Origin: a virus
Taxonomy: Duplodnaviria > Heunggongvirae > Uroviricota > Caudoviricetes
Length of the DNA stretch: 64,000 nucleotides
Reading direction: 5' to 3' (one strand)
Virus record (IMG/VR): IMGVR_UViG_3300015214_000024
Location: 361,787 to 425,786 of that record
Part shown: positions 1-64,000 of the stretch, one piece after another
How positions within the stretch are numbered: the stretch's first letter is position 1
Layout: each line of letters starts with the position of its first letter
Translations under genes and position numbers: made by a program
Notes under the pieces: generated by a model
Told to the model about the DNA's origin: nothing
The model's database searches: none
What the model saw: the letters and a program-made list of their open reading frames with translations, nothing else

Positions 1-16
1 TTTATTTCAAATAGAA

Positions 17-48
17 TGTGGTCAGGTCTCCCCCAAGACCTGACCACA
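17..48 (-). terminator. Stem-loop after uvsX
   Basis: Perfect 13-bp stem TGTGGTCAGGTCT/AGACCTGACCACA with 6-nt loop just past the uvsX stop; T-rich tail on the minus strand. Confidence 0.75.
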
Positions 49-54
49 ATGTCT

Positions 55-1146
55 TCACTCTTCAGTGTCTTCTTCAGCAGTTTGATTCATAGAAGTTTCA
101 AGCTTTTCAGCAAATGCCTTATCTTCGCGGCTAATTGAGTATGGATTTTCATCCATAATCTGCTGTAGATGGTCATCTTTCCACTGCTTCTTAAACAGCT
201 TAATCTCTGTACCATCTTTGGCAGTATATTTCAATTTATTACCGTCTTTAACAAGCAAGCCATCCATTTCAAAAAGTTCCAAAAGCCCGCTATATGGATC
301 AAGACCAGTTGACCACGGAATTTCAATTGTTGTTTTTTCAAATGGTTTGTTGTATCGAGTCTTGTAACTCATACAAGTGGTTTTGATACCGTGAACACCA
401 GTTGCTGTTGCTACCTGATCCTCATCGGATACTTCTTTCAATTTAAACTTACGCATAGCAATAACAATTGAGCTTGCATAAACGATACCATCACCACCAG
501 TAATTTTAGCATCTGGATTAAACATATCCTGTGATGCATACGTGTGGTTAGTCATCAAGAAACCAATATCTTTCTGTTCGCACAGATAGATGCAGTTCTT
601 AATAAAACGCTTCAATTGCTTTGCTAACTGACCTTGGTCACCTTTGGAATCACCCTTAAGGAAGTTTTCCTGGCCACTTTCAGTTTCTAACATACCAACA
701 GAGTCAAGTACAATTAGAACTGGTTGATCTGCGCCAGATTCTTTGAGTGCGCTGATAAATTCAGCAACCATTTCAGTACAAGTAGACACAGTAAACACTG
801 GAATACGCATAAAATTGTTTTCAGTATCCACTCCTGCATTTTTCAACCAAGCTTCGTCACCTGCACCTTCTGAGTCAAGCAATACTACGAAAGCATTGTG
901 ATCATTTTGTGCATTTCTCATAACTTGAGCTGCAATGAGTGATTTACCAGATCCAGATTCACCGGCCAACATATTAACCTTTGAAAGAGGGAAGCCTCTG
1001 TTGTAATCGCCTGATATTAAACGGTTAAGGGCATAGTTACCTGTGCTGATCCAAATTCGAGGATCACTAAATCCAACAGGAATGTCTAATTTTTCAGTAA
1101 GCTTCCTGCGGAATTTTGTTGGGTCAAAAGTTTTTGTTACAGTCAT
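55..1146 (-). CDS. uvsX: UvsX RecA-like recombinase
   Basis: STGNYALN, Walker A GESGSGKS, Walker B IVLDS, TNHTY, GG..YASS; next to gp32. Confidence 0.93.
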   Translation of the reverse strand: MTVTKTFDPTKFRRKLTEKLDIPVGFSDPRIWISTGNYALNRLISGDYNRGFPLSKVNMLAGESGSGKSLIAAQVMRNAQNDHNAFVVLLDSEGAGDEAWLKNAGVDTENNFMRIPVFTVSTCTEMVAEFISALKESGADQPVLIVLDSVGMLETESGQENFLKGDSKGDQGQLAKQLKRFIKNCIYLCEQKDIGFLMTNHTYASQDMFNPDAKITGGDGIVYASSIVIAMRKFKLKEVSDEDQVATATGVHGIKTTCMSYKTRYNKPFEKTTIEIPWSTGLDPYSGLLELFEMDGLLVKDGNKLKYTAKDGTEIKLFKKQWKDDHLQQIMDENPYSISREDKAFAEKLETSMNQTAEEDTEE

Positions 1147-1180
1147 TATAATACACTCTCCAATAGAAATATTTGTCTAG

Positions 1181-1206
1181 TTTGGTGGCAGGCAACTGCC
1201 ACCAAA
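1181..1206 (-). terminator. Intergenic hairpin between gp32 and uvsX (terminator or mRNA stabiliser)
   Basis: Perfect 11-bp stem TTTGGTGGCAG/CTGCCACCAAA, 4-nt loop; weak U-tail. Confidence 0.55.
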
Positions 1207-1215
1207 TCGTTTTGC

Positions 1216-2214
1216 TTAGTTACCAGCTCTACGAGCAGCAATTTCAGCCAACATTTCTTGTGGAGTTTTCTTTTTACCTGACTCAACAGTGGAAGCAGTC
1301 GTTGAAGCTGGTGCTGATACCGTTTCCTCAACAGCAGGTGTACCAGTATCAAACGGTGGTGTATCATCATCTGTTCCAGCAGTATCAGCTGGCTTTGTGA
1401 AACCAGATGATTGTGTAGCTGAATCGTCAGTCTTTAAACCAAACGGCTTATAGAACTTTGCCCAGCGGTCTGGATCATACTGCTCACCATCAACTGATGC
1501 TTGGAACATTTCTGCAATAGCATTGAGAGTGTCAGCATCTGGCTTCTTTGGCAAGAAATCATTAAGATTGAACAAACCGTGTGTTTCAATTGCTTTGAGC
1601 TCTTCTTCAGTCAACGGGCTTGTTTTACGTGAATATGATGACGCACTGTAATCAGCATATTGGCCCTTCTTACCCTTTACAATTCGGAAATCAGTACCGT
1701 GGCTGTAGTCTGTTGGAATTTCTTCCATATCCGGATCCAAAATACCATTATGAATTGTAGTATAAAGTGTCTTGTTGATCACAAAACGACGGATTGGATT
1801 TTCTGGTGAATTCTGTTCCTGGATTGGGTTGACACGAACGAACCCTTGGAACAGGAATGAACGCTTCTTCCAGTAAGAACGAGCAACGTCTTCCAACTGA
1901 TTGTCCTTGAACCAAGGACGAATTTCAGTTAAAATTGGGCAGGTTTCTCCCCACATTTCCATACAAGGTACCTGGATCTCAACCGGCTTATTGCTTTGGC
2001 CTTTGATGCCAGAAAATTTGAGCTTAATCTTCTGCATTTCTCTCCAGAAATATTCATTGGAGTTATCACCATCCGGTAGGAAGCGAAGGTGTGCAGTCTC
2101 GCCTTCTGGAATGTCCCAGAATGGATAAGAGGCGCCATCATTTGAGGAAGTACGTTCTTTATTCTGATTGCTAAGAAGTTTAGCGCGAATTTCTTTTAAA
2201 CTTAATTGTGCCAT
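1216..2214 (-). CDS. gp32: T4 gp32-like single-stranded DNA-binding protein
   Basis: LRFLP, C-x6-CP, GTDF.I.K...YADY..S motifs; acidic low-complexity C-terminal part. Confidence 0.88.
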   Translation of the reverse strand: MAQLSLKEIRAKLLSNQNKERTSSNDGASYPFWDIPEGETAHLRFLPDGDNSNEYFWREMQKIKLKFSGIKGQSNKPVEIQVPCMEMWGETCPILTEIRPWFKDNQLEDVARSYWKKRSFLFQGFVRVNPIQEQNSPENPIRRFVINKTLYTTIHNGILDPDMEEIPTDYSHGTDFRIVKGKKGQYADYSASSYSRKTSPLTEEELKAIETHGLFNLNDFLPKKPDADTLNAIAEMFQASVDGEQYDPDRWAKFYKPFGLKTDDSATQSSGFTKPADTAGTDDDTPPFDTGTPAVEETVSAPASTTASTVESGKKKTPQEMLAEIAARRAGN

Positions 2215-2322
2215 TTTATTAGTTCCTTATTAGTATTATTATTAGTATAATGTTAGTTTTTGGTGAATCTCTCTTTCACTTATTGAAGTAATTCTTCAAT
2301 ACCGCGACTACTATCGCTACTT

Positions 2323-2330
2323 TATTTATA
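2323..2330 (-). promoter_or_regulatory. T4-type late promoter TATAAATA upstream of gp32
   Basis: Exact TATAAATA on the minus strand in an intergenic gap. Confidence 0.7.
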
Positions 2331-2405
2331 CATCGTGTGCGAAAAATATTTCAGTAACTAAACATTACTTTGTCAATATATGGCACCGACGTACTTTCAG
2401 TCAAT

Positions 2406-2435
2406 AAATTAATGGGCCCGAAGGCCCATTAATTT
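2406..2435 (-). terminator. Terminator hairpin with cUUCGg tetraloop
   Basis: AAATTAATGGGCC-TTCG-GGCCCATTAATTT on minus strand at the stop of the 790-aa gene. Confidence 0.8.
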
Positions 2436-4807
2436 TATGCTACGTGGTCTGATCCGATCTTTCCTTCATCCCACAAAATGTTAAATGCATCGTTGATCGC
2501 ATCACGAGCCATTGGGTCACTCATCATAAAGCTATATTTGTGACCATTTGGGTAGCTGTCAATGCCAGTTTCGATTATTTGGTCTACGTCATCAATTGAA
2601 GGGTTGAATTCTTCAATTTTCTCACCCATCTTTTCAACAATTGTCAAATATGCGTCATTCATTACTTGAATAAACATTGGATCTTCAGCCAATTCGTTTG
2701 CATACAAATTTTCACTCGATACTACGAAATCTGGTGCTTCAAAAAAATCTTCATCTTCAGTCAATTCACCAGTCAAATCCATCGAACTACCAGCCTTACC
2801 ACCAGTTAACAAGCCAATAAAGCTTCTGTCATCGATTTCAAATTCATATAGTACACGATGTACCACATCCAATTCCAATATAGCGTCTATTGCATCTCTG
2901 GCTGTAGAAGCTAGGACAATAACGGTCAAAGCATTGTCACGCTCCAATTCTGCCACCATTGGTAAGCCGCCCATATTCAGCTCGTTTCTAAATTTATCAA
3001 CTGGACGACCATCCGCCATTAAAAATAATGCTGATTCCACATCAGTCATACCTTTATGCTCGATTTCAATGCGTTCTGGTGTGAAATCTACTGAAAGTAT
3101 GAATGCTCGTTCAATGTCAGTCTCAGTAAGTGTCGATTCGTCCATTTGACCTGACTTACGATGTTCTTTTTTTGCTTCCATCCAGCCATCTTTTCCTGAT
3201 GGATCTGTTGGGCAAGGTTGGCCATTCTCGAAAGCTTCATATCCAGATTCCCAAGCATCACGAGCATATGCTTCATCAAGCTCATCGTCAAATTCTTTTA
3301 AACCATATTTTTTAAAATAATCTATTAATTCTGGCTTTAGTTTTCTAAATTCACTATATGGTTTATTATAAAAATGCTTACTAAAAACATGATCAGCTGC
3401 GTCATGAGCATAATCGAAATGTCTTATAGCGTTGTATATGCTTGATCGCATAGTTTCACCCGTTGCATCTTTATCATCCAACATTCTTTCAAATTGCGAT
3501 GTTCCTTCATCAATTTCTTTTTTTCGGGCGTTTTTGTTATGCTTACGCTGTTTAAAACGTTCCTGGCGATCCCAATCATCATCGTCAGCATCTGGATCAT
3601 ATCGGTAATCTTTACCTTCATCAAAATCTCGCATCATTCGATCATCACGCATTTGGTCATATTTGTAATCTGCATAATCAGCTTCTTGATCGGAAGCGTC
3701 TTGTGTTGCTTCATCAAACAATCGATTTGCGTCCTTAGGATTTACTACGTCCATTAAACTGTGATCTGTTCCTTTTTCGCATACATCAGTAATTACTACA
3801 CCGCCTTGGTAGCCTACTGACGGATCAGACTCTTCAATTTCATAATGAACAGTCACTTCAACATCGTCGCGATCTGGTAAGTCGATATAACTATCAAAGC
3901 TACTCCCTGATGGCTTAAATTTGGCCTCTTCTAGATCTTCTCCAATTTTAAATTTGCCGTCCTGGTCAAATTCAATGTCATTTTGATCGTCAGTTGGTGC
4001 TGGACCATAATTATCACCGTCATCATTTCCTACACCATTATCTGAAGTAGTAATTTCGCCAGTTGTGCTGCTACCGTTGCCACCTTCAGCTATTTTTCGA
4101 TATTCTTCAACAACATCTTCCTTAATATTATCAACAATCCAACTATTCATATCTTCTACAGAATCAAACGTACCAATGTGAATTGGTGCCTCGCTCTCAT
4201 CTTCAGATGGAAATTCAATCAATTCAACTTTCCCGCTACTAATATCATAACACAATGGCAAATATGAATGGTGATAGATACCTTCACTTTCATAGGTCCA
4301 ATCTGAATCATTATCTGATTCTGCTACTTGGTCTGAAACGGTAACTTCATATTCATCGTTCTTTTCGAAATTACTTGGTTCAATTACTGGAGTCTCTTCA
4401 TTCACTGGTGTATTGTATGCTTTTTGCATCCATTCATCTTGATCTTGAGCTTCAACATTGGTATTGATAATGACTGGCTTATTGATCATATCATCATAAT
4501 CAGCATAGTGGTATTTGCCAGTATCTTTAGTCAATTCAGCTGCTTCCTTTTCAGGATCGCCGGTCTTCGGAAGGATAACGTCTTCTGACACTACCTTAAG
4601 CATCATTTCTGACAAATTAACAATACGATGTTCATTCATTTTATTAGTTCCTTCACGTTTAACCTTTTCAATTGTTACGGTTTTTCTTCCTCTACGATAG
4701 GCAAATGGTAAAACTTTATTCTGATCGTGAAATAATGCCAATCTTTGACCAGTTTCTTTATCTTTTACTATCCAATCGTGCCCATCATCAAATGGTTCTT
4801 TTTCCAT
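2435..4807 (-). CDS. Very acidic 790-aa protein, probable internal head/prohead core protein
   Basis: Long D/E-rich ORF with many (L/I/V)xE sites; in a late operon; function inferred. Confidence 0.55.
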   Translation of the reverse strand: MEKEPFDDGHDWIVKDKETGQRLALFHDQNKVLPFAYRRGRKTVTIEKVKREGTNKMNEHRIVNLSEMMLKVVSEDVILPKTGDPEKEAAELTKDTGKYHYADYDDMINKPVIINTNVEAQDQDEWMQKAYNTPVNEETPVIEPSNFEKNDEYEVTVSDQVAESDNDSDWTYESEGIYHHSYLPLCYDISSGKVELIEFPSEDESEAPIHIGTFDSVEDMNSWIVDNIKEDVVEEYRKIAEGGNGSSTTGEITTSDNGVGNDDGDNYGPAPTDDQNDIEFDQDGKFKIGEDLEEAKFKPSGSSFDSYIDLPDRDDVEVTVHYEIEESDPSVGYQGGVVITDVCEKGTDHSLMDVVNPKDANRLFDEATQDASDQEADYADYKYDQMRDDRMMRDFDEGKDYRYDPDADDDDWDRQERFKQRKHNKNARKKEIDEGTSQFERMLDDKDATGETMRSSIYNAIRHFDYAHDAADHVFSKHFYNKPYSEFRKLKPELIDYFKKYGLKEFDDELDEAYARDAWESGYEAFENGQPCPTDPSGKDGWMEAKKEHRKSGQMDESTLTETDIERAFILSVDFTPERIEIEHKGMTDVESALFLMADGRPVDKFRNELNMGGLPMVAELERDNALTVIVLASTARDAIDAILELDVVHRVLYEFEIDDRSFIGLLTGGKAGSSMDLTGELTEDEDFFEAPDFVVSSENLYANELAEDPMFIQVMNDAYLTIVEKMGEKIEEFNPSIDDVDQIIETGIDSYPNGHKYSFMMSDPMARDAINDAFNILWDEGKIGSDHVA

Positions 4808-4809
4808 AA

Positions 4810-6279
4810 TTATCCCTTTGACGAAAATTTATCTAAAGCTGCATCCATTTCTGCCAAAGCATCATCATATGATATTTTATATTTAGCTGAAATTTGATGC
4901 ACTGCTTGGTCTGTCGCAACTCGATGGCCCATCCCCTGGCCAATTGTTTTCATACAATCGACCCATATATTATACATATCTTTGGCGCGCGAATCACCTT
5001 CGCTCTCATTAACAAACTGTGCTTGGCCGTAAAACTCTTGAGCTTTTATTGTTTGCATATCATCCACTAACTTCTTATTTCTTGCCAACATTCGATCTAT
5101 TGTAATTTCATTTGGATTTTTAGGAATAAGCTTATCCTTTTCTGCCAAATCAGTTACCAGTTCTTTAATCTCTTTATATGATTCAGAATTGGCAAATTCA
5201 GAACAAATGTCCTCAATTGCATCGTGAACGCTGAGCTTATGACGTTTCACGTCGAGGGATTTCATTCTCCAAGCGCGCGCAATATCGTTTCGTTCTTGAT
5301 CTTCAATAAATTCCAATACCATTGACTTAATGGGCCAGGACAAATGCTTTGACACATCATAGGCTATGCCAAGTTGTAGCATCTCATTAACTATTTGTGG
5401 TAAATTTTCTTTCGAAGCGTTATTGGCCTTTTGCAAATATTTTGAAACAATATTCTCACCATATTCTTCATCCAGTCTGTCTGATGGTACTAATGTCATC
5501 GCCCAATGCTCAAAATCAAGTGATTCCTTCAATGGCTTTGGTGCAAATCGATTAACAAAATCATTATATCGACGTTTTGATGAATAATTTTTCTTCAATT
5601 CTTCTCTTAAAGATATGTAGTGAGCTCGGATCCAAAATTTCTTTTCTGGGTCTTCTTCAGTAAGATGTTGTGATCTTAAACCTTCCATTGTTTCAACCAT
5701 CTCTAAAATTTTATTTGAGATTGAATCGCCATAAAGGCCTTCATTATTTAAATGATAAGCAATTGCTCTCGCAGCATGTAAATTTTCATGAGGGATTTTA
5801 AATCGTTCACCGTCCGAAGTTTCGACAAAAATTTGCTTGATGTTTTTAGTTCTGGCGCCGCGCTTTTCTTCATTAACAGCGGTTGAGTGGCGTATAATCA
5901 CTTTTGCGCCGCCAATTTTCTGATAGCTTGATTTAGAACTACCATAAAGATTCTCCAAAACTGGAGTGTTCGAGAAATCTTTTGGAGTCAACTTTTTACC
6001 GTATGTTCTCAATTTATATTTGTATCTATTGTTGAGTGCTATTTTACGTAATCTAGACCCATAACGGTCTTCAAAACTTTTTGCATCAACACCATCACTT
6101 AACGATACTTCAAGTGTTTGTTCAGTATCATTAATTTCAATCATGATATTGTCGTTCTTCAAAAAGAAACTTTCAGCCTCTTCTGGCTCATAAACAATAT
6201 TGCCTTCATGGTTATATATGGCCATTGGTTCACTACCAATAACCTGATATATCTCCTTGGCAAAACCTTCTTTAGACAT
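4810..6279 (-). CDS. Hypothetical protein, probable head-associated
   Basis: 489-aa ORF behind late motif AATAAATA (6306-6313); 2 nt from the next gene. Confidence 0.6.
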   Translation of the reverse strand: MSKEGFAKEIYQVIGSEPMAIYNHEGNIVYEPEEAESFFLKNDNIMIEINDTEQTLEVSLSDGVDAKSFEDRYGSRLRKIALNNRYKYKLRTYGKKLTPKDFSNTPVLENLYGSSKSSYQKIGGAKVIIRHSTAVNEEKRGARTKNIKQIFVETSDGERFKIPHENLHAARAIAYHLNNEGLYGDSISNKILEMVETMEGLRSQHLTEEDPEKKFWIRAHYISLREELKKNYSSKRRYNDFVNRFAPKPLKESLDFEHWAMTLVPSDRLDEEYGENIVSKYLQKANNASKENLPQIVNEMLQLGIAYDVSKHLSWPIKSMVLEFIEDQERNDIARAWRMKSLDVKRHKLSVHDAIEDICSEFANSESYKEIKELVTDLAEKDKLIPKNPNEITIDRMLARNKKLVDDMQTIKAQEFYGQAQFVNESEGDSRAKDMYNIWVDCMKTIGQGMGHRVATDQAVHQISAKYKISYDDALAEMDAALDKFSSKG

Positions 6280-6335
6280 AGAGCTATCCCTTATAATTCT
6301 ATGTGTATTTATTTGGTTTTAAAAGAATATGAAAA

Positions 6336-7100
6336 TTAGATTTGGTCAATGAATTGACATTCATATTCTTGGGCAAACCGATCAGGTCCTAATGATTTCA
6401 AGGCATTTTGCTTAAAACTTTCATCACGGTCTGGGTGATCATTCCATCTAATAATAAATGGATGAAATCCATTGTTACCAGATACTGCACCTTGCCAGAG
6501 TTTATAAAATAAAGTATTTTTATTGCTAGGAGTAGATGTAACAATTATCTGTGATCCAATAGATGCACACGGAATAATACTTTGCCACAGCTCTGTGGCA
6601 TTATTTTGGTCAGCAAATGCAAAATCATCAAAATATATTAAATTCAGTGACCGGCCACGAGCACTATGTGGCGAATTAGTAGTCAATACGATTAACCCGG
6701 ATCCATTTTCAAAACGAAGTTCACGCTTGTTTCTAAGATCAATTTTTGGTTTTAAAAATGTAGGGAGTTGATCAAATGCAAATAGTAGACGGTTCAAAAT
6801 TTCTTGACCGTAAGCGATATTGTTACCTATTATAGCTATTTGAAAATCCAATTTAAAGATCAAATTCCATAACATATATGCAGTTGCTATTGAGGTATTT
6901 CCCATCTGTCGGGCTGTCATCCCAATGCACATTTTGCTATTTTCATATATGTTGATTATATTTTTTTGATAATCATAAAGATTGAAATACATTGATCCTT
7001 TAACTGGATGTTGAATCTTAAAATAATTTTCAATAAAATATGTGATACTGTCGTAACATTGTATCGTTTCAATTGCTTCGTATCTAGTAATAATATTCAT
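6336..7100 (-). CDS. Terminase large subunit ATPase-only paralog with degenerate Walker motifs
   Basis: Colinear with the N-terminal half of the adjacent TerL (YFIENYxKIQHPVKG ... RFxxExxCxFI); Walker A ARQMGNTS, Walker B YFDDFAF; no nuclease domain. Confidence 0.85.
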   Translation of the reverse strand: MNIITRYEAIETIQCYDSITYFIENYFKIQHPVKGSMYFNLYDYQKNIINIYENSKMCIGMTARQMGNTSIATAYMLWNLIFKLDFQIAIIGNNIAYGQEILNRLLFAFDQLPTFLKPKIDLRNKRELRFENGSGLIVLTTNSPHSARGRSLNLIYFDDFAFADQNNATELWQSIIPCASIGSQIIVTSTPSNKNTLFYKLWQGAVSGNNGFHPFIIRWNDHPDRDESFKQNALKSLGPDRFAQEYECQFIDQI

Positions 7101-7109
7101 AAGTAATCC

Positions 7110-8672
7110 TCAAAGGATGAACGGCATTGGCTGATCGTCATTGTCGTAGTCTTCATCATCGTATCCATCGATTGAGTCACTAAGACGATCATACACTTCG
7201 TCATCATAATATTTGACTTCGTCTAACATTCTGATAGCATTGAATAGGCTCATAACCAAGTCGTCTTTACACCCAACTTCAGCTTCAAAACTTGATCCTT
7301 TTGCGACGAAGTTTTTTAATTCATAGATTAATTTTTTACTATGAATTTTTATTTTACCAGCTTCGATCATTCTTTTCATTTTTGAACAACCGTTTCTCTT
7401 AGTTTTGCCAGTAGTTTTAAATCCTCGATATTTTCGTTTTGGTTCAGATATGAATGTGCCCTTGAAATTTTCTTCACCAGTATCCTCAATAATTCTACTA
7501 ATTGCTTCACCATTGTTATTGGCTTCTACTGTATAGAAAATTTCCGGATCACTGTTCTGACCAGCATCTTTCAAAATATAATAAATTTCATCCAATATTT
7601 GTTGTAACACTCTGACCTGAACTCTGTCAACTGATTTGTCATCTGACCATTCAGCAACTTGTTCAAATTCTGGCAATTGCCAAACAGTAATTGCGGCATT
7701 GTCGCCGCCACCAATGCCAATTGATGGATCGAGCGATACCAGGAATGACTTTCCTATTTCTGGCTCTTTAAACCATCGTATAGATCCAGTAGTCAAAACT
7801 GGATCCATCCCTTTCATATTTTCCAAAACAATTTGGTCAATTAACGTATCAGATTCTGAAATAAATTCACACTTAAATTCGCGTCTAAATCTAGCGTCAC
7901 CAAGCTGTGCTCTCATTTTCGCTTCAAATTCGTCATCTCGATCTGGCGCTTCATCCCATTCCACAGTAAAGGAAGCAAACCCATTAGACCCGCGAGATCC
8001 GATTCCATTATCACACGCTCCGCGCCAAGTATTGGCGAACAAATCGTCAGCGTTGTTTGGAGTTGAAGTAATGATACAGCTACCACCAGTTGACAACGTC
8101 GGAGCGAGAGCAGTCCAAAATTCTTCAGCAATTCGACGCTCAACGAATGCAAATTCGTCCAAATAAACTAATGAAATAGCAAGACCACGGCCAGTCTTTT
8201 CAGTAGTGGCAGTAGCAATAATACGTGACCCGTTGTCAAAGGTTAAACTTTGCTTATTTTCTGTAATTGCTCCGCAACGAATAAAATCTGGCATCGCCTG
8301 ATATGCGTGATATATTCTATGCATAATTTCACTTGCACCAGAAAATTGGTGGGCAGCAATTAATATTGTTTTATCCATATTAAACATCGCATACCAAAGC
8401 AGATATGCACCAGCAATGGTAGTCTTACCGACCTGTCGAGGCAAAAGATGTATGGAAAATTGATTTTCGTGGAAAACTTTGACCATTCTTCGTTGATATG
8501 GTCTAAGTTGGAATAAAATATCACCCTTAACTGGATGCTGAATCTTTACATAATTCTCAATAAAATATGCCGGATCAGAATGGCAGCGTCTGATCTCGTT
8601 GATTTGATACTGTGTAAAAACTTCTTCTTTATGGGCTTTCTTACTTGAAACGCCTGATGCCGCATTGGACAT
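7110..8672 (-). CDS. gp17: Terminase large subunit (gp17-like)
   Basis: PRQVGKTT Walker A, YLDEFAF Walker B, ITST motif III, nuclease LDPS ... DDLVMS. Confidence 0.95.
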   Translation of the reverse strand: MSNAASGVSSKKAHKEEVFTQYQINEIRRCHSDPAYFIENYVKIQHPVKGDILFQLRPYQRRMVKVFHENQFSIHLLPRQVGKTTIAGAYLLWYAMFNMDKTILIAAHQFSGASEIMHRIYHAYQAMPDFIRCGAITENKQSLTFDNGSRIIATATTEKTGRGLAISLVYLDEFAFVERRIAEEFWTALAPTLSTGGSCIITSTPNNADDLFANTWRGACDNGIGSRGSNGFASFTVEWDEAPDRDDEFEAKMRAQLGDARFRREFKCEFISESDTLIDQIVLENMKGMDPVLTTGSIRWFKEPEIGKSFLVSLDPSIGIGGGDNAAITVWQLPEFEQVAEWSDDKSVDRVQVRVLQQILDEIYYILKDAGQNSDPEIFYTVEANNNGEAISRIIEDTGEENFKGTFISEPKRKYRGFKTTGKTKRNGCSKMKRMIEAGKIKIHSKKLIYELKNFVAKGSSFEAEVGCKDDLVMSLFNAIRMLDEVKYYDDEVYDRLSDSIDGYDDEDYDNDDQPMPFIL

Positions 8673-8702
8673 ATTATAATACCTCTCAGCATTCTTCGTC
8701 TA

Positions 8703-8710
8703 TATTTATG
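8703..8710 (-). promoter_or_regulatory. Late promoter motif (CATAAATA) upstream of TerL
   Basis: ATAAATA core 30 nt before ATG; same core recurs before structural genes at 6306, 11051, 12923, 14438, 15177, 19085, 26528, 28990, 36158. Confidence 0.65.
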
Positions 8711-8735
8711 TGGTTGTTTTCAACAAAAGATCCAT

Positions 8736-8764
8736 TTGACATTAAATAGCTATTGCAGTAATCT
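8736..8764 (+). promoter_or_regulatory. Sigma70-like promoter
   Basis: TTGACA-17nt-TAATCT; ATG at 8772 follows 7 nt later. Confidence 0.6.
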
Positions 8765-8771
8765 TGATTTT

Positions 8772-9278
8772 ATGAATTATACTGAACGATATTCTTACGG
8801 ATCTGACCGATATGGCGAAAGCCGAATTTTGACGTCATATGATCGATTTGATTTAGTCGACGAGTATCTATCATCGTTATCTAAAACCATATCACACACC
8901 CAAGCAGAATATTTTAATATGGTAATTTCTATATATGGTGAAATTTGGACCAAAAAGCGCGATCCAATCGACATCGATTCAATGAATTTAGAGCGAAATC
9001 GAACTATAGAAGACATACACAATGTATCTGATTTAACTAGGATAACCCCCATTCGCGACTTTATCTATAACGAACAAGCAAAAAATGAAGGATTTGGACT
9101 TTTACTAATGAAGGAAATTAGCCTCTACGGGCTAGTAGATTTATATCCTGAATTCTTTGGAGTTGAAGTAGGTGCGGTCGTTTCTGCAGGGACGTTGTTT
9201 TGTCAATGCAATAGTTTAATTAAAGTCAAAGGACCTGATGCTGAAACGTTTAGAAACGTTCGGAAACTTATATTATGA
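8772..9278 (+). CDS. Hypothetical protein (GPDAET C-terminal family)
   Basis: Start moved to ATG 8772 because the track's TTG start is the -35 box; ATGA overlap with next gene. Confidence 0.7.
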   Translation: MNYTERYSYGSDRYGESRILTSYDRFDLVDEYLSSLSKTISHTQAEYFNMVISIYGEIWTKKRDPIDIDSMNLERNRTIEDIHNVSDLTRITPIRDFIYNEQAKNEGFGLLLMKEISLYGLVDLYPEFFGVEVGAVVSAGTLFCQCNSLIKVKGPDAETFRNVRKLIL

Positions 9279-9682
9279 CAAACGATAAATTTGAACATTT
9301 TATATCTATTATGACTGTCTATGATGGGTTCTCAGATACTAATTATCCATCAATTAAATTATGGTCATTAGAATTGGATGAAATGCGTCAGGAAGACTTT
9401 TCCTTTAACTGTATATTCAATTCAACATCCAAGGCAATATTTTCAATTATTGAAACCGAAGATGATTTAAAACTTCACATTGAACTAATGGTAGCAAAAT
9501 ATTCAGATTTAAATGCTGAAGACTATCCTGAATACACGAAAGGCGACTTTGAGTTCCAAAGTCGCCTTGTCGGTTTTGCAATTTGTCATCAATTCAATAA
9601 TAGATTTTCATCTCTTCCAATTGTTGAATTGTCAGGTCCAGATGCGGAAACTATTGTAACTTCATTAGTATTACTTTCCTAA
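9275..9682 (+). CDS. Hypothetical protein (GPDAET C-terminal family)
   Basis: ATGA coupling; shares V.L/V.GPDAET near the C-terminus with the upstream gene. Confidence 0.7.
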   Translation: MTNDKFEHFISIMTVYDGFSDTNYPSIKLWSLELDEMRQEDFSFNCIFNSTSKAIFSIIETEDDLKLHIELMVAKYSDLNAEDYPEYTKGDFEFQSRLVGFAICHQFNNRFSSLPIVELSGPDAETIVTSLVLLS

Positions 9683-10297
9683 ACGTCTTTTTGCGGCCTT
9701 TAGCGCACCTTTACTAATTCGCTGTTGACCAGTCAAGCTTTGAAACAAACCAGTTCCTTTGTTGCGGAATGAGTATTGATGACTATAACGAGCTTCATCA
9801 GTATCAACATCTTCGCCAGCTTCTGGTTCCATAGAATCTGGATCAATCACTACATCGTCGTCAGCTAATTGGTCGTCTTCCATTCCAGGCTCCATATCGG
9901 TTGGTTCCATTTCGTCACCCACACCTTCTTCACCGTCACCAATTGAGAAACTATATTCGTCATCGCCCATTGGTTCCATTTCTGTTGGAGCCATTGCCAT
10001 ATCGTCCATTTCTGGTTCAGCATCGCCAGTTGATGCCATAACATTAACTTGCTCTATTGCCTGCTCGACAATTTGACCCTGTACTGAGAATAAAGTTTCC
10101 AACGAGTCCAGCAAAGTTTCAAAACACGGTGCTTGAATGGTCATTGACGCTGTTGATCCAGAACTAAGTGTTAACCCGACCATAACTGACTTCAATTGTT
10201 GATCGTCATTTGAGGCGACACTTACGTCAAGTGAAACGATAGAGGCACCTTCATTAATTTGTGCTAATTTTTTAATTAAATCTTGATAATCATTCAT
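9671..10297 (-). CDS. Acidic low-complexity protein, probable prohead core-type
   Basis: MEP/D/E-rich repeats, basic C-terminus, upstream AGGA. Confidence 0.6.
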   Translation of the reverse strand: MNDYQDLIKKLAQINEGASIVSLDVSVASNDDQQLKSVMVGLTLSSGSTASMTIQAPCFETLLDSLETLFSVQGQIVEQAIEQVNVMASTGDAEPEMDDMAMAPTEMEPMGDDEYSFSIGDGEEGVGDEMEPTDMEPGMEDDQLADDDVVIDPDSMEPEAGEDVDTDEARYSHQYSFRNKGTGLFQSLTGQQRISKGALKAAKRRLGK

Positions 10298-10309
10298 TGA
10301 TGGAGTTCC

Positions 10310-11026
10310 TTATCCTTTTGGAGTTTCTGACTTGCTATACTTGCTATTGAGCTTGGCTTTCTTCAAGTCAGCTTCCTTAACTTTAAATGGAACCATATGC
10401 AATTTAGCCTTAAGTTTTTTAACTTTTGGTCCATCGTTGATTTTAGCATTAAAGTCGTTAGAATTTTTAAAATCCCGTGTTTCTTTGTAACTTAAAGGAT
10501 TTTCTACGATTTCAATATGTTCTTCTTTTTGCTTTGAGCGCATTTTGTTAATGGTTTCCAAATATGTTTCATTATATTTGTCACCATACAAAGTCATCGG
10601 TTCTGGAGAATCTGGATAAGATGATTCAGTAGTCAACAAAGGATCGTGCTCAACACCATTTTCCTCATCCTCAAATGCCTTTTCTTGGGCCTCAATATAA
10701 CCTTCAACAGGTTCATTTGGGTTGCGAACTACTATTCTTTTACCATCGATATAAAATTTTTCACTGAGCTGTTTAGCTAGGACATTTGGAGCAACTGGCA
10801 ACGAAGTAACAATATCCACAAAAAATATTTCAACATTTTCGTGTTGTGGAAAATCAAGAGATCGCTTATGGAAAATTGTTTTTTTAATTTTACCAATATC
10901 TTTCAATTTGTAACGATTTAGAAACTGCTCTAATTCATCTTGAATTCCAGTAATATCGTCCAAGCATTTAATCCTGAAACAATATTCTGGTTGATTACGT
11001 TCCAAATAGTCATAAAACTTGTTCAT
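10310..11026 (-). CDS. Hypothetical protein (late cluster)
   Basis: 238-aa ORF behind GATAAATA (11051-11058). Confidence 0.65.
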   Translation of the reverse strand: MNKFYDYLERNQPEYCFRIKCLDDITGIQDELEQFLNRYKLKDIGKIKKTIFHKRSLDFPQHENVEIFFVDIVTSLPVAPNVLAKQLSEKFYIDGKRIVVRNPNEPVEGYIEAQEKAFEDEENGVEHDPLLTTESSYPDSPEPMTLYGDKYNETYLETINKMRSKQKEEHIEIVENPLSYKETRDFKNSNDFNAKINDGPKVKKLKAKLHMVPFKVKEADLKKAKLNSKYSKSETPKG

Positions 11027-11049
11027 TGTAATTCCCCGGGTTCTTTTGA

Positions 11050-11607
11050 TTATTTATCATCTTCTGGGTCAGTTTTTTCCTCAAAGTCAGCATCCTGAGT
11101 GTCACCGCCCATAATAGCTTTAAGTATATCGTTACGATGAGCTTTAATTCCTTCATTAACTGCATTTTCAACCAGGCCGGCTTGTATTTGGGCACGAGTC
11201 AATGCAACACTTAATTTAGCTCTATCATATTTGGCACTAACCTTTGAATCTGATGATTTATTAATTATATCCAAATATTGGGCAGCAACTTCAAATAAAC
11301 GAGCAGACTTTTCAGGAGGTACTGATTGCGCTACTGCAAAAATTTTATCAAATGCATCTTTAGCCTGGTCAGCGACACTGTCCGAAGTTTTAGTATGCTC
11401 AAAAACGACTTGGTCAAGCTCAGTCAAATCTTTATAAGCTTTATCCATAGGCGATGATTGAGTGTTTTCACTATAGTCAGTTAAATCAATTTCACTATTT
11501 TCAGAAACTTCAATATCAGATTGAGTTAAATTTTCGTGAGTTTCTTGATCAGCCATAGCTTCTTTTAAGGTTCTCATATTAAGACTTGTGCTAATACTAT
11601 TACTCAT
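11050..11607 (-). CDS. Putative terminase small subunit
   Basis: Helical core (SARLFEVAAQYL) like T4 gp16; near TerL; TAATG coupling. Confidence 0.45.
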   Translation of the reverse strand: MSNSISTSLNMRTLKEAMADQETHENLTQSDIEVSENSEIDLTDYSENTQSSPMDKAYKDLTELDQVVFEHTKTSDSVADQAKDAFDKIFAVAQSVPPEKSARLFEVAAQYLDIINKSSDSKVSAKYDRAKLSVALTRAQIQAGLVENAVNEGIKAHRNDILKAIMGGDTQDADFEEKTDPEDDK

Positions 11608-12059
11608 TATCGCTTCCTTGGCTTATATGTACCAGTTGCCTTATATAATTGATCTTCAGTTAAGATGACAAATTTACAACCGTGCTTTTGACACCACTGT
11701 TGGGCAGCGGCCCATTTCATTCTATTTAATGCAACTTGTAATTTATTTTGAATTCCTTTAGCCTTTTCTTGCAATGTTTGACTCATAGGCTTGATTTCTA
11801 TCAATTCAGTTTTTAATCCGCCGTTTTTATCCTGATATCTAACTAAAAAATCCGGAACGTAAACTGTTGTTTTTCTTTTGAAATGATTATAATATGGAAT
11901 TCTAATCGGCTCAGACGCCCAAGCAATTACGTCTGGATGAAAATCTAAATAGTGCATAAAGTTATATTCCCAGGAACTGCGCGCTATTGGATTTTTGTTT
12001 CCAATATATTTTTGCGGATTCTGAACTTCGTAAACACCTTTATAATAGTTACGAGCCAT
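11607..12059 (-). CDS. gp4: Head completion nuclease (T4 gp4, TnsA-like PD-(D/E)xK)
   Basis: RSSWE, WASE, IPY, YVPDF, LIEIKP, KWAAA, ILTE. Confidence 0.88.
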   Translation of the reverse strand: MARNYYKGVYEVQNPQKYIGNKNPIARSSWEYNFMHYLDFHPDVIAWASEPIRIPYYNHFKRKTTVYVPDFLVRYQDKNGGLKTELIEIKPMSQTLQEKAKGIQNKLQVALNRMKWAAAQQWCQKHGCKFVILTEDQLYKATGTYKPRKR

Positions 12060-12918
12060 AAAATTGCTCCTTCAACGTTTCAATTTCAATATCACAGCGG
12101 CAATGTTTGGATAAATTATCAGATTTGGCCAACATTCTAAGATTATATTTTGACCCAATTATTTCAGGTTCAATTTGCATCGCATATCCGGCGCGCACGC
12201 TGAAAATGTGATCTAAATGAAATTCCTGACCTCGAAGACCGGTTGGATCAATTTCATCTTTGTTGTTAAAATAGCTCATCGCAGTGATGTAATCAACGGC
12301 GGCGCGATATTCTTCATATGTCTGATATTCTTGCCACTCAAATTGTATTTGTTCAATTTTCCCCAATTTTGTAGCAATACGCTTCAAATATACTATCTGT
12401 TTTTCTTCTTCACTAGCAGTCTTCCACCACTTATGGGCGCCAGTTTTAAACATTACATCAGCTTTCCATTGATCTTTTTCTTCATCAGAAAGTTTATTAA
12501 GCCATCCATATCTCGCTGCCATTTCTTCCTTAGTCAATAACGAATTATTAGCTTTGATAGTTTCACCAATCTGTGATCTTATAGACGCATCATCGCCGGC
12601 TTCTTTTCGATCGGCCCAAATGCGTGTTTGGTTCGCTCGAACTTTCTTAACAAATGAATTATGCTTTTCCTCATCTTGTGCATTTTCGGCTCGCCATTCT
12701 TTAGTTTTTAAAGATCGACATTTAATGCAGGATGAAGCATATCCTTTGTTGACGTTTATAAATTTATTAGGATCGCCACAAAATTTGCATTTTTCTTCAC
12801 CATCAGCTTTGACATATTTGTTATAATAATCTTGCGAGCTAATATTATGTTGATCGCGAAAGTGCTTAGATAATTTACGCGCGGAATCAAATTGGTTATC
12901 GCAAATGTGACATTTCAT
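12049..12918 (-). CDS. Zn-finger HNH homing endonuclease
   Basis: N-terminal CxxC-x12-HxxxH and CxxC pairs; C-terminal HLDH ... NLRML...NLSK. Confidence 0.75.
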   Translation of the reverse strand: MKCHICDNQFDSARKLSKHFRDQHNISSQDYYNKYVKADGEEKCKFCGDPNKFINVNKGYASSCIKCRSLKTKEWRAENAQDEEKHNSFVKKVRANQTRIWADRKEAGDDASIRSQIGETIKANNSLLTKEEMAARYGWLNKLSDEEKDQWKADVMFKTGAHKWWKTASEEEKQIVYLKRIATKLGKIEQIQFEWQEYQTYEEYRAAVDYITAMSYFNNKDEIDPTGLRGQEFHLDHIFSVRAGYAMQIEPEIIGSKYNLRMLAKSDNLSKHCRCDIEIETLKEQFYGS

Positions 12919-12952
12919 CAATTATTTATTACTGGGAATAAAATTTAATGAA

Positions 12953-14410
12953 TTATCCAAAAAGTCCCTTTAATACTTTAGCTGCTTTAACAGCCGTACC
13001 AACAGTTGGTGACAAGTTTGAAACAGTCTTCTCAGCTACGCCGAATACGGTCGATTGACTGACTAGTGCGTTGACCCCAGCCAGACCCTTTTGAGTGAAT
13101 TGGATTTCGCCATTAGGTTTAGTAATAATCATACTGTTGGATCTAAAACTATTTGCATCTATATCTGATGATTTTGTCGACAACTGCGAATATAATCCGG
13201 TGCCCATAACTTTAGAGGCCACATTTCCCATCTGTCCTGAATACAAACTACGACCATTATCAGAATATTGAGAATCTAATGGAAAAGCACCAGTTGTGGA
13301 TTGATTTTTATTCGTGCTGAAAACAACATTATTGTTAATAAGATCACTGAATGCATTAATACCGACGTTTAAGATTCCGCTTTTGGTACTTTTACTAGTG
13401 TTATTAGTCGTGACACTTGTTATAACTGAACGAAGAACTGAGTCTGCAATTTTACCAGTAGTAGTATTACCAAGCCCCAATGTATCACTTATTACGCTTG
13501 AGATTGAATCAGAAATTCCATTTTTCTGCAAAAAGGCATCCAAATATCCAGCAACCCGTTGGGTAGAAATACCAAGTGGTGGATTATTATAATCAAATTG
13601 AAACCCGAAATCAGTTGCTTCACTGGTGCTAATCTTAACAGGATCCATATTATAAGCGACATTTTCATATTCAAATGTTATAGTAACTTCAGTCAATTGG
13701 TCACTTGATCCAGCATAAGTTAATGGATTAGAATATTGGAAGGTACTAATCACTGGATTGAATAAGGTGATAGTAGTATAATAACCTCCAAAAAACTGGT
13801 AAATTATTATTTTTTCAAAATAATATTTTTCATCAGTACCAGGTATTGTCCTCATACCAAAACCACCAGTACCTGGATCATTAATCGCACTAGCCATTAA
13901 ATCCCAAAATACGTAGCTATCATTTGATATAACACCATCTTGAAAATAGTGAGCAAAGTAGCTTTGCCAAAATTTCAATAGCTTGCCAGCAATATCGTCA
14001 TAAAATGTTATACTAATAGGATTATGTGTCCTACCAGTGTAAATGACACGCTTTTTATTATATTGATTAACGACTTCAGTTTGGATTGAAGTATTTGGTC
14101 TTTCAACACTTTTCGCTTGGAAGTTAAATCCAGTTTTCGAACTTAGTTGAGATGCTGCATCAAATCCAGTACGTGTTGATGAGGCATTTAATGGGGTCAC
14201 AAATTTGACCATATACAGGAACCCTGGGCGCGGTGCTGATGCGGTGTGAAATGCATAATTTTCACTTCCTACACCTAGTAACCTGCTCGCAGTCGGGGCT
14301 GATCTATAAATCAACCCACTTGAACGGCCAGCGACCTCAGAAAGCAACGTATCAGCTACGTCACCTAGAAGATTCCCAGCAATATTTTTGAAAACGCCTA
14401 TACCAGCCAT
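12953..14410 (-). CDS. Tail-tube-like baseplate protein (gp54/gp19 family)
   Basis: KSVERP, NQYNKKR, PISITFYDD, ITFEYE; adjacent to tail tube. Confidence 0.65.
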   Translation of the reverse strand: MAGIGVFKNIAGNLLGDVADTLLSEVAGRSSGLIYRSAPTASRLLGVGSENYAFHTASAPRPGFLYMVKFVTPLNASSTRTGFDAASQLSSKTGFNFQAKSVERPNTSIQTEVVNQYNKKRVIYTGRTHNPISITFYDDIAGKLLKFWQSYFAHYFQDGVISNDSYVFWDLMASAINDPGTGGFGMRTIPGTDEKYYFEKIIIYQFFGGYYTTITLFNPVISTFQYSNPLTYAGSSDQLTEVTITFEYENVAYNMDPVKISTSEATDFGFQFDYNNPPLGISTQRVAGYLDAFLQKNGISDSISSVISDTLGLGNTTTGKIADSVLRSVITSVTTNNTSKSTKSGILNVGINAFSDLINNNVVFSTNKNQSTTGAFPLDSQYSDNGRSLYSGQMGNVASKVMGTGLYSQLSTKSSDIDANSFRSNSMIITKPNGEIQFTQKGLAGVNALVSQSTVFGVAEKTVSNLSPTVGTAVKAAKVLKGLFG

Positions 14411-14474
14411 AAAAAATCCAATATCATTTATATTAGCTATTTATCTGATTATTTTTAAGTTTTATATAAGAAAA

Positions 14475-14504
14475 TGGGTGGTAATCGTTTCCAATTACCA
14501 CCCA
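14475..14504 (-). terminator. Intrinsic terminator after tail tube gene
   Basis: 11-bp stem TGGGTGGTAAT/ATTACCACCCA followed by TTTTCTT on minus strand. Confidence 0.75.
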
Positions 14505-14536
14505 GATAAAATTACCACTTAATTTTCTAAAACCTA

Positions 14537-15136
14537 TTAGGCTCCAGAGAGGACGCCGCCAATACTTGTTAGAATTGGATTTGCAGTCATCAATTCTGTT
14601 GATGTTGCGTTATCGTAACGGATAGTTAAATCGATTGTTTGAACGCCGTTATTTTCAGCATAGTCTAAACCTTCGTTTTCATAGCTTTGGATCCAGCATC
14701 CTTCAAGAATCCACTGTTCCAAAACATTCACGTTACCGCCGTCCATAACTTCAACATACATATCAAACTTATAATTGACACCAGCAGCCGGACTTGTTTG
14801 TTCATAGTGGTTGTGTTGCTTTTGAAGCTGATATCCTACTAACTTTGAAACAGAGTTAGTGATATCGTCACGAAGCTTAACTGCAACAGTCTGCCAAGAA
14901 TGCTTACCAGCAACGTAAACTTTTGAAGTGTAAACGTCGAGAGTAACTTCTTCGTGCTGAAGCTTAGGCTTATCAGCAGTCATAACCTGTTGGGTGAAAT
15001 AAGATTGATCGCCAATCGGTCCGAAATTAATTGTGCGAATACGGAAGCGATATTTTAGCTTTGGCTGAAGGACACCCTTACGACCTTCTTGACCATCTGG
15101 TCCCATTGGAACGCCAAACTTTGTAAGTGTGGACAT
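14537..15136 (-). CDS. gp19: Tail tube protein (gp19-like)
   Basis: QPKLKYRFR, AGKHSW, LRDD, W.LEGCW, LTIRYDNA; AAAGGAG RBS, late motif at 15177, own terminator. Confidence 0.85.
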   Translation of the reverse strand: MSTLTKFGVPMGPDGQEGRKGVLQPKLKYRFRIRTINFGPIGDQSYFTQQVMTADKPKLQHEEVTLDVYTSKVYVAGKHSWQTVAVKLRDDITNSVSKLVGYQLQKQHNHYEQTSPAAGVNYKFDMYVEVMDGGNVNVLEQWILEGCWIQSYENEGLDYAENNGVQTIDLTIRYDNATSTELMTANPILTSIGGVLSGA

Positions 15137-15226
15137 ATTATAAAATACTCCTTTAGTGGTAATTCGTTATTCGTATTATTTATTGTTTAGGCTCAGAACC
15201 AAATTTAACATACAGATAATTCAATT

Positions 15227-15892
15227 TTATGGTTGAGTTTCTTCCTCTTCAGGCGGAGGTGGCGGATCTTCAACAGTGATGTAAATACATTTGGTTTCAG
15301 CAGTTTGACCACGCAACGTAATAATTGTATAACTAAAAGCATCAGCGCCAGTGTAGCCCGGATTGGGTACGTAAATTATACTCTTGCGATCGTCAGACAT
15401 CCTAGCAAAACCATTATATGGTTGAGTGCATATTACCGGTTCACACCAAGTAGCCGCATACGTTTCCTCATCTGTCGGTGCCAAGGTTTCGCCACCAAAT
15501 ATATTATCGATGGTGATAATATACTCATCAGGAACAAACGGCTGTATAGTTTGATCACATATCACTTTGATTTCGGCAGCAACTGGTTGATTGAAAGTGA
15601 TTAGCTGATCTTCAATCTCATAAGTTAACTGTGGCGGGTTCAAGTGTGTCTCGCCAAAGTCTGTACTTCTGTTAATTATCCTTATACCATCTTTATAAAT
15701 CTCTACCATTTCAGCACTTGGTATTTTCCAAGGCACTTGTAATTGAGATGTCAATGCCATTTGATAGGTAAAAGATAGTTCACCGCGACTTAAAATCTGT
15801 TTAAATGTATCACTAGTTTGATTGACCGGTACTGTAATTTCCATATCATCAATAGGTGGAATTATTGTACGGCAATTATTAATATTAATCAT
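15227..15892 (-). CDS. Structural protein with C-terminal Ig-like (Big_9-type) domain
   Basis: YVPNPGYTGADAFSYTI motif; start set at ATG 15892 (TAATG overlap). Confidence 0.7.
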   Translation of the reverse strand: MININNCRTIIPPIDDMEITVPVNQTSDTFKQILSRGELSFTYQMALTSQLQVPWKIPSAEMVEIYKDGIRIINRSTDFGETHLNPPQLTYEIEDQLITFNQPVAAEIKVICDQTIQPFVPDEYIITIDNIFGGETLAPTDEETYAATWCEPVICTQPYNGFARMSDDRKSIIYVPNPGYTGADAFSYTIITLRGQTAETKCIYITVEDPPPPPEEEETQP

Positions 15893-17973
15893 TAGCCTCC
15901 TCCCAAATACCAAGCAATAGCTTTCAGCACTGGTTTAATTGGTACGTCGCCACACCAGACACTATTAGTATATAGTACGTTATAACTATAAGTTCCTTCA
16001 GGTTGTTGGTAAATTATAGTAATATCAGATGGATAAGCACTAGCTGCATCTTCTGCCAATTCGATGGTCGGATATCCGCCCTGACGAACATAATTTGTTG
16101 AATCGTAAATTACATTATTTTCAAATATAGCATTCAAATTAATAGTTTTTAAACTATCAATTGCATATTCATATGAATACAAAATATTAACCATTTGTGG
16201 TGCTGAATAACTTTGCATTATAGGTTGCGAATCATAAGCGATATTATTAGCTAGACCATAGAAACCAAAAGCAGTATTGACTACAAGATAGTTGCTTTGG
16301 ATCCACGGGGCATATGAAGAAAATAATTCAAATTCGTGATTATGCACTAATACTTCATACATCCATTCAGAACCATATGAATGAAAGTTTTTATTTGTGA
16401 AATCAGCCCAATATGTATCATTGTATAGGTAACGATTATAATTATCCATTACCCAATTGGTCATTATTTCTCGGTTTTCCCAATTAATCCAATATTGAGG
16501 GATCAAGCTAATAAATTTATCAGCTTCAACTTGATTATTTTGGAAATAAACATCAATCAGACGAGTATCTTCATATTGTGAAATTGAATAATAGGTACTA
16601 ACTACACGCCAATTCAATGGCGTGGCAATTTTACCTTCAATAGCATCAATTGGTTGAGATTCCACATAATTGTAACCGTGCTTACCAACTAATGAATCAA
16701 ACACATATCCATAAATGTAAGCTTCTATCTTCTGTTGGGCTGAGTTAGCATTTACTAAGCTATTATGTATATTGTTAAAGAATAGCGCCTTCAAACTTTC
16801 CACAGTCTCATAATAAGTCAATTTACTAATAAACAACGAAGTAGGAGCAGTCCCATATTTGAGTTCATTAGTTTGGTCTTTAAATATGCCAATTGGTGCA
16901 AATGCATATTTAATTTGAGCTGTTTGATCTCGGAAATCACTATCAGGTGCTTTAGAATTTTTCAAACTGGAAGACTGATCCGCAAAATCACCATTCGGAG
17001 CATCAGAATTATATATAGTTTCATTTGTGAACAGTCCAACTGGACTACCAGTATTGCCTACTTTAGATTGATCAACAAATACTGATTCGATATCGTTATC
17101 GCCGTCAGCAACCGCCTTATATTCAATCCATTGCCCTTCTTGGGTATTTCTGTAAATATACTCATCATATTTGATTGCATCTGACGGTCCCACCAATTGC
17201 CAGGTGCCGACTTCAGTTTCGCCAGTAAAAGTTGAATCTGTATAAATTAAATATGTATCGGAAAAAATATTATCAAGATATTTCTTTAAATATACTTGAT
17301 CGTCGTTTTGAACATTGATCGTCGACGAGAATGAATTACCATCAGATGAGAATTGCAATCCATCATATGAGTATAATGTAATTATTGTACTTTCTGACAA
17401 ACCAGAGATAGTAACTGGATATGAATATAGGTCTTGATTAGGCACTCCGTCATATGCATCACCAAAATCTAAATAATCAGGCAAATCGTCAAGTAATTTG
17501 ACGTCAACTAACATCTCCATACCGAGCCAATTTAAACTGATTTTCGGATCAGACGGGACAAGGAATTCAAGCCCCATCCAGCTAAAATTGGATTGAACTG
17601 CTGGCGCGATCGACATCAATAATTCGGTACCCATCCAAGATACATTAGCTATTGGATCACCGGTTACTGCGACATCAATATTTTGATTTGTCACATAAGC
17701 AATTGGTGTTGGCGCTTTTAGTACGACTTCTGTATTAACATTTGAAATTCTGGACGTTGAAGTGGTTGGTGATATTATTACTTCAGCAATTTCACTATGA
17801 ACTCGTCGATCTGTTGGCGGATTAAGTTTCGTGATAACTTGAACCGCGGCGAAACCGACCGTCGTGCCAGGGACAGGCTTCAACAAAACTTCAGCACCAA
17901 CAAAGCCAACTTTTGGTCTTTGTGGTTCTGTTATTGCTACTTCAATTGACGTAAAGCCGACATTAGAGGTCAT
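15892..17973 (-). CDS. Repeat-containing structural/scaffold protein
   Basis: 693 aa; nine N-terminal 10-aa repeats and a central ~17-aa repeat tract; TAATG overlaps on both sides. Confidence 0.7.
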   Translation of the reverse strand: MTSNVGFTSIEVAITEPQRPKVGFVGAEVLLKPVPGTTVGFAAVQVITKLNPPTDRRVHSEIAEVIISPTTSTSRISNVNTEVVLKAPTPIAYVTNQNIDVAVTGDPIANVSWMGTELLMSIAPAVQSNFSWMGLEFLVPSDPKISLNWLGMEMLVDVKLLDDLPDYLDFGDAYDGVPNQDLYSYPVTISGLSESTIITLYSYDGLQFSSDGNSFSSTINVQNDDQVYLKKYLDNIFSDTYLIYTDSTFTGETEVGTWQLVGPSDAIKYDEYIYRNTQEGQWIEYKAVADGDNDIESVFVDQSKVGNTGSPVGLFTNETIYNSDAPNGDFADQSSSLKNSKAPDSDFRDQTAQIKYAFAPIGIFKDQTNELKYGTAPTSLFISKLTYYETVESLKALFFNNIHNSLVNANSAQQKIEAYIYGYVFDSLVGKHGYNYVESQPIDAIEGKIATPLNWRVVSTYYSISQYEDTRLIDVYFQNNQVEADKFISLIPQYWINWENREIMTNWVMDNYNRYLYNDTYWADFTNKNFHSYGSEWMYEVLVHNHEFELFSSYAPWIQSNYLVVNTAFGFYGLANNIAYDSQPIMQSYSAPQMVNILYSYEYAIDSLKTINLNAIFENNVIYDSTNYVRQGGYPTIELAEDAASAYPSDITIIYQQPEGTYSYNVLYTNSVWCGDVPIKPVLKAIAWYLGGG
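17506..17961 (-). repeat. Nine protein-level 10-aa repeats with Pro-containing linkers
   Basis: VGFTSIEVAI, VGFVGAEVLL, VGFAAVQVIT, VHSEIAEVII, ISNVNTEVVL, VTNQNIDVAV, VSWMGTELLM, FSWMGLEFLV, LNWLGMEMLV. Confidence 0.75.
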
Positions 17974-19061
17974 TAGCTACTCCTCTTAATGCCAAGTTGC
18001 ATATTTTGAACATCAGCTAAATTCCAAGCAGTGCTAGTTGATGGATTTGTTGTCATTATGGATGATGGTCTAGTTACTGATGATACTCTGCTGGCTGATA
18101 GAGAAGCTGTTGCCACCACTGTTTCAGTAGTATTGTTTTTCATTTTTAGTTCAACGCTGGTTGTTCCCAATGGAGATCCGGCGGCTTGCATATAAGGCAA
18201 AACCCCTAATACTTGAGTGTTGCCATCAATTCTATTAATTTGTGTTATATCGTAGTAATCAGCATCATTTACATTATTAGCCGTCACGTAAGTTTGACTA
18301 GTTCCAATAATTTGATCATTCACTACTGCAAAATTGTCAGCGCCATCAGACGGCAACCAATTCTTTTGAGCCGTATCAGACACGGGAACGACTGGCACCA
18401 TATAAGTTAAGCCCAAACGCTCGCCGGTGGTTACATAAAAATTGTCATAATTTTGAATCGCACCAGATCCAGAAACCCAGCTAGTGTTGCCGCGGCCAAT
18501 AGATAAGCTATCAATATTTTGGTATGAAACTGTTGAACTCAATGCCTGAACGTTTGATCTATTCAAAACTAATTGCCCATTTAAGTATAAATTAAATGTC
18601 ATCGTTTGTCCATTAGTAGTTACCTGAAATTCAATATAATTCCACGTACCCGTAGTCAAAGTAGCTGTTCCTGAATATGCTACTTGTCCTTTAACAAATA
18701 AAACGTTACTTGAAGTATATAGTTGTATCACATCATTACTGGCAGATGATGCAGACGAATTAAAAAATGTTATAAGATTTGCTGACCCAGCATTGGTCAT
18801 AACGTGGAAACCTGCACAAATACTTGTAGTAGGTGCAAAATTAATCATAAGACGATTATTCGAACTGGTACTATTAGAAAAACTTAAAAACTGGCCAGGA
18901 GGTGTGCCAGGCATCATTATACCTGGTGATCCTAAACTAAGAAAGCTAAAAGTCGATCCGCCGCCGCCAATATAACGGTCATCCAAGCACATAGATGTCT
19001 TTAGTGCATCAGAAGCTGAATCAGCGTATGCTTCAAATCCATCAGTAAAAATAATTGCCAT
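17973..19061 (-). CDS. ConA/LamG-like virion protein, paralog 6 (short form)
   Basis: MAIIFTDGFEAY start, WNYIE, DNFYV...LG, SDTAQK, NP.T..AW...MQLG. Confidence 0.75.
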   Translation of the reverse strand: MAIIFTDGFEAYADSASDALKTSMCLDDRYIGGGGSTFSFLSLGSPGIMMPGTPPGQFLSFSNSTSSNNRLMINFAPTTSICAGFHVMTNAGSANLITFFNSSASSASNDVIQLYTSSNVLFVKGQVAYSGTATLTTGTWNYIEFQVTTNGQTMTFNLYLNGQLVLNRSNVQALSSTVSYQNIDSLSIGRGNTSWVSGSGAIQNYDNFYVTTGERLGLTYMVPVVPVSDTAQKNWLPSDGADNFAVVNDQIIGTSQTYVTANNVNDADYYDITQINRIDGNTQVLGVLPYMQAAGSPLGTTSVELKMKNNTTETVVATASLSASRVSSVTRPSSIMTTNPSTSTAWNLADVQNMQLGIKRSS

Positions 19062-19179
19062 TAGTTTTTCCTTAACGTTCTGAATATTTATTTTAATTGC
19101 AAGGACAAAGAAAATAGCAATTTTCCTAAGCTATCAAATATATACCCACATTAATTGAATTTATCACTTTAAACTATGA

Positions 19180-20958
19180 TTAGGAATATGGCGCGGAAGG
19201 TACTGTGAAACTTGAACCAGTGTATCGAGCAACACTCTTAGTAACTCGAATTTCATCTATAGCGCCATACCAGCCAGTTGTACCTCTACCTGATGCATAA
19301 ATCCACATTGGCTGGGTTGTTTGGTAGAGGGCGCCTGGTAATGTAGCACTATTAACTAATGATCCATTCAGATAAGATCGAACCACATTACTATCGTCTC
19401 TCGTAAGTGCGACGTGTGCCCAAGTACCAGTTAAGCTTGATTTATCAATACCGGTATAAAGTGAACTGAGGCTTGATCCGAATCCCAAATTAAAAATAAG
19501 TACGCCTACTGAATTAACTTGGATTTCGTAACCAAAATTAGAAGTATTGTCAGATCTATTACTGATAATATATCCGTTATTACTTATAGACACTGCATTA
19601 ATCCAAAATTCAAACGTAAACGCACCAGGAAAAGCCCATACTGATTGATTTAGCGGTGTTATCGTATAATAATAAATTCCTGACGTTTTATTTAGATAAT
19701 ACGAATATGATGAATTAACGGGTGACGAATTTTGAACCGTAATGGCGGCGTTAGAACGCGCGACAGAGCCAGTATTGCCACTAATGTCAATATTGGTTGA
19801 TAACACATTATTATTATCCCAATTTGCCATCAAAATAACATTTGACCAGTTAGGGTCATCAGTTCTAGCCAGCCCTAATTGGGTCGATGCTATGTCTGAA
19901 TACGTCCAAGGTGATAAGGTATTGGGATTTGAAGTGATTACTGATCGTCGATAAAGAACAGTATTTGATCCAAAAGGTGCCATTGATAGTGTTGACCCAG
20001 ATTCTGTCGAGCCAACTTTAATATTAGACTGTATTTTTTCAGTATTACCAGCCGTAGATCTTGCAAACATATATGGCTGGATTCCTGAGATCGTACATCC
20101 TTGATCTTTTAAACTTAAACCAGCAACATTATAATAATCCTTAACTCCAGCGTTCGGGGCAGAAACTAAAGTTGTCATACCAGGATTAGTTGTTTCATTG
20201 ACCATTGCATAATTATCAGCGCCTGCAGAAGGTGTCCATTCTTTCTGCACATCCGACGATGGCAATAAAGGACGAATTTCTGTAGGACCAAGGCGCTCGC
20301 CAGTTGTCATATAAATGTGGTCAAACTGTTGCTGTCGATTGTTATATCGAGCATACGTTGATTTGCCATAGAATATCTGTTCAATACCAAAAACACCATT
20401 TCCACTACCATACCAGCTTAGAGTTGGCAAGTCGATAACTAATACATTATCCTGATAAACTTGAACAGCAGCAGATGAACCACTTATATTGATCATAACT
20501 TCAACGTGGATCCAAGTATTAATTGGAAATGTAACTGCGGAAGGGTTGCCAACCATTGATGCGCTAAGTGTATCAGACGTTGATATGATTGATAAATTGG
20601 AAGATCCATTAACAATTAATTCAATGTATGATTGAGTTGATCCAGTATTTTGAAATCTTATCACACTAGCAGTAGTATTACTGCATTGATAATACATACC
20701 AAAACAAAGTTGAGTCATAGGTGATGTATGGTATGTTGCTATATCATATGTCATAGCATTAAGTGAGGTATTAGTCGTTGACGAGCGCAAGCATCCGCCA
20801 CGATTCTCAAAGCCTGGTTGAATTGTCAAATAACTCGATGTTACTTGGGACGCTGTAGAAAACAGACTGTATCTTTTACCTAAGTGTAGACCAGTAGCAT
20901 TGTCAGTAGGTGCAGTGCCATAATAATAATCAAAACCTTCTGTATAAATTAATGCCAT
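19180..20958 (-). CDS. ConA/LamG-like virion protein, paralog 5 (extra C-terminal LamG domain)
   Basis: MALIYTEGFDYY core plus FTFEFW, WAHVALTR, YLNG, GAIDEIRVTK. Confidence 0.8.
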   Translation of the reverse strand: MALIYTEGFDYYYGTAPTDNATGLHLGKRYSLFSTASQVTSSYLTIQPGFENRGGCLRSSTTNTSLNAMTYDIATYHTSPMTQLCFGMYYQCSNTTASVIRFQNTGSTQSYIELIVNGSSNLSIISTSDTLSASMVGNPSAVTFPINTWIHVEVMINISGSSAAVQVYQDNVLVIDLPTLSWYGSGNGVFGIEQIFYGKSTYARYNNRQQQFDHIYMTTGERLGPTEIRPLLPSSDVQKEWTPSAGADNYAMVNETTNPGMTTLVSAPNAGVKDYYNVAGLSLKDQGCTISGIQPYMFARSTAGNTEKIQSNIKVGSTESGSTLSMAPFGSNTVLYRRSVITSNPNTLSPWTYSDIASTQLGLARTDDPNWSNVILMANWDNNNVLSTNIDISGNTGSVARSNAAITVQNSSPVNSSYSYYLNKTSGIYYYTITPLNQSVWAFPGAFTFEFWINAVSISNNGYIISNRSDNTSNFGYEIQVNSVGVLIFNLGFGSSLSSLYTGIDKSSLTGTWAHVALTRDDSNVVRSYLNGSLVNSATLPGALYQTTQPMWIYASGRGTTGWYGAIDEIRVTKSVARYTGSSFTVPSAPYS

Positions 20959-20970
20959 ATCTACAGCCCT

Positions 20971-22653
20971 TTAAATTGCCCAAAACAATTGGTTTGCCAT
21001 TGTAAATTTTCTAATGCCACCATAAAATTGCCTGGCTGGGTCTTTAGAATTATCACCCCCGATGGCGAAGCCGTTGGTGGAATCACGAATTTGTCCACCG
21101 TTTAATGCAATATCCAAAACTTGACTATCGTTTAAATATCCACGCAATCGACCAGAATAGAACATAAAACCAACCCGGTACCAAGTATTTGTTTGGATGT
21201 TCGCAATAGCTAACAAAGTGCCGCCGACTTGATTTCCTCCAAGGTTATCAGAGGCTGAATAAACTCCCAAACCAGCAAAAGATCCTTGACTACTATTTCC
21301 TAAGAATATTGACCATTCAGGCCACTGCGGCGCACCAGAATTTCCGCCAACTGTCGCAATTAGCTGATTATTGGCTACAGTAGTGGTATAAAATTCAAAT
21401 TGAACTGAATATGGCATCGTTACGTGCCAAAACGGAACATCAGTATATCTGATGTTTTGTGATCCATTAAATATTAATGCATTACCAGATACTGTCGGGG
21501 CCGTATCGCCCGCGATAATCGTTGATCCACTCACAATGGATGGATAGTTTCCATTATCATCAATATAAAAACCGCTATTAGTCAATAGGAAATTTTCGTG
21601 TCTCCTAATACCAAGCTCACTTGAATTAAAACCACTAGCAGTCCACGGTGAAGATGTGGCTGGATCATTTCTAAGGTGTTCAGTAGTCGCTATTAGGGGG
21701 ATACTCACTCCAGGCAGCATTGGTATTGATGAAGTCGTTTCTGTTGAGGATGATTTCAACTGAATTGAAGTTCTAGCAGTTGAACTAGCATCACTAGATG
21801 TTGAATAGGACAATCCTTGAACTGAAATTATACTGTCATTAGCATTCACTAATGATAAATCACTGATGGTATAATAATCAGTATCTAAGTCATTTTTTAA
21901 TAAAACATTTGTATCCATTGATGGTGCGGAAATATCATTTACCATATTATAATTGGTTGTTCCGTTGAGAGGCACACCATCTTTTTGTGAGGTATCACTA
22001 TCAGGGACCAATGTACTAATATTAATTGGTCCCAAAACTTCACCATCACTTAAATAAAAATTATCCATACGATAGCTACCACTATAGCCCAATTGGTATT
22101 TGCCAATAATGAAAGAAGACCAATAGTATGGAGTAGCTGTAAAACCAGTTCCTGAAAAGGTATATGCTAGTGTACCATTCAAATATACACTGACTAGAAT
22201 TTGAGATCCACTGGTTATTTCAGCGTGTAGTTCAAGATACCACCAATTTCCAGTAGTAATTGAAAATGAGCTTTGCTGGGCAGCACTACCGTAAGTTGCC
22301 GAAATCCTCGTATTCAGCCTTCCTGACGAATTGACCGACAATAATATATATGCGCCATTTGGTGCTCGAATATTAAAGACATCTATGTCAGTACCAAATG
22401 ATGGAAAATAGACGTGAGCGCCCATTGTCACTGATGTTAAAGTATTACCAATAGGTACTGGAATACTATTAACAGATGATGACGATACGGAATATACTAG
22501 TGATTTACCACCAGCATATCCAGTTGTATAACTAAAGTAGTTCGCCCAATTTACTGTAACCCCAGGATAGCGAGTTGAAATGTTAATTAACTCATTATTA
22601 TTGCCTGAAGTTTCATTATAGTAATCAAACCCATCTGAAAAAAGTATAGTCAT
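20971..22653 (-). CDS. ConA/LamG-like virion protein, paralog 4 (extra C-terminal domain)
   Basis: MTILFSDGFDYY core; C-terminal IQTNTWYRVGFM ... GGIR. Confidence 0.78.
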   Translation of the reverse strand: MTILFSDGFDYYNETSGNNNELINISTRYPGVTVNWANYFSYTTGYAGGKSLVYSVSSSSVNSIPVPIGNTLTSVTMGAHVYFPSFGTDIDVFNIRAPNGAYILLSVNSSGRLNTRISATYGSAAQQSSFSITTGNWWYLELHAEITSGSQILVSVYLNGTLAYTFSGTGFTATPYYWSSFIIGKYQLGYSGSYRMDNFYLSDGEVLGPINISTLVPDSDTSQKDGVPLNGTTNYNMVNDISAPSMDTNVLLKNDLDTDYYTISDLSLVNANDSIISVQGLSYSTSSDASSTARTSIQLKSSSTETTSSIPMLPGVSIPLIATTEHLRNDPATSSPWTASGFNSSELGIRRHENFLLTNSGFYIDDNGNYPSIVSGSTIIAGDTAPTVSGNALIFNGSQNIRYTDVPFWHVTMPYSVQFEFYTTTVANNQLIATVGGNSGAPQWPEWSIFLGNSSQGSFAGLGVYSASDNLGGNQVGGTLLAIANIQTNTWYRVGFMFYSGRLRGYLNDSQVLDIALNGGQIRDSTNGFAIGGDNSKDPARQFYGGIRKFTMANQLFWAI

Positions 22654-22690
22654 ATTAGATCCGTTTTTATTTTATTTAATGCCAAAATTA

Positions 22691-24376
22691 TCAAATTGGC
22701 CAAAAAAGTGATTTTGCAACACTTAAATTTCTTATACCGCCTTGAAGGAATACTGTTGGATAGCCAGCATTATCTCCGACTATTGCTAACCCATTTGGTG
22801 AATTCCAAGGTTGGACCAAGCTATCATCAAATCGTTGTGCCCCATTGAAATAACCACGCACCCTAAGTGATCCGTTGTTATATACCATAAAGCCAATCCT
22901 ATACCAAGTATTCAACTGAACTGTACCGGCTGGCACTAATGTTCGAGTTACTTGGGCGGCGGCGCTGTTAGCTGATGCCGTAGCAAGTATGATCTGTCCG
23001 TTATTATACACTTGAACTACAAATTCAGGAAAACCGATACTAAATCCTTGACCGATATTAAACAACATTGGACTATTAGCTAATGAAGAGACGTAAAATT
23101 CCATCTCCATAGAATAAGGAGCAGTGACGTGAAAATCGCTCGAATCTGTATATCGTATCTGCTCAGTACCAGTAAAAATTAAAGTATCGCCCGATACTGC
23201 CGGTGCAGCTATGCCGCTTGTAATCCGAGTAGAAGTTGAGCTATTTGTAATTGATCCATTTGTGATTGAAAATTTTACATTTTCAAGCAAATTCATAACT
23301 ACGCCGGACTGAATTCCATTAATATCTGAAGATGACCACGCACTGCTCGTAAAAGGATTGGCTTCGTAAATATTGCTTGGAAAGAATGATGAATTTGCCT
23401 GGCCTTCGTATGGTGTGAAAGATGGTTGATTTACTGTATTGGCGCCAACTTTTAATGTTTGGAATATGTTTGTTTGCCCGAAAGAGCTTTTATATCCAAC
23501 TGTATTTGACTTAACTGCCTTAATTGGCCCAAGCACAGACGTGCCGCTTGACGGCAAGTCAGAAACATTAAACATATCAGTATTATTTGATGATGTGCCA
23601 ATATTCGCCGTCTGAGTGGTTGAATATGCATTGCTATTAATTTGTGTATAATGAGCTGTTCCACTTGATGGAGTCCAGCCTAACGGTGTAGCATCAGAAG
23701 TTGGTCTAAGGGTTACGATATTCATTTCGTCACTTCGGGTTAAAGTGTTGTTTACGTAAAAATCATCAATCAAAACAGTGCGCAATGTGGTATCCCAGGA
23801 ACCGTTTGTTATTATCGCTGAATTATAAAATGTATTTGAAGAATATGTAGTATCAGCATTAGATACTGATGCAACCATTACACCATCAATATAAAATCTC
23901 GCGATGCCGTTCGTTGTTCCTGCCCTTGCCTCAAGCTCATAATAATGCCAAGCTGTTGGGTCATAATTTGCTATCGGCTTACCAGTAAAAAGCGTAGTAC
24001 CACTTCCATTTTTAACTACTGGATAGTAAAATAATCCATATGAATTATAATAAACATAAACCGACAAGGCTACATTTGAGTTAAAGGCTAAACTAATTAA
24101 TGAATTAACATTTGACGTGGTTAATGACGGATTCGTATGTCTAATGGCTACCCCAACGGAAGTGGTAGCTATATTATTTGGGTAGGTATATTTAAAAGTA
24201 GTATTTTGAATAACAGATGATGATGTTATATACCCAGAAGAAGTTATGCATTGGCCACCATATCGGCCAGTTGTAAATCCATAAGAATTAGTACCATTAC
24301 CACCCAATGTCCAATTTTGCGTGAACAGCGAGTTGGTAGCATAAGAGTTGAATCCATCAAAATAAATTAAAGCCAT
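22691..24376 (-). CDS. ConA/LamG-like virion protein, paralog 3 (extra C-terminal domain)
   Basis: Start moved to MALIYFDGFNSY at 24376 (GAGG RBS); C-terminal domain homologous to paralog 4. Confidence 0.78.
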   Translation of the reverse strand: MALIYFDGFNSYATNSLFTQNWTLGGNGTNSYGFTTGRYGGQCITSSGYITSSSVIQNTTFKYTYPNNIATTSVGVAIRHTNPSLTTSNVNSLISLAFNSNVALSVYVYYNSYGLFYYPVVKNGSGTTLFTGKPIANYDPTAWHYYELEARAGTTNGIARFYIDGVMVASVSNADTTYSSNTFYNSAIITNGSWDTTLRTVLIDDFYVNNTLTRSDEMNIVTLRPTSDATPLGWTPSSGTAHYTQINSNAYSTTQTANIGTSSNNTDMFNVSDLPSSGTSVLGPIKAVKSNTVGYKSSFGQTNIFQTLKVGANTVNQPSFTPYEGQANSSFFPSNIYEANPFTSSAWSSSDINGIQSGVVMNLLENVKFSITNGSITNSSTSTRITSGIAAPAVSGDTLIFTGTEQIRYTDSSDFHVTAPYSMEMEFYVSSLANSPMLFNIGQGFSIGFPEFVVQVYNNGQIILATASANSAAAQVTRTLVPAGTVQLNTWYRIGFMVYNNGSLRVRGYFNGAQRFDDSLVQPWNSPNGLAIVGDNAGYPTVFLQGGIRNLSVAKSLFWPI

Positions 24377-24386
24377 ATCATCCTCA

Positions 24387-25436
24387 TCAGCTTGACCTAA
24401 TACCAATTTGCATATTATTCACACCACTTGTAGTCCAAGCTGTCGAAGTTGCCGGGTCTGTTTCTGATATAATGCTTGGTAGCACTATTAATGTATTTTC
24501 ATACAATGACTGACTTGTTCCGTTCACTTCAGTGGTATTCGATTTTAAAGTCAAATTCGCCCCAGCTGGACCAAAAGTTGACTTGCTTCCTGCGCCATAA
24601 ATCCCAACAGCTAAAATATTGCCAGTGATAGCAGTCACTGAAGAAATATCTTGAATATCATAATAATCTTTATCACCAGTATTAGCTGTTTGAACATACG
24701 TATTGTCTGCCGAGCTCATCAAGTCATTAACAACCGCATAATTGTCTGATCCGGATGATGCCGTCCACTGTTTTTGAGCGGTATCAGCATTTGGTTTTAA
24801 TCCGGCAATGTGTAATTCCCCCAACCTAGCTGCCGTGTTGGTAATATAAAAATCATCATAATATAAATCGGGATTAAAACCAGATCCAAATGGGGGACTT
24901 AGACGAACAGAATCAATAGCAATAATGTTAGTGGTCGATTTCACTGGAACACTGCTTGTAGAATACAAAACCTGACCATTAAAATAAAAATTAATACTAC
25001 CAGAAGTTAAGCTTGTTACGACTTCCAATTCAAAATAATTCCAAGCAGTTAAATCAAAGATTTTAGGCATTGTAACTGTAGCTACTGCACCATTGTTACT
25101 GACAACTATTTGACTTTCACTCATACCAACATAAGCAATAACTGTTGAGCCATTCATTAAGGTTATGACTGGATTCACTGTTCCAGATGTTGAGTTAGTT
25201 AGTCTTATAGCTGCACCAACAGAAATGTTATTCAATGTTGATGTTAGTGTTCTAATTAATCCAGTTGACCCTGGTTGAGTGATATAGCCACTACCAAGTG
25301 ACAAACAGCGGCCGTCATAGCGACCAGATGCTAAAACTGAAACTCCTCCAGTAGCAGTAGCCTGTGAGTAATATTGTGGCAATATAGTATTGTCAAAATA
25401 TCTTTCAAAACCGTCAAACCAAACAATCGCCATCAT
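24387..25436 (-). CDS. ConA/LamG-like virion protein, paralog 2 (short form)
   Basis: MAIVWFDGFERY; WNYFELE; DDFYI; PNADTAQK; DPATSTAW. Confidence 0.75.
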   Translation of the reverse strand: MMAIVWFDGFERYFDNTILPQYYSQATATGGVSVLASGRYDGRCLSLGSGYITQPGSTGLIRTLTSTLNNISVGAAIRLTNSTSGTVNPVITLMNGSTVIAYVGMSESQIVVSNNGAVATVTMPKIFDLTAWNYFELEVVTSLTSGSINFYFNGQVLYSTSSVPVKSTTNIIAIDSVRLSPPFGSGFNPDLYYDDFYITNTAARLGELHIAGLKPNADTAQKQWTASSGSDNYAVVNDLMSSADNTYVQTANTGDKDYYDIQDISSVTAITGNILAVGIYGAGSKSTFGPAGANLTLKSNTTEVNGTSQSLYENTLIVLPSIISETDPATSTAWTTSGVNNMQIGIRSS

Positions 25437-25445
25437 TTTTCTCCC

Positions 25446-26486
25446 TTAGAGTATTTCTGGGCCCATTTTTAAATTATTAATGTCTGTTGATTTCCAAGCC
25501 AGGCCAGTATCTGGATTTACCGTTAAGATAGGATCAGAATAACGATAAAAATCTGTCTGTGACATTAATAAGTTGTTAGTAGTTCCATTAACTGTCGTGC
25601 TACCGACAGTTAAATTTACTCTAACATCAATTGTGGCAGCGTCGTCCTTTCTGGCAGTATATACTGGTTGAATACCGTGTATTTTCAGAGGATTAAACGA
25701 CATATCATCAATATCATATATATCCTTCCATCCCTGCGTACCGCCATAAATGAAGGACGAATTGTCCACAGTCAGACCATTTACCGCATCATAATTGCCA
25801 GCCAACCCAGTCGGATTGGTTTGGAAATTCTTCTGAGCAGTATCTGCATTTGGAGACAATACTATTACTCTACTTTCACCCAACTTGGTTGCCGTATTAT
25901 TAATATATACATCATCAATATACCAAGTAGCTAATGAATTGGTATAGAACTTAATAAAATCACCACCTGTCAACGTGGTAGTATCTAGTGAATTAGAAAC
26001 CGCTTGCGTGTCATTCACATATACAGATAATCTACCACTTGCAGAATTTAGCACGGCCTCGAATTCAATATAAACCCAGGTATTGAGCGGTATGACACCA
26101 TTTGATGATGTTGCGACAACTGTTGACGGTCCTGATTTGATCTGCAATGCTCCATCAGTAGTTACATCTAACCTAAATTGAACCAAGCCGCCCGTTGAGT
26201 TAAAAATTTCAAGAATTGTATTTTGTTGTGTATAAGCTACTATTTTAGCAGCAAATCCGACACTCAAAGAAGTGAGTGTCGAGCCAATCTGTGTTTGTGC
26301 AAATGAACTGGACGCTGAAATATTGCTATTCATATACATTGCTTGGCTATTTGGATACCGGCCAACACCGGTTGTTATCAAGGTAGATCCGGCATTAGAT
26401 ATCGTCCATCGACTTGTTAATGGAAGTGCTGATCCAGAGCCAGAGGCTGTATAATAATCAAACCCCTCAATAAAAACAGCAGTCAT
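25446..26486 (-). CDS. ConA/LamG-like virion protein, paralog 1 (short form)
   Basis: MTAVFIEGFDYY; WVYIEFE; IDDVYI; PNADTAQK; NPDTGLAW. Confidence 0.75.
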   Translation of the reverse strand: MTAVFIEGFDYYTASGSGSALPLTSRWTISNAGSTLITTGVGRYPNSQAMYMNSNISASSSFAQTQIGSTLTSLSVGFAAKIVAYTQQNTILEIFNSTGGLVQFRLDVTTDGALQIKSGPSTVVATSSNGVIPLNTWVYIEFEAVLNSASGRLSVYVNDTQAVSNSLDTTTLTGGDFIKFYTNSLATWYIDDVYINNTATKLGESRVIVLSPNADTAQKNFQTNPTGLAGNYDAVNGLTVDNSSFIYGGTQGWKDIYDIDDMSFNPLKIHGIQPVYTARKDDAATIDVRVNLTVGSTTVNGTTNNLLMSQTDFYRYSDPILTVNPDTGLAWKSTDINNLKMGPEIL

Positions 26487-26490
26487 AGAA

Positions 26491-26549
26491 TTGCCCTCTT
26501 AATTAATCTACCAGTGTCTTCTACTGATATTTATTAATTAAGAGGGCAA
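26491..26549 (-). promoter_or_regulatory. 17-bp inverted repeat covering the RBS, with internal late promoter
   Basis: TTGCCCTCTTAATTAAT (26491-26507) / ATTAATTAAGAGGGCAA (26533-26549); AATAAATA at 26528-26535. Confidence 0.7.
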
Positions 26550-26563
26550 CAAAAAATTAATTA

Positions 26564-27856
26564 TTATGGGGTAATACCACCACCCAAATTCAATACAACA
26601 ATTCTAACTCCAGTATTATTTGAACCGCTTGATTTCAAAGCTAAATATTCTCTATTTTGCGATTCACCATAAACCGTCAATGGAACGATAGTTCCGTTTG
26701 AAACAACGTCAGCTGAAGTAAAACCGATCATATCAAGCTCATATGAATAGCAGAATCGACTTGTATTCAGACGAGCTGGGAACGTGACAATATATTTTTG
26801 ATCTTCCGACAAAGAAACTTGGTTCTGTGCGTTGATAATCGAGTCGGAATCTTCCTGATTAATCTCGGCTCTGCGTCGGGCATAGTTTGGTCTTAGCAAC
26901 CCAGTAACTGGGTCAGTTCCTTGCTCCACATTAGCAGTAGTATCTTCTGGATCATTAATATCGTCAGTGATATTATATAATGAATGGGCAATTCCTGCCG
27001 GCTTCAAAACATCAGCTTCACGAACAACCGTTTGGAAAAAATATGTTTGTTGTGGGAAATCCTGATTTGCACCATTGTATGCTACACACCAAACTGGTGC
27101 TTTACCATCAACAACTGTAGCACCAGTTTCACGATCTACCGGACGTTGAATTAGTACCCAATTAAAGTTGTAAGAAAATACGTCACTATCAGCATCTTCC
27201 CAAATACCGAACCATACACCGCGATCAGTAATTACCAATCTATATCGCAATGGAAAAGCTGTTCCAGAACCTGCGCCAATTCGAGTGGTTCGGTTAATAA
27301 TACCAAATTTAGGGTCATCTTTAACTACTCGCTGTTCGTAAGTTGAGCTTGCAGTCATAATCGCCTCAGTAAATGGAGTCCAAACACCACTAGCGGTAAT
27401 GTACTGCTGAACATTGTCTGTATTTGTTCCTGAACTAGGGGCAGTAACTGGATTATATACATTGGTACCCATCTTAAAATTAACATTACCAATAACATCG
27501 GTTGGCATCATCTTTTGCTGTTCTTGGGAGGAAGATGAAGCTTTTTTAACTAAGCCGACTTCATAAAGAAGTGGTAATGACCCATCATCAGCCAATGTTG
27601 CAGATGTACCAACGTAGCAAAAAGCATTTTGTATTTTCTGAACGTCAAACATAACTCTCCAAGGCTGTGTGGCTGCCAGTGGATCAACGTCAGATGATGC
27701 TTCTAACAAAACTTTATATGGAGCCGTAGCGGTTCCAGAATCAAACGTTAACGGATAAACTAAATCGAATCCATTCGCAACCATATCATCAACAAGTGAT
27801 GCAATTAATGCAGTTGCTGATGGAAATCCGCCACGTTCTACAATAAATCCAGCCAT
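26564..27856 (-). CDS. Virion structural protein, paralog A
   Basis: Shares VDPLAATQPWR, QRPVDR.TG, GKAPVWCV, FP.RLN.SR, ELDMI with 27892..28950; TAGGAG RBS. Confidence 0.7.
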   Translation of the reverse strand: MAGFIVERGGFPSATALIASLVDDMVANGFDLVYPLTFDSGTATAPYKVLLEASSDVDPLAATQPWRVMFDVQKIQNAFCYVGTSATLADDGSLPLLYEVGLVKKASSSSQEQQKMMPTDVIGNVNFKMGTNVYNPVTAPSSGTNTDNVQQYITASGVWTPFTEAIMTASSTYEQRVVKDDPKFGIINRTTRIGAGSGTAFPLRYRLVITDRGVWFGIWEDADSDVFSYNFNWVLIQRPVDRETGATVVDGKAPVWCVAYNGANQDFPQQTYFFQTVVREADVLKPAGIAHSLYNITDDINDPEDTTANVEQGTDPVTGLLRPNYARRRAEINQEDSDSIINAQNQVSLSEDQKYIVTFPARLNTSRFCYSYELDMIGFTSADVVSNGTIVPLTVYGESQNREYLALKSSGSNNTGVRIVVLNLGGGITP

Positions 27857-27891
27857 TTTATACTCCTAATTATGTTCTTTTAATCTTTTGA

Positions 27892-28950
27892 TTATATTGC
27901 ATCAATACCGCCACCTTCGTGCAATACCAATACGCGCATACCAGTATTTCCAGTATAGTTTGCCTGAAGTGCTTTATATTTTCTTGGTGTTGGATTTGGT
28001 GTCGGGGTGGCACCATCATTTTCACCATAAACTTCAATGTCAATTATTGATTCTTGTGACACCACGTCTGCTGATGTTGTAGCAATCATATCAAGCTCGT
28101 GTGAGTAACGATAGCGTGACGAATTAAGTCTTGAAGGGAAATTAATTACATATTTGCCATCTTCAGTTAATCTAACTTGTTGATATGGATTGATAATCGC
28201 TTCTGAATCATCTTGATTTTGTGTTGCAGATCGGCGAGTCAATGTTGTATCAACCATCTTTGGTGCTTCTGGACGAAGAATATCTGATTCCCTAACCACA
28301 AATTGATAAATGTTATTTGTGATACCAGTAGTATCAGCAGTGCTATTCACACACCAAACTGGTGCTTTACCTGTTATAACTACTTCACCAGTATCTCTAT
28401 CAACTGGTCTTTGAACTAATATCCAATTAAAGTGTGCTGAAGTTTCCGCAGTAACAGCGTCTTCCCAAGTTCCGAGGAAAAATCCACGTGGCGAAATAGA
28501 CAATCTATAAGACATTGGGTAGGAATTGCCATCATCACCAACACGAGTACTGCGGTTAATGAAACCTTGCGAAAGTGATGAAGAAACAATATTTCCACCA
28601 GTAGCAATAGCGCCAACTGCACCAATAATATCAACTGGAGCGTTTGATGCATTCACTTCCTTAGCAAATGAACCATCATCTGGCAACTGGGTCGGAGTGG
28701 CGACAATAACACTAATTAAATCTTTTTCTAAAGCCTCAAAACGAATTCTCCAAGGCTGTGTAGCTGCTAGTGGATCAACATCAACACTAGCTTCTAATGT
28801 AACACTAAAAGCTTCGCCAGCAGTTTGAGGGTCAAACGCTGATACTGGATATTTCTGTGTAAATCCATTATCAATCATTTGGCCGACGGCATCAGCAATC
28901 AATTCCGCGGCTGTCAAAAAATTGTTTTTTTCAAATATATAGCCAGTCAT
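27892..28950 (-). CDS. Virion structural protein, paralog B
   Basis: Same motifs as paralog A; late motif at 28990-28997; GGAG RBS. Confidence 0.7.
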   Translation of the reverse strand: MTGYIFEKNNFLTAAELIADAVGQMIDNGFTQKYPVSAFDPQTAGEAFSVTLEASVDVDPLAATQPWRIRFEALEKDLISVIVATPTQLPDDGSFAKEVNASNAPVDIIGAVGAIATGGNIVSSSLSQGFINRSTRVGDDGNSYPMSYRLSISPRGFFLGTWEDAVTAETSAHFNWILVQRPVDRDTGEVVITGKAPVWCVNSTADTTGITNNIYQFVVRESDILRPEAPKMVDTTLTRRSATQNQDDSEAIINPYQQVRLTEDGKYVINFPSRLNSSRYRYSHELDMIATTSADVVSQESIIDIEVYGENDGATPTPNPTPRKYKALQANYTGNTGMRVLVLHEGGGIDAI

Positions 28951-29025
28951 TAATATTCTCCCGAACTTCAGGCGTTTAGTTCTTTATGTTATTTATTATT
29001 TAAATCCGATTTTTAAGATCGCAAT

Positions 29026-29673
29026 TTAAAAGACTTGATCATATTCAACCGGCAAATAAGTTATAGTTATAGTAACGTCACCAGGTTGAAAATCAATATT
29101 TTCCATATCAAAATAAATTTTATTTGTTGGAGGATCTTCCAAATTAACAAATATTGAATATCGTCTATTTCTCAAAATTGACCCATCACTTAAAACCGTC
29201 GATCCATCATCTGTCAAATGATCCTCAGTTGCGGAGAATATATAAGGATTGGTCTCATCTTTATCAGGAGTAGACCAAGCCGTGACCTTAGCAACCTTAC
29301 TTAATGTTAAATCGTAAATGATAGACGATTTGGCCATAGCTAATTCAAATGACTGAGTTTCACCAGCAACTAAATTAGTAACGGTATATTCAACAGTAAC
29401 TCTTTTAGATGTTATGTCACCGCCTTTGGTAAAATAATCCCAAGTGCCGGCAGTTTCATTCCAAGTGTAAACGACACTCGTTTCAACCACAAAAACTGCC
29501 ATACCATCATCCAATCGGTCAACAGGTATGAGTGCCAAATCGTCATAAGTAGGCACGCCGCGCCAGCCGCCTTTGCCATATTTGGCGTGATGAGTAGGAA
29601 ATATGTCCGCATCTGTAAATGGTACGATAGCGGATGCAACGTTAGTACCTAAAATTGGTGTAGGATCTGCCAT
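29026..29673 (-). CDS. Putative virion/fibre-associated protein
   Basis: N-terminal FPTH...GKGGW ... GM.V.V.E...Y motif typical of phage fibre proteins; context. Confidence 0.55.
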   Translation of the reverse strand: MADPTPILGTNVASAIVPFTDADIFPTHHAKYGKGGWRGVPTYDDLALIPVDRLDDGMAVFVVETSVVYTWNETAGTWDYFTKGGDITSKRVTVEYTVTNLVAGETQSFELAMAKSSIIYDLTLSKVAKVTAWSTPDKDETNPYIFSATEDHLTDDGSTVLSDGSILRNRRYSIFVNLEDPPTNKIYFDMENIDFQPGDVTITITYLPVEYDQVF

Positions 29674-29676
29674 ATG

Positions 29677-30741
29677 TTATGCCCAATGTACCTGTATGTT
29701 TGCGCCAGTTTGAATATTGTTAATTCTAATCAAGTTATACTGTGAAGCATAACCAGAAGCATTTGTAAAATTAATCACGGTGGTGGTAAAGTCACTGAAT
29801 GCAAGGCCGCCAACAGTAACAGCATTCAATGTGCCGAAAGAAGCCGGATAGGCATAATAAACATATCTACCACCAGTAGCATTATAAGTAACATCTTTGA
29901 CTTTTGATGTTGAAAATTCAGAACTTAAAGCGATGATTTCCGAATCAGTCAAAGTAGTATTCGGAGAGACACCCCAATATCTTTTATTTCTAAATTGCAA
30001 AGATGCCGTTGATGTTGCTGTATTTCCAGCATTTGCTGTACCATCAGAAACTGTTAATGTCCAAGAACGGTCCGAGCTAAATGGACCGTTGACTGTCGCA
30101 GTAGTATCAGACGGGGTGAGCGGGGTTCCGGTATAGTTTGTCATAGCCAATGTTGCGGCTGTCTTGTTCAACGACCAATTCAATGTGACAGACCCAACAC
30201 TTGAACCAATTTCCACCAAATTTGGCGAGGCTGAGAATGAAGTGATCGCCATCGGCTTGTAAAGCAATGCTGCCATTTGAGCCTCCAAAATATCTAAACG
30301 TGCTTTATAATTTGCCAGGCCAGCAGGAGTAACTGCTACGTCATCTCTGACAGCAGCATCACATTCTTCCAAGGTGGCCTTAGGCACATCAATAGTCTTG
30401 TCAGCAGGTCCGTTATCAGTGACATATGCAAGACCAGTGCCAGTAATGGTAATAGATGGTGTGATCGCTGATGATAAATCATTAATGGAGGTCAAATATG
30501 TTTGACCTTGATCAGCCAACATTAACGTGGTATTACCATTTAAATTAGCTGTCGGGAATGTTGTTAAATTAAAAACATACTTACCCAATACATAATCACC
30601 AACAGATTCCGAAGTTATACTAACAGGTAGTTTTTCAGTAGCATTGTTAGCAGCTGGTAATAATTCATCACCAAGCAGTTCGTCCAAACGAGGCATTTGG
30701 ACAATGTTAGTCAATTCTAATGTTTGATCAGGTAATGCCAT
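29677..30741 (-). CDS. Putative fibre/virion protein with Ig-like C-terminal region
   Basis: AVTPAGL fibre motif, ITSFSASP, YYAYPASFG...FTNASGY; TAATG coupling. Confidence 0.6.
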   Translation of the reverse strand: MALPDQTLELTNIVQMPRLDELLGDELLPAANNATEKLPVSITSESVGDYVLGKYVFNLTTFPTANLNGNTTLMLADQGQTYLTSINDLSSAITPSITITGTGLAYVTDNGPADKTIDVPKATLEECDAAVRDDVAVTPAGLANYKARLDILEAQMAALLYKPMAITSFSASPNLVEIGSSVGSVTLNWSLNKTAATLAMTNYTGTPLTPSDTTATVNGPFSSDRSWTLTVSDGTANAGNTATSTASLQFRNKRYWGVSPNTTLTDSEIIALSSEFSTSKVKDVTYNATGGRYVYYAYPASFGTLNAVTVGGLAFSDFTTTVINFTNASGYASQYNLIRINNIQTGANIQVHWA

Positions 30742-33700
30742 TAAATTTTAATCCCGTTTCCGTCAATAAGAACAATGAACTGTTTGATTCGTAACAAATT
30801 AGCACCAACAGATAATGTGAAGCCACGGTCTTTGTAGTTTCCCCATTTATCATATGCTCTAACTGTAAAGAATGTTGTTGATCCTTCCGGTCCAGCAACA
30901 CCAGTAATAATTCCTGTACTACTATTTAGCGTAAAGCCTGGTGGCAAACTACCAAAAACTAATTCATATGAAACAATTTGATCAACTAAATGATGCTTTG
31001 TTCTCAATTGGATTGTTACTGGTTTTTCTGTAGTAATATATCCCAATTCTCCAGGAGGAGTAATCCAAATTGGAGGATTAGCTGACCAGAATTCTTTAGT
31101 AAGCCCATTATAGAAAACTTCCTGATAATCTGGAGCCCATTTGAGTTGAAAAACTTGACCATTAGTTAATTTGCCAATATAGCGATCAAATAATAATTCT
31201 TTACCAACAAAAGTTAAACCGTCAGCTTGAATATTTTGTTTCTCATCTAAAATTAGGCTATAATCAAAGTGAACCAATTGTCCGTCAAAAGTAGTTTCTA
31301 TATTCGATTGTGGCAAAAATCCAAGTTCTTCACAAGGGGCGCCAGTAATGTTCGATAAAGTGATGAAATTGCTTGCATAATTAAAACGCAAGGCATAGCC
31401 ATAAGTTGGCGTGAATTCTGTACCAATATAGCTATATTGAACTGACTGTTCTAAATACACTCGTATTTCATTATTACCAGCAGCAGATAATGCCTGTTCA
31501 ATATCGTTTTTAGCAGTGAAAACGTCACTACCAGTAAATGTTACTAAAACACCGCCAACAGACATTTGCGATCCGACAGTAACTATTGGATCTACTTTAT
31601 CAGCCAATAGCACGTGGCGATCAAAAGTAGTTTCCTGAATATTGAAACTAGTTTGGTTGATGATTTGAGTAAAGTTTTGTACAATAGTTTGTGCTTTTCC
31701 TGGCTGGACATATGCAAGAACTATTGCTGGAACATAACCTAAAGTTTTTCCTGTGTCATCCTGTGGCAATCTCATCCAAGCTGGTAGGAATTCATCATTT
31801 TCAAGCTGCTTGACCTCTTGGCGGATATTATCAAATGAATGACTGTAATATTGAATACCATCCTGTGTTGGAATATTATAATCGGTACCATCCTGTGGAT
31901 CAAGCAATGGAATATAAATTACTTCATACTCTACGTTGCCATAATTGTCTCTACCAACAGCATATGTTGGTATTCCCATCAAACTGCTAAATTTCTTATG
32001 ATGGTTGGATAATATATTTTGTATTTGATTTTTATCATCAGTATGAATATTATTTGTGACCAATACATCATATTGTGATGCCCTGCCAAATGTTGGACTA
32101 TCTGCCTTATATAAGACGCTGTCAGGAATTAAATCATCAGTATTCCAAGCTTCTAACATATGAACAAGTTCTACACTTAGCGGAACATAAAGGTCACAAG
32201 CAACACCAGTATATGCCGGCGTAGGAACAAATTTAATTACGAAATTTCTTGGTACAACATCAGATCCATCCATAGCTTCAACAATAAAACCAAGTTCTTG
32301 TGTTGAATAAACTTCACCAACATATCCTGTTAATAAACCATCACTTGATACACTTAAACCATATGGCAATGAACTATTGTATGATAAGCGATATGTTAAT
32401 GGCAATGGCCCGTCATCAGGATCAATCGCCTGGAACTGGAAATTAACATATTGGCCCGGATGATACTCGATTGGATTTGAACCATCAGTCAATTGCCCAG
32501 ATGGCGTAATCCAAATTGGTGCTAAATTAGTAGTATTGACGACCTTAACAGTAAATTGTTGATCAGAAAAAGCTAGATTAAAATCAGTTGCTCGAATAGT
32601 AAATTGATAGACGGTTTCACTATCAGTACCATTACTCGGTACGCCAGATAGTTGCCCAGTTGCTCCATTAAACAACATTCCCGTTGGTAAGAATCCGCTA
32701 ACAAAAGAATAAGTAACCACGGATCCTTCAGGATCATTAGCAACAAAGTATAAAGTAGTTGGCTCACCAGAAACAATATTACCAAGGTTTGAACTAGTTA
32801 TCCATACTGGAGGTTGATTTACTGTCGCACTGCTCACAAATATATTAAAAGATCTTTCAACTGTAAAAACACCATCAGTAACACTTGCAGTAAAATCATA
32901 CCCAGTGTCTTGTGATATTAAGCCAATAGTGCCAGTTATCGAACCATTAATTTGATCCAACACCAAGCCGGGTGGTAATGAACCAGATACTATTTGATAA
33001 GACAGTGAATCTCCTTCTGGATCGTGCGCAATTAATGATGTGGAATAAATTTGGCCATTGATACCAGACGGTAACGGTCCTTCCTGAGTCAACCATATTG
33101 GTGGTGAATTTGGATTCAAAGCACCGTCAGATATTGTTAATGTAAATTCTTGTTCAGACTCTAATCCAGCACCAGGATTTGACAATATATCAGATACTGT
33201 AATGTGGAACGTTACTAAAGTGTCCTCGTCAACCGATCCAAGTGTACCACGCAAATAACTGTCTTGAATATACAAACCAGATGGCAAATCTACTGACGAG
33301 TATGTTAAAAGATCACCATCTTCATCATCAGCATTTAGTAAAATATTAACATACGATCCTTCAGGAAAGATTCCAAGATCTGCGTCATTCAGCCAAACAG
33401 GTGCAACATTAATTTTATTGGTCAAAATTGAAAAAGTAGAAGGAACAAGCTTATATCCATTACTTGCATATACGGTAAAGACATAAAGTTTATCAATATT
33501 ATCTAAAATCGTACCAGTAATAGTACCATCAGTATTCAATGTTAATCCATTTGGGAACTCGCCAGAAGCAAAAAAGTAATTTAGAGTAAGATTTATCGTA
33601 TCGTGTGCCAGCAAAGTTAATGCTACATCATCATTTTGATAATAAGAGCCCAAATTCCCAGTTGGCGTATCCCATATAATATCTGATGTCAAGTGCTGTT

Positions 33701-36125
33701 TGTAAACAAGAATAGAAAACAGATTTACTACCACATTTGCACCATCTGACAAATATACAGCAAATTCATATCCATCCGATTCATCCGGTATTACTTGTAT
33801 TTGTCCAGATATAATTCCAGTCGCCGGATCTAATGTGAGCCCAGGAGGAAGTTCGCCAAATGTGTTGAAATATGTACCATCACCCGAACCTATTTCTAAA
33901 TTGTACGTTAGTGGTTGCGGATCAGGTGATTGGTCAATGCCCTCGAGCTGGATAGATACTGCATCACCTTCAGCATATGATCCTAAAATACCAGTGGGCG
34001 TAATCCAATATGGTTCATTTCCATTCCCATATTCAGTATTTTGCTTAATTACAATTTTAAAAGTTTTAGACGTGTTTGTGAAACCATCATAAGCATTTAT
34101 TGTAAAGCCAGTTTCAATATCACCATTTGTTGCAATTGGCGCGGTGCCAATGATTTGGTTATTAACCAATACCCACCCATATGGTAAATTACCAACAACT
34201 GAAAAAATGATCGGATCTGACGGAGAAGCAACATTGTCAGCATTCAATACTATATTGACCAGATCTCCTTCGCGCACTGTGCCTAAATCAGATTCAGTAT
34301 TCCATCGGGCCGGGATAGTACCTTCGACAATGCCAAATACAATATCAATTGTACCATTTGTATCTGACGGACTTTCATTATATCCATTGTGAGCTTTAAA
34401 CCTGACTGAATTATCGCCTATTAAGTTTGTATTTGCTACCCATCCATAGATACGACCAGTGCTTTCTTCAAGCACCAAACCATCCGGGAGTGATCCCATT
34501 TCTACAGTATATGATGATGCTGGACCAACAAAACTTACTGCACTGACGAACAATTCATAATAAGAATACATTGCCAAATTACTAAATGGTCCAGCAGAAG
34601 TCCATATAATACCAGTATCAATTTCAGTAACATTGAGTAATTTGTTATTTGATCCCACAGGCAGGCCGCTTATTTTATTTGTGGCGGCAGCATTGACCAT
34701 TAATGTTTTCAGTGTAGATGGAGACATATTACTAGTCTGCAATGCCATCGCCATCGCGCCAGCAACTAACGGTGTGGAAAAACTTGTACCGCTTGAAACT
34801 ATAGTTTCATTATATAAATTTGATGAAGTATTGAAAGAGGGAATCCAAGTCGATTCCATTCCAACACCTGGAGCATATAGCGTTACCGCTGATCCGTAGC
34901 AAGATGACGAAACATTAGCATTTCCGATATTATTGAAGCCAATATTGCCTAGTGTTGACTCACTGTCATCAACTAATGAAAAGTCAGCCAATTTATCCTG
35001 TTTGTCAGTCGCTCCAACTACCAAAATTGGACTTATTGAACTAATTCGGGCTGGTGAAACAAGCGATGCGTCTACGCCATAATTGCCTGCTGATATTGCA
35101 AAGTGCATACCATCAGCAGCCATATTAATAATAGCTTGTTCAATTAAATTAGGCAAATGACTATGGGTGCCAGAGGATATACCCAAAGCTGCTAATGGTG
35201 AATTAGTACCATCTGCTAGTGTTATGGAACCTAATGTTTTAAGTAAGATTACCAATTTGTTATTCTGGCTTATTGCTTCCACACCATCAATCGCTAAAGC
35301 ATTAATTTTATTAACTATTTCTGATGTCGATCCATTAATTAGTGATATATTCATCGAATTGATGGAAAATGTTGATGGTGCAGGTGCAGATGTTGCTGTT
35401 GCTGAAATTTTAACTGGTTCTACAATATTGGCGAAGCTTAAATTCACAACCGATGTAGGTTTACCCAATGCAATGTAATCTTGATATACTGCATTCAATC
35501 CAGCAATAATTCGCCCACTAGTTGATGTGGTTTGTCCAAAAACTTTAGCTGATCGAATCTTTGCACCTTTAGCTACACCATATGTTGATGAAACAGCAAG
35601 GCCAGAGATAAATGTTCCGTGGCCAAGTTCATCAGCGCCACGTTCAAATGCTTCATTGTAACTAGCATCACTATCATAAATTCGCTGATCGATTATAGGA
35701 TCAAATATTAAAGTAGGGAAATTGGGATCATATACTGGTGATACTCTATCGGACAATTCTAAATGGTTATATGATATGCCCGAGTCTACGGTATAGATAT
35801 TAACTCCAAGACCATCGTTAACATATGAGAAATTGCCATTCAGTGGCAATGCTGGCTGATCAATTCTATCTAAATGCCACAGATAATCGCTAGTAATGGT
35901 TTGCACTGTTTGCAATTCATATTGAGAAACTGGCTCAATAGCCGCGATCCTAGGATCGTCTTTGATCCATTTGGATAGAAGAGTACCTAAATTAGCAGAA
36001 AAGCCAGCAAATCCCACTTTAGAGACATTTGAAACCCGAACATTCCAAGCGGCAAGTTCTTCAATTAACCCATCAACAAAGCGTGGCTCTTTTACCTTTA
36101 CAATATATTCTTTAGCTTGACTCAT
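30741..36125 (-). CDS. S8 subtilisin-like protease fused to nine Ig/cadherin-like repeats (virion protein)
   Basis: I9-like prodomain (YIV, GFSA), WHLDRIDQ, VDSG, HGT, SAGN, SGTSFSTPLVAG; repeated PxWxT..G.LG ... LP.GL.L....G.I.G. Confidence 0.88.
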   Translation of the reverse strand: MSQAKEYIVKVKEPRFVDGLIEELAAWNVRVSNVSKVGFAGFSANLGTLLSKWIKDDPRIAAIEPVSQYELQTVQTITSDYLWHLDRIDQPALPLNGNFSYVNDGLGVNIYTVDSGISYNHLELSDRVSPVYDPNFPTLIFDPIIDQRIYDSDASYNEAFERGADELGHGTFISGLAVSSTYGVAKGAKIRSAKVFGQTTSTSGRIIAGLNAVYQDYIALGKPTSVVNLSFANIVEPVKISATATSAPAPSTFSINSMNISLINGSTSEIVNKINALAIDGVEAISQNNKLVILLKTLGSITLADGTNSPLAALGISSGTHSHLPNLIEQAIINMAADGMHFAISAGNYGVDASLVSPARISSISPILVVGATDKQDKLADFSLVDDSESTLGNIGFNNIGNANVSSSCYGSAVTLYAPGVGMESTWIPSFNTSSNLYNETIVSSGTSFSTPLVAGAMAMALQTSNMSPSTLKTLMVNAAATNKISGLPVGSNNKLLNVTEIDTGIIWTSAGPFSNLAMYSYYELFVSAVSFVGPASSYTVEMGSLPDGLVLEESTGRIYGWVANTNLIGDNSVRFKAHNGYNESPSDTNGTIDIVFGIVEGTIPARWNTESDLGTVREGDLVNIVLNADNVASPSDPIIFSVVGNLPYGWVLVNNQIIGTAPIATNGDIETGFTINAYDGFTNTSKTFKIVIKQNTEYGNGNEPYWITPTGILGSYAEGDAVSIQLEGIDQSPDPQPLTYNLEIGSGDGTYFNTFGELPPGLTLDPATGIISGQIQVIPDESDGYEFAVYLSDGANVVVNLFSILVYKQHLTSDIIWDTPTGNLGSYYQNDDVALTLLAHDTINLTLNYFFASGEFPNGLTLNTDGTITGTILDNIDKLYVFTVYASNGYKLVPSTFSILTNKINVAPVWLNDADLGIFPEGSYVNILLNADDEDGDLLTYSSVDLPSGLYIQDSYLRGTLGSVDEDTLVTFHITVSDILSNPGAGLESEQEFTLTISDGALNPNSPPIWLTQEGPLPSGINGQIYSTSLIAHDPEGDSLSYQIVSGSLPPGLVLDQINGSITGTIGLISQDTGYDFTASVTDGVFTVERSFNIFVSSATVNQPPVWITSSNLGNIVSGEPTTLYFVANDPEGSVVTYSFVSGFLPTGMLFNGATGQLSGVPSNGTDSETVYQFTIRATDFNLAFSDQQFTVKVVNTTNLAPIWITPSGQLTDGSNPIEYHPGQYVNFQFQAIDPDDGPLPLTYRLSYNSSLPYGLSVSSDGLLTGYVGEVYSTQELGFIVEAMDGSDVVPRNFVIKFVPTPAYTGVACDLYVPLSVELVHMLEAWNTDDLIPDSVLYKADSPTFGRASQYDVLVTNNIHTDDKNQIQNILSNHHKKFSSLMGIPTYAVGRDNYGNVEYEVIYIPLLDPQDGTDYNIPTQDGIQYYSHSFDNIRQEVKQLENDEFLPAWMRLPQDDTGKTLGYVPAIVLAYVQPGKAQTIVQNFTQIINQTSFNIQETTFDRHVLLADKVDPIVTVGSQMSVGGVLVTFTGSDVFTAKNDIEQALSAAGNNEIRVYLEQSVQYSYIGTEFTPTYGYALRFNYASNFITLSNITGAPCEELGFLPQSNIETTFDGQLVHFDYSLILDEKQNIQADGLTFVGKELLFDRYIGKLTNGQVFQLKWAPDYQEVFYNGLTKEFWSANPPIWITPPGELGYITTEKPVTIQLRTKHHLVDQIVSYELVFGSLPPGFTLNSSTGIITGVAGPEGSTTFFTVRAYDKWGNYKDRGFTLSVGANLLRIKQFIVLIDGNGIKI

Positions 36126-36186
36126 AGAAACCCACAATAACCAAATCTAGTTCTGGTTATTTATTGGTTTTCAGCAGGGTTAATTA

Positions 36187-36480
36187 TTAGCGTTTTTTGC
36201 GCTTAGTTGATGACTGATCATTCTTATCATAGTAGGATGGTGGCTTATTTTTAACCCATTTGATAAATTTTTCCATAGCTGGATGTGATCTGATCAATTC
36301 AGGAGTATTGAAGAATTTTGCTAATTGGTAATTGTCAATAGTAGAATGGATCTTAGTATGACAAAATCTATGAATTTCAATCGTGCCAGATTTTGCACCA
36401 CCTTTTTGCTTTGGTATTAAGTGGTGCAAATCGCTAGTACCCGGTTCAATTTCCCTATCACATATAGGACATAGCTTCAT
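36187..36480 (-). CDS. Small HNH-type nuclease
   Basis: CPIC, HHLIPK..GG, HRFCH.KIH. Confidence 0.75.
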   Translation of the reverse strand: MKLCPICDREIEPGTSDLHHLIPKQKGGAKSGTIEIHRFCHTKIHSTIDNYQLAKFFNTPELIRSHPAMEKFIKWVKNKPPSYYDKNDQSSTKRKKR

Positions 36481-36803
36481 TGAATCAATCTCATATGGCT
36501 TACCGCTGGCGTGTCAAAGCAAAAATAGTTAGTTTTATCAATTCCAAAGTCATAATATTGCACTCCGCAATCGTCCAAAATTTTCCTAACTCGAAATGGT
36601 GAGCCATCTTGAATAGTCAAATAATGACTACACTCTTTAACACCAAAAAGCCTAAAAAGAATTCGCCGAAGTAAGTTAGGATGCTCTAACATATCTAAAA
36701 TTCGAACAATTGGCGGTCTGGTAGACATTTGCACTGTAGTTGAGGAGCCATATGTGACCGATGAGCCGCCTGGTAATGTATTGAATTTGCCAAATTTAAC
36801 CAT
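36477..36803 (-). CDS. Hypothetical protein (MR[IL] C-terminal family)
   Basis: TAATG and ATGA overlaps; ends SHMRLIQ. Confidence 0.6.
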   Translation of the reverse strand: MVKFGKFNTLPGGSSVTYGSSTTVQMSTRPPIVRILDMLEHPNLLRRILFRLFGVKECSHYLTIQDGSPFRVRKILDDCGVQYYDFGIDKTNYFCFDTPAVSHMRLIQ

Positions 36804-37099
36804 TATGCGCAAATTCTCATAGCAGTCAATGTCGCCTCATTACTAATCAGATAATAATGCTTTTCACGAAGCTTCATAATTTTGATGTCAGAATCAGTAA
36901 TTATTCCATCTTTCAAAAAAGCTTTAATCATATCGTGATCATAAGAGGATGGTTCACACGCATCAGATATTTTATCAAACCAAGAATGAACCCTTAGGAA
37001 GATATAAAATTTCCTAAATTTGGAAATATCTTTATAATTCAGACTCAGAAACCTGCTTTCAATTTTACCTTCATCCATATCAGCACTCCAAATTACCAT
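36803..37099 (-). CDS. Hypothetical protein (MR[IL] C-terminal family)
   Basis: Ends EATLTAMRICA. Confidence 0.6.
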   Translation of the reverse strand: MVIWSADMDEGKIESRFLSLNYKDISKFRKFYIFLRVHSWFDKISDACEPSSYDHDMIKAFLKDGIITDSDIKIMKLREKHYYLISNEATLTAMRICA

Positions 37100-37105
37100 T
37101 TTTGA

Positions 37106-37447
37106 TTACTTCATTATTCTCATAGCAGTGAGATCAGTCTCACCGCCGGCAATAAATTTTACAAATTTTCGCTCAAAGCTTTTATCAGCAGCTTCTCTGA
37201 TTTGAAAATTTAGTCCTTGGTGTTTCATATCTTTAATTAAATCAATATGATCGTGCATATTGAACCAATATTCATTATAATATCGAGTAGTAAATTTATA
37301 CTTACCACCATAACGAAAATAATAATATAGTTGCTTGAACACACCAATTGGTTGCCATTCCAAACTAGTTTCTCTAAGTTTGTTATCTTCCCAATCACCT
37401 AAGAGCGGTGCCATCGACTTGCCTCCTATAACTTCTCGAATTCCCAA
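37106..37447 (-). CDS. Hypothetical protein (MR[IL] C-terminal family)
   Basis: Ends ETDLTAMRIMK; start uncertain. Confidence 0.6.
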   Translation of the reverse strand: MGIREVIGGKSMAPLLGDWEDNKLRETSLEWQPIGVFKQLYYYFRYGGKYKFTTRYYNEYWFNMHDHIDLIKDMKHQGLNFQIREAADKSFERKFVKFIAGGETDLTAMRIMK

Positions 37448-37448
37448 T

Positions 37449-38138
37449 TTACCACCAGCCCATATTAGTGAGCATATCCATCATAACCATACCTGACGTT
37501 ACACCAACATTGTATGAACGAAGGACGCCGCGTTGACGGACGCTAACAATATCGCCAAACAGGCTATTAAGCAATACATCAGGTACGCCACGGTTTTCGT
37601 TTCCAAAAACCAAAATAGGCGTCATATTTGCCGCAGCAGCGTGATCGTGAAGCTTGCGCCAATCAAAATTGGGTATTTCAGTACCGCCCTGCTCAACATA
37701 CACAGGCCAATAATTGCGATCTGTGAAAATCTTACGGACCTTATCGCAATCAATGGTTACTTCATCAACCATTGCCTCAATGCGCTCAACATTGATATAG
37801 TTTTCAGCGCCAACAGTACCGCGCTTGTCAATCTTTCGACGGCCAATGACCAATACTTCACGAGCCCCCATTAAGAGAGCATTCCGAATGATAGTACCAG
37901 TGTTTAGTTCACCAGTGACATTCAAAATAGCAACTGCATATGGTAGACGGTCTGAATCACATACCGCCTTACGCTCAGCTACGCTGATATCCTTATACTC
38001 TGGTAAAACATTGTGATGTGATAATGATGTAGCAATATCATCATTAGCCAACTTCTGATAATCAACCAATTGATCCTCCTTAACTTTTCGTCCTGTTTTA
38101 TAAGACAAAAGTAAGGCCAAGTCAAGTAGCATAGTCAA
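37449..38138 (-). CDS. SpoU/TrmH-family RNA 2'-O-methyltransferase
   Basis: SPOUT motifs NTGTIIRNA...GA, LVFGNENRGV, G.LRSYNVGV. Confidence 0.85.
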   Translation of the reverse strand: MTMLLDLALLLSYKTGRKVKEDQLVDYQKLANDDIATSLSHHNVLPEYKDISVAERKAVCDSDRLPYAVAILNVTGELNTGTIIRNALLMGAREVLVIGRRKIDKRGTVGAENYINVERIEAMVDEVTIDCDKVRKIFTDRNYWPVYVEQGGTEIPNFDWRKLHDHAAAANMTPILVFGNENRGVPDVLLNSLFGDIVSVRQRGVLRSYNVGVTSGMVMMDMLTNMGWW

Positions 38139-38440
38139 GCTTCTGACGAACTTTCTTCCATTTCTATACGGAGGGGAAATTTATATTGTTTGGCAAAATC
38201 TAGACAAATATTACGCTTTTCATCAGCAATTTCATAAATGTATGTTCCAACAACTGCTGAATCACTTTCGTGAACTTTTAGCATAATTTCAGTGGCAGAT
38301 TCAATATTATGATTGAATACTGAAACTAGCAATTTAACCACAAAATCCATAGGTGTATAATCATCATTAAAGAAAATAACATCATACATCTTTAATGGTG
38401 CAATTTTAATCTTTACCTTTTCCTCAAGGGCAGTATCCAC
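38135..38440 (-). CDS. clpS: ClpS N-degron adaptor
   Basis: NDDYTPMDFVV, IMLKVH, FPL. Confidence 0.93.
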   Translation of the reverse strand: MDTALEEKVKIKIAPLKMYDVIFFNDDYTPMDFVVKLLVSVFNHNIESATEIMLKVHESDSAVVGTYIYEIADEKRNICLDFAKQYKFPLRIEMEESSSEA

Positions 38441-38500
38441 AAAAAATCTCCTACTATTTCAAGCACACGTTCTACACTAAAATGATACTTATGTCAAGAA

Positions 38501-38959
38501 TTACAGCGAATCATAAACGACAATCTCAACACCTGCCATATCAAATAGCATTTGAGCAAATTCAAATGATTCTTTCCATCTTACTAATTTGTCTTCAGGA
38601 GTCTTAAGGGTAACTACTCGCGTTATGCCCTTTTGTATTATCGATAGGGCACAATCAGAACAAGGAGCAAAGGGATATACATAAAGAGTATAGCCGTCAA
38701 GGTCTTCATTGGCTGAAAGTATAGCATTAAGTTCAGCGTGAATTGTAACTTTATATTTTATATCGCGGTCATTAAGCCATTCAGGATTATCAATAATCTT
38801 AGATGGAAAGCCGTTGAAGCCTTGACTAGCTATTTTGTTATTTGGTCGAACAATGACTGCGCCAACACCAGTTGATGGATCTTTACTCCACGATGCATTA
38901 AGCTTAGCAGATTCTAAAAATTTTTTATCCCATCCGGTTGGTTGGCTTATAGTAGTCAT
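38501..38959 (-). CDS. cd: dCMP deaminase
   Basis: SKDPST.VGAVIV, GFNGFP, HAELNAI, PCSDC. Confidence 0.93.
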   Translation of the reverse strand: MTTISQPTGWDKKFLESAKLNASWSKDPSTGVGAVIVRPNNKIASQGFNGFPSKIIDNPEWLNDRDIKYKVTIHAELNAILSANEDLDGYTLYVYPFAPCSDCALSIIQKGITRVVTLKTPEDKLVRWKESFEFAQMLFDMAGVEIVVYDSL

Positions 38960-39389
38960 ATAATTCTATCAAACTTACTTGAAAAGATGAATTGTTAACT
39001 GTTCGGAAAAACGTGTCTTTCCAATAAGAAACATATTCATATGTTACAAAAATTATCAACAATGCCAAAACACTGTTTAACACTATTGTTGATGTTATAG
39101 TCCACCAAGCTAAAAATACTAACGAAGCACTATAAAATGCAATTGCGTTTGACCTATTGCTTGGTGGACGAAAAAAGAAATCAAAAAAAGTAAATTTAAC
39201 CCGATATACTTCATAAAGATCAGCCATAGCTAGAAAATAATTATAATTATTTTCCCCCAACATTTGTATGAAGGCATCTTTAGAGTCTGGACTATTCTTT
39301 AGCAATTTCGCCAACCTAAACTGATATGAATTTGTCAATACTCTTGACAGAACTAAACAGAAAAAGCTTAAAATCGCTAAGCTGAACAT
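38925..39389 (-). CDS. Hypothetical membrane protein
   Basis: Three hydrophobic stretches; TAATG coupling to the bS21 gene. Confidence 0.55.
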   Translation of the reverse strand: MFSLAILSFFCLVLSRVLTNSYQFRLAKLLKNSPDSKDAFIQMLGENNYNYFLAMADLYEVYRVKFTFFDFFFRPPSNRSNAIAFYSASLVFLAWWTITSTIVLNSVLALLIIFVTYEYVSYWKDTFFRTVNNSSFQVSLIELYDYYKPTNRMG

Positions 39390-39643
39390 TATCGGACCAA
39401 ACCTTCCTTCCTTAACTCACTGTGCATTTTACGCTGACGGCGGATTGCATCTAATTTTGCAAGACGCTTAATTTCACCTGGACGCTTAAATTCTTGACGC
39501 TGGCGCAATTCTTTAATCATACCATCAGTTGCTACTTTCTTTTTGAACTTTTTCAAGGCGCGTTCAAAATCATATTCATTTTTAACTTCGACTGAAAGTC
39601 CACCCTTGCCTGGGATGCAATTCCTGTGCTTATTTTGAGCCAT
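39389..39643 (-). CDS. rpsU: Ribosomal protein bS21
   Basis: VEVKN..FERALKKFKKKV...G.IKELRQR..F.RP.E.KR pattern; basic, 84 aa; AAAGGA RBS. Confidence 0.88.
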   Translation of the reverse strand: MAQNKHRNCIPGKGGLSVEVKNEYDFERALKKFKKKVATDGMIKELRQRQEFKRPGEIKRLAKLDAIRRQRKMHSELRKEGLVR

Positions 39644-39709
39644 TTCAAATCCTTTTTGTATGGTTACATTATTATAATATAACGATACTTATCAGTCAGT
39701 CAAATTTAA

Positions 39710-40084
39710 TTATCTGATGTCTGTAATAAAAAGACCAGGAGAAGGCAATGCCCATTCATCAAAAACAGGATCATATTCAACAGGAATGCCGCAATATTCG
39801 TCCAATTTCATTCGATTTTGTTGGCTTATTGGTAGCAGAAGAGGATCTAGAACAATATAAAGCTCTCCTTTGTAAGGTTGCATCATAACTGTTTTAACAT
39901 CTTTTATACCATCTTCCAGCTGTTTCTTCTGACTGGTTGAAATCCGTGATGCTAAAAATACCCCATCGTCTACAGAATGGACGGCCAAATAAGTTTGGCC
40001 GATTCCAGTCCGAGACCTTTTCATATATGCAAGTTGAATACCATCATAATATTCAATAACATCACTCATTATGAATCTTGGCAC
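39710..40084 (-). CDS. Hypothetical protein
   Basis: 124-aa ORF abutting upstream gene; YYDGxQL motif. Confidence 0.6.
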   Translation of the reverse strand: MPRFIMSDVIEYYDGIQLAYMKRSRTGIGQTYLAVHSVDDGVFLASRISTSQKKQLEDGIKDVKTVMMQPYKGELYIVLDPLLLPISQQNRMKLDEYCGIPVEYDPVFDEWALPSPGLFITDIR

Positions 40085-40708
40085 TTAAACCAGTTCCAGC
40101 ATTCCATCTTGCAAGAATGAATAGCAATAGCCCTTAAGATCATCAACCCAATCTTCATCACTCGCAATCAAGTTTTCACGAACAGTCACTTGTGCGCCGC
40201 GTTCCAAAAGCTTTCGAACTGTAGAGATGAGATTTTCTTTCGTCCAGGCGCCAGTAAAATCATACTGATTAAAACCCATACTGACATTCTGCTTCAGAAC
40301 TGTCGCAAACGATGGCTGTTCACCCATCATATGGGCTACAAAATCGCCAGCAATTCGAAATGGACGAACTTCCTGTTTCTCATCAAGAATGTCAAAATTT
40401 GACGTCTTCATAAAATATCTTGGAATAGGTGCTTGTTTGTCAAGTTCAAGCTCAATGTCATAACCTTCCGTCGTCTCAATACAGAATGGCTGAGAAATTG
40501 TTTTAGCCATTGGAGAACGTTCATAGTCTTCAACTTTGCGGCCATTATTTTGGATAACATACAAAACATTAAGATATCCATTATCTTCAGTCATTGTATT
40601 TGAAATATAAAACTGAAGATCGAGCAAAAATGTATCAGATGGGTTAATACCCATAACAGCAGGATTCAAAATGTCCTTCTGAACGTACCCAATCAAAGCG
40701 AAACGCAT
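40085..40708 (-). CDS. Hypothetical protein
   Basis: Start set at ATG 40708 after AAGGAG. Confidence 0.65.
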   Translation of the reverse strand: MRFALIGYVQKDILNPAVMGINPSDTFLLDLQFYISNTMTEDNGYLNVLYVIQNNGRKVEDYERSPMAKTISQPFCIETTEGYDIELELDKQAPIPRYFMKTSNFDILDEKQEVRPFRIAGDFVAHMMGEQPSFATVLKQNVSMGFNQYDFTGAWTKENLISTVRKLLERGAQVTVRENLIASDEDWVDDLKGYCYSFLQDGMLELV

Positions 40709-40709
40709 T

Positions 40710-41012
40710 TTATAACTCCTTGCTAAAAAGTTCACCATAACATAATGTAAAGGTTGCCTTATCTTGCTCGTCCAAAAAGTAAAATACTACCTTTTCAGCC
40801 AAAACACCATTCGGTCCTTGTTCATATTCTCTGTTTGCATAATACGGTTGAATGCAAACAATGTCAAGCCACCTAAGAATTTCGCTAATTTTTTCTCGCT
40901 CGTGTTTTTTGTGGGAGGCCGATAACCAAGTCGACTGTCTGATGAAATTTTTATTTCCACCCATTGTCATACATTTTTTGATATATTGGGTATCGGATAA
41001 GCGTTTACCCAT
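40710..41012 (-). CDS. Hypothetical protein
   Basis: TGATG overlap; ends FYFLDEQDKATFTL. Confidence 0.6.
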   Translation of the reverse strand: MGKRLSDTQYIKKCMTMGGNKNFIRQSTWLSASHKKHEREKISEILRWLDIVCIQPYYANREYEQGPNGVLAEKVVFYFLDEQDKATFTLCYGELFSKEL

Positions 41013-41377
41013 CACATACCACCAGACTTTGCCACATCATCTATATCAGCATCTAATAATTGGAATAGCATTGCTTCATCTGCATCAAATAATACAATTT
41101 TTTTAGATCCAACATAATATATTGATTTGCAATGATTGGCTAACCACGAAATGTGACCTGCTGGAATTTGGTCAACCACTTTCTCATTCTGCCAAGACAC
41201 ATCATAACTATCAAAAAATTGACTGAAAAATTTCAAACCGCAATGGCGGAGCCTGAGAGTATCACCCCCTGGACAGAAGAAATAATCTCGACAAAAATCA
41301 CCAAATTCAACAGTTGACATTTCGTGAGGATATTGGCGATTCATAAGATTGAATAGCGTTTTCCTATAGTTTTTCAT
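41012..41377 (-). CDS. Hypothetical protein
   Basis: Start moved to ATG 41377 to avoid the divergent gene; LRL...G..F and LFD..EAMLFQL motifs. Confidence 0.6.
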   Translation of the reverse strand: MKNYRKTLFNLMNRQYPHEMSTVEFGDFCRDYFFCPGGDTLRLRHCGLKFFSQFFDSYDVSWQNEKVVDQIPAGHISWLANHCKSIYYVGSKKIVLFDADEAMLFQLLDADIDDVAKSGGM

Positions 41378-41409
41378 AACAATACCATTCTCGATTACCA
41401 AGTAGATAA

Positions 41410-41417
41410 TATAAATA
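41410..41417 (+). promoter_or_regulatory. T4-type late promoter TATAAATA
   Basis: Exact consensus ahead of the plus-strand island. Confidence 0.75.
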
Positions 41418-41450
41418 TCCGGTAACAGTTTGTCAATAGGATTTTCCATT

Positions 41451-41768
41451 ATGGCTCGCCCTAAACCAGAAGTGCTTTTTGAAAGGATTGATACCAACTT
41501 TCGCTGTGAAGAAGTCTTGAGAGCTGGCTCAATCTTTGCAGTTTGCTATGATGGTGAACCTATCCATCTAAGAACTTACCATAAGTTGATTGATCAAAAG
41601 CAGGGTAAGTATAAAAATTGCAGTTTTACGACCGCAGCGCCTGCATATAACTTAGCGCAAAGGCTAAACAAATATTTTAATACTGATAAATTTTCAGTAT
41701 TTGAAATGACCCCTGTTAAAGAAATTACCAGTGAAGTTGAAGCTAAGAAATTTATTAAGAAGAGATAA
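41451..41768 (+). CDS. Hypothetical protein (MARPKP...)
   Basis: ATG 41451 after AGGA and a late promoter. Confidence 0.7.
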   Translation: MARPKPEVLFERIDTNFRCEEVLRAGSIFAVCYDGEPIHLRTYHKLIDQKQGKYKNCSFTTAAPAYNLAQRLNKYFNTDKFSVFEMTPVKEITSEVEAKKFIKKR

Positions 41769-41773
41769 TATTA

Positions 41774-43720
41774 ATGGCTCAAGAAATTAGAAATAGAAGA
41801 GGTGATTTAGTAATTTCAATTCCTGATGGAGTTGTGCTGATGCCATCTGACCCAACCGTATCATCGGACGGACCAACACTACCGAATACTAATACTAGCC
41901 TCTTCCAAGTAGGGCGCGATGTTCTTGACTATGGTTTAGAAATTTCAGAAAACCTCCACTGGATAATGGAAAATTTTGCCAATTCAGTACCGCCACAAAA
42001 TCCAGTAGATGGTCAACTCTGGTGGGATATTTCAAGTGCTGCATCACCAGTGATGAAAGTGTACAATACAGGTACTGGTGGTTGGGGCGCTGTTGTGAAA
42101 CTTTCAAGCGATCCTAATCCAAGCCTTTCAGCAAATTTAAATGCCGCTGGTAGAAAAATTATCAACTTAGGAGCACCAGTTTCTGCCGCCGATGCAGCAA
42201 CAAAACAATATGTCGATTCTGCAATAGGAGCAATATCTGGCGGTGTAAATTCATTTCTCTCCCTATCCGACACTCCGTCAACATATTCAGGCCAAGCTGG
42301 TAAAGTTACAAGAGTAAATGCAGCAAATACTGGTTTGGAATTTTATAAATTAAAATTTACCGACCTGGATGGTGTATCTTCAAGCTTTGCTGGACAAAAT
42401 AGCAAATATTTGCGAGTCAATACTTCTGGAACTGCCATAGAATACGTTACACCAAGTATTACTCATATTGATTGGTCAGGTGCTGTCAATGTAAATGCCC
42501 AAGGAGTTAAAATTAGCAATATTGCTACTCCTACCGCAGGACAAGATGCTGCAACCAAAAGTTATGTTGATTCTGCTCTTTCATCAGCAACTGGTGGAAT
42601 CTTACCACCAGGAAATGGGATTGTAGTAAGAACTAATTCAGGCTCGGTCAACAGGAATATCACTGCTGGAAATAACGGAATTGTAATCCAAAACGGTGAT
42701 GGCGTTGCAGGAAACATTACAATATCACACGGGGCAGCCACAGGAAATGGATCAGTAAATTCTGGTGGTACAGTAATACAATCAATTACTTTAGACCCAT
42801 ACGGGCACATAAGCACTATCGGAACTACATCAATTACTGGTGGGTTAGGCTACATTCCAGTCAATAAAGCCGGTGATACAATGTCAGGCAATTTAAATGT
42901 GTCTGGTGGTGGACATATCACTTTGAGTACTAATGGTGACATCACTGCCCATCGTGGCAATAATACCGGCGTAATATTCTTAGGCAATGCTGGAAACCGA
43001 TACTTGTATTTCGACGGCAGTAATTATCAAATGCCATCGAGCAATTTGTACGTCAATGGCGGTCTAGCTTGGACTTCAGTCAACCAAGGATCTGGAACTG
43101 GAATGAACTCAGACTTGTTAGACGGATATGATTGGACTTCAGGCCAATTCGTTAGCTTCGGACAGGGAAGATTCCTAACACCAAATTCGGGAACTACTGG
43201 AGGTATCCAATTAAGAGCAAATCCTTCACACGGTAATGCTATTTTACAATTTGTCAATGCGGATGTAAATCAACAATATGGCTTCTTATCAGTCAATTCT
43301 AATGGTAGATTGATTTATAATAATGGTACAGTTTGGCATTCCTTGTTGCAAGGTCCAGGCACTGGAATGAATGCGGATTTGCTTGATGGGTATCATTATT
43401 CGGATATTATTGCCAATGCTGCGGCCGCTGGTGGTGGTATTATTGCAGGCAGTTTGGGAGCAAATGGCTGGGTTAGATTTGGATTTAGTAATTTTATGAT
43501 CCAATGGGGCTATTATAATGCTACAAGTGGCGGATATAAAAACATATATTTCCCGACTTCTTTTCCAACGGCTTGCAGAAGTGTTACGTTGGGTAGTGAA
43601 ATGCAAGCAAATAACGACTCTACTGACGATGTCGCGGGCGTAAGCTCAGTAACACAATCATACTTCCAAGCAAGAACTAGAGGAAGTTTACATTTCTATT
43701 GGATGGCTATAGGATACTAA
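41774..43720 (+). CDS. Tail fibre protein
   Basis: ENL..IMENFA..PP.NP.DGQLWW anchor, DAATKxYVD x2, VNKAGDTMSG, GMNxDLLDG x2, C-terminal IQWG...FP.SFP...WMAIGY tip. Confidence 0.88.
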   Translation: MAQEIRNRRGDLVISIPDGVVLMPSDPTVSSDGPTLPNTNTSLFQVGRDVLDYGLEISENLHWIMENFANSVPPQNPVDGQLWWDISSAASPVMKVYNTGTGGWGAVVKLSSDPNPSLSANLNAAGRKIINLGAPVSAADAATKQYVDSAIGAISGGVNSFLSLSDTPSTYSGQAGKVTRVNAANTGLEFYKLKFTDLDGVSSSFAGQNSKYLRVNTSGTAIEYVTPSITHIDWSGAVNVNAQGVKISNIATPTAGQDAATKSYVDSALSSATGGILPPGNGIVVRTNSGSVNRNITAGNNGIVIQNGDGVAGNITISHGAATGNGSVNSGGTVIQSITLDPYGHISTIGTTSITGGLGYIPVNKAGDTMSGNLNVSGGGHITLSTNGDITAHRGNNTGVIFLGNAGNRYLYFDGSNYQMPSSNLYVNGGLAWTSVNQGSGTGMNSDLLDGYDWTSGQFVSFGQGRFLTPNSGTTGGIQLRANPSHGNAILQFVNADVNQQYGFLSVNSNGRLIYNNGTVWHSLLQGPGTGMNADLLDGYHYSDIIANAAAAGGGIIAGSLGANGWVRFGFSNFMIQWGYYNATSGGYKNIYFPTSFPTACRSVTLGSEMQANNDSTDDVAGVSSVTQSYFQARTRGSLHFYWMAIGY

Positions 43721-43721
43721 G

Positions 43722-44102
43722 ATGATTTATTTACATTATAGCGAAGATGATGGCAAATTTTTAGGCTGGTTTGACGATCGAATTTGTGATAAAATCCCCG
43801 AACCAAATAAAGTAATTTCAGACAAAGATCATTTAAAATATCACGAACTCATAAGCGATAAAGAACAAATGATTTTCGTAGTCAATGACAAGATCATTGT
43901 AAAAAAAGCTGAACAAATAATTGATTGGTTAGACATAAGACTTCAAAGAAACAAACTATTGAATGAAACTGATTGGTCACAGCTGGGCGATGTTCAACCC
44001 GAACTTAGAGAAAAATATGCAATATATCGCCAAACCTTGCGAGATATTCCACAAAATTTCAATTCCCCATATGATGTAAAATGGCCAGTTCGACCAGAGT
44101 AA
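43722..44102 (+). CDS. Tail fibre assembly chaperone
   Basis: RNKLLNETDWSQL.D...YRQTLRDIPQ...WP.RP; directly after fibre. Confidence 0.88.
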   Translation: MIYLHYSEDDGKFLGWFDDRICDKIPEPNKVISDKDHLKYHELISDKEQMIFVVNDKIIVKKAEQIIDWLDIRLQRNKLLNETDWSQLGDVQPELREKYAIYRQTLRDIPQNFNSPYDVKWPVRPE

Positions 44103-44121
44103 ATTTTAATAAGAAATTCAG

Positions 44122-44129
44122 TATAAATA
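44122..44129 (+). promoter_or_regulatory. T4-type late promoter TATAAATA
   Basis: Exact consensus; GGAG RBS before ATG 44162. Confidence 0.75.
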
Positions 44130-44161
44130 AACTACACAATTAATGCAAAACTGGAGTTACT

Positions 44162-45517
44162 ATGGCATATATCTTAAACAAATCTAACGGTAACGTAGTA
44201 ACAACCATCGCGGATGGTACTGTTGATTTGACTTCTACATCAATTGGACTTATCGGTCGTCACTATGCTGCATATGGCGAAATAATAAACGAAGACCTTA
44301 TCAAATTGCTTGAAAACTTCTCCAACAATACGTCACCTGCATCACCACTAAAAGGCCAACTTTGGTTCAATGCAGTTGACAATTCAATAATGGTCAACAT
44401 TAGCGACAATCCAAACAGTCCCCAATGGCTCAATGTTACAAAAGCATCAGTTAGTTCAACTGAGCCCGCATCATCCATTGAAGGTTCAATATGGTTTGAT
44501 TCGTTGGCAGGAACTCTAAAAATCAAATCAGGTTCTTCCTGGGCAACTTTAAAAACTATCAAGTATGGTGAAGAAAACGGAGGAACAACCCTTCCATTCG
44601 TTTCTGACTCAGCAGATGGTGACTTATTTTTCGCAACTGATTCAAACCAACTTTATTCATTCTCATCAGCTTCCAGATTTACTGGCACACCGGGTTGGGA
44701 TGCAGTTGGGATCCGTTATGATGACAGCAATGGTAATGCAGCATACAACCCTGCTGGTATTAAAAATGGCGAAGTTTGGTTTGATGACGATACTAAACAG
44801 CTCAAACTTTATTCAGAAGCTGATGGTGGCAATGCTGCCGGTTCTGAAATCATTGGACCAATTTTTCCAAAATCAATTGCTCACCAATTAAGCGGCTTCT
44901 TTGGTATTGAGGTCAATTCAATACCAATGATCGTTGAAATGGTTAATGGTAACCCAATCACTGTTTCAAGCCCAGCAACTGTACTAAACCCGGGCGGTCT
45001 TTTCGGTCCCGGAGATGCAATTAATATGGGTGTATTTGGTAGCACCATATACAAAGGTGTCAATCTAACTACTAACACGACAAATGGCGCGCCACGTTTT
45101 GCCGGTCCAGCATCAAGTATTGCAGCCGATATTGCAGAAAGATTTGCGAGTGACGTCGCAGTCGAGCCAGGTGATTTGATGGTAATTGGCGGTTCAAAAG
45201 ACGTTACCAAATCTAAAGTAAGTTTAGATCAAAACGTATTTGGAGTAGTTTCAACCAACCCAGCATATATGATGAACGACGGCTTAGGTGATGGTGAAAT
45301 GTTCCCATTCATTGCACTTGCAGGAAGAGTTCCAGTTAAAGTAGTTGGACCTGTTGAAAAAGGTCAGCGCTTAGTGAGTAGCAATATACCTGGTGTCGCT
45401 AAGGCAATCAGCAATAACCAAGTCGTATCATCTTACGTGTCTGTTTTTGGCCGCGCGATGATGACTGATATTGGTAATGAAGTTAGATTAATTGATGCAG
45501 TAGTCGGGGTTAAATAA
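44162..45517 (+). CDS. Baseplate/short fibre-type structural protein
   Basis: LLENFS...P.SPLKGQLWF anchor; C-terminal ADIAERF, GVVSTNPAYMMN, ALAGRVPVKV. Confidence 0.75.
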   Translation: MAYILNKSNGNVVTTIADGTVDLTSTSIGLIGRHYAAYGEIINEDLIKLLENFSNNTSPASPLKGQLWFNAVDNSIMVNISDNPNSPQWLNVTKASVSSTEPASSIEGSIWFDSLAGTLKIKSGSSWATLKTIKYGEENGGTTLPFVSDSADGDLFFATDSNQLYSFSSASRFTGTPGWDAVGIRYDDSNGNAAYNPAGIKNGEVWFDDDTKQLKLYSEADGGNAAGSEIIGPIFPKSIAHQLSGFFGIEVNSIPMIVEMVNGNPITVSSPATVLNPGGLFGPGDAINMGVFGSTIYKGVNLTTNTTNGAPRFAGPASSIAADIAERFASDVAVEPGDLMVIGGSKDVTKSKVSLDQNVFGVVSTNPAYMMNDGLGDGEMFPFIALAGRVPVKVVGPVEKGQRLVSSNIPGVAKAISNNQVVSSYVSVFGRAMMTDIGNEVRLIDAVVGVK

Positions 45518-46106
45518 GCCCCGACTCTGTCCATCCTTGAACTTGTTTTTCAATTTCTTCAACAGAATAATGTTGTCTCAAATTTAAATATTCCTGATGA
45601 GGAATAAGTTTTCCACCACACATAAAATTCCAGTCTTTCTGTTTTGGTCCCATCAAAAATAAGGTCCAAACATCAGGGACTTTTGGATCAAGTTCTAACC
45701 AATGCAAATCAGTTGCTGATCTGCTAGTATGATATCCTGGGCCTCTCCAAAAGGTACCTTCTGGTTTATGTTCCCAATATCCGCCTTTTAATATATAGGT
45801 TTGCCACGACCAAGGATGATCGTGAAATCCATCAAGGTCAGATCTGATTAAATTGTGGATAGTTATTCGAGCGAATGGTCGAAGATTCATATAGTAGAAT
45901 CTATCTAGATATGGCGTAGCGCCATCACGTTCCATAATTGTAAAACGTTTTCCTTGATTTTTTAAATCTTCTACTACATTTTGTAAATTATTACCTTGCT
46001 GTAGGTAACGTCCGTGTGATACTAAGAATGATTCTTCCGTGTCAGCATTAAAAGTCAATTTTGCCTCCATTAGAAAATAGAAGCGGCCGAAGCCGCTTCT
46101 ATTCAC
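45510..46106 (-). CDS. Cupin-fold protein
   Basis: HDHPW...ILKGGYWE, H.LEL, WTLF..GP. Confidence 0.65.
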   Translation of the reverse strand: MNRSGFGRFYFLMEAKLTFNADTEESFLVSHGRYLQQGNNLQNVVEDLKNQGKRFTIMERDGATPYLDRFYYMNLRPFARITIHNLIRSDLDGFHDHPWSWQTYILKGGYWEHKPEGTFWRGPGYHTSRSATDLHWLELDPKVPDVWTLFLMGPKQKDWNFMCGGKLIPHQEYLNLRQHYSVEEIEKQVQGWTESGLI

Positions 46107-46816
46107 TTCACCTTAGCATTTTCTCTACGAGAAATTGCAGCTTTCAAGGCAGCTTCAGTTTTGTACGACTTACCAGTAGCATCATCAGTCCAAGCTGATG
46201 TTCCTTCAGCGAGTTCTGGATTAAGTGTAGGATCGTACTTATAAGCTTCCTTAAACTTAGCATCAGCATCAGCTTGAAGCATTTGCGCCTGAGCTAATAA
46301 GTTGCGAGCGATCGCTTTATTGTTCTCACTGGCATCAACTGCATCATTGTGATTTGAAACTGTAAAATTTGGCTCATTTGCAGCTTCCATCTGTGGCGCT
46401 TCAAATGCTTGTCCTGAATCTTTCCAAGCAGTATAAGCTTGAGCCAATTCAGGTGTATTTTCCAACATCATAGTGTAAACTTGCGATAGTGGCAATTGTG
46501 TATTTGGTTTTGGTACCATCAATACTTGACTTACAGCAGCGCGAGTAATCGCCGCTGGTGTATTGAACAAGAATCGTATCATATTCACACCATCATATTC
46601 TAAACCGTGTAGATGTTGTGAAAACCACACTTTAGATTGTGCGATATTAGTTTCAACTTCGCGAACTACCACTTCTTCAAGAGAATGTGGTAGACGCTCA
46701 GCTTCAATAACAAATACATAATTAAGATCTGATGGATCTGGCATCAACACGATGACTTTACGTCCAGATGAAACACCTACGTGCTTCAACATTTTGCCTG
46801 ATCTATATAAATCCAT
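46103..46816 (-). CDS. Hypothetical protein
   Basis: 237-aa ORF with GAGG RBS. Confidence 0.7.
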   Translation of the reverse strand: MDLYRSGKMLKHVGVSSGRKVIVLMPDPSDLNYVFVIEAERLPHSLEEVVVREVETNIAQSKVWFSQHLHGLEYDGVNMIRFLFNTPAAITRAAVSQVLMVPKPNTQLPLSQVYTMMLENTPELAQAYTAWKDSGQAFEAPQMEAANEPNFTVSNHNDAVDASENNKAIARNLLAQAQMLQADADAKFKEAYKYDPTLNPELAEGTSAWTDDATGKSYKTEAALKAAISRRENAKVK

Positions 46817-46850
46817 ATTATTTTCCTCTCATCGAGTTAAGTTAGTTGGC

Positions 46851-47099
46851 TTATTCGGCGCCTTCTTCCGTAGCTTCAGCAGCTTCTTCAGCTGGTGCGA
46901 TGGCCTTAACAACTTCCGCAATACGGTCACGAACCTGGCCAACCTTAGTGATATTTTCACCAGTAAATGCGCCGCGAGCAGCAGCAAAATCGATAATTTG
47001 GACAGCAGCAGCCAAATCAGCTACTGACAAATTAACACTCTTATCTTCAACAGCTGGTGTTTCAACAACAGTTTCAGCTTCAACTTTCTTTTTTGCCAT
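46851..47099 (-). CDS. Small acidic hypothetical protein
   Basis: AAAGGA RBS, sigma70-like TTGACT at 47168-47173; IID.AA.RGAF motif. Confidence 0.7.
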   Translation of the reverse strand: MAKKKVEAETVVETPAVEDKSVNLSVADLAAAVQIIDFAAARGAFTGENITKVGQVRDRIAEVVKAIAPAEEAAEATEEGAE

Positions 47100-47181
47100 T
47101 TTATATTCCTTTCAAGAAAAAATGCAAGGTTTAATTGTTTCTAAATTTAACATAGTGGGATTTAATAAGTCAAATTTAATT

Positions 47182-47778
47182 TTAAAATCTATCTAAAATT
47201 TTTCTTAGATCGCCTTCAATTAAATTTGACTTATTATTTGGATCAATGGTAACTGGACCATCCCAATTCAAGTATGGAATCCACGACTCGTGTGCAACAG
47301 TGATTGGGTTCTTTCTCGCATTACTTGCAAGTTCCCAATATGACGGTCTCCACGGCTGTTTCATTGGCTTGATCTTAGTGCTATCACCCTTTGCTTGATT
47401 GCAAGGCAAACACGCGCTTGAGATGTTTTCCCAATTCGTCTTACCACCTAAGCTACGTGGAGTTACGTGCTCAAATGTCAGTTCAACTGGTCGAAACTTA
47501 TTACCACAGTATTGGCAGACATAATTGTCCCTTAAGAAGATATTTTCCTTAGAAAATTCAATCTTACCGCTATGCTGCTGGAATTCCTTCAACATAATGA
47601 TTGACGGCATTCTCAATTGAACAGATGGTGATCGAATAACCCAAGTATCATAGGATTCAACAACGACTGCGCGATCTAGGTAAATCACACGAATAGCTTC
47701 TTTCCAATGTGTTGTGCTCAACGGAATAACACTAACTGGGTTACCATCGGCATTTAGAACTAAAGTCGCATCTGACAT
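47182..47778 (-). CDS. HNH endonuclease (McrA-like)
   Basis: LVLNA, NIFLRDNYVCQYCG, EHV.PRS.GG...WEN...AC..CN..KG; late motif at 47798-47805. Confidence 0.85.
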   Translation of the reverse strand: MSDATLVLNADGNPVSVIPLSTTHWKEAIRVIYLDRAVVVESYDTWVIRSPSVQLRMPSIIMLKEFQQHSGKIEFSKENIFLRDNYVCQYCGNKFRPVELTFEHVTPRSLGGKTNWENISSACLPCNQAKGDSTKIKPMKQPWRPSYWELASNARKNPITVAHESWIPYLNWDGPVTIDPNNKSNLIEGDLRKILDRF

Positions 47779-47808
47779 TGTTAACTTTCCTTTTCAATAT
47801 TTATTGAT

Positions 47809-48540
47809 CTAGAAGGTCAACTTCATTGCGCTTAGTTGACCTCCTTTACTTGATCCAGTGTCTAAAAATATAGCCTTTCCGCCTTTTCTACCATTTTGGT
47901 AGTGAGGATATGCTTTATTTCTGATATCGTGGCCGACAATAACAGTTTTTTCTACTGGTATATAATCGACCCAATCATACCTACGAGTTGGATATCCATC
48001 TTCTCTTGGCGTTGCTTTCATATCAACTTGTCCAAACATTGACATTGATCGTGTCGCTTTTGCAAATTGATATTGATCCCAAAATTTAGGATCAATTGCC
48101 CCGTGAGCAAAAAAATAGTTACCACAACTCATAATAAAACAAGAATTATCATATGTATTAATAAATTCATCTTCAAAAGAAACCAAATCATTTGGTTCCA
48201 ACTTTTCCATATCCTGAATAGTAGTCAATATTCCTCCCTGACGGCGGACTCTAACATTCTGTTCTCTGGATTGGTTAATATATTTAAACAATTTAAATTC
48301 GTGATTGCCAATTAACATTCTAGCTTGCCCATTGAGAATCAATGCATTTAATTCACGAAAACATTTAACATTGTCCAAACCATAATCCATAACATCGCCT
48401 AGACTGATCAGAAATAAATTTTCCTCTCGGGCTTGGTGTAGGACAATTTCAAATTCAGGCCAATTACCGTGGATATCACCCACAACGAGTGCTCCAGCGA
48501 ACTGGGCCACCTCATTAGTAATATCCAAATAATTTATCAC
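47809..48540 (-). CDS. Metallophosphoesterase (PPP family, PrpE/Pnkp-like)
   Basis: GDIHG, LGDVMDYG, GNHE, AHG, VGH, LDTG. Confidence 0.85.
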   Translation of the reverse strand: MINYLDITNEVAQFAGALVVGDIHGNWPEFEIVLHQAREENLFLISLGDVMDYGLDNVKCFRELNALILNGQARMLIGNHEFKLFKYINQSREQNVRVRRQGGILTTIQDMEKLEPNDLVSFEDEFINTYDNSCFIMSCGNYFFAHGAIDPKFWDQYQFAKATRSMSMFGQVDMKATPREDGYPTRRYDWVDYIPVEKTVIVGHDIRNKAYPHYQNGRKGGKAIFLDTGSSKGGQLSAMKLTF

Positions 48541-48582
48541 TGTAAAAATCCTTTATAATTCGTCAGCAGTGTAACAAGTCAA

Positions 48583-49605
48583 TCAATCAGTGTCAACAGG
48601 ATTCTTCAAATATGGGGATGAAAGGAATGGAATATATTGATTGTTGTTTTCTAAAACCTTATTCAACTCGTGCCTTGAAGCAAATTTCATAAAATGAAAT
48701 CCAATATTTTTCCGCTCTTTAGGTTGTGATAAAACCGTCGCAATATATAGATCCATAGCCTCTCTAATTTCCTGAGGTTGCTGAGTTAAATCAACTAACA
48801 TTATGTTTCTTTCATAAAGATCTTTAACTTTATATGATTCACCGAAACCATCTACCCAGGATTCTAAAATGAAATTATTCCATTCATATCCTCTATTAAT
48901 TCTATCTTCAAAAACCTTGTCAAGCCGTGTTTGTCGAACTTTCGGCAAAACTGATGAAATATTGTCACTCATATCACCACGGACTATTTTTAAGAACTTC
49001 GCTTTCTCAATCCAATCATTGTCAGGAATAAAGTCTGGATTAGGCTTGCCATATTTGATCTTACCATCATTTTTTAATGTAAAGTCGACCGCCTGGCCTT
49101 TATCATTTACAATCTTTAATGGTGATATAGTAAATCCATTCATAGCATCATACATTTTAACATTTGGCGCCAGAAGCTGCACATAGTCCATATCACTAGT
49201 GACAACAATATGCTCATCTTCTGGATGGAGCGCTATAAATCTGGCAGCCAGGTCATCAGCCTCACTGAATTTCTGATGTAGAACTGTGCAGTTCGTTCTT
49301 TCATCCAAAAATGTGACAAATTCATTCATACTTGAAAAAAAGAATTCATCAGCCTCAATTTCTTTAGCCGGCTTTAAATTTTTTGCACTGACTCGATTTT
49401 TCTTATAAGGTTCATAGACATCTTTACGCCAAGATCGTCCATCCATACAAAAAACAACGTGATCAGCCTGATGTTGATTCCAAATCTTTTTAATAGAATT
49501 TAATATGACGTGCATTGCAAGTCCAGTTTGGGTTACTACGTCACCGCTCATTGAGAATCGAGCTCTATACAATAGGTGATTTGTATCAATTATTAAATAT
49601 TTCAA
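48583..49605 (-). CDS. rnh: T4 RNase H-type 5'-3' exonuclease
   Basis: LIID, DGRSWRK..Y..YK.NR, EADD, SDMD..QL, GD.SDNI. Confidence 0.88.
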   Translation of the reverse strand: MKYLIIDTNHLLYRARFSMSGDVVTQTGLAMHVILNSIKKIWNQHQADHVVFCMDGRSWRKDVYEPYKKNRVSAKNLKPAKEIEADEFFFSSMNEFVTFLDERTNCTVLHQKFSEADDLAARFIALHPEDEHIVVTSDMDYVQLLAPNVKMYDAMNGFTISPLKIVNDKGQAVDFTLKNDGKIKYGKPNPDFIPDNDWIEKAKFLKIVRGDMSDNISSVLPKVRQTRLDKVFEDRINRGYEWNNFILESWVDGFGESYKVKDLYERNIMLVDLTQQPQEIREAMDLYIATVLSQPKERKNIGFHFMKFASRHELNKVLENNNQYIPFLSSPYLKNPVDTD

Positions 49606-49616
49606 GTTTCATTCCT

Positions 49617-50345
49617 TTAAGAAAATTTCTTAACTTCTTTACCATCTTGGGTTTTAGCAGCTTCCTTAACAATTGTAGTTTTAGGAATAGTATAATCTGC
49701 TTCAATTTCGTTAGCCATTTCTGTCTTACTTACATCATTGAACCATTCTTCAACAATCTCGTCATCAACCAAACCAGTATAGCCATTTTGTTTCAAGTAT
49801 TGCACGAAAAGATGATTATAGTCAAGTTCAAAGGAAAATCCATCAATGCCATCTTCCGGTTCATACGAACTAGATACTACTTTAATCCAAGGCTGTTCTA
49901 AAACTGTGGCCACCTTCTTTTCATATTCAAAATTTGATATTTCTCCCAAAGTGACTTGCTGCTTTAACACGGCGAGTTTATATTCTGTGGAAGTTTCACC
50001 ATATTCAAATTCAGCTTTTTTAAGCTCATATTGATGAATTGATATCTTGCCTTGATCGTAATCTAACTTCAATTTTGCCAACTGATTAGCAGTTGGGTCA
50101 TCAGATGTTTCTATGTCAATCATTGCCATCTGGAATTCGTGATCATCAATCATTCCAGAGGAAGCTTTCAAATTCAAAATGGTTTTCTTACGTTCTTTTG
50201 TTGGTTCTTCAAGTTCTAAAAGTTTAATCTCTCTATCTGTACCATCGTATTCATACGCAATACGGGCTTGATCACGAACCTTACCCTCAAGTCCCCAATG
50301 ACCTGGCAGCCATCCGAACGGAATCCATCTTTTTCTTTTAGCCAT
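49617..50345 (-). CDS. Hypothetical protein
   Basis: 242-aa ORF in operon; short helical repeats (G.I...E[FY]). Confidence 0.65.
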   Translation of the reverse strand: MAKRKRWIPFGWLPGHWGLEGKVRDQARIAYEYDGTDREIKLLELEEPTKERKKTILNLKASSGMIDDHEFQMAMIDIETSDDPTANQLAKLKLDYDQGKISIHQYELKKAEFEYGETSTEYKLAVLKQQVTLGEISNFEYEKKVATVLEQPWIKVVSSSYEPEDGIDGFSFELDYNHLFVQYLKQNGYTGLVDDEIVEEWFNDVSKTEMANEIEADYTIPKTTIVKEAAKTQDGKEVKKFS

Positions 50346-50346
50346 T

Positions 50347-50550
50347 TTAATCTGCTACCTTTTTGAAATGTTTTTTTAAATGTTCAGGAATCTTATCATA
50401 CTGATCTTGGTCAGCTAAGATGCCAAACCGCAACTCGTGTTCAAAAAATGTCGAATTTTCATCGAGGCCAACGGCTTCAATTATTGTCAACAAATCAACA
50501 GTAGATTTCACTACCTTAGTCAAGTTAGGCTTTGATTGATATGTAGCCAT
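50347..50550 (-). CDS. Hypothetical protein
   Basis: GGAG RBS; fills the operon gap. Confidence 0.6.
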   Translation of the reverse strand: MATYQSKPNLTKVVKSTVDLLTIIEAVGLDENSTFFEHELRFGILADQDQYDKIPEHLKKHFKKVAD

Positions 50551-50564
50551 ATGTTATTTCTCCA

Positions 50565-51410
50565 TTATGCCAATCCGGCGTAGAGGTGTTGCTGAAGATT
50601 GTACGTTAGACCATTATTTACACAATAATTGGCAGTATATTCGTGATTGATCTGATTGGACTTCATATCCAACAACCCTTCTTCCCAAAAGGAAATAACT
50701 TCATCAACATTTGATCGTTCACCAATCTTGATATTATCAGTAGAATATTCCTCATCAAATTTACGAGGAAATTTATTATAGATATTCATCGGGCTTACGA
50801 AAATCTGCCTACCAGTTTTATCTCTCCACTCAAAAGCCCATTCTGGTATTGAAGAATATGGCGAATCTTTATCAGCAGACATAACAAATTTTAAACAATT
50901 AGCTCGTTCTAATGTTTCAGCCCTTGGCGTTAAGTATCTAACTGGGGCACCACTCTTTTCAAGACATTTTGGGCTCACTACCAAGCAAGTCTCTTCTGGG
51001 ATTTCTGTGAAAACCGTACCATTACTTTCAATTTGAGAATATCTAAATTCCTTATTTACAGCATCAAGTAATTGCTTAATGTTCTTCTGCAACATTGGTT
51101 CGCCGCCAGAAAGCACAAATACTGCTTCTTTCTTTTCACCAGCCATATAAGGAGGAACAAAACCACCAAAGTGATCTACAATTGCAGAATTTACTTCTTT
51201 CATCAATTCATCAACAGTAAACCAATCACCATTATCAAAATAAGTATCACAAAAGCTACAAGCAAGATTGCACTTAGCAAGTCTGACGAAAAAAGCAGGA
51301 TATCCACGATATGGCCCCTCGCCTTGTAATGTCATAAATCGACTTACCACCATCAAATCGTCTCGGCCATTGAAGAACTTCTGACCAACTATGGAATTTT
51401 TACCGAACAC
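50565..51410 (-). CDS. queE: QueE-like radical SAM CDG synthase
   Basis: TLQGEGP..G.PA.FVRL..CNL.C.FCDT, SGGEPMLQ, IESNG, VSPK, QQH. Confidence 0.9.
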   Translation of the reverse strand: MFGKNSIVGQKFFNGRDDLMVVSRFMTLQGEGPYRGYPAFFVRLAKCNLACSFCDTYFDNGDWFTVDELMKEVNSAIVDHFGGFVPPYMAGEKKEAVFVLSGGEPMLQKNIKQLLDAVNKEFRYSQIESNGTVFTEIPEETCLVVSPKCLEKSGAPVRYLTPRAETLERANCLKFVMSADKDSPYSSIPEWAFEWRDKTGRQIFVSPMNIYNKFPRKFDEEYSTDNIKIGERSNVDEVISFWEEGLLDMKSNQINHEYTANYCVNNGLTYNLQQHLYAGLA

Positions 51411-52062
51411 GTTTATAACTTCCTTTTTTAAAATATCGACCTTTACTATAGCCTAAATCTATGTAAAAATCAATTTCTTCTTTTGTAATTTTCTTGTTAA
51501 TGCCGTCTTTAGTAATCCAGCATTTTCCGTAATTTGAATTCTTTTCGCCCATTCCACCAAGAGCAATATTTGCTCGGTGTTGATCGGTAAATTTCATTCC
51601 AGTCCGGGCATTAGAAATTTTCTGTCTAGTTTCTTCTGAACGGTTCTTACCTTTATGCCAATTTGACTTACCTTTATGGGTTGCAGATATTTTTGCTCTG
51701 GCTTCATCAGTATGAGTTTTTCCACGCATACCATTATTATCAATTATCTTTTGCCGAGTTTTTTCCGAAAGAGGTATGCCTTTTTGTTTTTGGCCAGATC
51801 CAACGGGACAAACATTATAGCACTGCGGATTTGGTATCTTTAAATCTGAAATTAGTTTCGACTCTGCCAGCAATGCATCATTTTCAGTTTCGAATACAAA
51901 CAAAATTTCTTTAGTGAAATTTTGTTTGCCATATTTTTTAATAGCACGAGTTATTCGAGTGCCAGATCCTAAATATAAATCATTAATATTTTCTGTAGAA
52001 TGTTTACCAATATAAAACATACCATTTAATTGATTTATCGTTTTATAAACTATATGATACAT
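51400..52062 (-). CDS. GIY-YIG homing endonuclease with NUMOD3 repeats (Seg-like)
   Basis: IVYKT.N..NGMFYIGKHST, YLGSG, YN; SEKTRQKI / TDEARAKIS / SEETRQKIS repeats. Confidence 0.9.
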   Translation of the reverse strand: MYHIVYKTINQLNGMFYIGKHSTENINDLYLGSGTRITRAIKKYGKQNFTKEILFVFETENDALLAESKLISDLKIPNPQCYNVCPVGSGQKQKGIPLSEKTRQKIIDNNGMRGKTHTDEARAKISATHKGKSNWHKGKNRSEETRQKISNARTGMKFTDQHRANIALGGMGEKNSNYGKCWITKDGINKKITKEEIDFYIDLGYSKGRYFKKGSYKRVR

Positions 52063-52067
52063 ATATC

Positions 52068-52625
52068 TCAAATCAAACAAAATTTAAAATCAAGCAACCC
52101 ACATTCTTTGCTACGAAAAATTTGACCGTCGCGTTCCATAATAACCAATGCACCAATTGTTATATATCTTGATTGTCCAATATTAGACGATATTTCAGAT
52201 ACTAATAACGATTTACTTGGTGATTTTACTAATTCATTCTTAATAGACTGAATTGATCTTTCCATATCCATCTTATCAAATTTTTTGAATGGAAAATCCG
52301 TTGTAAAAATTTCTATTTTTACTGATAACGAAAATGGTCCTGATGATAATGTCTTATGATAATTTATCCATCCATAATTATGTAGAATATTCAAGCATTT
52401 TACAACATCGGCATAATTAATTTTTAATAATTTAGCTATATCTTCATCAATTACTTGACCTAAATTTTTGCCTACAACTTCTTTACCTAGAAAATATTTA
52501 ATTTTTTCCATATTTGACCAACGGCGATAATCAGTTGAAATTTGATTTCTAATCCATTCAGAAAGATTATTGAAGCCATAATCAGCAATTCTCCCTGTAA
52601 TCCACCCAATAAACCATTCTAACAT
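52068..52625 (-). CDS. Hypothetical protein, possible tandem winged-helix
   Basis: IAKLLKINYADV..CL..L...GWI and EISSNIG...L..MERDG.I patterns; promoter TTGAAA-17-TATAGT at 52649-52677. Confidence 0.5.
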   Translation of the reverse strand: MLEWFIGWITGRIADYGFNNLSEWIRNQISTDYRRWSNMEKIKYFLGKEVVGKNLGQVIDEDIAKLLKINYADVVKCLNILHNYGWINYHKTLSSGPFSLSVKIEIFTTDFPFKKFDKMDMERSIQSIKNELVKSPSKSLLVSEISSNIGQSRYITIGALVIMERDGQIFRSKECGLLDFKFCLI

Positions 52626-52684
52626 AATTTTTCCTCGAACAAGTTTTCACTATAACAAATAGTGACATACGTTTCAATTTCTTT

Positions 52685-52996
52685 TTATGAGAGCATCATT
52701 AATGCCATCATTATTGTTTCCCAGTTTTCTTTTACGTGTGGATTTTCGCCAATCTGTTTGATTAGCTGTCGCCGATGTTCAATAGCATCGTGGGCTAGTC
52801 CCATCATCGCTATTCTATTATTAGCCATAGCGCCAACCATATCATAAAGAACCTTTGCCTTAGCCTTAACATTTTTAAGACTATGATCAGACTCAATATA
52901 ATCGTTGAAATTATATGATCGTAATTCATTCTTAATATTGTTAGCTGCTCGTTCCAACTCATTTAGAGTTTTTATAAAATCTTCATCTGACATCAT
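52685..52996 (-). CDS. Hypothetical coiled-coil protein
   Basis: Ends NPHVKENWETIMMALMMLS, like its neighbour. Confidence 0.6.
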   Translation of the reverse strand: MMSDEDFIKTLNELERAANNIKNELRSYNFNDYIESDHSLKNVKAKAKVLYDMVGAMANNRIAMMGLAHDAIEHRRQLIKQIGENPHVKENWETIMMALMMLS

Positions 52997-52997
52997 A

Positions 52998-53294
52998 TTA
53001 TTTCACCATTGCCATAGCTGTTTCAATTGTTGCCCATAGTTCTTTTATCTGCGGATCAGTGCTTGCTTGAATAAATTTTTCAGTATGTTCGCGCAGGCCA
53101 CTGAGAACGTGGGCCATACCACACGCTATCCAAAACAACTCCGTTTTTGCATCAGCAATTTGAGTCGCCTTTTCAAGCAAATAATCTTCGATTCTTTCGC
53201 CAGTATTGATATCACGTTCTAATGCAAGATTGTCATATGTAACACTATCCAATCGATCTATTAATTTATCAAGCTCTTTCTGATATTCGTCCAC
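52998..53294 (-). CDS. Hypothetical coiled-coil protein
   Basis: GTG start overlapping upstream TAG; ends DPQIKELWATIETAMAMVK. Confidence 0.6.
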   Translation of the reverse strand: MDEYQKELDKLIDRLDSVTYDNLALERDINTGERIEDYLLEKATQIADAKTELFWIACGMAHVLSGLREHTEKFIQASTDPQIKELWATIETAMAMVK

Positions 53295-53752
53295 TATTCT
53301 TTTTCCCACGGATAAACAAGCCAAATTGGATCAATTGCCTTGTTTATCTCAACTGCATAAAAATCTGGTTTGAACAATGTTTCACCACTGTTAAAATGGA
53401 GACAAACAGACGTAGCGGTTAATAAAAATCGAGCCGACTGATCAGCTAAAGCATCGTATATTTGATGCAAAGTTTCACCACTATCACATATATCATCTAC
53501 AAAAAGCACTCTCTTTTTATAAATTGCTTTTGCGACATCTATCGGAAGTTCTTCCGGAGGCTGGCCATCACGAGTTTGCCAATTTAAACAAACTAAAGGA
53601 AGTCCTAAATGATGACTGAGTTCAACAGCAGGTACTAGGCCGCCGCGGGCGATCCCGACGACTACATCATAGTCGTCGGAATTAAGCATTGACTCCAGTT
53701 TAGTAATATCCTGGCCAAAATCTGACCAAGAGTAGTAAACTTTTGTTGTCAC
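53294..53752 (-). CDS. Type I phosphoribosyltransferase (Gpt-like)
   Basis: GIARGGLVPA, PRPP loop VLFVDDICDSGET, WLVYPWE. Confidence 0.88.
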   Translation of the reverse strand: MTTKVYYSWSDFGQDITKLESMLNSDDYDVVVGIARGGLVPAVELSHHLGLPLVCLNWQTRDGQPPEELPIDVAKAIYKKRVLFVDDICDSGETLHQIYDALADQSARFLLTATSVCLHFNSGETLFKPDFYAVEINKAIDPIWLVYPWEKE

Positions 53753-54462
53753 GAGTTATAACCTTTCATACCAGCCAAAAGCTTGTAGAATTCATCCTTA
53801 AGGGCCGCGTCGTCACGGAATTTACCACGCATAATAGCAGTAGTCATATCTGACTCGTGTTCACGGACACCACGATGTGTCATACAGTGATGTTCTGCCT
53901 TCAAAACAACAGCAACGTTTGGCGTTTCAGCAAACTTTTCCAATTCGTCAGCAATTTGAGTAGTCATTTCTTCTTGAATCTGTGGACGTTCAGCAATCCA
54001 ATGAACCAATCGATTAAACTTGGATAGTCCAATAACCTTTTCTTCAGGGAAGATTCCTACCCAACAACGTCCAACAATATTCTGGAAATGGTGTGCGCAA
54101 GTGCTGCGAATACTAATTGGTCCAGCAGTATAAACATTCTCATATCCAATGTTTGGAAATGCTGTAATCTTTGGTGCTGGAACATATCTACCACCAAATG
54201 TTTCACGCAAGAACATTTTAGCAACTCTGCGAGCAGTATCTTGGGTATTGTGATCGTTTTCTGTGTCAATAACCAAAGTTTCCAAAACTTCTTGGAATTT
54301 TGCAGTTAGTTCATCTTGAAGAAGATCCATTTCACCAGTATTGATATACTCTGAAATGTTTTTATTTGAAACAAACTCGCCGCCTGCTTCAACAATACGT
54401 TGTCTAATCTGTTTGGAAATTGGGAGTGGGGTTGATCCGCAGCAATCGTTATTATTTGTCAT
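53749..54462 (-). CDS. folE: GTP cyclohydrolase I
   Basis: T..RVAKM, STCAHH, GLSKFNR, PQIQE, AEHHCM..RG. Confidence 0.95.
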   Translation of the reverse strand: MTNNNDCCGSTPLPISKQIRQRIVEAGGEFVSNKNISEYINTGEMDLLQDELTAKFQEVLETLVIDTENDHNTQDTARRVAKMFLRETFGGRYVPAPKITAFPNIGYENVYTAGPISIRSTCAHHFQNIVGRCWVGIFPEEKVIGLSKFNRLVHWIAERPQIQEEMTTQIADELEKFAETPNVAVVLKAEHHCMTHRGVREHESDMTTAIMRGKFRDDAALKDEFYKLLAGMKGYNS

Positions 54463-54565
54463 TTTTATTTTGCTTTCCTATTTAAAAAGCAAGATTCTAA
54501 AAATATATCTCAATATTTCTTGTCTCTTGCCCGCTTATGCGATAAGTTTGACTTATTATTTTTTA

Positions 54566-54594
54566 ATTTTACATTTAGTTGGATGAAAAATCAA
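54566..54594 (-). promoter_or_regulatory. Sigma70-like promoter upstream of folE
   Basis: TTGATT-17nt-TAAAAT. Confidence 0.5.
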
Positions 54595-54600
54595 TTTATT

Positions 54601-55674
54601 TCATCCAACTAATCTGTTATACATATCAACTGGATTGATTGCGTTTTTTATAATTTCAAATCTTTGATCATAATCTTCCATATGAACATCATAATTTCTG
54701 ACGTAATCAACTATAATATCAACCAATTTATCTCTATGTGGCAAGTATGCATCAAAGCTTGTAGTCCATTCGCTTGGATATACATTTTGTGGCAAATGGA
54801 ATTCTGGATAACAGGCGCGGTTTGGTACAAGTGGTATAGCACCACACAAAACGCTTTCCATCATTCCAATGCCAAAATTCTCGTGAAGAGAACAGCTAAA
54901 TGTTACCTTTGACCTACTAAGCAAATCGTAATACTCATCTTTATTTAGATTTTCTTCCTGGGTCATTACGCCACGAATATCTGATGGTAAATGATCTCTT
55001 AAATCTCTAAAAATCTCTGGTATTTTGTCTTCATTCAATCGATGAGTGAATAAAACAACATTTTCCTTTGGAAGGCTTTTGCGATATGCTAAATTCTCCA
55101 AATAATTCATTGGCAATCCAACTGTGACTACTCTATGATGATGCTCTTCAGGTATATTTAGATTTTTCAAAAATAAATTACGATTAAAGTCTGATGCAAC
55201 ATAAACTGCATCACAAGCATAAAACCAAGCACGTTCTTGATTATGTGACCAATCTTTGCCCATTTTCATACCAAGTATGTCTGACGGGTCATACGCACCG
55301 GCGTGGCAGATTGAGTAAATTTCAATCTTGATCCCTGACAGCTCTGCCATATAGCGCAGAGCCGTGATACCAAAATGCCACAAATCTGTTACGAGGAATC
55401 GATCACCGGATTTAATATATCCTTCCTGGAACAATTTAGCAATCCGTTCAATCTGTGATGATTTATAAGCATTTGTGTGAAAGAAATCCAAAAAAGCACC
55501 AGTTGAGACTTTATCATTTCCTTGAATACCATTCGTGCCAACAGTAGCAATATTAAAATTACTACCAATCAGATCTTTATAGTATTCTAATTGGTTTGGT
55601 ATTTCAGTGTACCATTGTTTAGTATATCGAGCATCTATTGGCTCGAGCTCAACAATCCAGCAAGTATTTGCCAT
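54601..55674 (-). CDS. GT-B fold (GT4-like) glycosyltransferase
   Basis: FTHRL..DK, Ex7E motif ENFGIGMME, GAIPLVP...YPE; start moved to ATG 55674 after AAGGA. Confidence 0.8.
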   Translation of the reverse strand: MANTCWIVELEPIDARYTKQWYTEIPNQLEYYKDLIGSNFNIATVGTNGIQGNDKVSTGAFLDFFHTNAYKSSQIERIAKLFQEGYIKSGDRFLVTDLWHFGITALRYMAELSGIKIEIYSICHAGAYDPSDILGMKMGKDWSHNQERAWFYACDAVYVASDFNRNLFLKNLNIPEEHHHRVVTVGLPMNYLENLAYRKSLPKENVVLFTHRLNEDKIPEIFRDLRDHLPSDIRGVMTQEENLNKDEYYDLLSRSKVTFSCSLHENFGIGMMESVLCGAIPLVPNRACYPEFHLPQNVYPSEWTTSFDAYLPHRDKLVDIIVDYVRNYDVHMEDYDQRFEIIKNAINPVDMYNRLVG

Positions 55675-55675
55675 T

Positions 55676-56071
55676 TTATTTTCCTTGTATGACTGGTTGG
55701 AAGAAAAGGGTTGCGCCGTTTTCTCCGTCTTCCGAAACCGTAATGTTAAATGCCCGGTTTGGGTATTTTTGTGAAATTTCACCCGCAAGGTCCTCTGCAA
55801 TCATTTCGCAGCTTTTATAATCAAGCTGCAAAGTTTCCATTGAATACAAACGCTCCAACCAGCGCTTGAATTGTATAAATTCAATATCCCGGTCGTTATG
55901 CACGACATCAATTTCCACCCTAAAGTGGAAAATATGACGATGAGGAACTCCTAAAAAGCTTACATCGTCCCAATCACCAGTTGCCAATTTTGGGTCAGTA
56001 TCTGCACCTGGATACTTGTGAATACCTTCCTTCTGGAAGGTAACAAATATTGTTCTTTTTGTAACTATCAC
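55676..56071 (-). CDS. queD: QueD-like (PTPS-fold) protein
   Basis: GIH, HRHIFHF, DRDIEF, SCEMIA, VSEDGENGA; cluster context. Confidence 0.72.
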   Translation of the reverse strand: MIVTKRTIFVTFQKEGIHKYPGADTDPKLATGDWDDVSFLGVPHRHIFHFRVEIDVVHNDRDIEFIQFKRWLERLYSMETLQLDYKSCEMIAEDLAGEISQKYPNRAFNITVSEDGENGATLFFQPVIQGK

Positions 56072-56075
56072 GCTA

Positions 56076-58124
56076 TTATCCTTCATCAAATAAATCATCA
56101 AAGCTGATTTCCTGAATCACTGATGGTTCAGTGTCTTGATTTTCATCTTCAACTTCATTATCTTCAACTACATTATATAACTCATCTTCATCTTCATCAA
56201 TATATTGTGACGATTCAACTGAATTGACTTCTGCAGGCGTCATACCAAGAACATTGTTAAGAGCTTCCATATTGTCAGCCATTACTTTTGGATCAAACTT
56301 GCTGCGAATAATTTCTTCAATAGCAGCTTTACCTTCAATCATTTTCATTGGCAAATTAGTCTTAGCAACTTCAGGATTTGGATCAGTGTAATACTTTAAT
56401 CCGGTTTGAATTCCTTTAATGTGCTGTTCAACATTCATATTCATAATTGCTGAATAGCCCATTTCATCCCAAAGTGACTGCTCTTTGTAATTTCCTGCAT
56501 CAAGGCGAGCTTTAAACTGTTCTTCAGTTTCTTCTTTTTTCTTTTTAGTAGGTTTACCGTCACGATAGCAAACATCACCTACTGTGATCATTTTACCCAA
56601 TGTGGTATCATCGTGGGTTGAATAGGTTTGTTTGTCACCAATATATTGGAAAGTGAAATTTTCCCACAACTCACCACTTCTGTTTTCTGACAAATGTGAA
56701 AACATCCTACTAAGTTCCTTAGCATTCTTGTCTGGCATCACATCCATTCTAAATGCCATTTTTTGATTGTTAACTATGAAGTTACTATATCCTTTACCTT
56801 TAGCAGTGCAAAGAAATGGTGAAGCAGCATCATAAGTAACAATAAAATTAGGATTGATTTCTTTTCGTATCTCTTGTTGAATAGTAGTGTAAAGCAATCC
56901 AGCATTAATTCTACTAATACCAAGAAAATGCATTAACAATGGAACATCATCGCGAAGCTTGCCACCTTGGGATTGAGTCGTCAAAAATCCTTCATCATAC
57001 ATTATTTTTAAACGCTTCATTAACATCTGAAAGTCAAACTTCAAGTTGCCTGGGATAGCCCATCCTTCAAATGCTCGATCTCCAATAGGATTCCCTTCAA
57101 AATCGAGGGCGTTTGGATCATTGAATTTCTTGACAGCTTCCCACCAAATATCGCCTTCGCCTTGCTTTAGGCGCTTTGTTTCATTACCCTGGTCATCAGT
57201 ATAGTATTCATAATCAAGTTGCATCTGATTATCAAATACCATTATGTTTCGACCTTGTAGAACATTAAGGAATTTAGTTTCACCAACAGTTCGGTGCTTG
57301 ATGAAATATTCACAATTCCATTTAGTATGTTCCAAACAGTCATCAAACATTACACCACTATTTGGCAATTTAAAATTCGCAGTAATGTATTGACCATAAG
57401 TTTGTTTTAATATTGGGTTGTCTTTCTTACCCATATCATCATAAAAACAAACACCTGGATTGGATTCAATCAGTTTTTTAACATCATTTATCTTTGATGT
57501 TTTTTGCTTATCATCCAATGACGAATCATTGTTAATATTGGCAATAAGTGAGTTCAAAGCAACGGTATTTTCAGGAAGAGCATTAAAGTTTTTCTTGAAA
57601 ATGATGGATTTTGTATTAGTGATTGAGGTCGTTGGAATATCCAAGATCATACTATAATCAGCACTATGCTCCAACCACTTCATAATCTTATGACGAAGAC
57701 CTTTCGTATCAATGGTTAAATCATCAATAGCACCAGTTGATAGCTTGCCTTTCAAAACACCAGTACTCAACTGGTATCCACCAGAGTCGCCAACAATCAA
57801 TGTAGCTGTTCGATCTCTAGAGTGGAATACACGTTCTTTATCCTGGCCTTTTTTAATATCCAACTCAGCGTGTCCTGCTGAATACAATGCCCAAGGATAC
57901 CAAAAAACATTAGTATTAGCATTTAGGAAGTCAAAGTCGTCAAATGAATTCAAACCCACAGGGATATTACCATCCCTGAGGTTTTTCTTACTCAAACTTT
58001 TTGTATAAAAGCTGCTAATGCTTGGCAGGAAGATAGCCGCATCTTGGTTACCCGTCAAATACTCTGTAGCATTAGGGCCTTTTTTATTTTTTAATAAATC
58101 AGAAATGTCCAGTCTATCGGCCAC
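56076..58124 (-). CDS. dpdA: DpdA-like (TGT-fold) DNA guanine transglycosylase
   Basis: GDSGGYQL, MILDIP, LNVLQG, EGWA, HFLG, TYDAASP match TGT-family strand motifs; adjacent to queD/folE. Confidence 0.75.
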   Translation of the reverse strand: MADRLDISDLLKNKKGPNATEYLTGNQDAAIFLPSISSFYTKSLSKKNLRDGNIPVGLNSFDDFDFLNANTNVFWYPWALYSAGHAELDIKKGQDKERVFHSRDRTATLIVGDSGGYQLSTGVLKGKLSTGAIDDLTIDTKGLRHKIMKWLEHSADYSMILDIPTTSITNTKSIIFKKNFNALPENTVALNSLIANINNDSSLDDKQKTSKINDVKKLIESNPGVCFYDDMGKKDNPILKQTYGQYITANFKLPNSGVMFDDCLEHTKWNCEYFIKHRTVGETKFLNVLQGRNIMVFDNQMQLDYEYYTDDQGNETKRLKQGEGDIWWEAVKKFNDPNALDFEGNPIGDRAFEGWAIPGNLKFDFQMLMKRLKIMYDEGFLTTQSQGGKLRDDVPLLMHFLGISRINAGLLYTTIQQEIRKEINPNFIVTYDAASPFLCTAKGKGYSNFIVNNQKMAFRMDVMPDKNAKELSRMFSHLSENRSGELWENFTFQYIGDKQTYSTHDDTTLGKMITVGDVCYRDGKPTKKKKEETEEQFKARLDAGNYKEQSLWDEMGYSAIMNMNVEQHIKGIQTGLKYYTDPNPEVAKTNLPMKMIEGKAAIEEIIRSKFDPKVMADNMEALNNVLGMTPAEVNSVESSQYIDEDEDELYNVVEDNEVEDENQDTEPSVIQEISFDDLFDEG

Positions 58125-58141
58125 GTGTCTTTATCCTTTTA

Positions 58142-58951
58142 TTATTGTTGGCGTGGTGGGATAGTAAATTCGTACTGTGCAATACCAGTTTCAATGGTAA
58201 TTTTTAACATACCACGATCACTAAATCCAATGCTTAGTGTAGCATTTGATGCCAATTTAAGCAATTTATTAACCTGATTAATGTCCCAGGACCAAGTATT
58301 TTTTAATACACCTTGAACGTCTTGGTGGAATTCGATAGTTGATTCGTTTCCAACTTCACCCAAGTTAATGAACAAACTGTCATTACCATTTGATCCTTCT
58401 TGAATCTTGACTTAGAACACATCACCATTTGATACAGATACCATCTTGTCCAAATATTCAATCGCAGCCGCAGTTGGCGTGAATTCCACTGCATAATCAA
58501 CTGCTTTTGGTGAAAACTGTTGTGGGATCAAATTACGAGCAATAACTCGGAAATTGTTTTCCATCTTAAATGGCTTAGCTTTACTGAATACAAATTTCTC
58601 AATTGCATCTTCTTCAGTTTCTTCAAACTCAGGAGTTCCAGCAGAATCCAAAATTGGATTACCATCAGCATCTTTCTTTTCAATACGTACCTTACGTGCT
58701 TTACGAGCAACAGTCACAACGTCTGCTGGATCTTGATACAAGTTCAATATTGACGCAAGACGGTCCAAATTACCAATGCCGCTTACACCATCAAAGCTTT
58801 CATCTTCTGCCAACACGTTGCCCTTAAGGATAATGGTTCGACCATCATCAACGCCTTGGAAAGTAACCTTACCTTCCTCACCAGTAATCTTTACGGTACC
58901 GATGTCAGCAGCCCTAACAATCTTTACCAAATCTCTTAAAATATCACGCAT
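58142..58951 (-). CDS. gp45: Sliding clamp (gp45-like) interrupted by in-frame TAA at 58412-58414
   Basis: Track ORFs 58412..58951 and 58142..58375 share one frame: NGDVF*VKIQEGSNGNDSLFINLGE; 269 codons; GIGNL..L..IL and FSD.GML.IT.ETG...YEF.IP; follows DNA polymerase. Confidence 0.65.
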
Positions 58952-59015
58952 TAATTTTCTCCATTAATTCTTATCTATTATTAACACACTTAGACCAATT
59001 AAATCAATATTATTA

Positions 59016-61715
59016 TCAGTCAAACGAAAATAAATCTTCAAACGTTTCTTTAGATGCTTTAGTAGCACTAAAGTTATACCCAAGAACACCAAAAATATTG
59101 GATAACTTCTTGTCCAAGAGAGCCTCTTCCATTGCTTTATGGTCAAACGGAAGATCTTGGAACCAGTCAGGAAGATGAGTTTGATCCACAGGATATGCAA
59201 TACTCGTTAATCCTAATGGGTTGTCCATTAGTTTACAAACCATAACTTTCATACCATCAGTGATTTCATTACTATAATGATCGTCAAACCGCTTCTTCAT
59301 ATTATTCCAATTCATCGCAGCTCGAACGTGGCCAGGCATATTAACTTTGCCAGTTTGTTCTTCTCTTGCCACATATCCAGTAATACCATTTGCACCTTTT
59401 GGTGATCCCTTCTTCCAACCTGGCCATTCTCTAAATTCCATTCGGAAATTGTCAACGAATTCATAAATTTCTTCATCATCCGTACCATCCAGGACCTTCA
59501 TCAAAACCTCAGTTAAGAAATTTTGAATGACCTTTGGGGTATCTGATCTCTTGATTTCAATACCAAGTGCCTTCAACTTACCAGGCTTACCATCAATATC
59601 AACACGCTTACCGTCAATATCATAGCATAGAGCTGCATATCTCTTCTTCTTAAGATACATACCACGTTCAGCCAAAATTTCCCGGCCAGCAGCAATAATT
59701 GCTCCTCTTTCTAAGCTGGTATTAAACCTGAACCTCATAAATTCTGGGAAACTTTCGTTCACCAAATCTGCAATATTGTCATAAAGCTCAGCAACAGTTT
59801 CCTTATTCCATTCATAATGATCTTTAAGCACAGGATATGCGCTAAAATAACAAGAGTCAGTATCACCATAAACAATTGCCGGACCGTTGTGGTTATAATC
59901 ACCAGCAATATATTCATTAATTTTACTCATCATATGGCGAGTAATATTACGCCCAGTCAACGTTGTACTTTGACCCATTCTCTGATCATAATATCGGCAA
60001 TATTGATTCAAAAGAGCACCATATAGTGAATTTAGAAGAATCTTCTTAATCAACTGACGCTTGTCATAGAATGCAATCTTTTCCTGGATTTCAGCTAACT
60101 CTTCCTTTGAAGCTTTACGATCGCGAGCCTTATCCATCTCTTTGATCCATTTCTTCATTTCAGCTTGAAGTTGCTTACGCTCAGCATACCATCGAGCTAA
60201 TAGCCCCGGTATGATACCATCACTATCAGTTCTAAACAATGTACCGTTAGCTGATATACACATTCCTGAATCAGGAGCAAATATTGTTTCATACCATTCA
60301 CGGGCAGACTGTGTTATCGTTTGACCGTTTTCCAATTCAACTGTCAAAATTGTTGTAGTGCATTCCATCACTTCTTCAAATTCAATCACATTGAATAATT
60401 CACCCCAAGCATCAGACAATGTCGCATTTTTATTTGATGCAATATAATTCCTAATGAACTGTTCAGTAAGGGGAAGTTGGAATTGACCAATAATGGTTTC
60501 AGGACTGATATTTAGGGCTCGAATCGCTGACGGATACAGTGAGTTAATATCAACTGACCCAATCCATTGGTGCATACCTACTCTTGGATCTGCAACATAA
60601 GCACCAGCAACTGATTCACCAGATTCGCCTTCTTTTCGGCCCTTCTTTCTTGGAGCGACCAAGCCCTTACTATGAACTTCAATATTAATTGCTTGCTCAA
60701 TAAGCGCCACAGAACCTGACGTTTTTGTGATCAAAACAGTGTTTTCGTGAGCCAATTGATTTGAAAGATCAATATATTGGTTCTTGGCGTCAATTTTTAC
60801 AATAAGCATAACGTCCTGTCTGTTATATTCAACAAACGTTTTGAAATCTTTTTTGTAAAGTTGATCTAACGAACCTTCATAAGCCGTTTTACGTTCTTTA
60901 ACCTCAACTTCGCCCACGTTATCCAAGGAATAACTGTGAAGCTCATTATAGGTGTATTTTTTATACAGATCCAAATAATCTAAATGTATTCGACCGACTA
61001 ATTCATATGTTAGTTGAGTCTTACCATACATTTCAAATCGACGTTCGCTTGGATATTGGTTCCAAAGACAAAAACGTTTAGTTTTTTCTTTCTTAGAAAC
61101 AAATTCAATTCGCTTAATAATGTATGGAATATCGAATGTAGTTGAGTTCCACCCAGTTAAAACGTCAGCATCTTCAATCGCAGTAAAAAAGTGATCAAAA
61201 AGTTCATCTTCTGTTTTACAAAGAATAGTATCCTCAAATTGATCAGTGATCTTTTTTGCTTCCATAAAAGTCAATGTCGGTGGACCAATGACGTATGTTA
61301 ATAGTTTACCAGTCCAATTCTGGTAAACAGTTATTGCAGTAATTTTGCCGTGAGGATCTTCTGGTGAACTAAAACCACGCTTTGGATCAAAGTCCACCTC
61401 AATATCGAGGAATCCAATGTTTAGATTTGGTGCTTCACAACCTAAGTAATTTTCTTCTAAATGTCGTGTAATCGCGTCATAGTCATCTTCAAATAAGTTA
61501 TATTCAGATACTGATTGGCGCTCTTTTTGGAATTCTTTATAATTATTTGATTCGTATTTGATTAATTTATCACCATACATTGAATCAAAAGAACCCTTTT
61601 TACTCTTTGCGTAAAAGCGATATAATGCTGGTGTTTTTTTGAAAATTCGTTGACCATTAATTCTTTCAACGACGTGTAGGGTATCTGCGATTTTAATCGC
61701 ATCGACATAAGTCAT
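59016..61715 (-). CDS. gp43: Family B DNA polymerase (gp43-like)
   Basis: Exo DIE, GWNS..FDIPY, YN.QD; Pol DINSLYPS, K..LNSLYG, YGDTDS, KKRY. Confidence 0.97.
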   Translation of the reverse strand: MTYVDAIKIADTLHVVERINGQRIFKKTPALYRFYAKSKKGSFDSMYGDKLIKYESNNYKEFQKERQSVSEYNLFEDDYDAITRHLEENYLGCEAPNLNIGFLDIEVDFDPKRGFSSPEDPHGKITAITVYQNWTGKLLTYVIGPPTLTFMEAKKITDQFEDTILCKTEDELFDHFFTAIEDADVLTGWNSTTFDIPYIIKRIEFVSKKEKTKRFCLWNQYPSERRFEMYGKTQLTYELVGRIHLDYLDLYKKYTYNELHSYSLDNVGEVEVKERKTAYEGSLDQLYKKDFKTFVEYNRQDVMLIVKIDAKNQYIDLSNQLAHENTVLITKTSGSVALIEQAINIEVHSKGLVAPRKKGRKEGESGESVAGAYVADPRVGMHQWIGSVDINSLYPSAIRALNISPETIIGQFQLPLTEQFIRNYIASNKNATLSDAWGELFNVIEFEEVMECTTTILTVELENGQTITQSAREWYETIFAPDSGMCISANGTLFRTDSDGIIPGLLARWYAERKQLQAEMKKWIKEMDKARDRKASKEELAEIQEKIAFYDKRQLIKKILLNSLYGALLNQYCRYYDQRMGQSTTLTGRNITRHMMSKINEYIAGDYNHNGPAIVYGDTDSCYFSAYPVLKDHYEWNKETVAELYDNIADLVNESFPEFMRFRFNTSLERGAIIAAGREILAERGMYLKKKRYAALCYDIDGKRVDIDGKPGKLKALGIEIKRSDTPKVIQNFLTEVLMKVLDGTDDEEIYEFVDNFRMEFREWPGWKKGSPKGANGITGYVAREEQTGKVNMPGHVRAAMNWNNMKKRFDDHYSNEITDGMKVMVCKLMDNPLGLTSIAYPVDQTHLPDWFQDLPFDHKAMEEALLDKKLSNIFGVLGYNFSATKASKETFEDLFSFD

Positions 61716-61820
61716 ATTATTATTATCTCCACTTTTGCCTGGATATTAGGCTTTCTTTGTCACGGTTATTTTAAGCGCATAACCAACGCAATGTATTTAC
61801 ATTAGTTTCTTGTAGACATT

Positions 61821-61841
61821 TAATGGGGAATTACCCCATTA
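61821..61841 (-). terminator. Hairpin at the end of the dsbA-like gene
   Basis: TAATGGGG-5nt-CCCCATTA overlapping the stop codon. Confidence 0.5.
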
Positions 61842-62117
61842 AATAATGCCAGCAGCGTGAAGCAATTGATCAACAGTTGATTGCTTCTCTTCACGAGCCT
61901 GAATAGCATCTTCTTTTTGTTGCTTATAACCAAGCTTGATGGCTTCATTGATTTCGGCTGGTTTAACTTGAAGTTCTTCAGCCAAATTCTTCACAGCATC
62001 CTTCAAGGAACCCTTTAAGGTTTCAATTTCTTCCAAAGTGTCAATGCCGGCGTTAATGATACTCTTGACCTTAGTCTTTTGAGTGTCAGAAATATTTAGA
62101 GTCATTATTATCTCCAT
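61839..62117 (-). CDS. T4 DsbA/GapR-like small dsDNA-binding protein
   Basis: Helical ~90 aa, LKDAVK.LAEELQVKP..IN.AIKL.YK pattern; start may be 62105. Confidence 0.6.
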   Translation of the reverse strand: MEIIMTLNISDTQKTKVKSIINAGIDTLEEIETLKGSLKDAVKNLAEELQVKPAEINEAIKLGYKQQKEDAIQAREEKQSTVDQLLHAAGII

Positions 62118-62145
62118 TTATGTTATAGACAAAATATACAGTATT

Positions 62146-62313
62146 TTATTCAAAAATGTCAAAATCTATTCTTGTGTTTCCTAATTTTTTAGTCAGATTT
62201 TCAAACATCGCTATAGTGTCTCTTGCCAAATTCAAGAGCTCGATTTCTTTTCGAATTTTATCAAACGTTGCATCAAGGTGATCCAAATCTACGTGATAAA
62301 ATTTTGAAAGCAT
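62146..62313 (-). CDS. 55-aa hypothetical protein absent from the ORF track
   Basis: ATG overlaps ligase stop (TAATG); MLSKFYHVDL...RIDFDIFE. Confidence 0.5.
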   Translation of the reverse strand: MLSKFYHVDLDHLDATFDKIRKEIELLNLARDTIAMFENLTKKLGNTRIDFDIFE

Positions 62314-63671
62314 TAGATTTTACCCTGCCCTAAAGAACGGAATCGTTTAAATCGAGGAAAACGGAGTGACCAAGTATCACCATCCTTATTCTTAGTAATC
62401 ATATCAAATTCAATTTCAACAATCTCACCAATAAGCTCGCCACGCCGATCCCAAAAATCCTTCAGCATCTCATCAGTAAAACCAGTACCAACGTTTGATT
62501 TGATAGGCTTACCATCAAATTCGCCCGAAACTACCAAGTTGCCCATAACGCCGTCACGTTTCTTACCTTCTTTACCAGGTTCAATGTCGATAATTTGAAG
62601 ATCGGCTGATTCACTTGGCTTCCATTTTAGCCAAGACTGTGACCGCTTACATTCATAAACAGCATCAACGTCCTTGACCATAATTCCTTCATAACCAAGA
62701 GCAACCATTTCATTATAAAATTCAGTCATTTTCTCAACACCTTCATCAGTGTCAAGATCCACATATAATTTGCTGACTACTGAAAGTGCTCCGTTACTAA
62801 TTTGAGTGAAAGTTGGTTCAAGATCAGCTAATATTTCGTGCCGATCTCTAAGTCCCATAATAGACTTGCCGTTAAAAAATTCTCCCATAGGAACAATATC
62901 AAACATAGCATAATACGCAGCGCTTGTATCTACGTCATATTTTCTATTAGCTTGGGTCATCAATTCCTGAAAAGTTGCAGAAACCATTTCCCCATCAATC
63001 ATAAGTGATAGTGGTGATTGTGATAGAAATTCTTTTAGATATTTTTCAATATGAGGAAAATTTTCATTCCTGATACCATTACGAGTATAAAGTTCAACAG
63101 TATCGTTATCCTTATCCAAAATGGCGGTAATACGAATCCCATCAAGTTTTGGATCAATTGCCTTCTTGCCCTTCATCTTCTTTGGATGCTTTTTAGAGTC
63201 ATCAGCTAATTGAACTGACCAAACAGGAATTAGATACTTTAAACAATCACCACCGACTTCAATTAGCACTTTATTTACGGTAGTTTCAGTGACCCCGCAA
63301 CGCATATCTTTAGCCAAGATATTACGATAAAATGAGTTCCAATCAACAATACAAGACTTTTCAGCAGCTTCCATAACTGCATCTCTAGCAGCGTTTCCAG
63401 TCAATTCTCGACTAGCTAATTTTTCAGCCAATTGGCAGAAATCGATCCAAGAAAACTTGCCGTCCTCTTGAAGTTCTTGATCAGTAAATCCAGCTTCATC
63501 AATCAAAGGGAGTTTTTTAATACCAAAAACTCGACGTGAATCATATGCTAACTTAAAAGCTTCAAACAGTTCAAAGCATCCTTCAACAGCCGCTTTGCGT
63601 AGAATGACTTTCTTTTCATTACTACCTGAGGTTTGTTTTAATTTTTGAATATATTTTGTTGCTCGAAGCAT
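62313..63671 (-). CDS. gp30: ATP-dependent DNA ligase
   Basis: KLDGIR, IDGEM, FDIV, EGIMVK, Y..KRS..WLKWK, VGTGF, SLRFPRF. Confidence 0.95.
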   Translation of the reverse strand: MLRATKYIQKLKQTSGSNEKKVILRKAAVEGCFELFEAFKLAYDSRRVFGIKKLPLIDEAGFTDQELQEDGKFSWIDFCQLAEKLASRELTGNAARDAVMEAAEKSCIVDWNSFYRNILAKDMRCGVTETTVNKVLIEVGGDCLKYLIPVWSVQLADDSKKHPKKMKGKKAIDPKLDGIRITAILDKDNDTVELYTRNGIRNENFPHIEKYLKEFLSQSPLSLMIDGEMVSATFQELMTQANRKYDVDTSAAYYAMFDIVPMGEFFNGKSIMGLRDRHEILADLEPTFTQISNGALSVVSKLYVDLDTDEGVEKMTEFYNEMVALGYEGIMVKDVDAVYECKRSQSWLKWKPSESADLQIIDIEPGKEGKKRDGVMGNLVVSGEFDGKPIKSNVGTGFTDEMLKDFWDRRGELIGEIVEIEFDMITKNKDGDTWSLRFPRFKRFRSLGQGKI

Positions 63672-63883
63672 TATACTTTTCTTCCCATTACGGCTAAATC
63701 ATTTTTGATAGTATCATCAGACATATATTGATATCCGCCCTTATTATAAGCAACTGTCACACGCTTAGCTTTTCTCCGGGCTTCCTGAATTGCTTCTTTT
63801 CGACCACATTCCAAACAAGTATCGTATCCAAGAGCTAATCTCTTGTCCGAATACTCATCATCACACTCAATACAAAATGCCAT
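63671..63883 (-). CDS. Small C4 zinc-finger protein (TraR/DksA-like spacing)
   Basis: CIEC-x16-CLEC with KRL.LG; promoter TTGACT-17-TATTCT at 63905-63933. Confidence 0.65.
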   Translation of the reverse strand: MAFCIECDDEYSDKRLALGYDTCLECGRKEAIQEARRKAKRVTVAYNKGGYQYMSDDTIKNDLAVMGRKV

Positions 63884-64000
63884 ATTCCTACCTTTCTTAG
63901 GCTCAGAATAACACCATTGCGATTTTTAGTCAATGAAATTTATTTTTTAGTGATTTTAAATCCGTTATCTTGGAGTACCTTAATCAGGTCTTTAATAACT

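What the first reader, a model, noticed from the sequence alone, without database searches (positions are those of the whole stretch)
15892..26486. Scaffold with nine docking-like repeats behind six lectin-like paralogs: a possible multivalent adhesin display system
Seen: the 693-aa protein starts with nine 10-aa repeats (hydrophobic-x5-[EDQ]-3 mostly hydrophobic) joined by 7-9-aa Pro-containing linkers. They sort into three triplets: VGF x3, [VI][HST][SN] x3 and [SN]W[ML]G.E x3. Its gene overlaps (TAATG) the last of six tandem ConA/LamG-like paralogs, which share a conserved second domain. Inference: each repeat is a beta-strand that docks one lectin subunit by strand complementation, so the scaffold carries a mixed set of glycan binders, loosely like a cellulosome scaffoldin; repeat classes could select paralogs.
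Basis: partly seen in the sequence, partly recalled or inferred. Interest (0 to 1): 0.78.

Follow-up and report, generated by a model that had tools for sequence, protein, structure and literature searches.

The report
Rope-and-bead lectin fibre module
A 455-kb phage encodes six sugar-binding-type tail proteins followed by a protein with nine short peptide repeats. The repeats most likely act as a "rope" that holds those proteins like beads, a fibre design solved recently in small phages but not described for these proteins.

Summary
The 693-aa protein (15892-17973, minus strand) begins with nine 17-19-aa repeats in three classes of three. Its ATG overlaps the stop (TAATG) of the last of six two-domain ConA-like paralogs. 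Relatives at only 35-40% identity keep all nine repeats in the same class order.

In at least 12 other phage lineages (Chi-like, AchV4, Brevundimonas, Mesorhizobium, phiRSL1, RsoM2USA, Motura, phiCbK-like, a 595-kb megaphage, TvV S20, Pam4), genes of this paralog family lie next to a gene for a tandem short-repeat protein. In two phages the repeats are fused to tail-tip proteins (baseplate hub, DUF2460).

In A1002, two bead paralogs hold defined positions along the rope. Those beads are small (140-171 aa) and not ConA-like.

No binding is shown here:
- P0001 could not be modelled.
- There is no fixed repeat:paralog ratio.
- A position matrix built from four of the repeat proteins recognises none of the others.
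- AchV4 virion proteomics detected two paralogs but not the repeat protein.

Earlier notes of this scan report the same module on other DNA. I class it as a new variant of a known kind.

The parts
15892..17973 (-). P0001, 693 aa, the candidate rope or scaffold. Nine N-terminal 17-19-aa repeats (aa 1-157), a beta-rich domain (about aa 180-262), four repeats of a second class (aa 325-392), and a conserved C-terminal module ending in GGG.
17500..17973 (-). The nine-repeat region of P0001 (aa 1-158), in three classes of three.
   Evidence: no Pfam, PHROG or PDB match
17973..19061 (-). Paralog 6 (P0002, 362 aa): ConA-like jelly roll plus the conserved second domain. Its stop overlaps the P0001 start.
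19180..20958 (-). Paralog 5 (P0003, 592 aa), with an extra C-terminal Laminin_G_3 domain.
20971..22653 (-). Paralog 4 (P0004, 560 aa), with an extra C-terminal Laminin_G_3 domain.
22691..24376 (-). Paralog 3 (P0005). The likely start is the ATG at MALIYFDGF, not the upstream TTG at 24406. Its C-terminal domain aligns with that of P0004.
24387..25436 (-). Paralog 2 (P0006, 349 aa), modelled at pLDDT 85.
25446..26486 (-). Paralog 1 (P0007, 346 aa).
15227..15913 (-). 228-aa ORF with an Ig-like (Big_9) domain. It overlaps the 3' end of the P0001 gene and may be a further component.

Best explanation
The seven genes encode a tail appendage of the rope-and-bead type. The six paralogs are virion proteins. 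Each has a variable N-terminal ConA-like jelly roll, probably the glycan-binding head; three carry a second LamG head. Each also has a better conserved second beta domain and a conserved N-terminal strand, which probably form the mounting part. P0001 is the rope. Its nine short hydrophobic strands, separated by Pro-rich linkers, each add a strand to a paralog subunit or pair of subunits, so that several different heads are strung on one polypeptide. The rest of P0001 (aa 160-693) either anchors the chain or forms its tip.

Shown: the anatomy, the fold of the paralog, the conservation of the nine repeats, and the recurrence of the gene pairing and fusions in other phages. Taken from published work: paralog-family members are present in AchV4 virions. 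Inferred: physical docking, its stoichiometry, any class preference, and glycan binding.
For: 1. Pairing across lineages. Members of the paralog family (HMM of A3, E 1e-14 to 1e-81) lie directly next to a gene for a tandem short-repeat protein in these phages:
- JC01 and Chi: 5 and 4 paralogs, then 702- and 709-aa repeat proteins.
- AchV4: 3 paralogs, then 0028.
- Brevundimonas Delta and Strzyga.
- Mesorhizobium Cp1R7A-A1: a 103-aa protein of 5 repeats.
- phiRSL1 (85 aa, 4 repeats) and RsoM2USA (70 aa, 3 repeats).
- Motura.
- Ccr10, phiCbK-like (69 aa, 3 repeats).
- A 595-kb megaphage (80 aa, 4 repeats; matches phrog_13560, the PHROG family of the Ccr10 protein, at E 1e-11).
- TvV S20 and Pam4.
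These proteins rank high in an unbiased internal-repeat scan of all ORFs in the loci.
2. The repeats are fused to tail-tip proteins: baseplate hub PF09931+PF09356 in TvV S20, and DUF2460 in Strzyga. Streptomyces phage Keanu fuses the paralog module and a long repeat array in one chain.
3. Start and stop overlap or lie 0-2 nt apart here and in several of the other phages.
4. P0001 relatives at 35-40% identity keep nine repeats with the same class at each position.
5. Paralog-family proteins AchV4_0025 and 0026 were found in virions by LC-MS/MS (PMC7996906).
6. The mechanism has precedent. The A1002 rope gp39 docks 11 dimers of two bead proteins by augmented beta-sheets (PMC13730344). The Bas63 rope completes incomplete whisker sandwiches, and GP4 has a separately encoded rope (PMC12609058).
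Against: - No interaction was predicted or measured.
- P0001 could not be modelled (pLDDT 27).
- The repeats of different lineages share no demonstrable motif. A position matrix built from four of the repeat proteins (three small ones and the Delta_33 C-terminus) scores none of the P0001 repeats, nor those of Chi, Motura or RSL1, above shuffles.
- Repeat and paralog numbers have no fixed ratio: 9:6 here, roughly 3:1, 4:2, 5:2 and more than 20:3-5 elsewhere. Chi and JC01 differ in paralog number but have ropes of equal length.
- AchV4 virion proteomics did not list the repeat protein 0028 or the paralog 0027.
- Known beads are 140-171 aa and not ConA-like. A profile of paralog domain 2 finds no solved bead protein, and its fold was not tested on its own.
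- Pseudomonas phage Lu11 has a family member with no obvious repeat partner.
Confidence: 0.55

Rival explanations
1. P0001 is an ordinary homotrimeric fibre. Its nine repeats fold together as a beta-spiral or beta-helix shaft, and the paralogs are separate receptor-binding proteins mounted elsewhere on the baseplate. Gene adjacency would then reflect only the shared tail-fibre module.
For: A 17-19-aa period with two short hydrophobic segments and Pro or Gly turns resembles fibrous shaft repeats (own knowledge of adenovirus and reovirus triple beta-spirals). The C-terminal module of P0001 also ends 2,300-aa fibre-like proteins. Low monomer pLDDT is typical of obligate trimers. There is no fixed repeat:paralog ratio.
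Against: Partner proteins of 57-103 aa consist of 3-5 repeats and nothing else, so a bare shaft with no head or anchor makes little sense. The pairing recurs in at least 12 lineages, including fusions to hub proteins.
Confidence: 0.2
2. The repeat proteins are assembly factors, acting as chaperones or rulers. They bind the paralogs transiently during tail-appendage assembly and are absent from, or rare in, the finished virion.
For: AchV4 virion LC-MS/MS listed paralogs 0025 and 0026 but not repeat protein 0028 (PMC7996906). The position downstream of the fibre genes, with overlapping start, matches the usual place of tail-fibre assembly genes (own knowledge of lambda Tfa and P2 G). Many partners are very small.
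Against: The repeats are fused to structural tail-tip proteins in TvV S20 and Strzyga. P0001, CHI_36 and AchV4_0028 are 580-710 aa and carry extra conserved domains. Solved ropes are virion parts (PMC13730344, PMC12609058). AchV4 paralog 0027 was also not listed, so the proteomics is not exhaustive.
Confidence: 0.15
3. The paralog array and P0001 are functionally independent. The repeats are a flexible low-complexity linker with no binding role.
For: No sequence motif is shared across lineages.
Against: Each repeat keeps its class at its position across relatives of 35-40% identity. The pairing and fusions recur. Translational coupling is present.
Confidence: 0.07

Closest known systems
Chain-like ('rope-and-bead') fibres of podophages A1002 (rope gp39, beads gp40 and gp41), GP4 (separate rope protein plus Fiber-1 gp80; PDB 8JOU) and VP1 (PMC13730344; Zheng et al. 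2023, J Mol Biol 435:168258, as cited there)
   Same: One extended polypeptide offers a row of docking sites. The bead proteins are encoded next to it. The beads attach by beta-sheet augmentation. In A1002, two diverged bead paralogs fill defined consecutive positions. The rope may be a separate gene (GP4) or fused to a tail protein (A1002), which matches the free and hub-fused forms seen here.
   Different: Those beads are 140-171-aa single-domain proteins that dock as dimers. Here they are 346-592-aa proteins with a ConA-like head, with or without a LamG head, and there are six paralogs rather than one or two. The host virus is a 455-kb contractile-tailed phage. No sequence similarity to the solved ropes or beads was found. 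Docking here is inferred, not seen.
Collar-whisker complex of myophages Bas63 and Sf14 (PMC12609058)
   Same: This is a rope domain in a myophage. Whisker dimers wrap around it 'like beads on a string', and the rope completes their incomplete beta-sandwiches.
   Different: It sits at the neck, has two dimers per rope and one bead type, and has no lectin-like head.
Branched multi-RBP systems anchored by adaptor domains (CBA120 TSP1-4, G7C gp63.1/gp66, Klebsiella jumbo phage phiKp24; PMC9700779 for the last, the others from own knowledge)
   Same: Several different receptor-binding proteins are encoded in tandem and mounted on one particle through a common anchor.
   Different: Those systems dock through folded N-terminal adaptor domains (T4 gp10-like, XD) on trimeric tailspikes, not through tandem peptide repeats.
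Chi-like phage genes gp32-gp36 (CHI_32-36) and AchV4_0025-0028
   Same: These are true homologues of the paralogs (HMM E 1e-14 to 1e-35). They have the same gene order, with a 578-709-aa repeat protein last.
   Different: They are annotated only as hypothetical or 'virion structural protein'. They lie downstream of a lambda-J-like protein and a DUF2793 protein in siphophages. The window's genome has no DUF2793.

Membership tests
phrog_2448 / ConA-like two-domain phage virion protein family (the six paralogs) | Full-length match to the family profile | tested here: met
   phrog_2448 at E 1e-18 to 8e-32 for five paralogs. All six match the HMM of A3 at E below 1e-94, though that HMM includes them. 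P0005 fails the PHROG scan but aligns over its full length.
phrog_2448 / ConA-like two-domain phage virion protein family (the six paralogs) | ConA-like beta jelly roll followed by a second beta domain | tested here: met
   Model at pLDDT 85. Residues 3-210 align to 2zzj at Z 19.0, rmsd 2.6, 192 aligned. BFVD full-length matches reach TM 0.8-0.85.
phrog_2448 / ConA-like two-domain phage virion protein family (the six paralogs) | Presence in virions | not testable with these tools
   Shown only for homologues AchV4_0025 and 0026 by LC-MS/MS (PMC7996906).
Rope-and-bead (chain-like) phage fibres | An extended rope polypeptide with a series of docking segments | tested here: inconclusive
   Nine regular strand-plus-linker units are present. 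No confident fold was obtained, and there is no similarity to solved ropes.
Rope-and-bead (chain-like) phage fibres | Bead subunits with an incomplete beta-sandwich that the rope completes or augments | tested here: inconclusive
   Paralog domain 2 (about 140 aa) is a beta domain of bead-like size. Its profile finds no solved bead at E up to 10.
Rope-and-bead (chain-like) phage fibres | Rope and bead genes adjacent; rope free or fused to a tail or neck protein | tested here: met
   Adjacent genes with a TAATG overlap here. Free small partner proteins and hub- or DUF2460-fused repeat regions occur in other phages.
Rope-and-bead (chain-like) phage fibres | Physical rope-bead complex in the virion | not testable with these tools
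   Needs multimer prediction, pull-down or cryo-EM.
Cellulosome scaffoldin (cohesin-dockerin) | Folded cohesin modules on the scaffold and dockerin modules on the subunits | tested here: not met
   Pfam finds no cohesin or dockerin in any of the seven proteins. The repeats are 10-aa strands, not domains. This is an analogy only.

The most novel reading that the evidence does not exclude
The phrog_2448 proteins and their tandem-repeat partners form a widespread, undescribed class of beaded fibre in which large lectin-type heads are threaded on a peptide rope. In this jumbo phage, the three repeat classes would place six different heads in a fixed order on one chain, giving a programmable multi-glycan adhesin. 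The same module (gp32-gp36) would be an unrecognised appendage of the model flagellotropic phage Chi.
Probability: 0.3. Interest if true: 0.8.

Novelty: new variant of a known kind. Interest (0 to 1): 0.62.

Why it matters
If the docking is real, it extends the rope-and-bead fibre principle in three ways. So far that principle has been solved only for small single-domain beads in a few phages. It would now apply to a large, widespread family of lectin-like virion proteins, to contractile-tailed jumbo phages, and to arrays of six different heads.

It would assign a function to "hypothetical" tail genes in well-studied phages: Chi gp32-36, phiCbK, phiRSL1 and AchV4. It would also give a simple rule for reading multivalent host-recognition devices from sequence: count the lectin-type paralogs and the repeats next to them.

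The conserved class order of the nine repeats offers a direct test of whether rope sequence dictates bead order.

Tried and rejected
- Structure of P0001: AlphaFold2 with a five-sequence alignment gave pLDDT 26.6 and is unusable. The ESM Atlas model is also poor (pLDDT 0.39), and its neighbours were uninformative.
Scans of IMG/VR and JGI metagenomes with the P0001 alignment found nothing. The paralog alignment was too diverse for a scan. The repeat number against paralog number in the closest relatives, including the eight-repeat P0012, therefore could not be read.
- Longer fused forms of P0006: none found.
- Shared repeat motif: HMMER with the P0001 units found only P0001 itself. A position matrix from four of the repeat proteins (three small ones and the Delta_33 C-terminus) did not detect repeats in P0001, Chi, JC01, Motura or RSL1 above shuffles. 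I therefore dropped the claim that all the repeats are one homologous motif.
- Pfam, PHROG and PDB searches of the repeat regions found nothing, apart from phrog_13560 linking the Ccr10 and megaphage small repeat proteins.
- DUF2793 and phrog_13560 are absent from the window's genome.
- PDB searches with Pam4_35, Pam4_36 and the paralog profile gave no solved relative.
- Fold searches of the P0006 model were filled by ConA-like hits to domain 1, so domain 2 was not tested.
- The cellulosome comparison was rejected as anything beyond a loose analogy.
Full report
**Context.** The window lies in a 455-kb IMG/VR virus record judged complete. The finding sits in a long minus-strand late operon, in this order:
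- a 1,798-aa subtilase with He_PIG Ig repeats;
- two tail-sheath paralogs (phrog_12249);
- the six paralogs;
- the 693-aa protein P0001;
- a 228-aa Ig-like ORF;
- two tail-tube-type genes.

This is therefore a tail module of a contractile-tailed jumbo phage. No phage record in INPHARED matches the region at DNA level, and P0001 has no tblastn match there.

**The observation.** P0001 starts with nine units that fit hydrophobic-x5-[E/Q/D]-three hydrophobics. They are spaced 17-19 residues apart and joined by Pro-containing linkers. Shuffled sequence gives 0.4 such units on average and never more than 3.
- The stop of the last paralog overlaps the P0001 start (TAATG), with a Shine-Dalgarno sequence inside the upstream gene.
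- The repeats are not visible as DNA tandem repeats, so they are ancient.
- A second set of four 17-aa units (AP-x-S-x-F-x-DQ-xx-EIK) lies at aa 325-392. Its copy number varies among relatives.

**The paralogs.** The six genes are the only members of their family in the genome.
- The P0006 model (pLDDT 85, pTM 0.86) has a ConA-like jelly roll at residues 1-210. It aligns to glucuronan lyase 2zzj at Z 19.0, rmsd 2.6, 192 aligned, and also to alginate lyases, GH16 enzymes, lectins and the phage J-1 Dit CBM. A second beta domain follows.
- Full-length structural relatives are all uncharacterised phage proteins.
- Among the six, the first 14 residues (49% mean identity) and domain 2 (30%) are better conserved than the jelly roll (23%). 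This is the pattern expected if the head varies and the mounting part is kept.
- Two homologues, AchV4_0025 and 0026, were detected in purified virions by LC-MS/MS (PMC7996906).

**Relatives of P0001.** Four proteins at 54-60% identity and three at 35-40% identity cover the full length.
- The distant ones still have nine repeats, with the same class at each position. One closer relative has lost exactly one unit. Position-specific conservation argues that the units are not a mere linker.
- Two proteins of about 2,350 aa end with the last two repeats and the whole C-terminal part of P0001. Residues 160-693 are therefore a separable module that also terminates long fibre-like proteins.

**The main new evidence: a recurring pairing.** I followed the paralog family into annotated phages. 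In most of them, the gene next to the family member or members encodes a protein made largely of tandem short units with a hydrophobic core.

| Phage | Paralogs | Repeat partner |
|---|---|---|
| Chi | 4 | CHI_36, 709 aa |
| JC01 | 5 | 702 aa, phrog_7226 |
| AchV4 | 3 | 0028, 578 aa |
| Brevundimonas Delta | 2 | Delta_33 |
| Brevundimonas Strzyga | 2 | Strz_70 |
| Mesorhizobium Cp1R7A-A1 | 2 | 103 aa, five repeats, start overlapping |
| phiRSL1 | 2 | 85 aa, 4 repeats |
| RsoM2USA | 2 | 70 aa, 3 repeats, between the two paralogs |
| Motura | at least 1 | 196 aa |
| Ccr10 (phiCbK-like) | 1 | 69 aa, 3 repeats, directly upstream |
| 595-kb uncultured megaphage | 2 nearby | 80 aa, 4 near-perfect repeats, divergently placed |
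| TvV S20 | 1 | S20_31, 4 repeats |
| Pam4 | 1 | N-terminus of a 1,290-aa protein |

- The megaphage and Ccr10 small proteins share a PHROG family, phrog_13560 (E 1e-11).
- An unbiased internal-repeat scan of every ORF in ten of the loci fetched by then puts these proteins among the top scorers.
- In TvV S20, the four repeats sit between a LamG domain and a baseplate-hub domain (PF09931, PF09356). In Strzyga they precede a DUF2460 distal-tail domain. There the repeats belong to tail-tip structural proteins.
- Streptomyces phage Keanu fuses the paralog module to a long repeat array.
- Exceptions are Pseudomonas phage Lu11, with no obvious partner, and Sphingomonas Lucius, where the paralog is fused to an F5/8-type C domain with at most one unit.

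**Limits of that evidence.**
- The repeats of different lineages are alike in design but not demonstrably homologous. A matrix from four of the repeat proteins fails on all the others, including P0001.
- Numbers do not follow a fixed ratio. Chi and JC01 have ropes of equal length but four and five paralogs.
- AchV4 proteomics listed neither the repeat protein nor the third paralog.

**Comparison with what is known.**
- In podophage A1002, the nozzle-rope protein gp39 carries 11 docking sites. Dimers of gp40 fill sites 1-7 and dimers of gp41 fill sites 8-11. Each dimer forms an augmented beta-sheet with the rope. GP4 uses a separately encoded rope with five dimers (PMC13730344).
- In myophage Bas63, an N-terminal rope domain of the collar runs through grooves of whisker dimers and completes their incomplete sandwiches (PMC12609058).
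- The differences are the beads (140-171 aa and not ConA-like, against 346-592 aa with lectin-type heads), the number of bead types, and the virus type.
- No sequence link to the solved proteins was found.

**Verdict.** The anatomy is real and conserved. The functional coupling of paralogs and repeat protein is well supported by comparative genomics. Strand docking is the best explanation (about 0.55) but remains unshown.

Other follow-ups in this scan reached similar readings on other genomes (e1-5658644, e1-5655936, e1-5693540, e1-5861264). I treat these as leads, not as independent evidence.

I found no paper that describes this protein family as part of such a fibre. The finding is therefore a new variant of a known kind rather than categorically new.

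Noticed in passing
window 26564-27856 and 27892-28950 (-): Two adjacent tail-sheath paralogs (phrog_12249, E 5e-77 and 4e-86) lie directly upstream of the lectin array. Two tail-tube-type genes (14537-15136 and 12953-14410) lie downstream. The appendage genes thus sit between sheath and tube, and both sheath and tube are duplicated.
   Followed up: no
window 30741-36137 (-): A 1,798-aa protein with a subtilase S8 domain (E 4e-24) and seven He_PIG Ig repeats sits in the same late operon.
   Followed up: no
window 16798-17001 (-), P0001 aa 325-392: A second repeat class, AP-x-[SGD]-x-F-x-[DN]Q-xx-E[IL]K, has period 17 and four copies here. Relatives have three to five. These may be further docking sites.
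   Followed up: partly
window 15892-17494 (-), P0001 aa 160-693: The C-terminal module, which ends ...NYVRQGGY..YQQPEGTYSYNVLYTN.VWCGDVP...AWYLGGG, is also the C-terminus of two proteins of about 2,350 aa (P0034, P0035). The terminal GGG is invariant.
   Followed up: partly
L017 (phage Chi) 5983-12379; L007 (JC01) 7040-14385: Chi gp32-35 and the five JC01 homologues belong to the same family as the window's paralogs. Each set is followed by a protein of about 700 aa built from more than 20 short repeats. All are annotated as hypothetical in this model flagellotropic phage group.
   Followed up: partly
L020 (Streptomyces phage Keanu) 3695-7015: A 1,106-aa protein lies between the capsid and head-tail adaptor genes. 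It has the paralog module at its N-terminus, then a LamG-like region, then about 20 basic repeats of about 27 aa. It may be a head or neck fibre version of the module.
   Followed up: no
L009 (LR756511.1, 595-kb phage) 14712-14954 (-): An 80-aa ORF with four near-identical 17-aa units (VR[IL]TQ[EQ]PVEVLGI) lies divergently upstream of two paralog genes. The record is unannotated.
   Followed up: partly
window 24377-24406 (-): The ORF lister starts paralog 3 at a TTG ten codons upstream of the conserved MALIYFDGF start. The ATG at 24376 is the more likely start, and the TTG start would overlap the end of paralog 2.
   Followed up: no

Follow-up and report, generated by a model that had tools for sequence, protein, structure and literature searches.

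The window, by which we mean the whole stretch of 64,000 nucleotides that was analyzed, is part of a phage genome of 455,147 bp. On the minus strand at this locus a gene for a T4 gp43-like family B DNA polymerase is followed by a clamp-like ORF and then by a gene for a DpdA-like protein, and the minus-strand ORF map bears out the gene order given in an initial annotation of this DNA (pol, clamp, dpdA). The features of these genes and of their neighbors are collected in Table 1.

Table 1. Features of the polymerase-clamp-DpdA locus, with positions in the window
Feature	Position	Strand	Supporting match or basis
Family B DNA polymerase, T4 gp43-like, 899 aa	59016..61715	-	Pfam DNA_pol_B 9e-30, DNA_pol_B_exo1 3.8e-18; phrog_262 DNA polymerase 1.3e-202
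Polymerase C-terminal peptide KETFEDLFSFD, presumed clamp-binding tail	59019..59051 (TFEDLF = 59028-59045)	-	
Probable PCNA/gp45-like sliding clamp gene, 269 codons, one in-frame TAA (58412-58414)	58142..58951	-	
Putative DpdA-like DNA transglycosylase, 682 aa, TGT fold	56076..58124	-	
DpdA-like catalytic body, residues 1-631, TGT-type barrel with large insertions	56232..58124	-	
DpdA-like acidic linker, predicted disordered, residues 632-673	56106..56231	-	pLDDT
DpdA-like C-terminal peptide SFDDLFDEG, residues 674-682, candidate clamp-docking motif	56079..56105 (FDDLF = 56088-56102)	-	
DpdL-like QueD paralog, proposed CDG decarboxylase, context gene	55676..56101	-	phrog_17812 1.1e-35
Putative glycosyltransferase	54601..55800	-	Pfam Glycos_transf_1 5e-4 (weak, under cut-off); phrog_4356 glycosyltransferase 6.2e-6
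GTP cyclohydrolase I (FolE)	53749..54462	-	Pfam 1.1e-46
Phosphoribosyltransferase (PRTase)	53294..53752	-	Pfam Pribosyltran 2.2e-18
QueE-like radical SAM enzyme (7-carboxy-7-deazaguanine synthase)	50565..51410	-	Pfam Radical_SAM 2.6e-8

Searches of Pfam and PHROGs and a sequence-profile search of the PDB gave no match for the DpdA-like protein. Its AF2 model has a pLDDT of 88.8 and a pTM of 0.88, and all of the top 50 Foldseek matches of the model in the PDB are to the tRNA-guanine transglycosylase (TGT) of Z. mobilis (probability 1.00, E ~2e-4). The TM score relative to the target is ~0.45-0.5, a value lowered by large insertions. An hhalign alignment to E. coli Tgt (probability 78%, 194 columns) pairs the three catalytic or substrate Asp motifs of the two proteins: GDSGGYQ with TDSGGFQ, MILDIPT with MIFDECT and TYDAASP with MFDCVMP. 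Residues D113, S114, G116, Q118, D162, H399 and D432 are invariant among 60 homologs. The zinc site of TGT enzymes has the form CxCxxC...H; the conserved columns of the 60 homologs include no CxCxxC block, with H399 invariant and C263 nearly so. The family is large and unannotated, numbering 2530 proteins at E <= 0.001 among 8000 scored, and has no Pfam model. Matches by tblastn were confined to PA5oct-like phages, Phosso, a Vibrio jumbo phage and P. putida phages. Membership in DpdA3 was considered and rejected: nothing in the record of CP220, a phage that bears DpdA3, matched the family profile, and hhalign of the family to the DpdA3 of phiST (CGPG_00065, 259 aa) gave a probability of 58% over 83 columns.

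The genes for FolE, the QueE-like enzyme, the PRTase and the DpdL-like protein all lie within 6 kb of the DpdA-like gene. The DpdL-like protein is 36% identical to phiST CGPG_00067, which is DpdL, and its LGVPHRHIF matches the signature LxxxHRHxF (PMC10516641). In PA5oct, the gene syntenic to the QueE-like gene is annotated as 7-carboxy-7-deazaguanine synthase; the counterparts of the three core genes there are EST35_0313 (C-terminal part of the polymerase), EST35_0314 (clamp) and EST35_0316 (DpdA-like, with NSFNSLFDVD in its tail). Genes for the DpdA-like protein and for 7-deazaguanine synthesis are also found together in L001, L004, L005, another related contig and PA5oct. The product of the putative glycosyltransferase gene ends in NPVDMYNRLVG and has no clamp-type tail.

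Because of its TGT fold, its Asp motifs, which align with those of E. coli Tgt and are invariant, and its FolE, QueE, PRTase and DpdL-like neighbors, the 682-aa protein is best explained as a putative DNA guanine transglycosylase of the TGT/DpdA superfamily. The identity proposed in the initial annotation therefore held, on the fold, the conserved catalytic Asp residues and the FolE/QueE/DpdL cluster. The DpdL-like neighbor suggests that the base inserted into phage DNA is probably 7-deazaguanine itself or a derivative of it; DG would be expected from DpdL, and with the putative glycosyltransferase in the cluster a glycosylated form is possible. The DNA of PA5oct, which bears a homolog of the DpdA-like protein, is modified at G and resistant to restriction at G-containing sites (PMC12191111).

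The ORF that separates the polymerase and DpdA-like genes carries an in-frame TAA where 12 intact relatives (268-269 aa) have Ser or Thr, and the tRNA search found no tRNA with a TTA anticodon (ochre suppressor). The clamp-like family has 3835 homologs. In a profile search of the PDB its three best matches are phage clamps (RB69/T4), all of them below threshold (E 0.17-0.29). PF09116 (gp45-slide_C) was matched by 2 of 35 family members (best E 0.006), an hhalign comparison of the family with one sequence of T4 gp45 reached a probability of 32% over 33 columns, and the only PHROGs match was to phrog_12062, for which no function is annotated. The AF2 monomer model is poor (pLDDT 46.5), and we therefore took from it no more than which proteins Foldseek matched: the top 50 are without exception PCNA-type clamps (PCNA or 9-1-1, probability 0.69-0.99). 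The genome encodes a gp44-like clamp loader (G000:C1:146665-147369, E 1.6e-27), and no other clamp was found in it by PF09116, the C-terminal domain of gp45, or PF02768, a DnaN domain. The PCNA-type structural matches, the adjacency to the polymerase gene and the loader all favor the initial identification of the 269-codon ORF as a clamp, whereas the sequence signals are weak and the monomer model is poor; we regard it as a probable PCNA/gp45-like sliding clamp.

The polymerase ends in KETFEDLFSFD and the DpdA-like protein in EISFDDLFDEG, so that both fit the pattern [ST]F[DE]DLF; the ORF translations confirm this likeness, from which the initial annotation had started. The whole genome has 2586 ORFs of at least 40 aa, of which these two alone have F[DE][DE]LF in their last 20 residues, and they are again the only ones with F..LF in the last 12 residues when ORFs of at least 80 aa are considered. 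No other convincing case of the terminal motif was found in a crude set of 682 genes from the genome. Since only these two ORFs of 2586 carry the motif, the match of the two C-termini is, as judged from sequence, more than chance. In the AF2 model, residues 632-674 of the DpdA-like protein have a pLDDT below 50, which predicts a disordered acidic linker of about 43 residues (about 35 had been claimed), and the motif is modeled as a short helix over residues 675-679. F-x-x-L-F is invariant in nine relatives of the protein whose linkers are only 42-52% identical. DpdA-like tails are very acidic and contain further conserved elements, namely Y and EV in close relatives and DDDELxxLE in others.

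Conservation of the motif extends well beyond this genome. Of 76 non-redundant phage homologs, 47 have F..[LM]F within their last 90 aa, compared with 10 of 733 co-oriented neighboring ORFs (62% vs 1.4%); for the shorter [LM]F within the last 60 aa the counts are 64 of the 76 homologs and 157 of the 733 neighbors. Nearly all polymerases of related loci (62/66) have F..[LM]F within their last 16 aa. The consensus is NTFxxLF[DSE]F[E] for the polymerases and NTF[NG][NS]LF[DE] for the DpdA-like proteins. The order pol-clamp-DpdA on one strand is found at 74 of 84 loci, with the clamp gene directly after pol (median gap 63 bp). For tail-less distant relatives, look-ups led only to contigs of 3-5 kb, and genomic context was taken instead from a scan of genome-assembly contigs (GTDB; bacterial and archaeal). 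There the motif is present at 6 of 8 loci with pol/clamp nearby and at 1 of 67 without, the single exception sitting on a 2.7-kb contig. By these comparisons the terminal motif of the DpdA-like protein is under selection. A comparison of homologs with and without a clamp had been suggested in the initial annotation, and its outcome is in favor of the proposal: the motif is kept in phage homologs beside pol and clamp genes and is nearly absent from cellular loci that lack them. Among the phage homologs themselves conservation is partial: the nine close relatives are invariant, but the motif is missing from the DpdA-like tails of L053, of the L005 clade and of a clade whose tails read "...TGMDADN...[VM]D[FI]xx[IF]", though the polymerases of all of these retain it. 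In many homologs the motif lies 30-40 residues before the end and is followed by a second acidic motif, and clamp docking may therefore not be the only role of the tail. In L005 a ClpP gene lies between the clamp and DpdA genes.

Polymerase and DpdA-like peptides of the same genome did not co-vary significantly beyond the consensus: they share 1.95 identical variable positions compared with 1.73 +/- 0.13 in shuffled pairs, and 329 of 5000 shuffles reached the observed value. Lineage-specific co-variation was rejected on this permutation, and what we claim is thus a shared consensus, not co-evolution. A third carrier of the motif is an unrelated family of ~190 aa in the same clusters, whose members end in STFxxLF, as would be expected of a shared docking code. 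This family matched no Pfam or PHROG family, and no homolog of it was found in the 455,147-bp genome.

Complex prediction with three copies of the clamp and residues 633-682 of the DpdA-like protein, a test suggested in the initial annotation, gave an ipSAE of 0.41 (0.40-0.44 among runs), compared with 0.00 for the best of three controls; those in which an unrelated protein replaced the clamp gave 0.00. The runs have at least 75% of their contacts in common, and the partner pLDDT is at least 52; no interface was reported. Of 80 solved complexes, 58 reached the mark applied to such predictions, as did 2 of 110 mismatched pairs, but passing scores of 0.60 or under came from only 7 of the 80 solved complexes and from both passing mismatches. 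The result was rated as weak support for docking. Solved clamp-peptide complexes exist, and the pass may in part reflect likeness to them.

The tail of the DpdA-like protein carries the same peptide as the polymerase, and the enzyme therefore probably hooks onto the phage clamp and modifies DNA during copying. At the end of a disordered acidic linker of ~43 residues, FDDLF would form a short hydrophobic helix that resembles in type the peptide at the C-terminus of the polymerase. In the most likely arrangement, the two peptides share one docking pocket on the PCNA/gp45-like clamp, whose gene lies between theirs. Clamps that the phage loader puts onto replication forks, or leaves in their wake, would then retain the enzyme, which would exchange bases on the freshly made duplex. 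Physical binding of the tail to the clamp, any gain in efficiency or processivity from tethering, and restriction of the modification to newly replicated phage DNA we infer; what we observe is the fold, the catalytic residues, the motif with its conservation, and its co-occurrence with the pol-clamp module. We judge it likely, from the sequences, the models and the analogy to T4, that the enzyme is tethered to the phage clamp through its tail. This was the central proposal of the initial annotation. The peptide shared with the polymerase, its resemblance to the SLDFLF of T4 and its conservation near pol and clamp genes uphold it in part, while the complex prediction is weak and some clades do without the motif. 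The faint sequence signals of the clamp, the TAA in its ORF, the lack of significant co-variation between the peptides and the minor part of clamp binding in T4 alpha-glucosyltransferase modification also count against it.

The shared peptide might instead lead both proteins to some other partner, such as the host beta clamp (DnaN), a helicase, SSB or the clamp loader, in which case modification would still be coupled to replication. Clients of the bacterial beta clamp use QL[SD]LF-like motifs, and tails such as QFNALFE and TFGSLFE resemble beta-clamp motifs ending in LF. The weak identification of the phage clamp, its interrupted ORF in this genome and the ipSAE of 0.41 also leave room for such a partner. 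We nevertheless consider it unlikely: the polymerase is gp43-like, and in T4 it is by a tail of this kind that gp43 binds gp45 (PMC6212786); a clamp loader is encoded by the phage itself; the motif goes with the pol-clamp module of the phages, whereas cellular homologs lack it (1/67 loci without pol/clamp nearby); and an unrelated protein in the place of the clamp scored 0.00.

A role unrelated to replication appears quite improbable to us. The tail could serve as a degron or as a tag for packaging or localization, or it could be an acidic, hydrophobically capped segment that inhibits the enzyme itself or mimics DNA; its likeness to the polymerase end would in that case have arisen by convergence or through local recombination. 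The strong acidity of the tails with their further conserved elements, the phage clades that do without the motif and the ClpP gene of L005 would fit such a signal, but polymerases and DpdA-like proteins of distant lineages have one consensus in common, down to the flanking N-T, and the motif strictly co-occurs with pol/clamp and is very rare in other neighboring proteins. With a motif of merely five to six residues, a functionless chance resemblance of two short C-termini also comes to mind. This reading is already contradicted by the conservation statistics, that is, by the two carriers among 2586 ORFs, the invariance of the motif while linkers diverge and its enrichment both over neighboring ORFs (62% vs 1.4%) and by context (6/8 vs 1/67), and we hold it to be extremely improbable.

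Tethering of the enzyme to the phage clamp, our preferred reading, would bear on how 7-deazaguanine modification is understood, as this modification is held to be post-replicative. A clamp-docking peptide on a transglycosylase would be a concrete mechanism for the speed, completeness and self-targeting of modification, and would add a base-exchange enzyme to the known clients of clamps. More tentatively, and with some doubt on our part, NTFxxLF may serve in a large jumbo-phage clade as a general address label for the replisome, which would put the base-exchange enzyme and further proteins, such as the ~190-aa family in some lineages, on the clamp and enable near-complete, phage-specific replacement of G by a 7-deazaguanine base directly behind the fork. 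If this were true, "post-replicative" modification would in practice be co-replicative. The DpdA-like family occurs in isolated phages, for example PA5oct, where modification matters for restriction evasion and END-nuclease targeting.

The known DpdA enzymes, bDpdA and the phage enzymes DpdA1-DpdA4, are DNA 7-deazaguanine transglycosylases; phages bearing DpdA3 replace all G, and insertion is described as post-replicative (PMC6884629, PMC10516641). The text available of the paper that defined DpdA3 gives no mechanism for full or near-full guanine replacement (PMC10516641), and our literature search found no link to a clamp for any DpdA. Like these enzymes, the DpdA-like protein belongs to the TGT superfamily and is encoded with FolE/QueE and a DpdL-like gene; its family differs in being much larger, at 500-680 aa, with insertions and a tail.

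The closest parallel for the tail is the gp45 clamp of T4 and RB69, whose clients are gp43, gp33, gp55 and T4 DNA ligase (PMC6212786). The tail of T4 gp43, ...EKASLDFLFG, mediates gp45 binding, and both this peptide and an internal LDFLF loop of the ligase adopt a short helix when bound to gp45 (PMC6212786). The DpdA-like protein similarly presents a short hydrophobic peptide by way of a flexible segment; the peptide is predicted here to be helical, and its [ST]-hydrophobic-[DE]-x-L-F pattern matches SLDFLF of gp43. The initial annotation had pointed to the LDFL-type C-terminal peptide of the T4 clients. As in the gp45 system, the clamp gene is adjacent to pol and a gp44-like loader is present. 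The clamp here, however, is too diverged from gp45 for recognition by Pfam, the motif is internal to the tail in many DpdA-like homologs, and docking is a prediction; moreover, the gp45 clients are a polymerase, a ligase and transcription factors, whereas the candidate client here is a base-exchange transglycosylase. A precedent for a DNA-modifying client, not named in the initial annotation, is the alpha-glucosyltransferase of T4, which co-purifies with gp45 (Sommer et al. 2004, cited and confirmed in PMC13216743). Modification by this enzyme is proposed to be concomitant with replication, and clamp binding was found not to be its main determinant (PMC13216743); the available text of that paper names no polymerase-like terminal peptide for the enzyme. 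Both cases would involve a phage DNA-modifying enzyme associated with the phage sliding clamp; the glucosyltransferase transfers a sugar to hmC, whereas the DpdA-like enzyme would exchange whole bases. In eukaryotes, the base-modifying and base-editing enzymes DNMT1 and UNG2 are brought to newly replicated DNA by PCNA-binding PIP boxes. These enzymes are unrelated to the DpdA-like protein, the PIP box differs from its peptide, and they are cellular rather than viral, but functionally the arrangement would be alike, with a short clamp-binding peptide placing the enzyme on newly replicated DNA.

The source record, that of a jumbo phage, is a single sequence of 455,147 bp with a completeness rating of 100%, a G+C content of 39% and about 69 tRNA genes; the window spans its positions 361787-425786. 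The initial annotation held that its DNA polymerase and DpdA-like protein share a terminal peptide, and both translations read exactly so, the polymerase ending in KETFEDLFSFD and the DpdA-like protein in EISFDDLFDEG. Among all 2586 genome ORFs of at least 40 amino acids, only these two carry F[DE][DE]LF within their final 20 residues, and among ORFs of at least 80 amino acids only they carry the looser F..LF in the last 12; no further convincing terminal motif was found in a crude non-overlapping set of 682 genes. Residues 632-674 of the DpdA-like protein have pLDDT below 50 in an AlphaFold2 model, in which a short helix covers residues 675-679 (FDDLF). Across nine relatives (71-100% identity) the 50-residue tails share only 42-52% identity, yet the motif's F, L and F are invariant.

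Features of the replication and modification region (window coordinates)
Feature	Position	Strand	Evidence or motif
Family B polymerase	59016-61715	-	Pfam DNA_pol_B 9e-30; phrog_262 1.3e-202
269-codon ORF (probable clamp), one in-frame TAA	58142-58951	-	
DpdA-like protein, 682 aa	56076-58124	-	
QueD paralogue (DpdL-like)	55676-56101	-	LGVPHRHIF
Putative glycosyltransferase, in deazaguanine cluster	54601-55800	-	
ORF resembling GIY-YIG-type homing endonuclease, in modification cluster	51400-52080	-	by eye from translation

On the minus strand the polymerase is followed by the 269-codon ORF, the 682-amino-acid ORF, a QueD paralogue, a putative glycosyltransferase, FolE, a phosphoribosyltransferase and, farther on, a QueE-like radical SAM enzyme. 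The GIY-YIG-like ORF is placed between the QueE-like gene and upstream genes. The listed start of the QueD paralogue overlaps codons of the DpdA-like tail. Its product is 36% identical to phiST CGPG_00067 (DpdL), and its LGVPHRHIF peptide matches LxxxHRHxF, the signature given in PMC10516641 for DpdL, a proposed 7-carboxy-7-deazaguanine decarboxylase. Judged from its sequence, this neighbor suggests that the inserted base is 7-deazaguanine or a derivative. A sugar-bearing base is possible, since the putative glycosyltransferase, which has no clamp-type tail in this genome, sits within the deazaguanine cluster.

The label "DpdA-like" needed testing because searches of Pfam, PHROGs and PDB sequence profiles with the 682-amino-acid protein returned no match. 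The AlphaFold2 model, built from 60 homologues, is confident (pLDDT 88.8, pTM 0.88), and its top 50 Foldseek matches in the PDB are all tRNA-guanine transglycosylase from Zymomonas (E about 2e-4, prob 1.00). When profiles were compared, GDSGGYQ, LDIPT and YDAASP fell on the three Asp-bearing motifs of E. coli Tgt (194 columns, prob 78%), and the aspartates concerned, D113, D162 and D432, are invariant across the family. Given the fold, the aligned invariant Asp motifs and the DpdL-like neighbor, the enzyme therefore belongs to the TGT/DpdA superfamily and is encoded within a 7-deazaguanine cluster. Membership in DpdA3 was rejected: the family profile had no match in Campylobacter phage CP220, and alignment to the 259-aa phiST DpdA3 reached only 58% probability over 83 columns. 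The family is large: of 8000 candidates scored, 2530 proteins reached E <= 0.001, and grouping at 50% identity gives 495 representatives. Members from isolated phages (PA5oct-like phages, Sinorhizobium phage Phosso and a Vibrio jumbo phage) are annotated only as hypothetical. PA5oct DNA resists restriction enzymes whose sites contain G, and nucleases that sense modified G target it (PMC12191111).

The 269-codon ORF is probably a gp45/PCNA-like clamp; the signals for this identity are individually weak and mutually consistent. Its three best PDB profile matches are the clamps of RB69, T4 and another phage (E 0.17-0.29). PF09116 (gp45-slide_C) was matched by 2 of 35 clamp-family members (best E 0.006) and is present in 10% of members of an Atlas neighbor cluster. 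The clamp family numbers 3835 homologues. The AlphaFold2 monomer is poor (pLDDT 46.5), and its top 50 Foldseek matches are all PCNA-type clamps (PCNA or 9-1-1). A gp44-like clamp loader is encoded in the genome (E 1.6e-27), and searches with PF09116 and the DnaN domain PF02768 found no second clamp. The gene has a single interruption, an in-frame TAA at 58412-58414 (-), which may reflect either an error in sequencing or a genuine nonsense allele. Twelve relatives encode an intact clamp of 268-269 amino acids with Ser or Thr at this position, and TCA to TAA is one change; none of the about 69 tRNAs has a TTA anticodon. Outside the window, ARAGORN predicted two tRNAs with the amber-reading anticodon CTA and a third whose anticodon has four bases (ctta), at positions 15281-15358, 165512-165586 and 183179-183254 of the whole record (G000:C1).

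We surveyed 80 related IMG/VR loci and four others (loci are identified by L numbers here and below). The order polymerase, clamp, DpdA-like on one strand is found in 74 of the 84, with a median gap of 63 bp between polymerase and clamp. Polymerases end in F..[LM]F in 62 of 66 cases (consensus NTFxxLF[DSE]F[E]), and the same pattern occurs in the last 90 residues of 47 of 76 non-redundant DpdA-like proteins (consensus NTF[NG][NS]LF[DE]), versus 10 of 733 co-oriented neighboring ORFs. Relaxing the pattern to an [LM]F dipeptide within the final 60 residues gives 64/76 versus 157/733. In some clades the motif is terminal; in others it lies 30-40 residues upstream, followed by an acidic DDDELxxLE-type element. 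This second element (DFxxPDDDELxxLE or DE[KS]KLDxLE) follows TFxxLF in many homologues, for example L004:10001-11539 and, in PA5oct, L006:11995-13617; close relatives of the window protein have instead an invariant Y and EV within the linker. Co-variation of the two peptides within genomes, beyond their shared consensus, was not significant (permutation, 329/5000). In PA5oct a Hef-like homing endonuclease gene splits the polymerase into two ORFs (L006:5605-10831), and split polymerases occur in several metagenomic loci (L017, L020, L030, L031 and L035).

Three of the 10 "control" matches are terminal or near-terminal STFxxLF-type peptides in the same clusters, one on an unrelated 193-aa protein and two in a family of about 190 amino acids. 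Members of this family ending in STFxxLF (L063:11557-12141, L028:8038-8589, L029:12454-13005) lie 2-4 kb downstream of DpdA, and the window's genome has no homologue. They may also be clients of this docking site; a nuclease fold would be only a guess, from a D...E-x-K-like signature (GWEVKCRK).

A comparison named beforehand, that of the motif in clamp-bearing and clamp-less homologues, bore out the expectation in loci taken from assembled bacterial and archaeal genomes. The motif is present in 6 of 8 loci with polymerase or clamp nearby, all eight being really phage contigs, versus 1 of 67 without either within 10 kb, the lone carrier lying on a 2.7-kb contig too short for neighbors. Presence of the tail therefore follows that of the phage replication module. 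Tail-less homologues are common in Alphaproteobacteria such as Rhizobium, Sphingomonas and Novosphingobium (L095:9953-11401 and 66 other assembly loci); the Rhizobium copy adjoins an integrase and a SIR2-NACHT protein and sits in a mobile or defense island.

Complex prediction paired the 50-residue tail (residues 633-682) with a trimer of an intact clamp (P0121, 98% identical to that of the window). The score was 0.41 (runs 0.40-0.44) versus 0.00 for the best control and was rated "weak support"; the output contained no interface. Of the 80 solved complexes 58 reach this mark, as do 2 of the 110 mismatched pairs, but passes at 0.60 or under make up only 7 of the 80 and include both passing mismatches. 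At least 75% of contacts are shared between runs, with partner pLDDT at least 52; since solved clamp-peptide complexes exist, likeness may account for some of the score.

Our best reading, which we consider moderately probable, is that a new DpdA-like subfamily carries a peptide for docking to the clamp. If it binds, such a tether may provide processivity and may confine modification to the phage's own DNA. The earlier proposal that the enzyme rides the phage clamp is partly supported: the motif tracks polymerase and clamp and has a T4-like pattern, but it is missing from a clade marked by TGMDADN, the L005 clade and L053, whose polymerases retain it. In the L005 clade a ClpP-family protease gene (L005:7547-8155) lies between clamp and DpdA-like genes.

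Literature text searches found no link to a clamp for any DpdA. PMC10516641, in its accessible part, describes the insertion of 7-deazaguanine as post-replicative and states that DpdA3 replaces G completely, for which it offers no mechanism. Among T4 gp45 clients, gp43 ends in EKASLDFLFG and binds gp45 by this tail, and T4 ligase binds through an internal LDFLF loop, which adopts a short amphipathic helix (Kd about 11 uM) (PMC6212786); TFEDLF of the polymerase and SFDDLF of the DpdA-like protein match the [ST]-hydrophobic-[DE]-x-L-F pattern of gp43. T4 alpha-glucosyltransferase provides a precedent for a phage DNA-modifying enzyme on the clamp: according to PMC13216743, it co-purifies with gp45, although this contact proved not to be what chiefly determines the extent of modification.
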